From Antedon mediterranea (Eukaryota > Animalia > Echinodermata), in NCBI RefSeq assembly GCF_964355755.1, contig NC_092674.1:19530001-19594000 (forward strand): a stretch of DNA of 64,000 nt, written 5' to 3'. Positions 1 to 64,000 of the stretch are shown in pieces (within the stretch, counting starts at the first letter, position 1; every line of letters begins with the position of its first letter). A program made the translations under genes and the position numbers. The notes beneath the pieces are model-generated. The model was not told where the DNA came from. It did not search any database and saw only the letters and a program-made list of their open reading frames with translations.

Positions 1-197
1 ATAGGAAAATGCGAAGCATTCTCGTTTATTGTGTGCGGGTATTTTTCAAGATAGACATCCATTAGACAGTGTATACCTCGATCGGAAAACACCCCTATTT
101 GAGGCAAATCGTTGAACTTCAATTCGTTTTCATTGTCAATAACTAATTATCTAACTCAATTTAATTAGTAAATAGGCTGACATCAGGTGGTTAAAAT

Positions 198-295
198 CAG
201 TACCAAAAGTTGAAAAACTTTATATACCATCGAGTAAACATTCTAGAAGTAGCACGCGATTTACCGAATTTTGCCCTTACGTAAATGTATATATA
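198..295. repeat. Dispersed repeat fragment; inverted copy at 63901-64000
   Basis: TATATACCATCGAGTAAA..TTCTAGAAGTA..GCGATTTACCGAATTTTGCCCTTACGTAAAT matches the reverse complement of the last ~100 nt of the window with few mismatches. Confidence 0.8.
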
Positions 296-393
296 GGCTA
301 GATAATATCAATAGTGAAGTAATAAATACAAAATAGTACAATATTTTAAACTATATACTGTACAAATATAGTAACATTAAATAATATAAAAAT

Positions 394-566
394 AATGAAT
401 TTTTATGAGGTGAAGGTTGAAAATATTTCACGAGTTGAAAAATTGGACTGCTCTATATTTTCAACGAGGCGGAGCCGAGTTGAAAATAGAGCAGACAATT
501 TTTCCTCGAATGAAATATTCTCTCCATTCAACGAATACAAACATTCGACCTATTGTTTTATAACAG
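394..566. mobile_element. Palindromic MITE-like element
   Basis: Imperfect inverted arms (AATATTTCA..GAAAAATTG..CTGCTCTAT..TTTTCAAC / GTTGAAAATAGAGCAG..CAATTTTTC..TGAAATATT) around a GAGGCGGAGCCGAG centre. Related degenerate pieces near 3450-3610 and 6860-6950. Confidence 0.55.
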
Positions 567-1062
567 TTGAAAGATCACACTTAGGTGTAGTCTCATTAGT
601 AATATCTAACTAAATAGAAAAAAAAACTATGGCATGTAAACTTTGGCCAGTTTACATTTCACTACCCAGTCTGAACACATGGTCTTGTTTGGCCAGTCCA
701 CACCCAACTTTGAGACAATGCTATTGTTTTTAGCTTGTCTCACCTTGCTTTTCACACCTATCAGAAACAATGCTCTTCTATAGCAAGTTTCCATTCACTA
801 TTGTTCATGAGAAACAATGCTCTGCTATAGCTAGTTTCAATCCCTCCCACTGTGTGAACTTGCCATTGTTTCTGGCTTTCACACCAGTCCCACCTTTTCC
901 AAGTTTCCTAAAATGTCTGCATTCTCACTCTTGAGGACGATCAAAGCATATTGATCGAAACGTCGAGAAACTCAACAGTTCTTTTCAGAACTAATATACG
1001 TGGTGTACCGCAAACTTTATATCAACATTTGATTTCGCCATGCAAACCTTCAAACAATATAT

Positions 1063-1295
1063 AAACTATTGTTTTACTATACCTATTAATATGTAAACTA
1101 TTGCTTACTGTACCTAATAAAATGCCAACTATTGCTTACTGTACCTAATAAAATGTCAACTATTGCTTACTATACCTAATAATATGTCAACTTTTGTTTT
1201 ACTGTATCTACTAATAGGTAAACTTTTGTTTTACTGTACCTCTAATAGGTAAACTTTTGTTTTACTGTACCTACTAATAGGTAAACTTTTGTTTT
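1063..1295. repeat. Minisatellite, ~31-32 bp unit, ~7 copies
   Basis: Repeated AACTATTGCTTACTGTACCTAATAAAATGTC-like units. Confidence 0.85.
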
Positions 1296-1476
1296 TTCAT
1301 CTTTTATTGAATTTTTCTACATCATTTCAATTATATCATTACTTATTTTATTTCACTTAAATTTATTATTATGTATTTAATACATCTACCACTAAATATT
1401 CAATATTCATCACTACAGACATATAGAAAGTTTAAAACTGACTCTAAGCGGTGTTCTGGGATTGTATTCCAAAGGT

Positions 1477-4400
1477 TTATCGGACTGCCATGTAGTACTT
1501 AATTCTTAAATCTGGATTAATATTTGGAAAATTATTTCCGCAAAATTCTTCACAACTTTTTGTTCCGTGATCGTAAATGATTCCAAAACAATTTATGTTC
1601 TTGCGACATTTCAATGCGCAGAGAACCGGCGAGTGTGTAAAAAAACGGCGTATAACCGATGGTGGCGCATTTCCATTAGTCTTAAAGACGTGGAAAAGAT
1701 GTGGTTTCGGGAATTCATAATCTGTAAAATAATAAATGCATATTGTGTATTACTATCATATTGTGTCAAGTAAATTCTGGCAAAACTAGCAACAAATCAA
1801 CAACAAAAAAAGACAAGGATAACGAAAATATTAATTTGTAACGTTTATGATGATTTTACAATGATGATGATTTTAATGCTGACAATCTTATTTCATCAGG
1901 CCCAAACATTTTAAAACTGATTAATGACGATTTACGAAATCCCGTTTTTAGTAGTAAGTAATTAACACTAACAACTTTGGTTTTTGCAAGCGTATATTCT
2001 TATGTTCATCTTTGCGATAAAAAAGTCAACCAATCAGAATAGGATTCGCCTAGTGAAAACAGGCTTAAAGACAATACATCTTACTTCTAATAAAATTGTT
2101 CAGGTCTCTTGCTTCTTTTACCTCATATTCATCAAGGCTCTCGTGGTAAACCTGTAGCTTAGCCATCTTCATTACACTCTCATCACCACCAAACGCAATG
2201 CTTCCAAAATTGATTTCCGTGAATTCCGTATCAGCCGTACAAGCAATCTCCCCATTTCGCCAAAGTAGAATTTTTCTTTCGAATCCGTTGAAAGTAAGAG
2301 CAAAGAATGTCCACTCTTCAGAACGTATGACATTGCAACGGATAACCTCGCCATACACGTTGTAATTGACCGCTACTTCTGACACGTGATATAATCTATT
2401 AGTGGCGGGAAAAGCAAAAATGAATTCAAATGAATCGGAATAAACGAAGGTATTTTCTGAACCGTCGATCATGAACACAAAGAAAGCCAACGTAAAAGTT
2501 GAGCCTTTGTGTCCATACAGTAAAGTTATCTGCGAACCAATATCTTTGTTTATCAATACTGCTTCATCTTGCTCGCCATAAATTCCGGTAGTAAATTCTA
2601 GATTCGATGATCCTTTTAAGTAATTGATGTTGCAAGATATGTCTTGCAAGTGGTAAGTCTTGTTCAATGGACTAACTTGGATTGGAGTCACATACTGATC
2701 AGGCTCTGTAAAATTGAGGACACTATAATGAGACGGATTTGAACAAATTAACTAACCCACATCAACGATCAGCAAAACTTGATTATTGTGATAATAATTA
2801 CAAACTAGAAAAAATAAATTAGAAGGATTGAGTGAGTGTGCGCATACTCTTATTTACTTTCATTAAAAAACTAAATTAGATTCTTCACGCCATAGTCATT
2901 TTAAACATTTGAAAAATCGAATGAAAACAAATTTAGATGATTGATCAGCGGACTATCGCACCCCATCCACCGGAGATACTTACCAGTATTCATTTTCTGG
3001 TCATCACTGTATACTTTAATTTCACAAATTGTTATGTATTCCTGTTTATGAGGATGCCATAGTTTCACATAGCGTCCTCTGATTGGTGGGTTGCAAGTGA
3101 TTTCAAGCAATGGTGAGCGTAACGCATCCTCATTTTGTACAGGCTGACCACAAGTTGTTACCGTCTTCAAGTCACTTTCAGTAATCATAACCTCAGCACC
3201 CACAATGCGCATGTTGTTCAAAGTACTGGCTGTTCACAAATTATTTTAGATGATGATAATAAATAAAATGAGGGAGTATACCATCTACACATAATAATTA
3301 TAGTCTATTAACTTTCCTACACAAAAGCATCTCTCTCCCCGAAAAAAAATGTTATTATAAGTTTAAATAGAATAACATTTATTCAATATATAATAATTTA
3401 AAAGGTAACAATAAAAACAATAATCGCTTATAACAATAATAAAGATATTTTTATAACACCTAAATCAATTCATGTCATTTGATTGGACGATTGTGGGTCA
3501 CATGGTGTGCAGTAGTATACAAATAATGAATGTTTATGAGTGGAATCGTACAAATGGGCTTCGCCGAGTGGAAATTATCATCTCTCATCATTCACCGAAT
3601 TATATTATTGGACAATTACCATATTGAATAAGGCCTATTTTGATTAACATTGAAATTTGATTCATATTTTTGTAATGTAAAAATATATTGTTTGTTACAT
3701 TTGACTGTGAACCTTATGGCCAATTTTCTGATGAAACCCGTCACTGTGACTTGTAGATAAGTATAGTTTTGTTGATTTTGACATATGATGTTGTTATTCA
3801 AAAGTGAGTGAAAATCATGGCATGCGCGTAAGATGACATGAATGTTATTGTTGGATGGTGACAGTATTCCGGTCTATTTAAGGAAAAAAATACATTGTTT
3901 ACTTATTTTATTAATAATAACCACTGTTGATATGTTGTAGTCAGTTTCAAGATCGATCTCAAGCCATTCACCGACAATCTTTCTTCCTATTAAAAAAAAA
4001 CATTTTTTTTACATTATTTAACATGGTCAGTGCCTATTATAAGCTTACACATAATAAACGGATAAAAGCGAACAGTTTCTTAGGTTGGACATAATCATGG
4101 CATAGGCCTAAATTAAGAATTCTTTTTGTTTGAGGTTAATTGTTTTAAAAATGTTCTCGACGTACAGCTAAAGTTTATTTTAAGCAACTATAGAGACATG
4201 TACCGGCATTAACGAATAGCTTATTTAGGCCTACATATTTCGTCGAAAAGTCTCTACTTTAGAATAATGAGACCTCACCTGTATGAGAACATGACGGTTC
4301 TCTTTCAACTCCATCGGTTGCATACTCAGGCAAGTAACTTGAATATACAGATGATGATGTCACTGTCTTGTTAAAAGATACGAGTGCTGAAATGCATTTT

Positions 4401-4627
4401 CATTTCGACCAAAAAACACATATAAATATTTCAAGAAATTGTAAACTGTACTTTGAATTAATCTACGATTTTAATAAATAGGCAAATTCTATTGTTAATT
4501 GTCAAAGTTGTTGAAATGATAATAATCGTACTTATTTATCTATTTCTTGTAAGCTTGCTGCTGCTTCACCATTTGTAAAACTTTTTACCTCCACTATTGC
4601 TACTACTGTACTACTACTACTACTAAA

Positions 4628-4715
<88 letters not shown>

Positions 4716-4957
4716 CTACTACTACTACTACTATCACCAATTGAATGGTTTTACTAAAAGTTGTTAATTGTTGTATTACCAAACAAATAGAAACTGTCGC
4801 CACAAGTCAAACGTTCGCACCCTACATCACCACACTTACTGTTTGCTGATTTAATGAAGAATACTAAATAAATACTATACAACTCACCTGCATGAGCAGT
4901 TGAAAAGTTAAAAAGAAAACGAAAATAAACAAGAAACGCAACACCAAAATACATCAT
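1477..4957 (-). CDS. Secreted mosaic protein (~457 aa): signal peptide, F-type lectin (FTP/fucolectin-like) domain, LamG/pentraxin-like domain, C-terminal PAN/apple-like domain
   Basis: Hand-assembled exons 4957-4888, 4386-4279, 3986-3903, 3229-2984, 2705-2085, 1721-1477; all introns GT-AG and phase 1; frame open to TAA at 1477. Signal peptide MMYFGVAFLVYFRFLFNFSTAHA. FTP motifs YATDG..CSHT, WLEIDL, CG, CNPPIRGRYV, ITICEIKVY. LamG-like EWTFFALTF..LWRNG. C-terminal CALKC..C..IIY..C. Confidence 0.75.
4600..4733. repeat. (TAC)n microsatellite in intron 1 of the lectin gene
   Basis: ~44 near-perfect trinucleotide units. Confidence 0.97.
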
Positions 4958-6049
4958 GCTCAATCAATTGCTATGAATCTCGTTAACGATACAACTTGTT
5001 ACTTTGACATCCAATTCACACTGTAAATGCTTAATATCTTCCCCCAATATTTCTAGTCGACCTTCAAACAATGCGAACGTGTGTTTAACAATAAAAAAAA
5101 CCCAATTTATCATTTCGATTTAATAACTTGTAAATAAAAACGTTTAAGTCTTCTCGTTAAATTTCTTTCTTTCATATATTACCTAATTTAAAAAGTAAAT
5201 TACATTATATTGAATCGTGCATGTTTATAATAACGATAATCCTGTACTTTCAGTAGTATTTGTCCACAATAATTAATGTGCATAAAATGTAATTCTGATA
5301 TTCCTGATAAAAATATTGTACAAATAAAGATTTTTTTTAGTTTTTCTAGGTTGAACGTAGAATTAGTCAAACTTTACCCGGTCTCATTTAACACCTGCCG
5401 ACTCTCTGATAATGACGAGTCTTCCTTCTCGCTCTTCCGCTAAAATGTAATTTCTCCCTTTGGATAAACAAACCCATTTATAATTTCTACTACTCTTAAA
5501 AAAATACTAATAGCGATACCCATGTACTATACAGTATTTATTAAGTTATTTTAGAAAAGTTCGTCACATTAGAAAAATGGTAATACAGTATTTTTTAATT
5601 TATTTTTTGCTGATCATTAGGAACCCTCAAATGTTCACAAGACAAAGATATACACAAGATGCTCCACATAAACAAAGTACTATTACAAGTCTTTGGGAGT
5701 GGAGTTGTAATTTTGTCCTAAAAAAAATCATGACATGTGACGGGTGAATTTTGTTTTTAATTATTGTATTATTTATAAATTAAGTGTTTGAGCCAAATTT
5801 CACTTATATGATTCATAACCGTAAGCCTATTATAGTATAATAAGCTAGAACGAATCATACAATTATGATTAATTTAAATAATTATAAGTATAGAATATAG
5901 TAATTTGTTTTTTTTTTTATTACTATAAATATATTCATTTCGTAATAAAGTTTCATAATATTCATACATTAACGTATCTATTTAAATGTTAATTTCTTAA
6001 CACATTTTCTTCTTAGCGTATTAATTTCTAAGCGCATTCATTTTCTTAA

Positions 6050-6475
6050 ACATATTCATTTCTTAACATAATCAATTTAGCATATTCATTTCTTAACACA
6101 ATTCATATTTTAGCATATTCATTTCTTAACATAATTCATATTTTAGCATATTCATTTCTTAACATAATTCATATTTTAGCATATTCATTTCTTAACATAA
6201 TTCATATTTTAGCATATTCATTTCTTAACATAATTCATATTTTAGCATATTCATTTCTTAACATAATTCATATTTTAGCATGTTCATTTCTTAGTAACAT
6301 AATCAATTTAGCATATTCATTTCTTAACATAATTCATATTTTAGCATATTCATTTCTTAACATAATTCATATTTTAGCATATTCATTTCTTAGTAACATA
6401 ATCAAATTTTAGCATATTCATTTCTAAACATAATTCATATTTTAGAATATTCATTTCTTAACATAATCATATTTT
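6050..6475. repeat. Minisatellite, 33-bp unit, ~13 copies
   Basis: Repeated CATATTCATTTCTTAACATAATTCATATTTTAG. Confidence 0.92.
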
Positions 6476-7606
6476 ATTTAATATTTTAATTTAATTTATT
6501 TTTAATATAGTAATTTAGACCTTCGTAATCTAACTGAGGTAGTGAAGGCTATAATGTAATTCGGAAGTAAAGCATGACAATGAGAGCAGAATGATAAGGA
6601 AGTAGCACTTCTACATTTCAAAACACTTGATATATTTTTTTTATTTTAAAAATATTTTTCAGGGATAAAAATGAAAATGTATAAGAGAGTTTAAGAGTTT
6701 TAAACTTAAAATTGTAGCGAGATCCGTTCTTTACAATATTTTTAACCAACAAGCCAATTTATAGTAACATCATCACGGATAACAATAAAAACATATAATA
6801 TGTTTAGTCATGAACGCCTCAGTAGGCCTACTGTATTATTTAAACGATATTTGCTATTATAACACACATGGTTGTATTCTTGCAATTTGTAGTAGGTGAC
6901 CTGTATTGAAAAAAAAAATAATGAATAAGTTTTTGTATTCGTTGAATTTTACTCTTCACTCTTCACAATTGCACTGTTCACCAACCACGACGTTTATTCT
7001 TCATAGTTTTTAGAAATGCCTCTCTATTTATAACATTTCTGTACAATAGAATAGAGATTTTACTGTGTAATTTGAACTATCCCCTCACCGATAAGAAAGT
7101 GCTTATTTTCAACAAGCTTGTGTAACACAAATAAAATTCCAAAAATTATGAAACATAGAAGAAACTTTAGATCGATAATTATGGGAATGTATGATCAATA
7201 GAATGTTTTTACTCGCACCTGGCCTTGACACGTACAGTAAAAAATAGTGGTAGTAAGTAATGTACGTAACAATAGTACATTATAAAATACAGTTTAGGCC
7301 TGCATAAAATGTTTAGTCTATTATAGGCTTCTCCTCCTAGTCAATTTCCCAAGTGGAAGTTTCAGGAGGAAACAAACCAAGTACCAAGTACCAAGGCTCA
7401 TCAGTACATAATAATTGGAAAACAAACACAGTAAAAATACTCCATTTGCCCCGTAAAAACAAAAAATAATAATAGTAGGCCTACTAGGCACACACAATGG
7501 AATACTTGGTTGGCAAACAAACGAATGACAACACTACGTGGTTTGCTATCGGAAACTGGTCTTGGTGGCTGATTGAGATCGTTATCGGTAAATGGGGCGA
7601 ACTACT

Positions 7607-8337
7607 CAGGAGCGGATTTAGAGGCGGGTGGGGGGGGGGCGGTCCGGCCCCGGCCCCCTTTTGTAATATTATGCACCCATTTAGATACGATTTTACAAGA
7701 AAAGGGGGTACAGATCAACATTAAAAATCGTTAAAATCTTCCTATTTTTTTTAAAGTTGAACCGATACCGTACGCGCTGACAATTCGATGACAAACGAGA
7801 CGATGTTTTTTGTACTCTTTTAAAGTCTGATATTTCAAAATAACAAGTGTGTAAGTAAACCTAAATTTTAATATAAAAACAATTTAATTTAATGTTTGTC
7901 TTTAGTGTAAAGACTAGATTAAGATATCAGCGAAAACATTTCCTAGGCCTGCTGGGTTGAAGCATCAAAACCCGTAACTTTTTTCAATTTTCACACGAGC
8001 CCGGCTGCTGCGCGTGACCGGCCTTGGCTTTCCAAAACTTCACGTCCATGTGTCCCAGCAACGTCGAAATAACTAAGAAACCATTAACGATCGCTTAAAA
8101 AATGTGTAAAAATTTGCGACGGGAAACAGGCTTTAGGCGCAAAAAAAACCAGTTCCGTATATTTTAATATATTTAAAAATATGGTCTATAAAACCCACTA
8201 TATTCAGATAATTATATGACAAGAATCGACTGGCCAAAACGCCTCAGATGCTATCTCCGGGCGTCTAGAAAAAAAATTATCCGGGCGAGCATGCCCCCGG
8301 ACTCCCCTAGACGATTAAAATCCTAGATCCGCCCCTG
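7607..8337. mobile_element. Non-autonomous TIR DNA transposon (MITE)
   Basis: Left end CAGGAGCGGATTTAG and right end CTAGATCCGCCCCTG are imperfect inverted termini. CTACT flanks both ends. No ORF. Confidence 0.7.
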
Positions 8338-9079
8338 CTACTTGCAAGCGCCATAATATTAAAACACTGTACTTACCCCTCTAAACAAAGCCAAAGTGTC
8401 ATGTTATATTTTATGTTATGTAGTTTCATAATCATTATTAAAAATTTAGACATAATATAACCGTACTATAACACTAACAAGAATTCCATTTTGGTGAAGT
8501 ATCAATGTTGAGTGGACAATAATCGGTTTATTTGATTCTTAATTCCTGTTTTCAGAGTCACTATCCAATTAGATTTTAACCATACCTTGAAAGTTGTCTA
8601 ATGGTAGGTCTAAATAACTAACGCACGAGCAAAGATACATCCAGCTATTCTCATTGCCTTTCTTCTGATACTCCATTATTCGATCCACAATACGTGGGTT
8701 TCAATTTTAGTAAAACCCGCTCAGTAGACCAACAGTTCCAGTCATGTTACCCCAATACCCAGCCCCTCCCCTTTTCAAAGAATAATTGAGATAACCAATG
8801 TGTATTGATTTATGAACAAATGTAGGCCTACAAATGTGATAGGTTTAGTCATAATAAAAACGTAGAAGCTTGCCCCTGTGATTTTATATAGAATTAAGAA
8901 GGCTTTTCTATAACAAAGAAAAATGAAGAAAATGATAACCGTTTAACAAGCAGCAATTTCAAATTTTACTGGGTTTAAGATGATGTCTAAACATAAATAT
9001 AAAGAACATCTAATTACACTAGCCAGCCAGATTTGCTCCAACAAAAAACTATTCTTGAGTTGGATGCAAACAAAAATAT

Positions 9080-10513
9080 AACTAGAATTTAATTCGTCAC
9101 TTTGACGAATTATAGGTGATCATTTTTATCATTTTAATGAAATTAATACTTTTTAAACATGCATGTACGTTAACATACGATCGTAAAAAGTTGATGTACG
9201 CCATCCTTGATGCATACGCTTATAGTGCTGAGTTGTGCCTATTATATGCCATATACAATATGTACAGTATATACTGTATATCTATATACAGTGTAGCATA
9301 GGTGAAATTACGGGACCCACATCATGTTCTAATTTTTTGGTATGATGGAATTATCATAATAAACTCGAAGATGGCAATTTCAAAAGGTAATGAATTGAGC
9401 AAATAAATATAAGGATTGGAAGAGAATTTGACACGTAGAAGCGCAATGCGCGCTCTTTGAAATTTGTATAAATTTGACGAAAGAGAAAAAAAAACTGACC
9501 ATTTCATAATGTCACAACATCCGATAGGCCTAATTTTTATATGAATTCATATCCACGTTTCATCAGCTTTTATAATAAATTATAATCTTCAAGGTCACCT
9601 TTAATTCTGAAGAGCTGTAAGATATTCAAATGTATGGTGTAGCTGAAAATACACGACCTAGGTTATTCAAGTTTTTACGCATGATGCCGTCATCAAAACG
9701 AAAATGTTGACAACTCCTGAGAAAGATAATTAATTGAGCAAGCACATCCTAAAATTTGTGCGAAAATTGGGCTCAAATAACGGAGATGGGCTCTGTTGAA
9801 TGTGATAACCCACACAAAAACATAAAAATTACTAATTTTTAAATTCAAGTGGCCATTTGATGACGTAATACCATTTTGTACGTCTAATGTGTATATACAT
9901 TTATATCTACAACTCAATGGCTTCCCGAATAAGTTAAAAAACTTAGGGGTCATCGTGCATTCTGAAGAGTTATATTCATTTTAAAAAGGCCTTATTTTTC
10001 ACCATTTTCAGCACTTTCATGCAATTAATTTGCGCATTTTGTTATTTTTAACCTGCTCGTATAGCGTTATTTTAAGTCGGAACTGACTCAAATTTGGTGA
10101 ATGTACTAAGGATGGTGAGTAGAATGCGATTTGTATAAAAAATTGCAATTTTTACGCTTTGTAAGTATCGCGCGCGCAAAATATTTTTTTTGCGCAGTAA
10201 TTTTTTGAAACACGCAAATGGCCTAATTCATGCTCTAAATTGATTAAAACGTAATTTTGAGCTTTTTAAATTTTTAATGCGCGTTTCCACACGCATGACC
10301 CTACGTGCGCGCACGTTTTTATTTGCTGATATTTTTTCCCTTGACCTGAAGTTTATGTGTAGTGAATTTCATAAATATGTTATAATGAATTATGGATATA
10401 TGATTGATAATGTGATTTCACAAAATGGCGTATACGTGACGTCACGGGTGAGAGATCACGCTGAAAAGCTTATTATGGCTGGTGATCATTTTATTCTAAA
10501 TGATCACCTAATA
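9080..10513 (-). mobile_element. Helentron-associated non-autonomous element (HINE/DINE-1-like)
   Basis: 13-bp subterminal inverted repeat TAGGTGATCATTT (9113-9125 / 10498-10510), terminal stem-loop AATTCGTCA-CTT-TGACGAATT (9091-9111), CTAGT end on the minus strand, A/T-rich flanks. Confidence 0.65.
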
Positions 10514-11851
10514 ATTATCTTTCGGCTATGTCCAATAAGGGGGTGTCTGTTCAATTTAATTATGACATTTTTTCCCCATTGTTTAGCTCTAAGTTTTGCG
10601 ATAGTACTGATTACTCTGCTCGAAATCTTCTTGAATATAATGTAGGAACACTTTCGAGATTTCGGGTGGAGCAGCATGTCATGGAGAGAGCCTTCTGAAC
10701 ATCAACATTCATAAAGCCTCTTACTGTGATCAAATTGGTAATGCCATTCTGAAAAAAAGTATTTCTTTAACCAAAGTTCAGTTATTATTGGATTCCAGTA
10801 AATTTCCGTCATCTTTTATCTTTATATAAGACCATTATTAGGCCTCATAGTGACCGTAAAGTGCTTGTTGATAATGTTTTCTTGACAAGATTATGAACTC
10901 TATCTTTTTTAACCTTCGTGACTTTGTAATCCTCTTTAATCGTATCAATGTGACTAAGAGCGGTTTATCCAAGCGCTTGTGCGATTGATTTAACGTTATT
11001 TGTATTGTGTAATGTGTTTGACTCTTTAAAAAATGTCCAAAATTCTGTTTTAAATATTTTGTCATTTTTGTATATTTGTATTGTCTCATGTTTATCAACT
11101 TTGTATAAGGGGAGGTTTTCATCTCTGTCAGTTACTTTCTTTTCTTTGTTGACGATTATTAAATATTCGATCACGTTACCTTCTGCGTCTAACAAATAGT
11201 CAGACCAGAACGGATTGGACAATTCTTCAGCCCTTCTCGCATTGCTTCACTGTAGATAACTCAAAACAAATTTCGGACATTACAAAAAGTTTTGCGGATT
11301 CATAATAAATAAAAGCTTGTCGACACACTACCAGATTTTCCCTTATTGTTTTTAAAACATCAAAACATGGGGAAAAGAATAGGCCTACCAATATGTAGGC
11401 CTAATAATGTTGTGGTATACGTAACTACACTGTAATGATGGTGGTTGTTATGAGATGATGGTGATGATGCCAAATACTATTCCTGTTTCCTAATTTCAAT
11501 CACATTTGGTGTACTTAAAAACTGACCAAATTAATTTTCATCAACATTCTCATCAAATACACAACCGTCTTAGATCACAATGGGAACCGATGGTAAATAG
11601 ACACACCTAGAGCCTGATGTACTAATTTTACTAATTGAAATTGCCGAACGACATTATGAAAAAAACTGATAAATACGACACTAATAACAATTATAAAGCT
11701 TTTAAAGGTAAATTAACGCAATTTGTAGTGATCACAACAAGATCCGACCGAACGGGACGACCAACGAACATCAAGGCAATGTAAATAGAATAAAACACAG
11801 CAAAATAATGCTTCTCAAAAAAGGGGCAAGTGATAAGAGTTGTTAACAATG

Positions 11852-12614
11852 TTTTTAGTCGCGTGGAAGCGACTCTATAGTTCACTATGTCGGTCGGTCG
11901 GTCTGTCTGTCTGTCGGTCTGTCTGTCGGTCTGTCTGTCTGTCGGTCCGGTATCACTATGCGTTTTATCGCTTTCTGACCTTATCTTGATATCAGTTTAA
12001 TCTAGCTAGGTCAATTTTTCACAGTATATTCCTTATGGCCAGGAATCAATGTGGTTATGTTTTCACGGTGCGCAATAAAAAATTACGCGGTCTACGCACG
12101 ATTTAACGAAATCACGTTTGTAATCATATCTTCACAACCATGAATCACAATTAAATAAAATTTGGTACTCATAAATTTCAGGGCATAAATCATCATATGG
12201 CAATACAATTACGTGCGTAGCGCATGTAACGCATGCGTACGCGCGCTTAACATTTTCAAAATTTATTTTCGATGAAATAAGAGTACATTTCAGGCAATTT
12301 TAAGCGTTTACAAAATTGCCATGATTGCGCATATTTTTGCGCGCGCACTGCGCGTTAAATGTTATTGCGCACTCTTTTTGCCCGATTTCTGTTTTCTTGA
12401 CTTACTTTTCAACTCGAAATTACGTTATACGAGCACACAAATTAAAAAAAAATAAATTTTTTTAAACATTTCAACATTTTTAAACATGTTCAGTAATTTC
12501 GGTCAGTATAGTTCACTATGTCGGTCGGTCGGTCTCTGTCTGTCTGTCTGTCGGTCTGTCGGTCCGGTATCCCTATGCATTGTAGCACGCGACTTAATGG
12601 CTGTTGGCCTTGTT
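11852..12614 (+). mobile_element. Helentron-associated non-autonomous element (HINE/DINE-1-like)
   Basis: TTTTTAGTCGCGTG start, internal (GTCG/GTCT)n microsatellites with a duplicated block, subterminal inverse CACGCGACT (12586-12594), small GGC..GCC hairpin, TTGTT end. Confidence 0.7.
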
Positions 12615-12949
12615 AAACATAGTGTTTATAACAATTAAATCCTCATCCTCGTCCACTCCGGTCCTTAGGTCTCTAATGACTTTCCGTACTGTATCTTAAA
12701 AAAAAAAAATTAAATGTACTATATAAATAAAAGGGAAAAAAATGCGTCACCACCCTCTAGAAATAACTTTATTGATATAGTGCGTAATGGGCATGTTAAA
12801 AGAAGTGTACAATTAACAAATGTTATACTATACACTAGAGTGGTGTCAACTTAGTACGATACTAAGTAGCCCTAATACATCTGACAGGTTATACTTCAGT
12901 TTTTATTAAATATTTTCTTATTTTAGATAATATATGATTTATTGCTTAT

Positions 12950-14020
12950 TTAAACTGTATTATTATGTGTACCACCGTAGTATTATATTAGTTAAGTGGT
13001 CAACTACGCATTCATGTGATTTACATCACTTTCGCAACAATGTATTGTATAGTTTCATTATTGTATGTAAACGAAGATGGAACTTTATTTACCTTTACTC
13101 GGATCAATGACATTATTTATTACATTACATGTTTTTTTAATATTGCCATTTGTGTGATTGAAAAGATTTTCATTTTTATTAGGCCTTAGCGGCCCAGGAC
13201 TTTTTGGATGATTTTATAGTTTATTAAGGTTTTTATTATAATAATTATAGGAACTTAAAATTGTCCAGAAAGGCATTATAAGCGACATCAGGATTTCATA
13301 TACTCCAAGTCACTCTGCACTTAACAAGTTATTATTTAGTTTCATAATATTTCTATTGTTAACTGTGTATGTGTCACATGAGACTGAATTGCCTTTGTAC
13401 ATGTACGTATTTACGTAGTAAGAAGAAGCGGAGTGAGTTATTTGATATACTGGTAAATGGTCGGAGATTAGCAGGCCTATACCAGAGAAGATCTTTTCGG
13501 AAATTGTATTTGAAAATATGTTGTCAATTAATGTTACTGACTTATTATGTATTCTAGTTGGTCTAGATATAGATGGATAAATAACATCATTTACATCAGT
13601 ACATGAGCAGATTAAGATTAAAATCTCCCATGATATAACATGGTTTACCTTCTTTATCAATAACAGTGAGGACATCATCAAATGAATCATTAAACATATC
13701 TATTTTTATATCTGGTGGATTGTAGACAATACCAACAATTACATTTGTGCACCTTTTTTTTCGATTATCTCAATAAACATACATTCATTTATTTATATAT
13801 ATTTGAGACATATAAGCCAACACCGCCTCCTTTTCGATTCTCCCTGTCTAGAGCATGGAAGTCGTAGTTTGGTAAATATGTCCTAGGTGATGTTTCTTTG
13901 AGCCATGTTTTTGATATGCCAATTACAGTGAATGACTGTTTAATGCTGTTTAGATAAGTAATTAATTTAGTGTTTTTTTTAGTGTTTGTTAATACTTCTG
14001 ATATTGTAGTGTAAGAATGA
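12950..14020 (-). mobile_element. Decayed non-LTR retrotransposon fragment (APE endonuclease region, CR1/L2-like)
   Basis: Minus-strand motifs TWLKE, DRENRKGGGVGLY, RPTRI..TLIDNIF and SDHLPV, broken by stops and frameshifts. Boundaries approximate. Confidence 0.8.
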
Positions 14021-14539
14021 GTAGCTGATATTATTTATTTTATTTACCGAGTCATTTAAGTGCTCACAATTTCTTTTTCCAATGACACCATGGATGAAAA
14101 AAAGGTAAAAAAGATAATATATTAATTTTCAGTGTCTTAAGAAGCGGCTCTATCCTGCGCCTTTCGTTAAAAAGCAGTCAATTGATTAACTCATGAAATA
14201 TTCTCACCATCCAACTGTGTCTGACCATGCCCTGTACTATGCAAGGCAAAGTGTGAAGCGGATTAAGTAAGTATTCCTTATTATTCAAACTCATAAATGA
14301 AGAATTTTTGTTTATAAAATAGCTCGCGTTTTAAAATCCTACATACATTGAAATACATGTAAAGAAAAACAGAAGAATTGAATTTTATAAAATGTTTTTG
14401 TTTATGAATATTTCCCTGAGAATCACATGGGTCATTATACAAATAATTAATTCATTGAACTATTTGATAGCAAACATGAATCACATTTCTATAATACAAG
14501 ACATTATCCAAATCGTTACTATATTATTTCAAGAAGAAT

Positions 14540-15270
14540 TTCACTCTTCCCCGATTATATAAATGATATTATATCAGGGAAGAGTGAAATTACTTCACTC
14601 TTCCCCGATTATATAAATGATATTATATCAGGGAAGAGTGAAATTACTTCACTCTTCCCTGATTATATAAATGATATTATATCAGGGAAGAGTGAAATTA
14701 CTTCACTCTTCCCTGATTATATAAATGATATTATATCAGGGAAGAGTGAAATTACTTCACTCTTCCCTGATTATATAAATAATATTATATCAGGGAAGAG
14801 TGAAATTACTTCACTCTTCCCCGATTATATAAATAATATTATATCAGGGAAGAGTGAAATTACTTCACTCTTCCCTGATTATATAAATAATATTATATCA
14901 GGGAAGAGTGAAATTACTTCACTCTTCCCTGATTATATAAATGATATTATATCAGGGAAGAGTGAAATTACTTCACTCTTCCCTGATTATATAAATGATA
15001 TTATATCAGGGAAGAGTGAAATTACTTCACTCTTCCCTGATTATATAAATAATATTATATCAGGGAAGAGTGAAATTACTTCACTCTTCCCTGATTATAT
15101 AAATAATATTATATCAGGGAAGAGTGAAATTACTTCACTCTTCCCTGATTATATAAATAATATTATATCAGGTAGGAGTGAAATTACTTCACTCTTCCCT
15201 GATTATATAAATGATATTATATCAGGGAAGAGTGAAATTACTTCACTCTTCCCTGATTATATAAATAATA
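14540..15270. repeat. 54-bp palindromic tandem satellite, ~13.5 copies
   Basis: Unit TTCACTCTTCCCTGATTATATAAATRATATTATATCAGGGAAGAGTGAAATTAC; 16-bp inverted arms in every unit; copies almost identical. Confidence 0.95.
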
Positions 15271-15527
15271 AATTAATTATTATATTATTGCCGTCTAATA
15301 ATATATATAAAGTAAAACCACTCCTTTGAAACACGCCTGTAAGAGACACTTTGCTACAAAACAAGGGGCATCCTTTGAAACTCGCCTTTAAGAGACACTT
15401 TCCTACGAAACAAGGGGAATTCACAGACAATTTGTTGGGTCCTGAAGGTTTCCCCTAATGGGGGTTTTACTTTATATCTATATGTATTTTTTTATTAAAA
15501 TGTTGAGGTCTCAATTGGATGGAAATG

Positions 15528-18500
15528 TTAATCCGAACTGCTTCCACTTTCTGATAAATTTGGTCCTTCCACTTGACCCTTTGTCTGTTTTGATTTGTCA
15601 TCAGTGTTTGCTTCATCACTGCCACTTTCCTCTTTGTACAATACATTCTTTTTACCCTTTTTTCTTCTTTTAATAGGTTTACATTTAATATCTTGCTTGT
15701 TTCCAGATTCTGTTGTAGTCTTCTTAGTATCATCTGCAGAATCGACTTTTATACATTTTCTTTTTTGTTTTAGAGCCTTTTTCTTCTTTTTACCTTGTTG
15801 ATTATCCGACTTTTCTTCGCTATCACTGTAAGATGTGGTCGGTTGAAATTTTTTCAAGACTCGTTTCAGCCGTTTACTTTGAATGTCTGAATTTTGATGT
15901 GCGACTATTCCAAAGTATGATGTAATTTGCCGCTGAACCTACGAAAATTATAGATATATTGCTTAATTAGGCCACTATAGAAAGCAATTGAAAAATGTTG
16001 TGAGTGCTTAATATGTAGGCTACACTACTGGTCTTGAGGTGTGTCAATATTAAAACATAATGTTATTTATTAATAGTAGCCACTTATCTGACATGGTTCT
16101 TAGTATAGCAGACACTAACAATAAAAAACATTATTTTTATATTTAAAACGAACAGTGAACAAAGAAATGGTGCAAATGAAATTAAAAACTTACGTTTTGC
16201 TCATTCATCTTTTTTAAAACTGGTAGAACATTTTCATCAGTTTTCTTTATGTTCCAGTTTAAACGTTCAAGTGCAAATGTGAAATCAGAAAATTAAAGAA
16301 AACCAACTATAAAACAGCATTGTGCTATTTTAAAGATGTTGTAAACAATCCTAATTAGCATCATGCATACTAATGGTTTGAAATCTTTGTTTACTTTCGC
16401 TCTTGACGATTTTCCAGACGAAATGTAATAAAATTAATTTACCTGTTAATTACGTAAACTTGTTGTTTTTGGCTCGAATTTTTGACAAAGTGAATAACTT
16501 TAATATTACTTTGATATGGCCAATTTAAATTTAGAATATTTTTTTTTTCATTTTTTTGTGTTTCAAGGGACAATGCATCTTTAAAGAAATGTTCTGATTT
16601 CAGAATAAGTAAAGCTTTGACACAATACAAAATGGACGGATTTTGTAAATAATACACCTCACGACGAAAACCTACTTATTGTAGAAACTGCAACATTTAT
16701 CTTTGTATAAAAACAGTCAAAATATTCTTGAACACAATTAATTAATTGTTTGTCACGTCACTAACATTTATAAATTTGCAATTTGTATTATATATTTTTG
16801 CTGCAAAAAAATGAGAAAAGGATATCCTCGAATTGAATCTAGATCTGGCATTCCCCAAGAGAATTCCTCTGTCGACTCATCAACCAGTGGATTCATGAAT
16901 GCCTTCAAGACTTCTTCTTGTGGAAATGTGGATGGAAGATCTAGCTTGCGCAGCTGTGATTTGATCTTGGTTTCTACAGGAGGATTTAGATTACCAGAAT
17001 TGGCATCCCACCAAGCTCTAGAAATATTAATATTAATGTATATGAAGTCAGTGAAACCATAATTTGTGCATTATGTATAAAGTAAAAAAATTACTATTTT
17101 TTTTCAAGATTGTAATTGTAGTTTTTGCGTCAGGGAGTTGAGTAATTTGATATTTTGCCCTATTCTGACGTAATTTGTACTTTATACTAAGTGCATTTGA
17201 GAATACTTGCGAAAAAATTCGCAAGTAGTTCTTGCGTGGGACTCCAACCCACGACCTCTAGATCACTAAGCCTGGCAAGCTCGGTGGTCTAGAGCTATGA
17301 ACGGCAGGCTAGTGATCTGGAGGTCGTGGGTTCGAGACCCACCCGAGAACTACTTGCGATTTTTTTAGCAAGTATTCTCAAATGTACTTAGTATAAAGTA
17401 CAAATTACGTCAGAGTAGGGCAAAACATATAATTATTTTTTTTCAGTTTCAATAAAAACAATAACCTAATAATTAAATGTGATTGTACAGTATCAACACA
17501 TAATGTTACATTAACAATAAGCTTTGTAATACAAAGTTATTATTAAAAAATACAGGCCTGTATATTGTACGTTGGCAGCTGATGAGAATATAATAATGTG
17601 TTTTCCATGGCCTATTAAGGTATTGACCGCGACCACTTCCTGCTATGATGTCCCTACAGCTGTAAATGAGCAACTTACCTGAAGTCTCTTAAGCCATCAA
17701 TACCTTTACCAGGGAACTCACTAAGTATTTCCATAGCTGTGATACAACCAACACCATCTAAACCATCAGTATAGTCACAGCCAAGTAGAAGACCCATATT
17801 AATCATTTTTATTCGATCAAGAACTTGATGAATATGAAAAATAATAGTACAGTAGATTATAAAGTATTTTTTGCTTAAATTTAATTTATATTAGCTACAA
17901 AGAGTTATATATTTCAGTTTTACTATGTCTTAATTTAATTTATATTAGCTACAAAGAGTTATATCGTTCAGTTTTACTATGTCTTAATTTAATTTATATT
18001 AGCTACAAAGAGTTATATATTTCAGTTTTACTTTTAATGTCTTAATTTAATTTATATTAGCTACAAAGAGTTATATATTTCAGTTTTACTTTTAATGTCT
18101 TAATTTAATTTCAATTTAGGAATAATAAAAATTTTAAAATCTTATATTAAATTAATAAAATTGTATTGAGTTACAATTTACCTATCTCTTTTATCTGTGA
18201 TGTCCTTGTGGATAAAAATGATAAAGAGATAGCAGGACCATTACTTAATTCAACCAATGACTTCTATCGTCACGTCATGGGTTTTGCTTAAATTTGGTAC
18301 ACAAAAGAGCCATTAAGCTAAAACGTCAGAATTCTAAATGTTAGCTTAGTTGGCTATCGGTTCGCGAGATATGGACTACTGCAAATCCTGAGTTTTCAGG
18401 CAATAAAATAAATTATTTTATAAACTCAAATATTTCAAACATCCATATTTTCCATATTTATGGTTTAATTTTAGCAAATAAGGTATCATATGAATAGGAA

Positions 18501-21500
18501 ATTAGATATTTTGATAGATAGAACATATGCTAATTTTTTTCTAACAAACCTTTTGACTTTGAATTTAACCATGGCCACCATTTTTAGGTTATGTGTTTTT
18601 ATACCAAATTTATATAATTTTGCATGTAAGCTATAACATATCCAAAAACTGGAGATATGTTTTTCCATATGTTAGAGAATGCTTTTAAAATGTCTATACG
18701 TTTAAACATTTCCATCGAATACATTTGCTTATACACATCATATACAAATTGTGATCTACATTTTTTTTATTACACATCACAGCTGAGCAGTATTTGAGGT
18801 ATAACAATTAACATTGTTACATTTCACTTATAAGCTTAGAAAATGTTTTTCCCGATATTCATTACATTACTCACATAATTGATTTTCAAAGTTACAGCTT
18901 TCATACAACTCAACTTCTTTATCCTTGGTAAAAAAGTTTTTATAAACTTTACGACCGCCAAAGAGCCAGACGTCACTATCATCTGTAATGGATCCATGTG
19001 TTTGGTCACAAAGGTCAAGAAAAGCACATTGCGCTTCTGCCTCTTGAGGGCTTGTAATATATGGAATACCAAAAAGCTCAAGTAATTCCTGAAATATAAT
19101 TAATTAATCATAAAATTAGTTATTTGGTATAATGGGGTTGTATTAAATTCAAAATAACAAAATAAATTTCAAGTTCTTTAAAAATAATCAATTGTATTTT
19201 AAAAGTGAGCGAGTTAAACAAGGCTGCTTTGTGACATGTATGTTTACACATTACATTACAAAAAGTCTTCCTGGACTAGGTCTGTTAATCATAGGTTTTG
19301 TACACTAATTGCCTGTCTACATATAAAAAACATAGAACATATTTGGAGCTAAGTAAAAGTTACCATGGTGATACTAGTTCACACTGCATACAGTATACAT
19401 ACTGTAGCTGTACATTATATGAAATGACCCTTATAGGAGACTTTTATTTAATTATTAAAAGTGCACATGAGCACCTTGAGCATGACATGAATATATATTA
19501 CTGTATGTATCACTTTTGTCAATACCATAACAATGGATGAAGACAACTAAAGACCTAAACAAGATGTATAATTTTGTTGTTTTTTTTGTGTTAAGATTTC
19601 AATACAATCAGCCTTCCCTGAAATTCACAAGACATTCAGTAGTAAAATCTATTTAACTAAATCAATGCCCATGCATTAGTCATTCAGATCTCCCAAAACC
19701 AAACATTGTTGGTTGACGATGGATTTACCTTACTTTCAGCATACATTTGATCAGTAATTGATGCCCCAATTCTTTGCTGACGTTGCTGCTCACTTTTCAA
19801 TGTTGCTCTTTCTTCCTCAAGAGCATTTTTCATTTCACTAACATTCTTCTAAAATATAAGGATATCATAGCAAATCAGTGTCGCCTCCCAGATAGTGAAC
19901 ACAGTGAAATTATTTGTTTAAACCAATATTGTATCAGTTCTTACAAAATTAGATAAAATAGTTGAGAGGTGGCATGGAATTACAAACACTATATATCCTA
20001 AGTTTTTTTAAGCTTTGTATGTTGTGGTTAACTAAACATGTTACTTCTGTAGGTTAAGTAGGCTAATATTGTTGAACTAATCACAAACAATATAATCAAA
20101 ATAATACTAGACTGTTGTAAGTGGATTGTAACTCACAGTATTCATATCTGTCCACTCTTTTATAGACTTTTCTTTATCTTTAGATATAGATTCCATAAAT
20201 TGTTCTTCTTTACGTTGTAGTGTAATTGATTGTTTTCTTGGTGAAAAAAAAAACACATAATTCAATTAAGATTAATTTTACCATTACAGTTTTTTTTCAG
20301 TATTGGCAATAAAAAACTTTATCAACATTTGAAGAACAATATCACAAACAAGTCAAATTTGAGATCTGTGACAATGATTAATCTAGAACAATAATATTTC
20401 ACTGTCGTCTCCTACACCAAAAAAATTCATGGATCGGGTAATTTGATCAAATTGTCAGAATTTCCATATTAGGATGCATATTTTTGTCAGATTGTGCGTT
20501 CTTCTTGAAATAACTCAACAAAGCCTAAACATTTTAAAATATTTTTTTAAACTTGTTAATATTGGCAGCACATGGAGTATAAAATGACACAAGTTTTGCT
20601 TTCATTTTCACCTATTTTTTGTGTTGATTTTGTGCTGTATCTCATCTTTATCCTGCACTTCATAATTATGCATATCATCCGTAACTGGTACACCAGGATT
20701 AGTTTCCATAAAGATTTCAGCAGGAAAAAGTTCATCATTACCTCTTATTTGGGTTGGATCAAATGAGACTTCAATAAAGTCATCTAAAAGGTACATACAG
20801 AAGAAAAAATTACAAAATACTTACAGTAATTGAAAATAAAATGAATGCCTACACTCGTAAGGATCAAAGAAACGGTAAAAATACTATACCTTCAGAGTCA
20901 CTTTCTTTATCCATTTCATTAGTTAATACATTTTTTCTTCCGCTTTCTAATTCTTCTTCTGTGGGTGTCTTTTGAATTTCCTGGTTCTTCACCAGCCTAT
21001 CATCATTCAAAATCTTATCACAATCTGTTTGGTTTATACTTGTACTATCTTTATAATCACTGACTTCATCAATATCTTTCTCTTGTTTTGTACTATTATT
21101 TTTCAGACAAACAATTTCCACATTTTGAGTGTTTGCAATGCTAGTTTCTAACAATTGACTCTCGTCTGCCACAGATATGGTAGCATCTGATAGCAGACTT
21201 CTATTTGCCACGGATTTGGTTTGAATATCTAACTGTAAATGTTGTTGAGTTATTACTTGAATATATTTGCCATCCTTAACATGATCCCTCTTTTTGTCTT
21301 GTGTTTCTGATAGAACCAGATCCTTATAAGCTGAAGATGTAGAACTATTCTCGTTTACAATAATGTCATGCTTGTTTAACCTTGCATCATTTGATGTCAC
21401 TTCTTCTAAAGGCTGATCGTTTCTTGCTTGCTTCTGTGCCATCTTTGCTTTCTGGTTGTCAAAGACTGCCTGCATTGCTATTTCAAGATCATTTGCTGTT

Positions 21501-24500
21501 ATTGGACGTTTTGATTCCTTCTCTTCTAAAACACCAATAGTCTTATTATTCCATAAAGACTTAGAGCTTTCAGCAAGATTTTCAACTTGCAAAATGTCTT
21601 TGCTGCCAGATGGTTTTGCTTCATCTCCAAGATTTTGTTCAGCATTCTTTTGTTTTTGGGTCTTTACTAAAATATAGTGTTGGGTGTCTTCAGACACAAC
21701 TCTTCGTGCTTCTACACTTTTTGTTTCTACATCAAGAATGGAAGCAATTTCTCCAGAACTCTTCCTACTCATCTCATCACGTATATCTTCAAGCTTTCGA
21801 TTGAGTTTGTTCTTATTTAATAGTTTGTTCAGCTGAAAATCTGAAAATTCATTCGCCTCCTGTATTTCAAATAAAAAAAAAATACACAGAGAAAAGAAAA
21901 AAGGATGTTTAATTATATTGTAGAGGCTCTGCCATTTTTAGTCGCAGGACCTGTTTGATGAATAGATGAATATAATGCATAAATGCATTGTTCACCAATT
22001 ATTTATTATAGGCAATAGGCAATAGTGAAGCAATGTGAACAGGGCGACCTCTCGAAATGGCCTATATCTATTTAAAATATTTATTAGTATAGAGCCATCA
22101 TATAAATAATAATAAATAAAATCATATAAATAATAATAAATAAAATCATATAAATCAGAGCTCATCAATAAAATAAAATTTAATTCAAATGCAAATAGGT
22201 GTAGTAGTATGTGACAGAGTAATAGCCACAGCTTCAAACTGGTGTTTTTTGACTGGCTAATGTTGTGGCCGTTTCCATGGTGGCTCGTTTTATAAACCGG
22301 TTTGTGTTGAATCTTGCAACATAATAACTTAATGGTGTAAACAGAGTTGTTTATGATTTCACTTTCTTTGGTGTTATCACAGTAGTACTGTACATTTTAG
22401 AGAATATGTTCAATGTAAACTCATTCTAAGGCATAAAAATTATAGATTGAATGGGCACATTTCTTCAACCTTGTTTAAAAGGGCTGTTGTAATCATTCAA
22501 TATTGAATAAATGGTAGTATTCTATAATGGTAGTATAAATAGCCGTATTGAATTTGAAATGTTTGTATTTACACCGAAGGAATATCTTAATCACAATCTA
22601 ATATAGATATTTACTACAGTATTTAACTGTTTTGACTAACCTTTGGTAGTGTACTTTTCTTAGCCCATGAATTATGCTTGTTTTTTTCTAGATACTCCTC
22701 GATTATTTCATGCTGTATTTCTGGAGGAAGGGCCTTAAAGTCTTCTGAATTTATGTCAAAATTGTCAATGTCTTGATCACTAAACCTTGACATCTGTTGT
22801 TGGTGTTCATCCCAGATGTCATCTTCAAAATCTCTGATAAATTTAACATTGATGACGACACATACTGTATTTATTTAAAAGGCATTTAAAAATATATAAT
22901 TGCCCTGGCATCACAAAGTATGTTAGATCTGCTATTCAGCGTCGCTACTAAATGTTCATTTTTTCAATAATGCAATACATTTGTTCCTAGCTTTAGGGTG
23001 TAGGGCATTGTCACTGTTATGATATTCATAAATCTATAGTGCACTTTTAGTAAAAGTATAAGCATTTATCATTGGAAAAAACCAATTGTTAATATAGTCC
23101 AATGTCAATGAATCAACTACCCAAGCCAACAACAAATCAATCAAAATAACTATCTGCCCAACATAAACCAACTCATGAGATGGAACTACAGTAGTAAAGT
23201 TTTGAATTGTTTGCAGTTTTGTTTAGTGTTTCTAAAAAAGGAAAAAAGTTAGGTGTTTTGGCATTTTGGTCGTAATGCTACAACCATCTTCTGCACAACT
23301 TTATTCCCTTTTGTTTGGAAACACATCCTTTACCACAAACATACTAGTGTTTATTCGCATGCAAACACATATTGAGATAAACCTACAAATAACATCCTAA
23401 TGACCTACTTGAAACTATCATCTGAAGCATCAGGTAGTGGTGGCAGGTTGTACATGTCCTGTGCACTAGCTGCTTTTCTGTCAACTCTAGGCATTTTTGT
23501 TTTTTTTATACTGTGAAATGAAAAATACAAAATAAAATAGAAACACACACAACTATTCAATTTCATAAAAAACAAAGCAAACAAGTTGTATGAAAAAGAC
23601 ACTTTTTGTATTCACATTCTCAAGCAAAAACAAAAACTATATTTTCAGGCTTTGATGGCAACAGTTTAGCTCTTCCATGTTAAGAATGCAGCCTTTCTTT
23701 AACCGTACAATATTATACAGAATAAAATCTTTGATTGTTTTAATCATAGTGAAGTTAAGTGAGGATAGTGGCCATTCCTCTTCATCAGCAGACCCAGTGC
23801 CAGTTATATTGTCCTTTTCATAAGAATATGTTTAGCCCATGCCATGTGCTTCACATCATAAACAGTATCGTTTGTCTGAATATATATTAACAATTTAGCA
23901 AAATAAAATATTCTTTATAGTGTACTCTGCAATTGCTAACCTTTTTTTTTTGCCTAGATATGTATCGACAGCATGGACCTTCATATAGTTCTTGAGAATC
24001 TGTTCTGAAGCTTGGCCTGTTTTATTTATTGCTAATTCCTTTCTCTTTCTTCTTCCTGCCTATGTATACAGAATAAGAATCATAATCAAAAATTAATTCA
24101 ATTATAATAATCATAACTTGTAATGACTTTAATAACACCAATCAAGCACATCCTCCAAGAGAAATAAATATTGAAACATGTTTAATGAAATATAAAGAAT
24201 ATTATAAGCTGGACAATTTTAGAAGCCATCTGAATCTGAAGTGAAAGCTTTTCCTGGAGCCAGAAGTTCCACTGTATTTAATTTTACTGTATTTTGGTTA
24301 AATACTTGATTATGAAGGATAATTATTATATCTTATATGATAAACTATAAATTGCAACAAGCAAAATACACTTACTAACCATTGTACGTCGCTTAAGCTC
24401 TGGAACGCTGCCATCAAATACAAAGATGGGTTTAATTCTGAAATAGAGAAGCTTGCAGATACGATGAACTAATGTGACAAGGTGAGCATTATTCACCAAA

Positions 24501-25859
24501 TTGCCTTCAGAATCCCTCATACCTCGTACAGCTTGATGTAACCAAATGCTGATATCTAATGACTAAATAAGGACTTGAATAGCAATGCAGTCAATAGATG
24601 CAATACAATGGCAGATGTTGGAAATGGAGAGGGTAGGACATTCCTTAGATGCCATCGCTTTTTAAAAAAAATATGCCTGTGCAACTTACAAAATTATTCT
24701 TTTTAATATAAATAAAGGCCAATTTACACAGACAAGTGGTATCGGTAAGAGGAAAACCACATAGCTTGTCCTACGTAGAATCTGTATCTACAGTATCTGC
24801 GTTACATGTAAATGGTCATAATGAATAACATAGATTCTATTTTTTTATTATCGTTAAAGCTTGTCTGTATTGGCCTTAAGAGTAACATCTGATCTGTCTT
24901 CATATAACAGTTTTTTACTGCCAAGTTGGTGTAATACCCTTTACAACGCCGAGCTTATAACAAACCTGTGTCGTGTCTAGATACATTTCCTTTTCACACC
25001 TGATTCTTTAGGCCGGGAATGACATGGGTTGCATGTATTTACAGTCCAAACTACCAACCCGTGTGTAAATGCTTTAGATTATTTGAAATATCGTCCTCTC
25101 ATGCATAAAGGAACACCCTAGTAATGGTCTGCTCATTATACCTCCTACAATATTGTTTTATGGCGATACGAAAACAAATTAGTCTACTCGTGAAGAATAA
25201 TATCGAATAAGCAAAAGCAGTCTTACTGTATCTTAATTGTATGTAAATTAAATACTATAGTGAGCGAGGATAGCAACCAACCAGAAAAACATACGCGGGA
25301 CTGTTAACGTCGCGAACATGCAAGTGCACAGGTTCGCTACTTAGCGAGCTACTGAGGTAGTACATTGTTTCTCTCTTTTTATCATAATTTACCATAAAAC
25401 GTACATTTTTAAGAGAAGGAATGACCTGGTTTAATGATTTTAAAGTAATATAAATTATGCATTATTTTAACAAAACATCAAAAATTGTACGAATAATGGG
25501 TCTAAAAAAATGCAATAACTGTGTCATGCTCAAGTGAATCTGTGAGGTTGTGTAAATTGTTAATTGTGTGTCACATCATTCGAAACTGCTGACTCTTGTA
25601 GTTACAGTAATCATATACTTTAGCAGTCCCTGACCAATTTCATCTTTGTACATTGTATATATGTTTTGTTGGTCGAATAAATAAATGAAATGAAATGAAA
25701 CTGTACTTTATCTATTTCATTTCTAAACTGTCTTTCACTTAACAACTTTTAATACAATTTTAAAAGGATACCGACAGCCAACACCTTTCCTTCCAATGAT
25801 TCAAGCGTTACAGGTTTCCCTGTAGGTTTTAAAAGTTGCCACAGTCCGTGAACACCCAT
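15528..25859 (-). CDS. ERCC5: DNA excision repair endonuclease XPG (~1028 aa, 14 coding exons)
   Basis: Exons 25859-25772, 24555-24380, 24059-23941, 23510-23409, 22833-22641, 21859-20890, 20783-20612, 20236-20137, 19848-19729, 19088-18875, 17823-17679, 17017-16826, 16278-16194, 15938-15528 join in frame (3087 nt). N-domain [28 protein letters not shown]; [19 protein letters not shown]; I-domain [22 protein letters not shown]; H3[11 protein letters not shown]; PIP box QRQITSYF; basic C-terminal tail. Confidence 0.95.
16279..16825 (-). other. U12-type AT-AC intron of ERCC5
   Basis: 5' end ATATCCTTTT, branch-like TTCTTTAAT, 3' end TTTCAC. This joint restores DSIRG|FALERLNW, homologous to XPG. 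Confidence 0.9.
17153..17425. mobile_element. Fold-back (hairpin) element with tRNA-derived core, in an ERCC5 intron
   Basis: ~120-bp inverted arms (TTTTGCCCTATTCTGACGTAATTTGTAC... / ...GTACAAATTACGTCAGAGTAGGGCAAAA). Centre has A-box-like GGTGGTCTAGA and B-box GGTTCGAGACC. Confidence 0.7.
17875..18110. repeat. Minisatellite, ~55-60 bp unit, 4 copies
   Basis: Repeated TTAATTTAATTTATATTAGCTACAAAGAGTTATATATTTCAGTTTTAC. Confidence 0.85.
24556..25771 (-). other. U12-type GT-AG intron 1 of ERCC5
   Basis: 5' end GTATCCTTTT; branch-like GTCCTTAT shortly upstream of the AG with no polypyrimidine tract. Confidence 0.88.
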
Positions 25860-26419
25860 CTGGACAGTCTGTTGGATGATATACAGTTAGTACTAGTTAG
25901 TCCTGTTAAAAATATGATAAAAAAAATCGACCAAGATCTGTTTTAATTACTCTTTATTTTAGTCATGTCTAGTGTTTTGCATTTCATTTGCCGCATATCC
26001 ATTTAGCTTTCTATCAAAATTGTATGGAACTAAGTTGACTAAATATTTATTATCAATATGCATATATTGATTATTTTTTGTTACAAAATACAAGTTATGG
26101 TTTGTCTATAGGCTTAGATAATTATTATTAGTACTAATATTACAGACAGGCAGCAAACTGAATGGCATAGAACTAGGCTTTGCTGAAGCGTCACACTTTT
26201 ATTGTAACCAGCAAACATGTTTGTACATTTACAGTAGTCTACATTTTTAAATAAAAATATGCTTCACCTAGAGAGTATCATCCAGTAGAAAAAAATCCAT
26301 ACCTGTCGGCCGAAATAAACAACATATTATTTTGTCCTTTGTGGCGTTTCATGCAGTTGGGCGATCCATAACCGGCGGCCGAAATGCACTGTAACTTTGT
26401 GTAACCCCGCGTAGATTGA

Positions 26420-26675
26420 AGTAGTAGGCCTAACTAGGCTAGTCCCTACTAGGCTAGCCGGGTAGGTTAATTAATACTAGGCCCTAGACTAGGCTAGTAG
26501 GGGCCTAGGCTAGTACTGTGTAGCCTAGAGCCTATCCTCTAGGCTAGGCCTAGGGGCTAGCCTAGGTAGGCCAAGCCCAAGAGGTCAGGCTAGGCTAGGG
26601 GAGGCCCTGGGCCTAGCCTAGGCCTAGGCCTAGTAGTAGCCTACTACGGGTAGTTAGTACTAGTTAGTAGTAGGC
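26420..26675. repeat. Low-complexity CTAG/GGCCTA-rich tract upstream of ERCC5
   Basis: Dense TAGGCCTA/CTAGGCTAG/TAGTAG words; similar tracts near 63000 and 63640-63830. Confidence 0.7.
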
Positions 26676-27963
26676 ATAAAATAAAATACAGATAGATAGA
26701 CTTGCCACTTTTTATAAAAGTTCTTGTGTCATCATCAGTACCTATAGTATTAACTATTATCAAAGAATATAATTATATCACAAGAATTAGTAATCCGCGA
26801 TTTTCCCTGTAACAGTAATATTGTCCATGTGGTAGGGCGCCGCCATAAGTGAGGATGTATCTGGGATGTATACAACTTTTTGTGACGGTTTTTCACTAAT
26901 CAAAGGCTGGACCACCGGTAGTATTTTCATGATAACAAATGTTATCAACTACATGCCAACATCATGTTAAATGCTATTTGGATATTTAATTGTTCGTTTT
27001 ATGCAATTTATTTAGTAAAAACTGCACGAAATGATCAGACACCGTATAAACAGTTCGCTTTATCAACCGGGCGCTACGATAGCGTGACCGGGCGTGTTGG
27101 TGTTTACGCGTTTTCACGAAGGATAGTTTAATAATATTCCTATATTTAACTTGTTTCTGGTAAAACAAATAAACGTTAATGACATTTAACATTTTATCCT
27201 ATTAATAACATGTATTTTATACTAATTTATATCATAAAAACAATACTTAATTTATCGAGCGTAGAGTAGTACGCGGCCGCATGGTAAAGAATAGGCCGTG
27301 CTGAGTAACGATTCGTTGATTTTGGTGTTGCTGTGATGTTAGGCCTTTTTTGTGAACTAATTTAGCATGTTAGTAAATAATTGTCTGTAAAAGTGAATGT
27401 ACACTAGTTTGTTAATAAATATGTATTATAAAATAGTTTACAATTGCGAAATATATTATCATAATTCTATTTAATGTGACATGTATAAATATCTATTAAA
27501 TCAAGTCTTATTTAGTATGTATACAACCGCCGCGAGCATCACTCTCTGGAGCTCTCTGTTACAAATTTCTCATGCAAAAATCGCGGAATACTCATTCTTG
27601 TGATATATTCTTTGCTATTATCAACTCCCTGGATCCATCTCCCTGCTGGATCAGTATACGAAACGTAAACGCCCCCCCCCCCCCCCCATAGTTTAAGTGT
27701 GAGAGCTGAGATGAGTATGGAATGCCCTTGCTGCCTTCTGTGTGTATGTTGCCGCTTAGTCTTGTGTGCGAGTGACGCCTACGAAAAGAGAGGAAAGAAA
27801 AGTGTACTTGATATTTTGAATACTGTAATTCGTTTACTGTAGTTAGTTTAGTGAAATTCACTCACTGTCACTCGCCACTGAACAGTGAGTGTCTGTTATA
27901 TGAAATCATAATTCAGTGACTTGCATATTATTCAAAAAAGTCATTAGTAGGGCGCGGCCTAAC

Positions 27964-27981
27964 CATGGAGGTACCTCCATG
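27964..27981. mobile_element. 18-bp perfect palindrome with 7-bp TSD (putative transposon footprint)
   Basis: GCCTAAC|CATGGAGGTACCTCCATG|GCCTAAC. Confidence 0.7.
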
Positions 27982-28135
27982 GCCTAACTGTTTGATTTTA
28001 AGAGACATTACAACAATGCACAAAAGCAACATTTTAAAATAAAATCAAATCCATAAACTCTTTCTGTAAGAAACATCTGAATTCCAAGTAGGAGTAATAT
28101 TGAATATTGTCTAGGGTTACAGTAGACAATCAAAG

Positions 28136-28165
28136 CATGGAGCTATAAAATTTTATAGCTCCATG
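28136..28165. mobile_element. 30-bp perfect palindrome with 7-bp TSD (putative transposon footprint)
   Basis: ATCAAAG|CATGGAGCTATAAAATTTTATAGCTCCATG|ATCAAAG; same CATGGAG termini as the element at 27964. Confidence 0.75.
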
Positions 28166-28507
28166 ATCAAAGTCTACAAATACAAGTTTATAAATCATAA
28201 TGTGAAACTTAACCATGATATGTACAATGTTTAACAAATAAATAAAATGATGAAATGGGATCTCAGGAAGCCAGATGGGGTTTGTATGTGAAAGATTACT
28301 TTAACAAATAATTAAAATTGTTTTTTTTTTTTTTCAAGTTGTACATAAAGACAATGAAGGAGAAACCCTCTACTAATTTATTATTCAATAAACGAAAAAA
28401 AAAAGTGTATAGAGTAAAATTTACTTTATACAATACAATACTCAAGAACTACACTGATATAATGCGATTACAACTACACTACAATGTACAGTGTATATCG
28501 AATATAG

Positions 28508-29554
28508 AGTCTATACGTCTAGAGAAGAAAAAAAGGTAATAAAAATAAGAAGAAAAGGAAAAAAAACATTATCTATTATGATTGATTTTTAAAATTAATT
28601 ATACAATCTCAGATTGATATTGTTAAAAAGTGTGAACAAGTTCATAGGCAATTTTAGTCTGAATCAAATTAACTTTGCCCAATATGTTGTTGTATTTTAC
28701 TTGATAAGTATCTTTGCCAACGATAGATACCATAAATTGATGAATAATACAAATAAAACTACTGCTATATGCGATTTCTGCAACCAGAATGATATTCCAG
28801 TTTAGGCTACTGGCAGCTATGTTGGATTTTGGCCACTATCTTAACAACGAATGACCCATTTCATTGAACATGTCTAAAATATGTTTCAATGACCATGAAT
28901 ACTTATGTTTTGATATTTTATTTGCCTATAATTATGTGACTTCTGCAACAAATTAAATGTGATTTTAAATTTATTGGCGGCCATTTTGGATTTTGGCCGC
29001 CATCTTGAAAAATATATTTAGACCAGAGTGGCTAGGCAAAAATCAATTGGTAGGTCCCAACGAAGCTCCTTGCCAAATTTGGCGCTTTTGTCCACCATGT
29101 AACGATTTCCTCAAAATGTGTTGTTAAGCCACCTGACTACTGTGTGTGTTACAGGTGGCTGTGTGTTTTATATTAATGCACAGTAATAATTTGTAAAATA
29201 TATATAGGCATATATACTGGTGTGTATAATACCACATACTGTACAATTGTAAAGCGGATAGATACAAATGGCAAATTATACAGTCTATACGTACGTCTAG
29301 AGAAAAAATGAAAAAAAGGAAATAAAAATAATAAGAAAAAAAAAATTATCTATTATATGATTGATTTTTAAAATTAATTATACAATCTCAGATTAATATT
29401 GTTAAAAAGTGTGAACAAGTTCCTAGGCAATTTCAGTCTGAATCAAATGAACTGATGCCCAATATGTTATTGTATTACTTGATAAGTATCTTTGCCAACG
29501 ATAGATACAATAAATTGATGAGTAATACAAATAAAACCACTGATATATGCGATT
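28508..29554. repeat. Direct duplication of ~270 bp (28508-28775 and 29282-29554)
   Basis: Shared AGTCTATACG..CTAGAGAA..AAATTAATTATACAATCTCAGATT..GTGTGAACAAGTTC..TATCTTTGCCAACGATAGATAC..TATATGCGATT. Confidence 0.85.
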
Positions 29555-30150
29555 ACAACACAATTATTGTATATAGTTTGGACTCGTCATAAAGTTCTTA
29601 TCCGCATCGGGCCCGGCTTTGGATAAAACATTACATCAACATGCATCACATGATAACAATCATGTTTGTATAGGGGCCGTCGTAAAGCTAATTTACTGTC
29701 GTTGGAAATCAAGTCTTGAAAAAACCCCACCATTGCCTGGCACTTTTAAACTTACCATAATAGCTTGTAACACAACGTTCTAAAAGTATATAGGCCTAGA
29801 TGATCAACATGAATCAAGTCTGCTGAAATAGAACAATCCTTGTTGGCATCACTATTCAACTATATCAGCTACTACTCTATGCTACTATCAACTAGAAGTT
29901 AGTGTCACCTACATTTTTCAGCTCGTCATTTGTTTCATAGTTCATCATTACAATGAACCTTACGCACTATCTAGCCTAGAATAGGTAAGTATGATATTAA
30001 AATGTTAACATTTACATAATCAAATGTCTTTTTCCGTTGAGGATTAATGTGATCACGATCTCTCAATTATATCATGTTTTATTTCCGCTTTTAATACTAA
30101 TTGTACATCTGATGATGATGGAGAATGAGAGTACCATTTATGTTTTATGA

Positions 30151-30282
30151 TACAACCATGCACTTACATGACTACAACCATGCACTTACATGACTACAAC
30201 CATGCACTTACATGACTACAACCATGCACTTACATGACTACAACCATGCACTTACATGACTACAACCATGCACTTACATGAC
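30151..30282. repeat. 22-bp tandem repeat, 6 copies
   Basis: TACAACCATGCACTTACATGAC x6. Confidence 0.95.
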
Positions 30283-31054
30283 TTTTTCCATTCCGTTTGA
30301 CATCACAAGATCAGTGAAGATCAACAGTCGTGCTGTTACAATTTAAAATGTAGTTGAATTTTATTAAATGTATGCGCTAATAACATAAACTATGCCCATT
30401 GAGATATATTATCGATATAAAATTAGAAAATGTTCTCATATAATTCAAGTGATAATAGGTCTACCTTAACTAACCCACATTGCATAAAATAATATTAGGC
30501 CTACTCGTTAACTGGAATAAATACGCTTCGTAATTAAATACAATGTCACTTTACCAATGGGTTATCATTAATTTAAGTGTGAAAACAATTTCATTTGTTT
30601 AGTAATAAGGTAGAATTCATAATTATAAACCACCAGTGAAAAAAAAACTTATTAAAGATCTTTTTGTCTAGCTAACAGGTAGGCATCGTCAGTATGTTGC
30701 TAATATAACAGCTGCAAATGATTCCGACCGTCATCTTAACAACATAACTATCTTCCAAAGCTACTCCATAGTAGGCCTAGTTAAATACAATTATCATGAC
30801 GAAGTAAGCTGTTAGCTAGAAAAAACAAAACACTTTTTTATAATTTATTAACTCTACCTTATTTCCCTAATTTTTAAATCCCTAAGCCTTCCTATCAAAT
30901 TACATTTACTGCGTAGCTCTTTTATTCTTCCATATAATGGAGTGTCTAGTAATGGAACAGATATATATACTACAATCTTTCTTTATGGATGTGGTTAAAC
31001 CTGTTAATCATTCACTTTGATTTTGCAGAAAATTCAAAAACATACTTTAGAAAA

Positions 31055-34000
31055 ATGGCAGACATTGAAAACAAGTTTAACGATTTGAAATTTAAACTCG
31101 GTGAGCATTATGTTTGTGCTAACTACAGAATCCTGAAATTTTGTTTATTTGAACATCTATGCATATCTGATCTTACCGATAAAAATTCTGTCGGACTAAC
31201 TTTATTCAATAAACTTGACAGCACTAGTGGCTCTGGGCGTATTGCATCTAAAGATGTGAACCTTCTTTTAGAAATTACAAAACTAACAGGGCCGAAAGAA
31301 GCCGAGAACCTCGTAATTGAAAATAGCATATCTCCATATCGAAAGGAACTGTTCGGGGCTGTGAAACAAGCGGAACCAAATGCGTTAAAGGCTATCACTA
31401 TTTCGTATAAACTAGAAGAATTTGAATGTACAAACATTTGGGATGCTATATTTCTACTGGAGAAAAGCGAGAAGTTAACACCAGACACAATAAAGACATT
31501 AGTGAAAAGGCTAGCCACACCAACAGAAAGGAATGCAAGTATGTATAGTATTGTTTTCTTGTAACATTTATTATTTTATATTTGTAATAAAACTTCCTTG
31601 GAAACGAAATGAAGGAAATCAAAAGAAAAGATTATGGTTCAGATTAGGAATTGTATGGCCCTTATTTAATGCTACTTTCTTATTCCGATATTTGAATGAG
31701 AGATAATAATCTGATCTACGGATTTACCACAATCAATATGTGTGCACATTTGTTGTTGTCAATCAATTCCATCTGTTTAAATGTAATTTGTAATTTATAG
31801 AACAATCTTTTATTTTTATTTATTTATTAAATTTTTTCACTGCATACAAAAACACAAAACAGAAAAAAAGCTTATTTCATAAGCACCTTAGATATTTTTA
31901 TTCAACATGTTTTGAAATGTGTGACTCTAGCTATAATTTTAACTTGATCGTGTCAATGGTTGCCGTACAATACGAACAAGAAATAATTTTGTTGAATATT
32001 TTCTCTCATTCCTAACTGATTGGCTTTAAAATGAAAGCTATTTCAATTATACTTCTGAATAGGAATACAATTTACGATGTAGGCCTATATATTTTGTAAG
32101 AAAATAATTAGTTTTAGGGTGTTATATTAAGGCAATTCAATTGGTTATATTAACAAAAATAATTATTCCAAGCAAAAGAAAAACAATTGACCCTGAATTG
32201 ACACTAAAAGACATTAATTTCATCACTTACTATCACTCGTTTACTGTTGTTCTTTTAGAAATAGGAAAGTAGTTGCTTGAAAGACAACGAGCAATGTTCC
32301 AGGATGACAAGACATTTACACCGTCAATAATGGATACACAGCATCATGTTTCAACATTCAAGAAATCTTCACTGACCTGAACGTACTTGAAGAAAATATA
32401 AAAACAAAAGAGAGCAAGCCAACAACATTACTAGTATTGTTAGATATTATGCAGTCGCCACGTCCACGTAGAGTGCTTATAACTGGTGGCTGGTAAAACG
32501 ACGTTATTAAAGTACTTAGCATACAGTACAACCATTGAAAATCCAAGTGCATCTGAAGTTAAAATTGTATTTGTCTTGTATTTAAGAGATTTAGAAAAAG
32601 ATAAAGGTATCTTTGATCTGATTGAAAAACAATTGGGTATAGAAGAATTAAGTGATGTGACAGATCTCATAGAAGATCCCATGAAATTGGTTAGGAAGTT
32701 CATAAGAGAGCATGATGGTCAAATTGTTTTTTTAATAGATAGATTAGATGAATTAAGCTTAAAAAATCGGTGCTTGTGTGATCTGTTTGGAAAGAAAACC
32801 TTAAGGAAAAGTGTTGTGCTACTTACATCGCGATCAGAAAACATAGATGGTTTCAAAATAAGGTGTGATGTACATGTGAGAGTCGATGGATTTAATCAAG
32901 AGAGTATTGGGAATTATATTGACCATTACTTTCAGTATTTTGATAATCCTGGATTAGGAAAATCCCTTAGGTTGGAATTGGAGGTTGATAAGAAAGTTTT
33001 ATAAGAAACAAAATGAAGAAAAAACGATTGATAAGTTTGAAAACGTTCCCATGACGTATATAAATGCTATGATTTTGTTTAGGGAAATATATGTTTAATT
33101 CCCTGAAATGTAATGAGCTTGCAATATATAAAGACGAAATGAAAGCAGAGCTAGAGTATCAAATCGCACTAAATGTTGGTTTTGTTTCTAAAAAACCTTC
33201 AACTTTAAGATCTAACACTGAGGGGGAGATGTACATACCACGACACAGGTTGATAGGAGAATCATTGGTCGGATTTTACTTATACAAGATGTGTGAAGGT
33301 GTCACCACTGAATGTCCTGCATACGTGAGACAATTACTTGAACAATTGAAGGAAAATGAGTGGAAGGACGTAAGAGAAATTGAGAATTTTGAGATGCCAA
33401 ATAGTTTTGCAGTTGGTTATCTTGGTGTTGATGCTGGTAAAATCTTAAAACATTTGATTACAGATAAGTTATCAACATGCCGCTCTTTAGGTATTTACCT
33501 GAACTGCGTTAAACATCAATATCTGCCTCAAATGAATATGACCCTAAACATGATAAGCGAGGAATTAAACCAACACACTGCTGTACCTGACTCACTAAGA
33601 AAGGTTATTTCCTACTTTAATCCAAATGTTCCTTTGAGTGATGATTTTGCAAGTCTTATAAGGCAATTTTATAGCATGAATCTGAATAGGCTTGATTTGA
33701 GCAATTTTTGTAATACATTATCATCTGATTGTAAAGGAAACGTTCTTGCACACATTGCATACCTTTCTAGCGACTTGATGTAAGTAATTGCAGTATATCA
33801 GGAGTGGAACTGAAGGAAATGATTAGAGAGTGTGGTGAAAGAGGTGGTGATCTAGGATTATACAGTTTCAAAATCAGTGATAATGAACTTATCAACCTTG
33901 ATGGTACTTTACTATGTAATATGTTTAATATCAGTCCTCAATTGCAAATGTTTGAAATGTGTAATTGCAAACTGTCAGGCAACGTGATGAATGATATGGT

Positions 34001-35964
34001 GACAGAATTGATGACCATGTATGATACGAGTTGTATTACTAACATATTGGAATTAAGACTTCTCAATATCAATGGCAATGATTTTAGCAACATTGATGGT
34101 ACTCTACCGTACTGAGTGCGTTCATGAGTAAGTCGCCTAAGCTGCTTAAACTTTATATGCGTAATTGCAAACTTTCGGGTGACGTTATAAATACCATGAT
34201 GAGAGATTATGCAGAGAATGGGTTAAAATTACAAGCGCTTGTAATTGATAATAATGATATTAGTCAGATCAATGGTACTCTACTTGGAAAGTTTTTAAGT
34301 AAGTCTCCTAAGCTTCTTGCACTTTCCATGTCCGATTGTAAACTATCAGGTGACGTACTGAATGATATGATGAGAGTATTTGCAGAAAATGAATTACAAT
34401 TACAAGAGTTCTATATTGGCAATAATGACATAAGTGGCATTGATGGTAATTTACTGGTTTTTTTTTTAGTAAGTCTCAAAAGCTGCTTACACTGTCTATG
34501 CATGACTGTAAACTCTTAAGTGATGCAATTGAAAACATGATAATCAAGGTATGTGCAGGAGGTAAGTTTGAATTACAAGAGCTTGATATTGGAAGTAATG
34601 ATATCAGTGAAATCAATGGTATTCAACTTGGTACTTTCTTGAGTAAGTCTCCTAAGCTGGGTAAACTTTATATGAATGATTGTAAACTTTCAAGCGACGT
34701 AATGAATGAAGTTATGAGAAAGCATGCAGCAGAAAATTTAGAATTACAAGAGCTTGACATTGGGAATAATGCAATCAGTGAAATTGATGGTAATTTACTA
34801 GGTGCTTTCCTCAGTAAGTCGCACAAGTTGCTTGAATTTGACATGCATAATTGTAAATTATACATAATGAATGAGACTATCAGAGCGTATGCAGGAAATG
34901 AGTTACAATTACAAGAGCTTAACATTGCCAATAATGATATGAGTAAAATCGATGGTACTTTACTTGGTTCTTTTCTGAATAAGTCACCGAAATTGTTTAA
35001 ATTGTCCATAAATTACTGTAATCTATCAGGTACTGTTATGAATAACATGATGACAGAATATGCAGGACGTAAGTTACAAGTACTTTATCTTGCAAATAAT
35101 GACATCAGTAATGTTGATGGTAATCTACTGAGTACGTTTTTGAGTAAATCTTCTAAACTGCTTAAACTGTATATGCCTAATTGTAAACTACCAGGTAACG
35201 TGATGAAATAAATGATTAGTGTGTTTGCAGGAAGTGAATTAGAATTGCAAGTGCTTTCAATTGGGTATAATGCCATCAGTGGCATTGATGGTACTTTACT
35301 GTGTGCTTTTCTGAATAATTCCCCTAAGCTGCTTAAACTATATATGCCGGATTGTAAACTAACAGGTAACGTAATAAATAAAATGATTCATGAGTATGCA
35401 GGGAATGAGCTAGAATTGCAAGAGCTTAATATTGCCAATAATGATATCAGTGGCATTGATGGTACTTTACTGGGAAGATTCTTGAGTAAGTGTCCTAAGC
35501 TGCTTGAACTGTACATGCCCACCTGTAGACTATCAGGTGACATAATGAATAAAATGATCAGTGTGTATGCAGTGAATGAGTTGGATTTACAAGTGTTTGT
35601 AATTGACAATAATTATATCAGTAAAACTGATGGTTCTCTGTTGGGTAAGTTTTTGAGTAAATCTCCTAAGCTGATTAAACTTTCCATGAATGATTGCAAT
35701 TTATCAGGTAACATAATGAATGAAATGATCCGAGTAGTATGCAAAAAATAAGATGCATTAGTTTTACAAGAACTTTATTTTGGCAATAATGACATCAGTG
35801 ACATTGATGGCTGCCTACTAGGTAGGTTTTTGAGTAAGTCACCAGAGCTGCTTACACTTTCTGTGATTAATTGTAAACTATCAGCTGATATTATGAATGA
35901 TATGATGAGAACGTATTCTGGAGATGAGTTAGAAAGAAGAAGAGTTCCACATTGTCAACAATGA
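31055..35964 (+). pseudogene. NLR pseudogene, 5' part: death-fold (DED-like) exon, NACHT, RI-like LRRs
   Basis: Exon from ATG 31055 to donor GT 31539 is helical and DED-like. After the acceptor at ~32258: frameshifted Walker A (RVLITGG/GKTTL), Walker B IVFLIDRLDEL, VLLTSR, DGF. ~57-aa LRR units (LQELxIxNNDISxIDGTLLGxFLSKSPKLxxLxMxxCKL). Many stops and frameshifts (32270, 33004, 33783, 34115, 35211, 35751). Confidence 0.88.
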
Positions 35965-38889
35965 TTTCAGTTTCAGTTTTTATTTTCCAATATAAACAAG
36001 TGTAATAAATATATGCAAAAAATGGAAGGATGACCAAAAAAGAGCAAAGTATTTGGTCACCTTAACAAAATAATTAATACATGATACAAACATAATTGAA
36101 GCACAGGACGAGACAATACTAGCTAAACATGTTGGCATATGAACTCAAAGATAGTGCGATAAAACCAAAAAAAGCAAAAGAACAATGTAAATGTAAACAT
36201 ATTTGTAACACTCATTGATAAGTTAAGAGCAAATTATTTTTATACAACTTTTTAAATACTTTGACAGATGATGAATTACGAATAGAAGCATCAATACTGT
36301 TCCATAAAATTGGACCATGTCCTCTGATAGTGTTTCTACCCATATCGGTAACAAAATTATAAGGACGATAAGTATCAAAGGACCTGATGCCATAATTATG
36401 AGCTGAGTTTACTCTAACAAAATAATTAAAAAAGTTAGCTGGTAATAAATTATTCTTAAATTTGTACATGAAAACACCTTTTGATAACTTATGAATTTCA
36501 TACACAGTTAAGTTGTTAAGACTAGCAATAATGGTGGTGAATGCTCAAGGAATTGAGAATTTGTGCATAAACGCATTATGCGCTTTTGTTTGCGATAAAC
36601 AGTTTCAAGGCGACAGTTATTGTGGTCAGCCTAAATCAAGCTGCAGTTTTGAATTTGAGGAAGAACTAGAGTCTTGTATAAGGATGTTAGAACATTGACA
36701 TGTAAAATTGGTTTTAGCCTAAAAAGAATACCAGAATATCTTGAAATTAAGTTTGCAATATGGATTGTATGTTGATTCCAGGTTAAGCATTCGTCCATTA
36801 TTACACCAAGAAATTTACAACTAGATACACGAGAGATGTCATTGTAAACACGGTTACTATATCTGTTCTTTAAAATCATATAATTAGTTTTATTAGCATT
36901 AAGCGATAACTTATTTGCTTTAAACCAACTCGAGATAGTCGAGAGATCGGAATTAACATTATCAACTAGACGGTTTAAAACATTATCTGAAATTAAAAGG
37001 TTAGTGTCATCAGCATATAAAATAAGATTGGAGTGTTTACAGATGTTTGCTAAATCGTTAATGTAAATAATAAAGAGTAGCGGGCCTAAAATTGAGCCCT
37101 GTGGAACACCACAACAAATGTTTAAAGAAGAAGAACTATGATAATTAAAGAGATATATTGCTTTCTATCCGCCAGGTAACTTCTGAACCAATCAAAGGCA
37201 ACACCACGTATACCATAATGCTGTAGTTTAGACAGGAGAATGTCGTGATTAACGGTGTCAAAGGCCTTTGAAAGGTCCAGAAATATCCCAAGAACATGCT
37301 TTTTCTTATCTAATTCAGAGATTATTTTACCATATGCTTGTAGAACAGCCATTTCAGTAGACATGTTTGGGCGGAAACCAAATTGGTTTTCTTGCAATAA
37401 ATTAAATCGAGAAAAATAATTATAGAGTCTTTTATGAATTATGCGTTCTAAAACTTAGGAGAAAACGGGCAGTACCGAGATGGGCCTATAATTGCTAAAT
37501 TTATCAGTCTCACCATGTTTAAAGACGGGAATTATCTTGGCAATTTTCAGCTTCTCCGGGACAATACCGGTAGCTAGTGATAAATTAAAAATATGAACAA
37601 GTGGAGATGCTATTAATTACCCAACAGATTTAATAATACCTGTATCTGGTTTAATGTCATCGAAACCGCTGCTAGCACCAGATTTCAGATTTCTGAATAT
37701 AGTGAGTACTTCATCTTTATCAGTTGGTTAAAAAAACAGAGAGCTAACGGGTGATTTTATGTTATTTATAAAATAATTAAAAGTAATATCAGATTGAGGA
37801 ATTTTACGCAGGTATTCAGGACCAATGTTGACAAAGTATTTATTAAAGTTATCAGCAATAATTTGAGAATCAGATATATGTATATCATTTATTTAAAAAA
37901 ATGATGATATGTGTTTATTGTTTTGTCTACCCATAATGTTATTGAGAACATTCTAAGTCTGTTTTGAATTAAATTTTGTTTCCTCAAGCTTTTCAGCATA
38001 ATACTGCTGTTTAGAAATCCTGATTAAAGAAGTAAGTTTATTACGATAATTAACATAAGACGTTTTGTTGGATTCAGTAGGGTTACTTGCATACTTTTTG
38101 TATAATTTATCTTTTCGAGTTATTGATTTTAGGATCGCCGAAGTAATCCAAGGCTTTTGAGGAATACAACGACGCCGGGAATTGTTGTTGGAATGTTTAG
38201 AGATGGGAAAATGTACATTGTAGACCTCTGTGAATTTATGGATGAAAACATTATATGCATGGTCAGCAGAAGAATCAAGATCAGTATTACAACTCCAATC
38301 AACCAAGCTTAAATTTTCATAAAAGTGTTGAATTCTAGTTTAGTTAAATAAACGAGTGGAAATTTTATTCGAAGTATTTGAGTTGCTAATTGGAGTTGAT
38401 TTAGTGATTTGGTAAACAGGATAATGATCAGAAACATCGGCAATAACAACACCCGATTTTATATAATGAGTAAAAACGTTAGTGAAAATGTTATCAATTA
38501 AGGAAGCTGTTAAATGGGTAATTCTGGTGGGTCTATCGATAAGAGGAAACATATTATGGTTATAAAAAATAGAGAGGAACTCATTAACAATGTGATTGTC
38601 ATTAGAATGTAGAAGGTCAAGATTAAAATCACCGGATATATAACATTGTTTTTCTTCAGTATTAATTTTTGTGAGACAGTTTGTAAGATCATAAAAAAAT
38701 GTTTCAATATTGGTTCGATGAGCACGATAGATATTGCCACAACAATGTTTTTCCTACCGGAAACTGTTATTTCGATAAAGATAGATTCAGAATGATCAAA
38801 GTGCTCAGACGGTTTTTCAATTAATTTTAAATCATTCCGGATTCGAAATGAGATTGTATTACGAACATCGATAACAACACCACCACTTC
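35965..38889 (-). mobile_element. Decayed LINE ORF2 (APE-RT, CR1/L2 group), 3' part
   Basis: Minus-strand motifs RPTRI..LIDNIF, SDHYP, PWIT, QFGFR, FLDLSKAFDTV, GVPQGSILGP, YADD, KFLG; broken by stops and frameshifts. 3' end AATAAA followed by an (ACTGAA)2 tail at ~35965-35985. Confidence 0.92.
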
Positions 38890-39277
38890 AGTAGTATATA
38901 AGGGAATACAGACCCGAATGAAAGGTCATACCCCCAGGGCAGGAGTATTCCAGACCCGAATAGAAGGTCATACCCCCAGGGAATATTTCATATTTCTATT
39001 GTTTAATTTCCAGGTATTGTAATAATAATTAGTGAAAAGTCATTCTTTGTACCAGACCGGAAAGGAATATCATATCCCTAGGGTATTATATTTTCTATTG
39101 TTTAATTTCCTGTTATTGTAATATTAATTAGCGAAAGGTCATTCTTTGTTAGAGAAGGGGGTTTGTTATTTTGGCGGGGTTTTCGTTTTGGCCTGGGTTA
39201 AAATATATTAGTGAAGGTAGTTCTTTGTTTGAGGATTGCTATTGTTATTTTTAGGCGGTTTGACCATTGCATAGGTC
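38890..39277 (+). repeat. Left terminal inverted repeat of the Polinton
   Basis: Matches the reverse complement of 53874-54296 except for scattered substitutions and a ~30-bp indel. Contains 3 internal CAGACC.GAA..TCATA.CCC.AGGG sub-repeats. Confidence 0.93.
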
Positions 39278-39453
39278 TCTTTTGTTTAGTATTTCCTAAT
39301 TTCTTTTGTTCATTGTTCTTTTTGTTTGGTACAATAGTTTTGTTTTTTATATTTTAGAGCCGTTTCTCTTTAGACATTGTAAGAAGAGGGACTGCTTTTT
39401 GTGACCTTTCCAGTTGTTTCGTCTATTTTATCGTAGAGTTACAGTATTTCGCT

Positions 39454-40005
39454 ATGTCTGGAAGTATAGATTTTTCGTTAGGTAGCTGTGTAGATACAGT
39501 TATAATTATTAGCGATGATGAGGAGACTGTTGTTACAGGTAACGATATCGGTGATCGGTACATGCGGACCAATGAGGGTGTACCCGCCGGTGTTGATGAA
39601 GGAGATGAGAGGGGTAGCCGGGCTACAAGTTGTATATTTACGTACGTAGATGAGGTGGAGAGAGAATTTTTATTGAAATTGGAATATTTAGCCAGAGAAG
39701 TGTTTGTTTCTCAAATGTTAAACATGTGTTGGATGTTAAGTAAAGCGGCTTGTTATGGTTGCGAATTTGATAGGCCTGGTCAAAAAGATCATGACTTCTG
39801 TTTAATGAAATCTCCAGAAGAACAGATTGATTATTTTTATCGGGAGGTTCTGGATAAAGAGTATGTTACAGACGATACCGTGTACAGCGAGATGAATAAG
39901 TACGAGGAATATTCATTACCACGGTATAGACATTTTGTTTACTTTCTCGTAAATACCTTGAGTAATTCAGAGAACCTGTATAAGTTATTGTGTGAGGATA
40001 TCTAA
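39454..40005 (+). CDS. Polinton accessory protein (183 aa): acidic N-terminus with SIM-like motif and CxxC-H-C putative zinc site
   Basis: Open ATG-initiated ORF just inside the left TIR; VIIISDDEE; CYGCEFDRPGQKDHDFC. Confidence 0.7.
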   Translation: MSGSIDFSLGSCVDTVIIISDDEETVVTGNDIGDRYMRTNEGVPAGVDEGDERGSRATSCIFTYVDEVEREFLLKLEYLAREVFVSQMLNMCWMLSKAACYGCEFDRPGQKDHDFCLMKSPEEQIDYFYREVLDKEYVTDDTVYSEMNKYEEYSLPRYRHFVYFLVNTLSNSENLYKLLCEDI

Positions 40006-40261
40006 AACGTGTTTCGCACGTGCCACGGAAAAACGATTGACCGGAAAACAAACAATTAACAATGCTTTAATCCGCATGCGTTGTAGGGAGACAATTGATA
40101 GGAAAAACAATTAACAACGCTTTAGGCTAATTACTTTTAAAAAGGTACTTCCGTACTCAACTGTATATATATCGGAGCTGATTCAAACGAAATCATTCCG
40201 AACTATCAACCATCATTCGTTTTACTCTCTCTGTACTTCCCTCTACATACAATCGCTCAAC

Positions 40262-41077
40262 ATGAGTTTCAAAAACGTACCTGCTCCAAAATTAGCAATT
40301 GGTGAGAAGGCTCGTAGGACTATGAAAAGAGTTATGGGAAGCTCTAAATCTGACGAGTTAAGCAGTTTTAAAGTACCAATGATGACTTCTAACTCCTCGA
40401 AATTATTGGATCCTAGAAAATTTTTCAACGGTCAATCTAACGATTTGAGTAAAGCAACGAAGCCGTCAACAAGTAAAAAAACATTTCACTCTGCCTCAGG
40501 AATGAGCGCCAAGGATTATGTCGAAATGACCGGTGCTGAACCAAAGATTACAATAACCTCAACAAACAGGATTTTTCTGTCTGAAAAACGCCATGTAGTG
40601 GCCCAGCGCTGGGGTGAAGTTGTTTATGTTTGCCTCAGAGAATTTTATCAAACGGAAGAAAATGGTGCCTTCAAACCTAGGCCTGTAGGTATTAATTTAC
40701 CCGTTCTGTTGTGGCAAAAACTTTTTACCAATATTGATTTAATTCTTCAAGCCCTAGACGATTTGCAAAGAGACATTAACTTGGTGGAGGCAGTAAGAAT
40801 CCCTCTTTCGGACACACCTATATTACATGTGATAGTTAGTAACTGGAAAGAAGAGCAGTTTGTATGTATTCGCCGTTGTTACCAGGCCGAAGAAGGAGGT
40901 GAGTTTAAGCCCGGCAAAAAAGGTATAAACCTTCCAAAGAAACAATGGTACAAGTTGATCGAACAACACGGCGAAATACAAAAGATGATTGAAGAGGTTG
41001 ATAATGCGGTTACCGTCGACGGTGGTGTTGACGAAAACGATAACGGAGGACGCAGGTCTACATCAATGTTGAAATAA
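40262..41077 (+). CDS. Tandem PC4/Sub1-like ssDNA-binding domain protein (271 aa)
   Basis: Two repeats, VYVCLREFY..GAFKPRPVGINLPVLLWQKL and QFVCIRRCY..GEFKPGKKGINLPKKQWYKL, match the PC4 signature IDIREY..GEMKPGRKGISL..EQW..L. Ser/Lys-rich N-terminus; TATA-like tract at ~40164; AATAAA at ~41259. Confidence 0.85.
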   Translation: MSFKNVPAPKLAIGEKARRTMKRVMGSSKSDELSSFKVPMMTSNSSKLLDPRKFFNGQSNDLSKATKPSTSKKTFHSASGMSAKDYVEMTGAEPKITITSTNRIFLSEKRHVVAQRWGEVVYVCLREFYQTEENGAFKPRPVGINLPVLLWQKLFTNIDLILQALDDLQRDINLVEAVRIPLSDTPILHVIVSNWKEEQFVCIRRCYQAEEGGEFKPGKKGINLPKKQWYKLIEQHGEIQKMIEEVDNAVTVDGGVDENDNGGRRSTSMLK

Positions 41078-41367
41078 CATTCTTAACAATGAACTCTAAA
41101 TCAAATTATTTGTTTACCGACGTCATTTACAATTTATTTGTATTCTTTTATTTTCACGATTATTCTAATTACTTGCAATTATTTTTAAAAGTATTTGTAT
41201 TCCGAATGTATGTAAACTATATTTACAATTGTACTATATTTGATTCGTGCGGTGTGTTAATAAAAAATATTGTTTGATAATTTACAAAAAAAAAAAAAAT
41301 GTTGTTGTTCTTTTTTTAAAAGTAATGTTTTATGTGTGAGTGTTTCATTTCAACGAGTGAGAGAGTT

Positions 41368-42426
41368 ATGGACAGACTATTAAGTTCTACGTACTACGAC
41401 CCAAAAAACCCTGGTAGTTTCGGGGGTGTCGATCGACTTTATACAAACGTGAAAAATGACTCTAATATTTCAAAGACTGACGTTCAAGACTGGTTAGAAA
41501 AACAAGATACGTACACTCTTCATAAACCTATTCAAAGACGTTTTCAGAGAAACAGGGTGTTTGTTACAGCTATTGACGAGCAGTGGGAATTGGATCTCGT
41601 TGACTTGTCTTCTTTAAAAAAGTATAATAAACAAAACACGTTTCTTATTACGTGTATAGACGTACTTAGTAAATATGCATGGGTTTTACCTATAAAGAAT
41701 AAATCTGCCGGTTCTATGCTTACTGCTATGAAAAAACTATTATCTGGAAAAAGAAAGCCATTAAAAATTCACACTGATAAAGGTACAGAGTTTACTAATC
41801 GTAAAGTTCAAGCGCTCCTAAAATCGTTGAATATACATTTTTTCACTACCAATAACGAAACAAAAGCTAGCGTCGTGGAAAGATTCAATAGATCGTTGAA
41901 AACTAGGATGTGGAGATACTTTACATCAAAAGCTACTCGAAAATATATAGACGTACTTCCAAAATTGGTATCGAGTTACAATAATTCTAAACACAGATCA
42001 ATCGGTATGGCGCCCTCACAGGTTACAAAAGATAACGAACATGAAGTTTGGGAAAATCTGTATAAAATGAAGCAAAAGAAACAAGTTCGGCCCAAGTTCA
42101 AAGAGGGTAATAAAGTGCGAATAAGTAGATACAAAATGCCTTTCGAGAAAGGTTACCTGGCAAACTGGACGGAGGAGATATTTAGGATACGTAAGCGTAC
42201 CGGTTCGACCGTTCCCACATATAAACTGGAGGATTGGGACGGCGAAATCATAGAAGGTACTTTTTACGAAAAGGAATTGCAAAAAGTATCCAAAAGCGAC
42301 AAGGATACGTATCGCGTGGAAGAAGTAATAAAGAAAAGAAAAGGAGGAGGGAAAACGGAATATTTCGTTAAGTGGTTAGGTTATCCAGCCAAGTTCAACA
42401 GTTGGGTTCAGAATATTGCCCGGTAA
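41368..42426 (+). CDS. Retroviral-like (RVE/DDE) integrase with C-terminal chromodomain
   Basis: YYDPKNPGSFGG, YTLHKP, WELDLVD, HTDKGTEF, ASVVERFNRSLK; chromo YRVEEV..EYFVKWLGY..NSW. Start may be 41332 or 41368. Confidence 0.95.
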   Translation: MDRLLSSTYYDPKNPGSFGGVDRLYTNVKNDSNISKTDVQDWLEKQDTYTLHKPIQRRFQRNRVFVTAIDEQWELDLVDLSSLKKYNKQNTFLITCIDVLSKYAWVLPIKNKSAGSMLTAMKKLLSGKRKPLKIHTDKGTEFTNRKVQALLKSLNIHFFTTNNETKASVVERFNRSLKTRMWRYFTSKATRKYIDVLPKLVSSYNNSKHRSIGMAPSQVTKDNEHEVWENLYKMKQKKQVRPKFKEGNKVRISRYKMPFEKGYLANWTEEIFRIRKRTGSTVPTYKLEDWDGEIIEGTFYEKELQKVSKSDKDTYRVEEVIKKRKGGGKTEYFVKWLGYPAKFNSWVQNIAR

Positions 42427-42431
42427 ACATC

Positions 42432-43208
42432 ATGACGGCTCAGTTTTACGTCCTCTTACCTAGCAACAGTTCCATGAACTGTTTTCCCGAAAATACTCTT
42501 ACGAGATACACGACCAAGCTGGCGGAGCCTATTCATTTGTACGGTGAATGGGAGGTTGGTTTAAGCGAAATTTATTATCCCCACACGTGGTATAACGTCG
42601 ACGATACCAACAATAAATTGCTGGTGAATATAAACGATAACGAATTAGAAGAAGAAGACTCGTCGATCGAAATAGCTATAGCCCCAGGGTTTTATTCAAC
42701 CGGAGGTAAAGTGATTGATGCTCTTAACGAGGTTTTGGTTTCAAAGTCGTTACAGTCCAAAGTGAGATTTCGGTTCAGCTCAATTAAAGAAGTGATTAAC
42801 GTGGAAACCGCCAAAGAAGCATCAGTTACGCTATTAAATGGATTACCCATATTACTCGGTATGGACGAATCATCGATTCCCCGAGGATCTATTACACACG
42901 GTTCTAGACCCGCGTACATTCATCACAGAGTGCCGACGTTGTTTTTGTACACCGATATAATCGAATCTCAACGAGTTGGAGACGCGAGCGTCCCTATTTT
43001 GAAAGCGCTACAAACCAGAGAATCAAACATGAAGAAAAATGTCGGACATACGTTTGCTAGTCCGCAATACAAAAGGGTGGTGAAAAAAGATATCGATACC
43101 ATCCTTATAGATATAAGAAACGACACGGGAGAAAAGGTATCATTTCAACGAGGAAGGGTTCTCGCTAAACTACATTTCAGACAGGCCAGATCGTCGTACC
43201 TCGTTTAA
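42432..43208 (+). CDS. Minor capsid protein (penton, single jelly-roll)
   Basis: FYVLLPSNSSM..FPENT..YTTKL..L.GEWEVGLSEI.YP N-terminus and LYTDIIE..VGD..P.L..P.Y..I.I.I....G..V.F..G....LHF C-terminus typical of Polinton minor capsids. First ATG at 42432. Confidence 0.85.
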   Translation: MTAQFYVLLPSNSSMNCFPENTLTRYTTKLAEPIHLYGEWEVGLSEIYYPHTWYNVDDTNNKLLVNINDNELEEEDSSIEIAIAPGFYSTGGKVIDALNEVLVSKSLQSKVRFRFSSIKEVINVETAKEASVTLLNGLPILLGMDESSIPRGSITHGSRPAYIHHRVPTLFLYTDIIESQRVGDASVPILKALQTRESNMKKNVGHTFASPQYKRVVKKDIDTILIDIRNDTGEKVSFQRGRVLAKLHFRQARSSYLV

Positions 43209-43234
43209 AAAAAAACAACAACAAATAAATAAAG

Positions 43235-43621
43235 ATGGGGGCAGATGATTACGAAGATTACTACGTCAGACAGGCTGGAGGTATCGACATACCGGTGTTC
43301 CAAGGGTCGTACAAGCAAAGAGGGTTCGGGTTGGGAGGTATCTTGTCCGGTCTCTTTAAACAGGCTGTACCGCTGCTAAAGAAAGGTGCAAAGGCTCTCG
43401 GAAAACAAGCATTGCGCACGGGTGGCGAATTAGTGGGAGATGTTCTGAGCGGTAAAAACGTTAAACAAGCTGCAAAACGCAGATTTACTCAGGCGGGTCA
43501 ACGTATCGTTTCCCAAAATGGTAACGGTAGGGTGAATAAAAAGAGAAAACGTAAGCGTAAAGGCATCAGTCGATCGAACGCAAAGAGAGTAAGAAGATCC
43601 TCCGATATATTCGATATCTAA
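43235..43621 (+). CDS. Small basic virion/core protein with amphipathic helix (128 aa)
   Basis: YY..QAGG, QRGFGLGGILSGLFKQAVPLLKKGAKALGKQAL, QNGNG and an Arg/Lys-rich tail; lies between penton and MCP. Confidence 0.75.
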   Translation: MGADDYEDYYVRQAGGIDIPVFQGSYKQRGFGLGGILSGLFKQAVPLLKKGAKALGKQALRTGGELVGDVLSGKNVKQAAKRRFTQAGQRIVSQNGNGRVNKKRKRKRKGISRSNAKRVRRSSDIFDI

Positions 43622-43624
43622 AAA

Positions 43625-44947
43625 ATGGCTTTTGTACACAATCACTCGTGCGAGTGTTTAAAATCGGAATTGGACTTGTTTTCTGTACCGCCGACACAGA
43701 CTAGTATAACCAAAGGACAATGGGTGCAATATCACCCTTTCAACAGCATCACCGACGTGGGCCCCTTGCAATTCAACATACAAGGGTCTAGCGAGGAATA
43801 CATGGATTTGTCGCAGACGATGCTTAATGTTAAACTAAAAATTACTAAACAAGACGGAACCGATCTCCAGCCCGCCGATCCGGTAGGCCCTGCCAATTTA
43901 CTTTTGCAATCATTGTTTAGCGAAGTTGACGTTTCTTTGAACGAGAGATTGATTACCCCTTCGACAAATACTTATTCGTATAGGGCATTAATTGAAACAT
44001 TACTGACTTATGGATCCGATGCCAAGAATACACACCTCACGGGTGGGTTGTTTCATAAAGACACGGCCGGTAAAATGGATGTAGCTGACCCTACGCTAGC
44101 CGAAAATGCGGTGAATAAAGGTCTTAAAAAACGGGCTCAATACATTGGCGGTAGTCGTTTTGTCGACTTGATTGGACCTATTCATTGCGATATATTTTTC
44201 CAAGATCGGATGATGCTCAACGGTGTAGATGTCAAAATTAAACTGCATCGAAGTAAAAACGCATTTAGTCTCATGTCTTCAGATGCCGCGGCCGGTTTTA
44301 AGATCCGCCTGGAAGACGCGTCCTTGTTTGTTCGCAAGGTCCGCCTGAACCCGTCTATCGCGCTAGCCCACGCAAAAGCTCTGGAACGCGGTCCGGCCAA
44401 ATACCCGCTGCGTCGCGTTGAGGTCAAGACATTAACTATACCGCGCGGGAATCTATCGTTTACGAGGGAATCGCTGTACAACGGTAATCTACCGAAACGT
44501 CTGGTTGTAGGACTGGTGACCACCGAAGCATTCAACGGTAGCTACGAGAAGAACCCCTACAATTTTCAACATTTCAACACCAATTTCCTGGCTCTATATA
44601 TTGACGGTGAGCAAGTACCGTGGAAACCGTTAAAACCAACGTTCGAAGACGGAGGCAACTACATGCTGGCGTATCAGAGTCTATTTTCGGGTTCTAACAC
44701 TTTGTTCCAGGATACCGGAAATCAGATTTCTAGAGACGATTATCCTAAAGGCTATTCGTTGTTTGCTTTTGACCTGACTCCCGATTTGGCAAATGCCGGA
44801 CATTTTAATCTAATTCGGCAAGGAAATATACGTTTAGAAATTCAGTTTTCTACGGCTTTGACCGAGACCATCAACATTTTAGTTTATTCAGAATTTGATT
44901 CAATCATAGAAATTGACAAGTCTCGTAACGTAATTATAGATTTTTAA
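43625..44947 (+). CDS. Major capsid protein (double jelly-roll, hexon-like; 440 aa)
   Basis: KSELDLFSVPPTQTSI, P.N....SLF, Y.YRA.IE.LL, G.LPKRLVVG, F.G....NP.NF, Y..GY.LFAFDL motifs typical of Polinton MCP. Confidence 0.92.
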   Translation: MAFVHNHSCECLKSELDLFSVPPTQTSITKGQWVQYHPFNSITDVGPLQFNIQGSSEEYMDLSQTMLNVKLKITKQDGTDLQPADPVGPANLLLQSLFSEVDVSLNERLITPSTNTYSYRALIETLLTYGSDAKNTHLTGGLFHKDTAGKMDVADPTLAENAVNKGLKKRAQYIGGSRFVDLIGPIHCDIFFQDRMMLNGVDVKIKLHRSKNAFSLMSSDAAAGFKIRLEDASLFVRKVRLNPSIALAHAKALERGPAKYPLRRVEVKTLTIPRGNLSFTRESLYNGNLPKRLVVGLVTTEAFNGSYEKNPYNFQHFNTNFLALYIDGEQVPWKPLKPTFEDGGNYMLAYQSLFSGSNTLFQDTGNQISRDDYPKGYSLFAFDLTPDLANAGHFNLIRQGNIRLEIQFSTALTETINILVYSEFDSIIEIDKSRNVIIDF

Positions 44948-44949
44948 TT

Positions 44950-45474
44950 ATGAACACGATACAACTATTGAGGTTAATTAAATCAGATCCGTTGGCTATT
45001 GGATACTTTCGAGGGGTGTACCCGTCTGACTTGTTACCTTTAGGGCATACGGGATATCCTAGAGCTTACATAGCAAACGTTGAGCCTAGCAATCAAAACG
45101 GTTCGCATTGGGTAGCTTTCTTTTTTAACAACTTAAACAAAGGTGAATTTTTCGATTCTTTTGGGAACCCCCCAAATTACTATAGTAATCATTTTGTTAA
45201 TTTTCTCGATAACTCTGTAGAAAGTTGGACATTTAACGATAAAGCGTTACAAGCGCCCTTGTCTACGGTATGCGGACAGTATTGTATTTTTTATATTCTT
45301 CATAAATGTAGAAGAGTGGATACGTCCACGATAGTAAATATGTTTGGTAAAGATAAACCATCCAATGATTGGTTCGTCAATGATTTTGTAAAACGTCGAT
45401 ACGATGTTAACTTACCCGTATACGATAGTGAATATATTAAAGTACAATTTGTCAAAATGTTATTGAATGCGTAG
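44950..45474 (+). CDS. Adenain-like maturation cysteine protease (174 aa)
   Basis: GSHWVA (His), FFDSFG (Asp), LQ (oxyanion Gln), CGQYC (Cys). AATAAA follows at ~45478. Confidence 0.92.
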   Translation: MNTIQLLRLIKSDPLAIGYFRGVYPSDLLPLGHTGYPRAYIANVEPSNQNGSHWVAFFFNNLNKGEFFDSFGNPPNYYSNHFVNFLDNSVESWTFNDKALQAPLSTVCGQYCIFYILHKCRRVDTSTIVNMFGKDKPSNDWFVNDFVKRRYDVNLPVYDSEYIKVQFVKMLLNA

Positions 45475-45613
45475 TAAATAAAAATTGTTTTTTTTTTAAA
45501 ATGGATATGTTTTGGACGTTTTATTTATCGAACGACTACAACAACAAATTAGAGTTTATTTCTTTTTTTATTCAACTCCTTTCCTCATTATAGTACATAA
45601 AGATTAATGTTTT

Positions 45614-46384
45614 TTAAAAATTTAACCATTTAGGTTTAGGTTGTCTAGTTGAACGCCTCTTGGCAGGCGCTCGAAAGGTAAGTTTTTCATCCTCATCATC
45701 ATCGTCATCGAGGTCATAATCCTCCTCATTCTTTCGTTTAGGTAGTGCGTGAGGAGGTGTACCGCTCGATTTAATTCTTTGTAAGGTACGACGTCTCGTC
45801 GGATTTCCAATCAAACTTTCTGGGGTGTTCAATTTCGCCAATACCGTTATAAAATCCCTCCAGCCTATAGGTTCAAATCCTTTCTTTTCTTGTATTATAT
45901 CTTTAGTCAAATCTAGTAAATTACTCCCCTTTACCATTTGTCCTTCGATTAGTAGTTCACCGTATCTTGACCAATCAATTACTCCCATCTTCCGGTAACG
46001 GTCTAGTCGGTCCAGAAATGTTTTTGTTTTGGATTTCAACGATGAGGGCATACTTTGTAGTATTTCTTTAGATATAGAGTCCGTATAATCTTCTTTAGAT
46101 TCTGCGCCATTTTCGTTTATTTCAACGTTCCCCGTTTGTTGTACGTTCAAGCTCATAGGTGAAGGGTTATTTACGGGTTTCTCTTTATTTAAATATCGTT
46201 GAAGTACTTGATTGTACATGGTAATTTTATCGTAATCGTGCAAGTCATCCCTTTCGAGTATACCCTTCATAGAATTATCTAAACCAGAAGTGATTGTCTC
46301 GTGATTTTTCTCGTAACGTTTACTGTACAGAGCCGTATTTGCCAGTTCTTGGGGTATCAATACCATTTTCTTGGTGTGCTGCAT
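45614..46384 (-). CDS. Polinton uncharacterised protein (256 aa)
   Basis: Open ORF; KKMVLIP start, GSNLLDL..EPIGW..F..L..NTPESLIGN core, acidic and basic tail. ATG overlaps the upstream stop (TAATG). Confidence 0.75.
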   Translation of the reverse strand: MQHTKKMVLIPQELANTALYSKRYEKNHETITSGLDNSMKGILERDDLHDYDKITMYNQVLQRYLNKEKPVNNPSPMSLNVQQTGNVEINENGAESKEDYTDSISKEILQSMPSSLKSKTKTFLDRLDRYRKMGVIDWSRYGELLIEGQMVKGSNLLDLTKDIIQEKKGFEPIGWRDFITVLAKLNTPESLIGNPTRRRTLQRIKSSGTPPHALPKRKNEEDYDLDDDDDEDEKLTFRAPAKRRSTRQPKPKWLNF

Positions 46385-46710
46385 TATTTCAAAAGTAAAC
46401 TACCCAATGTTTGTAGAATCGGTTGTAATATAAGACCGAGGAAGCCGCCCTTTTGAATAAGTAAACGTTTTCTCTTGAGAGGCGAAATGCTTTTATTGGT
46501 AATATCGCGCATGTGTTTCTTGTACCGAGCCAACTTCTTCTTGTGAGCGTTGGATACTTGCACTCGACCTTTTAAAACATTCATTGCGCATTCGCACAAA
46601 GCCGTCACCAGTTGATCGTCCGCGTTATCCAAGATAATTTTTCTTTGACGCGGTGAACAGTGGGCTAGGAAACGAATAGTTTCAGCGTTCTTTTTGATAC
46701 GTTTCGACAT
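46384..46710 (-). CDS. Small basic Polinton protein (108 aa) with C-terminal QKGG-amphipathic helix
   Basis: MSKRIKKNA..LCECAMNVLKG..LLIQKGGFLGLILQPILQTLGSLLLK. The ATG at 46710 is preferred over the overlapping 46782 start. Confidence 0.75.
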   Translation of the reverse strand: MSKRIKKNAETIRFLAHCSPRQRKIILDNADDQLVTALCECAMNVLKGRVQVSNAHKKKLARYKKHMRDITNKSISPLKRKRLLIQKGGFLGLILQPILQTLGSLLLK

Positions 46711-46759
46711 GATGTTGGTAAATAGGTAAATGAATAAATAGAACGGTACAGGCTGCGTT

Positions 46760-47395
46760 TTATATTCTAGGCACGTAAACAAAGTGATTGGTTTTTGAAA
46801 ATATGTTACTTCTAACCCTCATTTCCTCAGGGGTATTTGCTTTTAGATCGATTAAAAGAAAACCGTACGGTACGCGGGTAGCGTCTTCAAAAGCCTCCTG
46901 TAAAAAACGTCCTTTACCGGGGTACATTTGTTTAGATAGATTAGCTATTTGTGATTTATCCCGAGGGTTTTTAAATAGTATTATGTAGTGAGCGTTTAAA
47001 GTGATGGTGCGGATTTCTTTAGAACCGTAAAAAAAGTTTTGCATAATGAATATAACCGAAATGTTTCTATGATGCGATCCCTTTGTAAACATGTTTACTA
47101 CTCTTTTATCGCGGCTACACTCGGTCATTAAATCATCGATGATTACTAAATGGTTTTTTGACGGTTCCATCGTTTCTATCGAATCCATAGGTATCCCCTC
47201 TATAAATTTAATGTTGTTAATAGACCCGCTCAGTTCGGTGAAAAGGGGCTGATATTCCCCATAACACCACGTGATGTCATCGAACGGCTTGTCGAAATAA
47301 TTACTTTCCAATAACTGCTTCACGAAATATGATTTTCCCGATGAGGTCGGTCCGCTAATTACGGCGGTGAAGGGGGTTACCAGTACACATGTCAT
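46760..47395 (-). CDS. Genome-packaging ATPase (A32/FtsK-HerA family)
   Basis: Walker A GPTSSGKS, Walker B LVIIDD, GSHHRNISV..Q, LFKNPRD, YGFLLID..R.R. ATG 47395 preceded by a TATA-like TTATAAAA on the minus strand. Confidence 0.92.
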   Translation of the reverse strand: MTCVLVTPFTAVISGPTSSGKSYFVKQLLESNYFDKPFDDITWCYGEYQPLFTELSGSINNIKFIEGIPMDSIETMEPSKNHLVIIDDLMTECSRDKRVVNMFTKGSHHRNISVIFIMQNFFYGSKEIRTITLNAHYIILFKNPRDKSQIANLSKQMYPGKGRFLQEAFEDATRVPYGFLLIDLKANTPEEMRVRSNIFSKTNHFVYVPRI

Positions 47396-47628
47396 CTTCA
47401 GTTTCAATGAGTCATAGCTTTTGTATATCGGTATTTTATAACGAGGGGGGTTCCTTATCCACATCACTCTATTTTAAAAACTGTCAACTAATGAAAGAGA
47501 GAGAGAGGGCCGATATTATAAACCAATAGGAGCTTAATAATGATAATTACGTTAACAAATGATTGTATATCAAAACCTAAAAAATCAATTCCAACGTCAT
47601 TAGCGTCTGTATACTAGTAGAGAGAGAA
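47396..47628. promoter_or_regulatory. Divergent intergenic/promoter region between ATPase and Bcl-2-like genes
   Basis: Head-to-head ORFs; TATA-like element at ~47434-47441 (minus) and CCAAT at ~47523. Function inferred. Confidence 0.45.
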
Positions 47629-48031
47629 ATGGCAGATTTGGAAAAACTGACTCTATCGTACATTGAATATAAATTAACGGGGGTAGTTGTGTGGGACTCC
47701 CCAATCCTTTATAGTACTATTCGCCTTTGTAACGAGGTGGAGAAAAAGTATGGTTTGATTGCCTTGTGTAAAGACATTACTACGGAGACGTTGGATAGTG
47801 TGTTGAAAGAAATGATGATAGACCAAAATATACACGTCGGTAGACTCGTGACAGGAATTTCAGTGTGCGCACGTGTTGCGATGCAGTGTGATACTGATTT
47901 AGAATTAGAAATCGTTAAACGCGTATCCTGCGAATTTGTGAAGGAAAAGTTTTCTTTATTAGAACTTTGTAACGACAGTGATTTGGTAAGTAAATTTCTT
48001 TTTCTTGTTATTCTCATTTTAGTAATTAAGT

Positions 48032-48092
<61 letters not shown>

Positions 48093-48153
48093 GGAACTTG
48101 TTCTGTGTAGTAAGAAGCTAGGAATTAACAGAGCATGGTACTTGATCGACTGA
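47629..48153 (+). CDS. Viral Bcl-2-like protein, two exons (47629-47985, 48094-48153; hydrophobic tail would continue to 48198)
   Basis: BH4-like LTLSYIEYKL, BH3-like IRLCNEVEKKY, BH1-like VLKEMMIDQNIHVGRLVT. Donor TTG|GTAAGT at 47986, poly-T tract and TAG acceptor at 48093 (phase 0). Exon 2 ELVLCSKKLGINRAWYLID*LVGICIALLEQTVW*. AATAAA at ~48208. Confidence 0.75.
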
Positions 48154-48439
48154 CTAGTAGGCATTTGTATAGCCTTGCTGGAACAAACTGTTTGGTGACA
48201 TTGGATAAATAAAATATTTAAACAAGGAAGAGGAGAGATTACAATATTTATATTGGATAGGATAAAATAAAAATACAGTCAACACTACGCATGTCTTTTG
48301 TTGTTGTTGTTGTCGTCGTCATCGTCGTCGTCTACGTTAAGAAACAGACAAGTATATAATATTATAAACAAGTACGGTGTATACATTTATTTCTCGTAAA
48401 ACAAAATTATGATAAAGAAAATAATTATTTACAAAAATA

Positions 48440-48830
48440 AATTTGAAACGGTAACGATATAAGAATTCAAAAGGAAAAAATATTTAAATTAAAATTACAA
48501 AATATATTTACTTTATCTACAAAAAATAGAAACGGTATCGACTTTATAAACTTTATAAACAAAATTGAAAATGTATAAAAAATATTTACATTAAAACTTG
48601 AAATATAATTTGCTTAAACTACAAAAAAGGAAACGGTAACGACATAAGAATTCAAATGTAAAAAAATATTTAAATTAAAAATACAAAATATATTTACTTA
48701 ATCTACTAACAGAGAAACGGTACCGACTTTATAAACAAAATTAAAAGAAAATTTGATTAAAAACATGTATAAAAATATTTACATTAAAACTACAAATATA
48801 ATTTGCTTAAGCTACAAAAAAGAAAACGAA
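48440..48830. repeat. AT-rich imperfect duplication (~185-bp period) between the convergent Bcl-2-like and pPolB 3' ends
   Basis: GAAACGGTAACGA.ATAAGAATTCAAA at ~48445 and ~48630; AGAAACGGTA.CGACTTTATAAAC and AAAAATATTTACATTAAAACT each occur twice. Confidence 0.75.
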
Positions 48831-48951
48831 TTTATAAAGGAAATTGAGTGCATGAAATTACATAAAAAGTAACAATTAATTATTTATATATAAAAAAAAA
48901 AAAGTAAGTTATATTTTAAAAGAAAAAAGAGATGAAATTTATTGCAGTGAT

Positions 48952-51900
48952 TTACCAAACATAACCGTAAGGAACTGTACGATAATTTTCGATAATAATT
49001 CTTTTATCGTACACGATTCGATAGTCTTTAGTCGATGTTTCGTTGACTATCTTACGTGTTTTTGGCTTGCGCGTTATGCGATTCTTCTCAACTGTCTTAA
49101 TTGTATTAGGACCAATACCTCTTACCATATTGGAGACGGTGTCAAAGTTAATTTTCTGAGCGTTTGTAAAATTAAGGGTAAAACCTTTAACTTTACAAAC
49201 GGTCTTCCCTGTATCCAATTTATAGGCGTAGTTCTTAGCCCCCCCAGAAACAAAGGACTCGATGTACTTACCGTCTTTAGGGTCGACCTCGGTCGTTAAC
49301 TGACCCAAGTAGTCGCCCAGGGGAGGGTCCCACAACCCGGGTTTTGACACGTAGATTACACTGTCGGTATCGTAATACAGGACACGTTCCTGTAATTTCT
49401 CCAACAGTTCGTATAATTTTAAACGCGCTAGCGCAGTGGTAAATGCGGCAATGACAACGTTAACCTTTCGGTTAACTTCAACAAATTGTTCCTCGTCTTC
49501 GTATTTTATTTCAGCCAAATCATCATTAACAAAATTTAGATCATGAACGACTACCCGTGGGTTCGATAAAATATCGTAAACCTCGTTAGGATCTTGCGTA
49601 TATTTAATTCTCGTGAGATTTTCACGCTGACCAAATTTACCCCAAAAACTATTTAGCATTAATTTGGCCAGAGATCGAAGCCCAGGATTGTACGCAATGT
49701 CGTCATGATTCAAGTCGATACCTTCTACGGTTCGATAGTCCGAAATATATTTTTGTTTATCTTCGGGCGTTTTACACCATTCAGGCCAACCCGAAGCTTC
49801 TTGTTTCAATTTTAAAAATGTGTTAATGTAAGAGGCAAATAGACCGGACGAGGGAGAATCTGCAGAGTACGCGCTTTTATTTTTAAAGTGCCATACTACG
49901 TGAACTTTACGTATCTCGTACCCAACCTCCACGGCTTTAGCGACCTCGATCGTTGCCCAAGAACCTGTAAATTCTCTATCTGTACCAGAATGATTGCAAG
50001 CGGTTTGTTGTTGAGAATCGACGCATGTTCTACAGAGAGCAAACATTAATTTACCGTTTGATCTATAAGGTAAGACTGGATGGAATAAATTTTTAGGCGC
50101 TTCGATAGTACACTTTATCAAACCGAAATACTCGTTGATATCTGTGGACATGTCTTTGCGATCATCGATTTCAGGATGTCCTACGGGGTAGGTACCGTAT
50201 TTATTTACATAAGGGTACAATGAAGTATAATCGATGTAATTAATTTCTTCACCCGGTTTTACCTTATAGAACAAACAACTGGCATTAGTCCTCCCACCGA
50301 AAAACGCGTCTCTTGGATTCAAAGTTTGCCTAATGAAAGGAACTTTGGAGACGATAGATTTAATGTTAGGGGCCAGCGATTGTTTGATCCGTTTCCATTC
50401 GTGTTCCCAAATTTCGACGTACTCAAAATCTGGAAATTGCTCCTTCAGAAACCGTGTTTTCTTGCTTGTTTTGACAAAGCATTCCAACATGGCTTCGTTA
50501 GTGAAGGGGTTAATGGAATCGGATCTATAACATTCTTGGCACCCGTGGAACAAACAGCCCATAAATTCAAAAATAATTTTGTTTTCTAAACATGCGCCGT
50601 CGACAAAGTAAGGCCCAAACATTTTTTCCCCTCCATTTCTCGCATGATGGATAAAGACCCCCCTTTTATGCGACTCGTAGCACAGCCATTCCATGCTAGA
50701 GTGAGAATGGTTAACGGTTGTCATATACCCTGATGGTGGAAATAAAGCGATGGAGGATGGTTTTAAAAAATTTCTAGAAAAGACGTGATTACACGCCGAG
50801 GCAATTGTCATTAAATTATTTGAAAAGGGGTCAACGCCTCCGAGTAGAGGGTTTTTCGGCGATGTAGTTACTTTCAAAAAAAGATGCCTAAAAGTAAGAC
50901 AACACTTTCTGAGAATATCCACATCGCTGATGCAATACTCGACGAGTTCTTTTTGGAGATTGAAAATTTGATTAGTTTCAATTTTCTGATTATACCATTT
51001 AAAGAATGATTCTCGGCCTGAAGTAGTCATTTTATCGGGGGAATAGGTGGAAGAATCGGGATAAGGACCTACGTAATTTTTATTTTCTAAAGTATTGAAA
51101 TAATGAGGAAAGTAACCTTTTTTTAGCTCGGCGATGCCAAAAGTTTTGGGTAATTTGGATAGAGACATGGGTAGAAATGAAAGGGAATCAATGAATCGGA
51201 TACTCGTTTCTTTAACCTTAATTGAAATAGGTTTACCACCGCGAGCAATAATATCTGGGACAATACAGTTTTTGTATAGGTACTCGAGCACGAAGTAACT
51301 ATCGTAGCCCTGGAGGTTGTGAGCGATACACGTAATGTTATGATTATATTTGTATTCGTTAAAAACGTAATTGCAAAAATCTACGCATGCAGTCTCCCCG
51401 TGAAAAGTCATTGATTTCTCCCCACACACGTCGCACTCGTCAGAGTCATTAGCACCATCGATACAATTAAGACAAGTTTTTTGAAGAACGCATAAATTTG
51501 GTTTGTGTTCGCCAGTTTCTTGCGTGCATTCAAAATCAAAAAAGAAATATTTAGTGACAGCCCTTTTTTGGTCCTCCTGATTCTTAAACTTTTTTTCAGT
51601 ATGTTTAGGGGCTACAACCGGTTCCATGTAGCATTGATGATCGTATGAAACGAAAGTCCGACAAATTCTACAAAAACGGTTTTGACAATTGTGATCTTTT
51701 TGAATAATCCTATCACAAGTTGTACAATTTTTAATTTTGTCACATACTGAAACTTTTTTAGAATCAGGAGATTTTTTATGATTGGTGAAACATTGCTGGT
51801 GTTTAAAAAATCTATTGCACTCTTTACACTCTACAGTACTATTTACACGTGTGTTAATGGAAGGGTCACAATCGTTGTGCTTACAAAGCACACACGTATA

Positions 51901-53477
51901 TTGGCAATTGTGAGAATGTTTGTGCTTATAGCCCTTGAAACATTTGTCACAGTAATAATCTACTTTTAAAAAACCTGTTATTGTTGATATGAAGTCGTAA
52001 TGATTATCATGATGGTAAAGATAAATCTGCTTCTTACAATAATCGCCGCTAAAAATTACAGAATTTAAATTGTCTTTGGAAAGGACAATAATTTGATAAT
52101 TTGGTAATTTGGATTGCATCTTTTTTAATTCCTCGATGCCGCAAGCTTGCTCCCTAACCCCCGAATCTCTAAGTAAATGAAGGGCGGCTGTTTTTTGTTG
52201 GCCTCGACCTCTCCTAACATTATTCCACCTAGTCACGTTGTTAATTTTGTCTTCGATCATGGAAATACCCGTAACAATAGCGCGTGCGCAGCAGATAGTT
52301 TCGTTACCATCATTCTTAATCTTAATTACACTTCTAGAATTAAACAGTTTGTCGATACCGTTTCTTCTATGGCCCCCACCCCTAGGCATTCTCATATGGA
52401 GAACGTTAAACTTAAATTTTTTATTAATAAATATATCAGTTTTGGACTGAAGGACCTTCATGATGGCTGCAAAAATAACATCAGCTGTCAGATGGGCCCT
52501 CCGTCCAAAAGGAATAGAGATAGGTGTATCCAACCCCTCAGCCTGAATAACTATCCGAAGCATATCGTCGACATGCACGTTAATGCAAAGATTATCGACG
52601 ACATGCTCGAAAATTCTATAAAGAGTGGGCAGGAACACCTCTAAACTTAAATGGTCTACATTAAAAAAATTAACTACAAAATCGCTAATAGTAGCGTTAA
52701 AACGTTGATTAAACCTATCGACTAATTTATTTATTGTACAAAAATGACTTAAATCTACCTCGTCAAGGTTCAATTCATCGCTGTCATTATCGTCAACTTC
52801 TTCTTCTTCGGCTATCCTTGATCTTTTCCTGTTGGCTCCTTTCCCGTATTGTACCGGTACAGGCTGAAATAAAAAAGTATAACGGTAAAGAAATAGAAAT
52901 AAAGCGCTTTAATACAACAACAATAGTAAAGAAAATAAAATGATAGTTACCTCATCAATAACCGAAGACTCCTGAGAATCACTATCCTCGACACTTTCCC
53001 TCATTTTCAAACATTTGGTGTGTGCACCAATACCATACTAAAGAAAAAAATTTAAAAAAAAATTAGAAAGGAAACGCGTTGGTACTGTAAACACAGAAAC
53101 ACGTTCGTTTACACAAGCTACTCTACGAGTTATATACGGTAATTAAAAAAAAATGATTACGTTAAAAATATATTAAACAAAAAAACACTTACTTCTACGT
53201 GATCAATTATTAAACTTTCAGACAGATCTTGAACAATCTCTATGGCGTTATCACATATATCCGTAAGAGAAAGACTACCGGTTTCAGAAATACTTTGACT
53301 GACCGGTAAATCAAAGTCCTGGTCTCCAAACACAAAATCCTCTAGTAAACCCACATCTGGGATATTATCGTCAGATAAATTAGCGCGCGATAGATTAACT
53401 ATAGCGTCAACAGCTCTTTGACACTCGATAAATAAACTATCGTTAGAATCAGTTGAGGAAGAAGCGAATTGAGACAT
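48952..53477 (-). CDS. Protein-primed family B DNA polymerase precursor, spliced (exons 53477-53193, 53037-52951, 52863-48952; ~1427 aa)
   Basis: Exonuclease FFDFEC, AHNLQGYD, YCISDVDIL; polymerase GGRT, YIDYTSLYP, KLMLNSFWGKFGQ, YYDTDS, KNYAY, KVKGF. The long ORF starts at a TTG in the track; two upstream phase-0 GT-AG introns link it in frame to ATG 53477. Confidence 0.9.
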
Positions 53478-53519
53478 TGCAAAACTTTGAAGAAAAAAAT
53501 CGGTACCGAAACTTTGAAG

Positions 53520-53873
53520 AATTAGTAAATGAATGATGAACTAAACAAGTAACACACGGTTATTAAAACCTTCCCGCGACGATTACGATTGGTCAGACAT
53601 TCTTTAGTAATTAGGAAACCCCGCCCACAATAGTGACCAGTAGATTTAGTCTTCACCCGAAAACACTGAGGGAGGAAACGGATTAATTAATTAATACTAC
53701 ACAAAGGTGACCATTGTAGTGGATAAGTCGACAAAATAATAACAATAGTACTCCTCAAACAAAGAATTACCTTCACTAATTAAAATCAAATTACATTATT
53801 TTTTAACCTTCCAATGAGCTTTACACTATTATGATTGGTCAAACACTCTTTAATAATTAGGAAACTCAAAGGT
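53520..53873 (-). promoter_or_regulatory. Putative pPolB promoter / subterminal repeats
   Basis: Duplicated GATTGGTCA.ACA.TCTTTA.TAATTAGGAAAC (CCAAT on minus) at ~53587 and ~53833; GC box CCCCGCCC at ~53618; duplicated CCTCAAACAAAGAA..ACCTTCACTAAT. Confidence 0.45.
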
Positions 53874-54296
53874 GACCTATGCAATGGTCAAACCGCCTAA
53901 AAATAACAATAGCAATCCTCAAACAAAGAACTACCTTCACTAATATATTTAAAATACAAATTCATCACCAACTACAATTATAACCCAGGCCAAAACGAAA
54001 ACCCCGCCAAAATAACAAACCCCCTTCCCTAACAAAGAATGACCTTTCGCTAATTAATATTACAATAACAGGAAATTAAAAAATAGAAAATATAATATAT
54101 ACCCTGGGGATATGACATTCCTTTCCGGTCTGGTACAAAGAATAACCTTTCACTAATTATTAATACAATAGCAGGAAATTAAACAATAGAAAATATGAAA
54201 TATGCCCTGGGGATATGACATTCCTTTCGGGTCTGGAATACTCCTGCCCTGGGGGTATGACCTTCCATTTTGGACTGTATTCCCTCTACCTCTACT
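53874..54296 (-). repeat. Right terminal inverted repeat of the Polinton
   Basis: Reverse complement of 38890-39277 plus ~30 extra bp; ends ...TCCCTCTACCTCTACT followed by the TSD CACTTC. Confidence 0.93.
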
Positions 54297-54485
54297 CACT
54301 TCTTCTGCCACAGCGTGGTGTATTAACCAAGTTATAGTTATCTATGTGGATTAAATTGGAACCATCTTCTTTAAACCAGGTTTCTGATGAAGCTAGAATC
54401 GAAAAGGTAATGCCTTAAACTAGTGAGGAAAGTGCTAATCAGATCAACGTTTTTATTGAAACTTCGTGGATTTATATGTAAGATG
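54297..54485 (-). mobile_element. 5' remainder of the interrupted LINE (start of APE endonuclease)
   Basis: Minus strand reads ILHINPRSFNKN..FSILASSETWFKE..NYNLVNTPRCGRR, which joins across the TSD to SGGVVIDVR at 38889. Confidence 0.9.
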
Positions 54486-55760
54486 TTTTTTAGTAAGTCT
54501 CATGAGCTACTTACACTATCTATGCGTAATTGCAAACTACCATGCCATGCCATGAGATCCTTGCACTGGCTTCCGATGTCTCATAGATGTCAATTCAAAA
54601 TAGCGTGTCTTGTATGGCGTTCGCTTAAAGGTTCCGCTCAAAGTTACCTGAGAGATATTCTTACTGTGCGGAATGTTTCTCGCAGTACTCGTTCAAGCAC
54701 CAGCAATTATAACCTGACAATCCCACGAACTAAACGAAAGACATTTGCTGACCGTTCGTTCGCCGTAGCAGGACCCAAAATTTGGAACAGATTACCAAGT
54801 CACATTAAACACTTAGAAGACTATAATCAGTTTAAAAAACATTTAAAAGCACTATATTTCAAACAATGTTACAATACTATTCATATTCATATTCATTTAT
54901 TATCCAGAAAAAATAATACAAAAACAATACAAAAAGCATATATAACATAGAACAACAACAAGCAGAGAAAAAGCGCAGAACACTATCCTGGCGGATTGTC
55001 AAAAAGCAAAAAATATCGCTATAAAAGACTCTCCTGATAGTGCTGGTGGCAAAATAACATTAACAAGGATAAACATTTAACAACCCGGTAACATAGAATT
55101 TATATAAAACAGAATAAAAATTGCAATCATTTTACTACAGGTGCTTTCAATTGGGTATAATGATATCAGCGGCATGAATTGGACTTTGCTGGGTACTTTC
55201 TTGAATGAGTTTCCAAACCTGATTAGGCTTTACATGAACGATTGTAAACTATTAGGTGACGTGATGAATGACATGATGAAGGCGATTGCAAAAGATGAGT
55301 TAAAATTAAAAGTCTTTAATATTGCCAATAATGATATTAGTGGCATTGTTGGTACTTTACTTGGTACTTTCTTGAGCAAGTCTCCATATCTGTTTGAACT
55401 AAACCTGGATAATTGTAAGATATCAGGTGACATAATGAATGAAATGATCAGTGTGTATGCTGAAGATGAGTTACAATTACAGGAGCTTTATATTGGGAAT
55501 AATGATTTCTGTTTCATTGATAGTACTTTACTTGGTATTTTCTTGAGGAAGTCTCCCAAGTTGCTTAAACTTTACATGCGTAATTGCAGTTTATCGGATG
55601 ACGTAGTGAATGCTATTCATCACAATTGCAAGAGTTAAGTATTTATTGAAAATAATGAATGGATTGCTCAGGGTGTATGGTGGGAATAAATTAGAATTTC
55701 AAAAGTTGCTGATATTCGTGACATTGAATGGTAGCGCTTTACTTGGTACTTTTTTCAAAT
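54486..55760 (+). pseudogene. NLR pseudogene, 3' LRR remainder (further interrupted at ~54545-55135)
   Basis: SKSHELLTLSMRNCKL at 54486-54541, and the same ~57-aa LRR units in ORF 55141-55638. Confidence 0.88.
54545..54877 (+). mobile_element. 3' fragment of an L2-like LINE ORF2
   Basis: LHWLP..FKIA..P.T..TFADRSFAVAGPKIWN.LP..FKK.LK. Followed by an (ATTCAT)3 tail with AATAAA on the minus strand, probably another LINE 3' end. Confidence 0.85.
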
Positions 55761-56149
55761 ATCTAATCTATCTATATACAAAACAGTTTGTCGGACATAT
55801 ATATTCTTACAAAGTAGAATGTATATTAAAATGAGTAAGTGCGTAAATTATTAGTGTCAATAAAACAATTCTGAATTATTGCACCCTTTTTATAGAAAGA
55901 CTGTTAGTTTTCACTATTTAACCATTTAATTGTCACAAGAAGAGCATGTATACATACATACATACATGTGGGATCCTCCTCTTCTACGTCGTAGAACTGG
56001 AGTCGAAAACCTATTTAGCACCAAATTGCCTACTAAGGTGTTCGTTAAGAATTTCTTCGATTGTGTAATGGCTTTGGCTTGCCTGATTTCCATACTTAAA
56101 ATACGAGATCACAATAGTACCGTCTTGTTGGAACAGCAAACAGCATCTT

Positions 56150-56640
56150 TTTTGTAATTGATGTATTCGGTCCTCTACAGATATGACCAACGTATCGGAT
56201 ATACTGACTATATGCAGTCCCTAAAGGAAGATGTTCCAACAATTTCACATGGAATAAACAAATCTGTAGATATTTTCATCTGGTTTGTCAGCCTCTTTCT
56301 TTGCCCTGTCAAAACCCTCCCTTGACCACCTGTCTCAATATTTTATGCCAACACGATTCCAGCTTCTTTATTTCATTCTCATTTGGAAACCATGCTTGTG
56401 TACCATATAAGAGCCTGGATCTTACGCAGGCCTCTAAAACATTCTTTCTTGTTTCCATATAGACATCATGATCTTTTAAAACTTCTTTTAATTCATGGAA
56501 CTTTCCTACAGCACTTGATGTTCTATGGTCAGTGAAGCAGCCATCCTCTCTATTTGTGATTGTATGCCCCAAATAAACAAAGTCTCTTACATTTTCAATA
56601 TCCACTCTATTTATGTTCACTAAGGAACTTTTCTCTGCTA
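56150..56640 (-). mobile_element. RTE-like LINE RT C-terminal fragment
   Basis: IENVRDFVYLG..ACVRSRLLYG..W..E.KKLE. Confidence 0.75.
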
Positions 56641-56641
56641 A

Positions 56642-57530
56642 ATGTTGTTCTCCATGGGCCTAGGTATACTAGGCCTGGACTTGCGTGTGTCTGCGGGAAA
56701 GTCTTCAATCATAATTCGTAATGATCTTGTAACATCAAAGTCATCACACATCATGAGAGGTAAGCCGCTTTTGTACAATACTCACTATGCTACTACGGCC
56801 ACGTTTCAACCGTTGGTTACCAAATATGGCGATGTTGATCTCAACCCAGGCCCAGATACAGCAGAAGCAGATGGTTTGGCTAGGCATTCGCCACGACAAC
56901 TTTGTGTTTACTACCAAAATGTGAATAGCTTAAAAAATAAATTTGAAACTCTACATTCCGACATGACGGCACATTATGATAAATGGAACATACGATATAG
57001 TTGCCTTTACTGAAACCTGGCTCAAGAAATTTGTTCCTGACTCAGAACTAGAAATTGAAAACTTCAATCTATACAGACGAGACAGACCAGGAAATCGCAG
57101 AGGTGGTGGAGTTGCGGTCTACATATCGGATCAACTAAAAAGTCGCAAAATTGAAGACTTGGAAAATGATAGCAACGAACTCCTTTGGGAGGAGATCACA
57201 GTATCCAGAACCCAACGGATCATCGCTGCTATTTATTACAGACCTCCGAGCTCTGGTAAAGAAACCATTAATAACCTGATTACTGCACTTGACACTGCCG
57301 TTGAACATTATCCTGATCATAACCTTCTGGTTATTGGAGACTTCAATTTACCAGATATTACTTGGAATGACAACGGCACTTACTCAGTACCAGCTAACTC
57401 CTTTTCAGAACTTTTCATGGACTCCGTAATTCATGGTCACAATATTTCTCAGTGCAATAAATTTCCAACATGTAATAATAGAATTCTAGACCTTGTACTG
57501 TGCAATAATAATAATATTATTTCTATTTCT
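56642..57530 (+). mobile_element. CR1-like LINE ORF2 5' fragment (2A-like peptide and APE endonuclease), frameshifted
   Basis: GDVDLNPGP, YYQNVNSLKNK, FTETWL, RRDR..RGGGVA, YYRPP, GDFNLP, PT..RILDLVL. Confidence 0.88.
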
Positions 57531-57616
57531 GGCAGGGTGCTAATTTTAATTGACTACATAAATCATCGTGTCTATTTATTCGTTTCTGTAAACGACAATG
57601 TATTAAAGTCCTGCGG

Positions 57617-57805
57617 TATTTTCTAACTGCGATTCAGTGTCACATTGTGTCGCAACACATGCACATACAACGAGTCCTGTCACAAGTCTGCCGACGTTTA
57701 TTTTTCTATCGCTTATCATTTGTTCTAATACATAATACAGCGCTTCCGAAGAAGTATCTTTACACAAATCTAACACATTAAAACTGGTTTCCAACTCTTT
57801 ACAAG
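57617..57805 (-). pseudogene. Orphan fragment of a Polinton-type Bcl-2-like gene
   Basis: CKELETSF..LCKD..VLEQMISDRKINVGRLVTGLVVCACVATQCDTESQLE aligns without gaps to the 47629 protein, 32/61 identical by hand count. Confidence 0.8.
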
Positions 57806-57989
57806 CAGGAATATTACATGTTGAACGACGCTTTTTAAAAATCGGCAATAAATTGTATGTTTAAAAGTCACAAAATCGATTGTGTCTTACTTATTGCTAA
57901 ACTGAGCCCTGCATATTGTTTGTTTTGAACTTTCAAGCTACTTACATACCACCTGAAATAAGTCAAATCGTAAGTTAAGGTGTGTTTTT

Positions 57990-60095
57990 CAACAAACTTG
58001 TCTGACTAGGCCTCACAACGCTACGTTACCGTACGATACCGTATCCAAGGACGCTCCGGTATCCAAGCTGATTACGAAACACACACCTGGGCCTATCTTT
58101 TTGATCTTTATTTTGATCTGATCTTTGATTTGATCTTTAATTTGATCTCTGATTGATCTCTGACAAAAGTTTCACCTACACAATTGAGGCCGATAGCAAA
58201 AATAGACGACGGCATACTAAGGGTCTACATTTTATTTGCTAAATATGCCGGACGAAACAAACGACAAATCTAAGCCAAATGATCAACAAACAGGGACACT
58301 GGATGAGCAATCTAGTGGTACTAGTACAAATTGTAGCTTGGAAACCTGTAAAAAAACTAATGGAACACTAGTAAAATGCTCGAACTGTCAACATGTGTTG
58401 ACCTAAAGAGGCGACCAAATCCAAAATGGGCATGTCAAAATTGCAAAAAGGATATAAGTTTCATAGTAAAACAACTGAAAGAAAAAGTTGAGTCCTTACA
58501 GACAAATGTAAACAAAATTTCTACTGAAAACGATCATGTTAAAGAAACGGCAAGCAAGTCTAGAAGATGAAAACAAAAAACTAAAGCAACAAATGACAAG
58601 CTTAAACGTAAAGGTCAGCAAACTTGAGGGTGATCTTGAGCGATACGGCCGATTAAACACCTCCTCAGATAATATTATTAGACCAGAGATCACGAATCCA
58701 ATCCACAAAACCCTTATAATTGGGGACAGTATGCTCAGAGATATGGATAACTCATGGTTTAAGGACACTGATGTCATAGTGAAACGTGGTGCGGTTAACG
58801 AAGATATATACCATAAACTACAAGAATCCAAAAACTTAATTTCATATGCAAATATAATTATACAAGTAGGAACAAACATCGAAGCTTATATATCAGCAAC
58901 GCCCAAATCATATGGATGATATTCAAAGTGTAAATACAGCACTTAGCGATCTCAGTACACGGCTTGATACTGGCTTTATAAACATCTCATCAAAATGTGT
59001 GTACCAATGTGGCTCAGTTGATGAATCCCTATTCATTGATGGCTTACATTTCAACATAACAGGATCCATACGACTAGCTAAACTATTCTCTGAAAATATT
59101 GATGATCTCCAATTTCAGTATACAGAGAAATCATCATCCAGGCAACATGCTCAAGAATGTCAAACAAACAGAAATCAAAATACGCGCCCCTGGAAACGAA
59201 ATAGACATGGTTATTATAATCAACAAGCAAGAAATGACAGTTACCAACACTTTAGTTATGGCTCCAAAGAATCAAACTATATGTATGAACCATGCTGGAA
59301 ATGTGGACTAAACAACCATCAAGCTTGCGAATGCTAAATCATGTGGTCAATATGGTCATAAAGCAAGTAAAGATATTGTGGTAATGTACATAATTATGAT
59401 CATTATTATTACGAACGAAAAAATTGACCAAAGAGTCTAAGAAGTACATTAAAGTCACAGTCCAAAAAAGAGACTAACAATACTACTGAATGTTCCCAGG
59501 CCATAGATGATGTATTAATTAATGATAACCACTCATATGCAATAAATAATAAGAATAATACAATAACAGATATAAACCAAATAGTAAAAAAAGATCCTCA
59601 TATATTTGAGGAACTAAATCAAAAGGGTTTTATATTTGCACATTTAAATATACGTAGCCTAGACTTACATTTTGATGAATTGCAATGTATTCTAAATAAC
59701 AACAATTTCAATGTTTTTGGCTTAAGCGAAACATTTCTAGATAATACATTTGATGAAGATTTTCATGTTGACAATTATATATTACACAGACTAGATAGAC
59801 GTAAAACTAAAAAAGGTGGAGGTGTAGCACTCTATATAAACCTAAAAACCAACCACAAAATTAGGAATGATCTAATGTGTAATGAACTCGAACTCTCCTA
59901 TCTATTGAAATAGTACGTGATAAATGTAAAAATCTAATTGTTCTATTGTGGTATAGACCTCCAAATACTACAGCAGTTCTTTTTGAATATTTACAAAATA
60001 TATTTCAAAAGATTGAACTGGAACACAAAGAAATTATGATGATGGGAGATTTAAACTGTGACGTTATGTCTGACAATCCACATTGCTACCACAAA
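57990..60095 (+). mobile_element. Decayed CR1-like LINE 5' part: ORF1 (PHD remnant, coiled coil, SGNH-esterase, CCHC) and start of ORF2 endonuclease
   Basis: WACQNC; LIIGDSML, IQVGTN, DGLHFN..GS..LA; CWKCGLNNH..C; HLNIRSL, LSETFL, KKGGGVALY, YRPP, GDLNCD; frameshifts. 5' boundary approximate. Confidence 0.85.
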
Positions 60096-60859
60096 GCAGG
60101 GCCGTAGCCAGGATCTGTCAAGGGGGGGGGGGGGGGGGTTCGGACACTAAATATTTGGGTCAACCCCCCCCCCCCCCTTCCCCCAGCCTGATGCGAAGCG
60201 AATTTTGTTAAATGACACCCCTAGATGGCCGGAAAGGACACTCTCGTGCAGCATGCTATATTAGACAAGTTCTATTTCCTCTGAAATATGGTGTAAGAAG
60301 CATTTTTGGGTAGAAGCTGGGATCCACTTGATTTAGGATATTTCGACCTCGCTGATTAACCACTAGTCACAGATAATTAATTTTGGTGTCAAAATGTTTT
60401 AAATATATGTTTTTATATTCACTTTAATGACACATTTTCTCAAAAAATGGATGCAAGTCTTATTTTTGACATTTTTACCTTTGACCTTGATTTATCGTAT
60501 CTCAGTAACCAATAATCGGAGAGACACGAAATAGGGCTCAAATTGTTCAGAAACTATACATTCATATTTATTATAATGAAATGTTTTTACAAAAAATGGC
60601 CGATTCTACAACTATTGACCTTTGAACTATTAGTCAAATATAATAATAAAACTCTGAAAATTTTGGTCTTATGACATTTTTTTTCTTTTTAAATTGTTTT
60701 AAGTGTTTCTATTCAATCTAATGGCACATTTTGTACAAGAATGACCGATAGTATGGTTATTGACCTTTGAACTACAGCATAGGCCTACTGTATAATAAAT
60801 ATAATATAATTGCATAACTATGAAATTATTTATACACAATAATAATTAGTAAAATTATA

Positions 60860-61405
60860 AAATTCACTGCCATCAAATATGATGTATTATGATTTATGTA
60901 GATTTTAAAAAAAAATGAACATGCAAGTTACATTTGGAAATTACCTGCTATCAATATGATGGAGTATGATTATAGATTTTTAAAGATGTGAACATGTCAG
61001 CAACATTTGGAAATTACCTGTCATCAATATGATGGATTATGATTATTGATTTAAAAAAGAATTTGAACACGTCAGCTACATTTGGAAATTTGGAAATTAC
61101 CTGCTATCAATATGATGGATTATGATTGTATAGGTTTGAAAGAAAATGTGAACACGTAAGCTACATTTGAAAATTACCTGCCATCAATATGATGGATTAT
61201 GATTATAGATTTTTAAAGATGTGAACACGTAAGCTACATTTGAAAATTACCTGCCATCAATATGATGGATTATGATTATAGATTTAAAAAACAATTTGAA
61301 CACATCAGCTACATTTGGAAATTTGGAAATTACCTGCCATCAATATGATGGATTATGATTGTATAGGTTTGAAAGAAAATGTGAACACGTAAGCTACATT
61401 TGGAA
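60860..61405. repeat. Minisatellite, ~73-bp unit, ~7 copies
   Basis: Repeated AAATTACCTGCCATCAATATGATGGATTATGATTATAGATTT..GAACACGTAAGCTACATTTG. Confidence 0.88.
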
Positions 61406-61419
61406 TCAACATGTTAAGG

Positions 61420-62643
61420 GCATCAGTTTTGATCATTCATGCAAAGGTTTCCGTCATCTTTAGCGTTGTTACAGCAGCATAAAGCTGTATATGGTAGTTT
61501 TGACTTCTTGCACCAACATCTATATGGTTATGCATCGTGTCTTGCATCTACAATAAATCATCTCTAACGAAGTAGGAATAGCTTCATTTTTCAGAAGCAC
61601 TGGTTGAAGTTTACCATTAGATAGCTCCCAACCAAAATATGTTGGTAATGGCAAATGCTGGATTGACGATACAGCTTTTTTCCATACGAGTGATTGGAAG
61701 TGTGCTCTTTTTATATGCTGGTGCACTGCATAGCTTGTTGGAGGTATGCCTCTGGTTTTGTTTTTTTTTAAATATGGCATGCCTAACTTAAAACTGTCGA
61801 TAAAGGACACCACCAGACAAAGATGAACCAAAAAAACACAGCCAGCCAAATTGCTGGTCGAACTTTTTGGCATTACAAGAAAATAAAGAAGATCTGGCAC
61901 GATTTCTATCAGAGGAGTTGATTTGTCAAGCTCCTATAGACAAAGAAATTGTCACAGCTGGTGGATTTATGGAAGAATCAGTTGTTAAATCATCAAAAGT
62001 CTACACGAATACGTTGTCTCTGGTAGCAGATCATGAAGAAGCGGACACGCGACTTGTCATGCTGCCAATGTCCGATACGACACAGTTGTAGTTGCTTCTA
62101 GGGATACAGACGTACTAGTGATTCTAGTGTCTCATTACCAAAGCATGGTATCCAAATGGATGATGACAGGGACATCCAAAAAAAGAAAGTATCTATAAAA
62201 GACATTTTTCAAGCCTTGCCGGATGGTTCTGCAAAAGCACTGATTCCATTCCACACTATTAGTGGATGCGATACTACCTCATATCCAGGGAAGAGTTAAA
62301 TTACATTGATACATACATACAGTAATTTAACTCTTCCCTGCTCATATCTAAGTGGTCACTCAAAGGCATCGGCATGGGAAGTATTAAACAAAAATTATGA
62401 ACTAATTAAAGACCTGGGAGAAACCTATCAGTGACCAAGTTATTATGAAATCGGAAAGATTCATTTGCTACGTTTACGGTGTTGGTCAAGTTAAAAGTAC
62501 CAATGAAGTTTGGCATGCCATGTTTAAAAAAAAAAAACCAGGGGCATTACCTCCAACAAGCTATGCAGTGCACCAACATATAAAAAGAGCACACTTCCAA
62601 GCACTCGTATGGAAAAAAGCTGTATCGCCAATATCCAGCATTT
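61420..62643. mobile_element. Rearranged Academ-like DNA transposon fragments (PIN/XPG-like region and Cys-rich C-terminus)
   Basis: Plus strand: NKEDL..FL, HEEADTRL, DTDVL, FH..SGCDT, LPPT..HIKRA..Q..W. Minus strand: PPT..HIKRA..W..P..GW..C.CK..C. Superfamily assigned from recalled motif order. Confidence 0.65.
62286..62340. mobile_element. 55-bp mini-element: 19-bp perfect TIRs, 17-bp filler, 8-bp TSD
   Basis: CTCATATC|CAGGGAAGAGTTAAATTAC-ATTGATACATACATACA-GTAATTTAACTCTTCCCTG|CTCATATC. Confidence 0.88.
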
Positions 62644-64000
62644 GTTTTGTATTGTATTTTATTGTATTGTATATTGTATAAATATTTTTGGAAAGTTTCC
62701 AAACTTGCAAATAACTATTCATTATTATTCGTTATATAGATGTATTGGTATGGAGTTTTTTCCGTGATTTTGTCGTAATATTTTACCTGGAAACCCATAT
62801 TGTTCCAAGGCGGTGTTCGTGAGTCCGGTAGGTTATTAAAAATCGTCTTGATTACAATTCTTAAAATCTCAAAAAATCTCACAAATCCTGAACTAAATGA
62901 TTAAGTTTACAGTACTATAGATAAGAGAGAATTAAGAGAAGAGGACAGTTTGATGGATATCTGTGGATATTTCTAGCTTTTTATATTATTTTTCTAGACT
63001 ATACCTAGGCCTAGGCTAGGCATAGCCTCTGTGGCAACGGTGTCGACCCATGATATACACCAGGGAATAGAAGCCTCATACCCATTCTTCTCATTGGGTA
63101 GTAACAAAGTGCGAGGCAGCGAGGCACGCGATGCAGGGAAGGCATGCGAGGCAAGTCAAGGCTGGTTTCCTGTCGACGTAAGAAGTCGAATTTTGCAACG
63201 ATTCTTGCGTTTCATACGTTTCTTACGTCTCTTACGAAAGTTGAGAAAAAATTGACGTCGTTGACGTTAGTCAAGATCGTGAGAAACCGCAGAGAAACAT
63301 CTGTAGTTATGCTGCTCCCGAAAGTTGAAATTTTGGCTGTGAAACACACGTCGTATGCTTACGTCGATTTTAGTGTTGTTACGAAAGTTGAAATTTTTTT
63401 CTTACGTCGGTCGGATTTATGACGTATTTGAAACAACATCTCTGATTAGTGTTTCTTTTTAGAGCGGGTTTTATCATTTTTCGCGCAAAATGTTGAATGT
63501 TGTTATTGTAGCCTACCTGTCAGTGCAGCACACCAACATGTTATTTTCAGTAGATAAGCTAGGCCCTAGTATTAGTAAAATACTTAATTAATACTGTACG
63601 GTACCGTAGGCTACTAATAGGAATTGATTTGACCAAATAATCAAACTAGCCTAGGCTAGTAGGCCTATGTATTATTTGTATGAATCAAAATATGAATTAA
63701 TTATCCTGGTCCTCTAGGCCTAGCCTTAAATAGTTTTCAAAATTAAAAAAAGGCAAATCATTTCGAGATTCCTATTATTATTAGACCTACCTAGGCCCTA
63801 GACTAGGCATTGGCCTATTGGCCTATAAGCATATCTAATCGAGCATGAGATAGTACTACCGCAGTAAGATACCCATTATTTACAGGCCTACAGTATAATC
63901 TATATATAAATTTACGTAAGGGCAAAATTCGGTAAATCGCGCTTTACTTCTAGAATTTTTACTCGATGGTATATAAAGTTGGTTCGTACTTTCGGTACTG

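Follow-up and report, generated by a model that had tools for sequence, protein, structure and literature searches.

A spliced Bcl-2-like gene with a polymorphic stop codon in a Polinton element of Antedon mediterranea

Polintons are elements of 15-20 kb with terminal inverted repeats starting with AG and a 6-bp target duplication. The same two boundary features, inverted repeats at the termini and target-site duplications of 6 bp, are given for Mavericks in the accessible text of PMC8097293, in which no introns are reported from intact vertebrate Mavericks. Homologues of Bcl2 and IAP have been described in adintoviruses (Starrett et al. 2021, PMC8502044), and anti-apoptotic homologues are also mentioned in a preprint (PMC11071296); a sequence-only reading of the locus described here had rightly mentioned the former. 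In the hosts, from sponge to mouse, the coding sequence of pro-survival genes is interrupted at the GGW tryptophan, ahead of the exon that encodes the tail (PMC8998228). Finally, a UGA codon followed by CUAG was present in all four efficient readthrough genes among seven tested, with readthrough of up to 31% (PMC4132726). In a literature search run mostly outside subscription papers, we found neither a spliced Polinton Bcl-2 nor readthrough in a viral Bcl-2, and the accessible part of PMC10748475 contains no passage on spliceosomal introns. Here we analysed a window of 64,000 nucleotides of Antedon mediterranea (GCF_964355755.1, contig NC_092674.1, positions 19,530,001 to 19,594,000), to which all coordinates below refer, and describe a Polinton whose Bcl-2-like gene is spliced and ends, in this copy, at a stop codon in a published leaky context.

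The element and its spliced Bcl-2-like gene

The element spans 15407 bp (38890-54296) and both of its ends start with AGTAG. It is flanked by the 6-bp duplication CACTTC (left copy 38884..38889, right copy 54297..54302), and its left (38890..39284, + strand) and right (53867..54296, −) terminal inverted repeats align with 372 identical positions, 23 mismatches and 41 gap columns. Rightward from the left repeat, the + strand encodes a protein with two PC4 domains, a single-stranded DNA binding or coactivator type (40262..41077; Pfam PF02229, E 2.8e-22), a retroviral-type integrase with a chromodomain (41332..42426; Pfam rve E 7.6e-13, Chromo E 4.2e-8), three open reading frames of 258, 128 and 440 aa (42432..44947) and an adenovirus-type cysteine protease (44950..45474; Pfam Peptidase_C5 E 1.7e-4, above the cut-off). 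From Polinton gene order and their look, the 258-aa and 440-aa frames are probably the minor and major capsid proteins; the capsid-size frames had no match in Pfam, PHROGs or PDB sequences, and their size and place fit jelly-roll capsid proteins. The − strand carries a packaging ATPase (46760..47464; Pfam Pox_A32 E 6.6e-6, above the cut-off), divergent from the Bcl-2-like gene, and a protein-primed DNA polymerase B (48952..53477 with predicted 5' exons, the open frame being 48952-52563; Pfam DNA_pol_B_2 E 6.8e-46). Besides the Bcl-2-like gene, 11 open reading frames totalling 3619 codons are all open, with TAA (10) or TAG (1) as terminators, and the element is therefore not generally decayed. 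With its AG-starting inverted repeats, 6-bp target duplication, polymerase B, integrase, packaging ATPase and protease, it can be classed as an adintovirus-type Polinton that is still largely intact.

Several other features of the region were recorded. Just inside the left repeat, a 183-aa frame (39454-40005, +) combines an acidic N-terminal region with a cluster of Cys and His residues and may be an 'Oncoid'-type gene; a canonical LxCxE motif was not found in it, and Pfam gave no match above cut-off. The flank of the element holds a broken NACHT-LRR immune receptor gene with many leucine-rich repeats in several frames (30953-35751, +). Fragments on either side of the element (36212-38753, −, and 54483-54950, +) look to us like CR1/L2-type LINE reverse transcriptase and endonuclease. 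Farther away, an array with a spacing of about 54 nt (14537-15257) consists of partly self-complementary units, with many overlapping inverted repeats (about 75%).

The Bcl-2-like gene lies on the + strand between the inverted repeats, where the sequence-only reading had placed it. A candidate promoter with TATAAA and CCAAT, by consensus match only, is located about 110 nt upstream of the start codon (47516..47527, +). Exon 1 consists of 119 codons (47629..47985) and encodes a BH4-like helix 1, helix 2, a BH1 region with Gly-Arg, helices 5-6 and a diverged BH2 region; the three peptides that had been quoted as Bcl-2-like are located at residues 7-16, 31-41 and 58-75. It is followed by a phase-0 GT-AG intron of 108 nt (47986..48093), and the details proposed for this intron, namely GTAAGT at 47986, a 57-nt poly-T tract (48033-48089) and a TAG end at 48093, are all present in the assembled sequence. 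Exon 2 (48094..48150) has 19 codons to its first stop. The expected AATAAA signal is found at 48208 and is joined by a second one at 48266 (48208..48271).

Evidence for splicing came from the public runs that contain part of the window, 11 in number and none recorded as RNA, five of which were compared. A contig of 209 nt (depth 4) in run X9, a run with a third organism label whose kind is guessed to be DNA, matches 48093-48277 with 0 differences, extending beyond both AATAAA signals, and carries 24 extra letters in front. Within the window these letters have a single occurrence, at 47961-47984 at the end of exon 1, and they appeared in 0 of 100 shuffles. Because a G is shared at the joint, the junction is 47985/48094, exactly as predicted; the short side of this single supporting contig measures 25 letters, below the bridging rule of 31 letters. 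Run X9 holds only 0.08 of the words, as expected of a transcript; the contig may instead come from an intronless DNA copy. In the first four runs compared no joint was listed, the poly-T repeat being skipped in that comparison, and the acceptor shows no listed difference in any of the six contigs spanning it, one of which covers it near a contig end, where differences go unlisted. We conclude with high confidence that the 108-nt intron is removed at 47985/48094. Two other acceptors, at 48260 and 48278, which would lead into a valine-rich repeat frame, were considered and rejected: other copy classes have a different base at 48260, and the single spliced contig uses 48094. The repeat itself, a GTT/GTC tract 3' of the gene (48290-48335, +), would in another frame encode a membrane-like helix rich in valine, with lysines after it, and is reachable only through weak or non-conserved acceptors.

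Fold, relatives and selection

That the gene encodes a Bcl-2 fold, as had been claimed, is practically certain from the profile, the relatives and the predicted structure of exon 1. The profile match on its own is sub-threshold (Pfam Bcl-2 PF00452, E 1.3e-4, 22.9 bits, below the curated cut-off of 31.4). The ESM Atlas groups exon 1 with Bcl-2 clusters: its first match scored 0.94 and the best ten named matches all belong to one clan. A model of exon 1 built from a four-row alignment reached pLDDT 79.6 and pTM 0.77, residues 111-119 being poorly modelled (mean pLDDT 49). Against 48161 chains its best structural match was Bcl-xL (Z 13.0, rmsd 2.9, 116 residues aligned), a Z near 13 being possible for helical bundles. 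Among the best 50 matches, ranks 1-34 are Bcl-2-fold proteins, counting the poxvirus proteins as having this fold, and the first other fold appears at Z 6.6. The groove-using Bcl-xL, Mcl-1 and their kin scored Z 11-13, versus Z 7.6-8.1 for poxvirus A46, A52, B14 and N1L. Foldseek with the exon 1 models returned nothing at E<=0.001; its top rank was Mcl-1 (probability 1.00, TM 0.61-0.65), and its viral matches were weak, the top one being the E1B small T protein (E 0.07, TM 0.51). A single-sequence fold of exon 1 (pLDDT 43.5, no significant Foldseek match) was set aside as evidence. Exon 1 had no match in PDB sequences, and in a word-indexed protein search none of six candidates passed.

A scan of 1.84 billion representatives with exon 1 gave a single match, P0001, a gene model of Anneissia japonica whose first 125 residues form a Bcl-2 domain with NWGR and GGW (44.8 bits, over the Pfam cut-off) and whose end is Polinton polymerase; exon 1 and P0001 align with 29% identity over 106 residues. 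Exon 1 and P0002, another of the Anneissia japonica models, gave a Smith-Waterman score of 142, compared with at most 52 in 1000 shuffles, and no local alignment was obtained between exon 2 and P0002. Four further Anneissia japonica models were found, making five relatives in total, near-identical or chimeric: XP_033096041.1, XP_033096711.1, XP_033123993.1 and XP_033121109.1, named 'bcl-2-related protein A1-like' in RefSeq, and XP_033096042.1 (LOC117100449), with 30-33% identity. They have the YIEYK and WDSP stretches in common with exon 1 and, unlike it, retain NW[GS]R and GGW; four of the five end without a hydrophobic tail. A profile search matched 2 of 449 candidates, both already known, the ESM Atlas gave only matches below 0.9 for P0002, and neither the Bcl-2-like gene nor the ATPase used as a query found relatives in viral and metagenome contigs. 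XP_033096042.1 is joined to a Polinton polymerase that is 57% identical over 134 residues to the polymerase of our element. This model is probably mis-joined, and the joining indicates that at least that copy sits in a Polinton. The four 'A1-like' models may represent cargo of Polintons that was annotated as host genes; the contig of XP_033096041.1 equals that of XP_033096042.1 in length (216518).

Alignment to the relatives places HVGR of the element opposite their NWGR or NWSR: Gly-Arg is kept and Asn-Trp lost. The GGW of BH2 is absent and the BH2 region has no unique alignment to the relatives. At the BH3 position there is no GD, a pair typical of killer Bcl-2 proteins.

Differences among copies point to constraint on the first exon. 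Of the exon 1 differences, taken from the best-supported 40 of 152, 9 of 14 are synonymous against an expected fraction of 0.21 (P 0.0006, or P 0.016 if 0.33 is assumed), a proportion like that of the listed differences in the ATPase (10 of 19). In exon 2 only one of 13 listed differences is synonymous, with 0 of 4 before the stop and 1 of 9 after it (Fisher P 0.004 versus exon 1). A copy class from organism B has 229 letters in place of the 241 of 47619-47859, with several short indels in the loop that follows helix 1; its frame is probably kept, since the overall loss, 12 letters, is divisible by three. We are confident that exon 1 is under purifying selection among copies. Since the synonymous bias is found in exon 1 and not in exon 2, the core domain appears constrained while the last exon changes fast or freely.

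Stop codon, tail and function

Exon 2 had been described as leading in frame to a hydrophobic tail, and here the sequence-only reading failed. In the window copy the frame of exon 2 runs for 19 codons into a TGA (48151-48153), and this stop precedes the hydrophobic stretch (48154-48195). The candidate membrane tail comprises 14 codons, the first nine hydrophobic, followed by a second TGA (48154..48198, +). The spliced product therefore has 138 residues to the first stop, and 153 if the stop is passed; an in-frame C-terminal membrane anchor is absent from the window copy, and in sister classes the frame is open. The nine codons after the stop have a mean hydropathy of 3.17 in the window, versus 1.81 in one sister class and 3.43 in another. 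The tail is short, with a best 17-residue hydropathy of 1.75 when X is read at the stop; among the relatives, C-terminal hydropathy is at most 0.41 in four of five, the fifth being a chimeric model.

The stop is found in all four runs compared over exon 2: X1, which may be the window's own source, X5, from another study, X8, from organism B, and the spliced contig of X9. The X1, X5 and X9 contigs show 0 differences from the window in the stop region, and the stop is therefore not an assembly error. The stop-bearing class of X8 differs from the window at 4 of 146 letters. Three of the four runs also hold a second class with a sense codon at this place, the change differing between the two organisms; the intron-bearing copies at the site come from two organism labels, and contig depths are not copy numbers. 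No indels were listed among the copy classes in exon 2, and the frame behind the stop is open.

The sequence at the stop is a published readthrough context, UGA followed by CUAG (TGACTAGTA at 48151), extended here to CTAGTA (48151..48159, +). In cells, UGA-CUA alone gave only 1.5% readthrough (PMC4132726). UGA CUA GUA was the strongest readthrough sequence in a reconstituted mammalian system, which is not an in vivo figure, and weak stop contexts acted there mostly in the absence of release factors (bioRxiv 2021.04.18.440353). Across the remaining genes of the element, CTAG comes after 7 of 3597 codons (0.19%). No downstream stimulatory structure stood out (z −1.67, 12/200 shuffles). A nonsense change common to the organism labels, in an element otherwise open and in a context met about once in 500 codons, is best explained by leakage and tolerance. 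We therefore propose, tentatively and somewhat short of an even chance, that the gene would make mostly a tail-less 138-residue protein, together with a minor, tail-anchored 153-residue form by predicted readthrough. In this proposal, which we hold no more firmly, the stop would have arisen in a replicating lineage and been tolerated because it is leaky. Against readthrough, exon 2 bears no purifying signal either before or after the stop, and the published readthrough figures all come from mammalian systems. Moreover, the tail's own stop is also TGA, which weakens the argument from stop usage. The shortness of the tail, its lower hydropathy in one sister class, the four tail-less relatives and the lack of a clear stimulatory structure count against readthrough as well.

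It is possible, if on the unlikely side, that the codon is the plain end of a working tail-less 138-residue Bcl-2 in one element lineage, its leaky context being a leftover of two sense codons. Indeed, the lack of a hydrophobic tail in four of five relatives means that the tail may not be needed; but CTAG is rare after codons in the other genes, as given above, and the frame after the stop has no indels and is kept open by sister classes. We consider it improbable that the stop has damaged the gene in a drifting copy lineage, with the working gene being the sense-codon sister class and its tail anchor, the form described by the sequence-only reading. Sense-codon classes do occur in three of the four runs, most Bcl-2 proteins need membrane anchoring (PMC7022251), and vertebrate Maverick loci are mostly degraded (PMC8097293). 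However, the 11 other frames of the same copy are open over their 3619 codons, the organism-B class has the same stop despite its 4 differing letters in 146, and the leaky context would have to be a 1-in-500 coincidence. Very improbable, finally, is an intron kept in some transcripts so as to supply its own tail: the frame 47629-48093 is open for 154 codons to the acceptor TAG and ends very hydrophobic (best 17-residue hydropathy 3.09), but the hydrophobic run is mostly poly-T read as Phe and hinges on the homopolymer length as assembled, the GC content of the intron is 0.10 versus 0.39-0.41 in the exons, and a spliced form exists.

By analogy with the family, the gene product likely blocks host cell death. 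The protein would probably bind, through its groove, the BH3 helices of host Bax/Bak-type proteins and so delay apoptosis while the element replicates. Less expected, and in our view unlikely, is a use of the Bcl-2 fold in a non-apoptotic role, such as the damping of autophagy or of innate-immune signalling. Such roles are known for some herpesvirus and poxvirus homologues (PMC7022251), and the loss of the BH1 tryptophan and of the BH2 GGW, together with a main form that is likely soluble, would suit them; on the other hand, the BH1 Gly-Arg is kept and the closest structures are those of the groove-using proteins, ranked above the poxvirus ones. If readthrough is true, it would provide a simple switch for the cellular location of a Bcl-2 protein, one open to direct testing because copies with the stop and copies lacking it both occur naturally. 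With its leaky context and its polymorphism among copies, the stop is the feature of greatest interest here and the one that lends itself best to testing.

Origin of the intron and comparison with known systems

The sequence-only reading had placed the intron at about the position of that of host genes in BH2 and taken this to suggest capture of the gene at the DNA level. The first claim is plausible: the phase is 0 and, when counted without gaps, the junction lies at helix-6 Phe+16 and the tryptophan of GGW at Phe+15 in all five relatives, that is, one codon apart; the BH2 region is too diverged to fix the position. In end-anchored alignments the junction falls from W-4 to W+4 within 5 points of the best score. 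Cheap gaps also admit W+9 to W+12 within 5 points, and stiffer gap costs leave just W-1 to W+4. We rather favour a host origin, in which the BH2 intron of a host gene would have come along as that gene was captured in DNA form. There is nevertheless an appreciable chance that the intron was gained inside the element, in which case the gene was possibly captured from mRNA. Exon 1 matches the viral genes in GC and GC3, which makes the capture old, and a BH2-dropping alignment, with the junction 9-12 codons after the tryptophan, is among those that cheap gaps allow. But stiffer gap costs remove that alignment, and a random gain would land in phase 0 within three codons of the host site with a chance of about 1.5%.

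A further point in favour of intron gain is that the polymerase gene, too, seems from its sequence to contain a pair of similarly built GT-AG introns, a finding that leaves DNA-level capture as a possibility only. Upstream of its first ATG, the polymerase frame stays open through 115 codons, a stretch without Met that resembles the start of a relative's polymerase (E 2e-4). Removal of two candidate introns on the − strand (53192-53038 and 52950-52864), which have GT-AG borders and strong signals, would link this stretch with an ATG farther upstream and give a frame of 1427 codons. This splice model is one of six open models and would add about 220 codons at the N-terminus (52564-53477). Such introns suggest that introns can arise or persist in the element lineage without host capture, and the captured gene is probably not the only one with introns.

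Taken together, one scenario would have a host Bcl-2 gene captured as DNA with its ancient BH2 intron kept, readthrough setting the ratio of soluble to anchored inhibitor, sister lineages having fixed the anchored form, and the polymerase likewise spliced, so that the element would rely on the host spliceosome; as a whole, we regard this chain as rather doubtful. That the copy is spliced, under selection and apparently transcribed speaks for a nuclear expression phase and a virus-like fight against cell death, and not for a silent transposon. Introns in an accessory gene and in the polymerase would widen the intronless picture of Mavericks (PMC8097293), and annotation by open reading frames only would truncate such genomes. 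Moreover, some echinoderm 'Bcl-2 A1-like' host gene models are probably viral cargo.

Compared with known systems, the stop shares with vertebrate UGA-CUAG readthrough genes (PMC4132726) and with viral leaky UGA codons the identical seven-letter context and a short C-terminal extension; it differs from the vertebrate cases in being polymorphic among copies, whereas theirs is conserved, and in that readthrough here is predicted. Adenovirus E1B-19K and other viral Bcl-2 mimics are, like our gene, highly diverged Bcl-2 folds in a nuclear DNA virus lineage. E1B-19K has no sequence link to exon 1, the Pfam E1B-19K profile giving no match, and its structural match is weak. To our knowledge, neither coding introns nor readthrough have been described for E1B-19K or the other viral mimics. 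The metazoan genes for Bcl-2, Bcl-xL, Mcl-1 and A1/Bfl-1 have the same fold and two coding exons split near BH2, the last one with the tail (PMC8998228). Unlike these pro-survival genes, the gene described here has much shorter loops and no BH3 GD, has lost the BH1 tryptophan and the BH2 GGW, and has its tail behind a stop. There is likewise a resemblance to the adintoviruses, in which an accessory Bcl2-like gene accompanies the genes for integrase, protease, ATPase and protein-primed polymerase in an element of animals (PMC8502044). The main text and part of the supplement text of that work mention no splicing or internal stop in the Bcl2 genes and describe no test of their function. Bcl-2 cargo in adintoviruses is known, and what is added here is a spliced and selected Bcl-2-fold gene in a Polinton.
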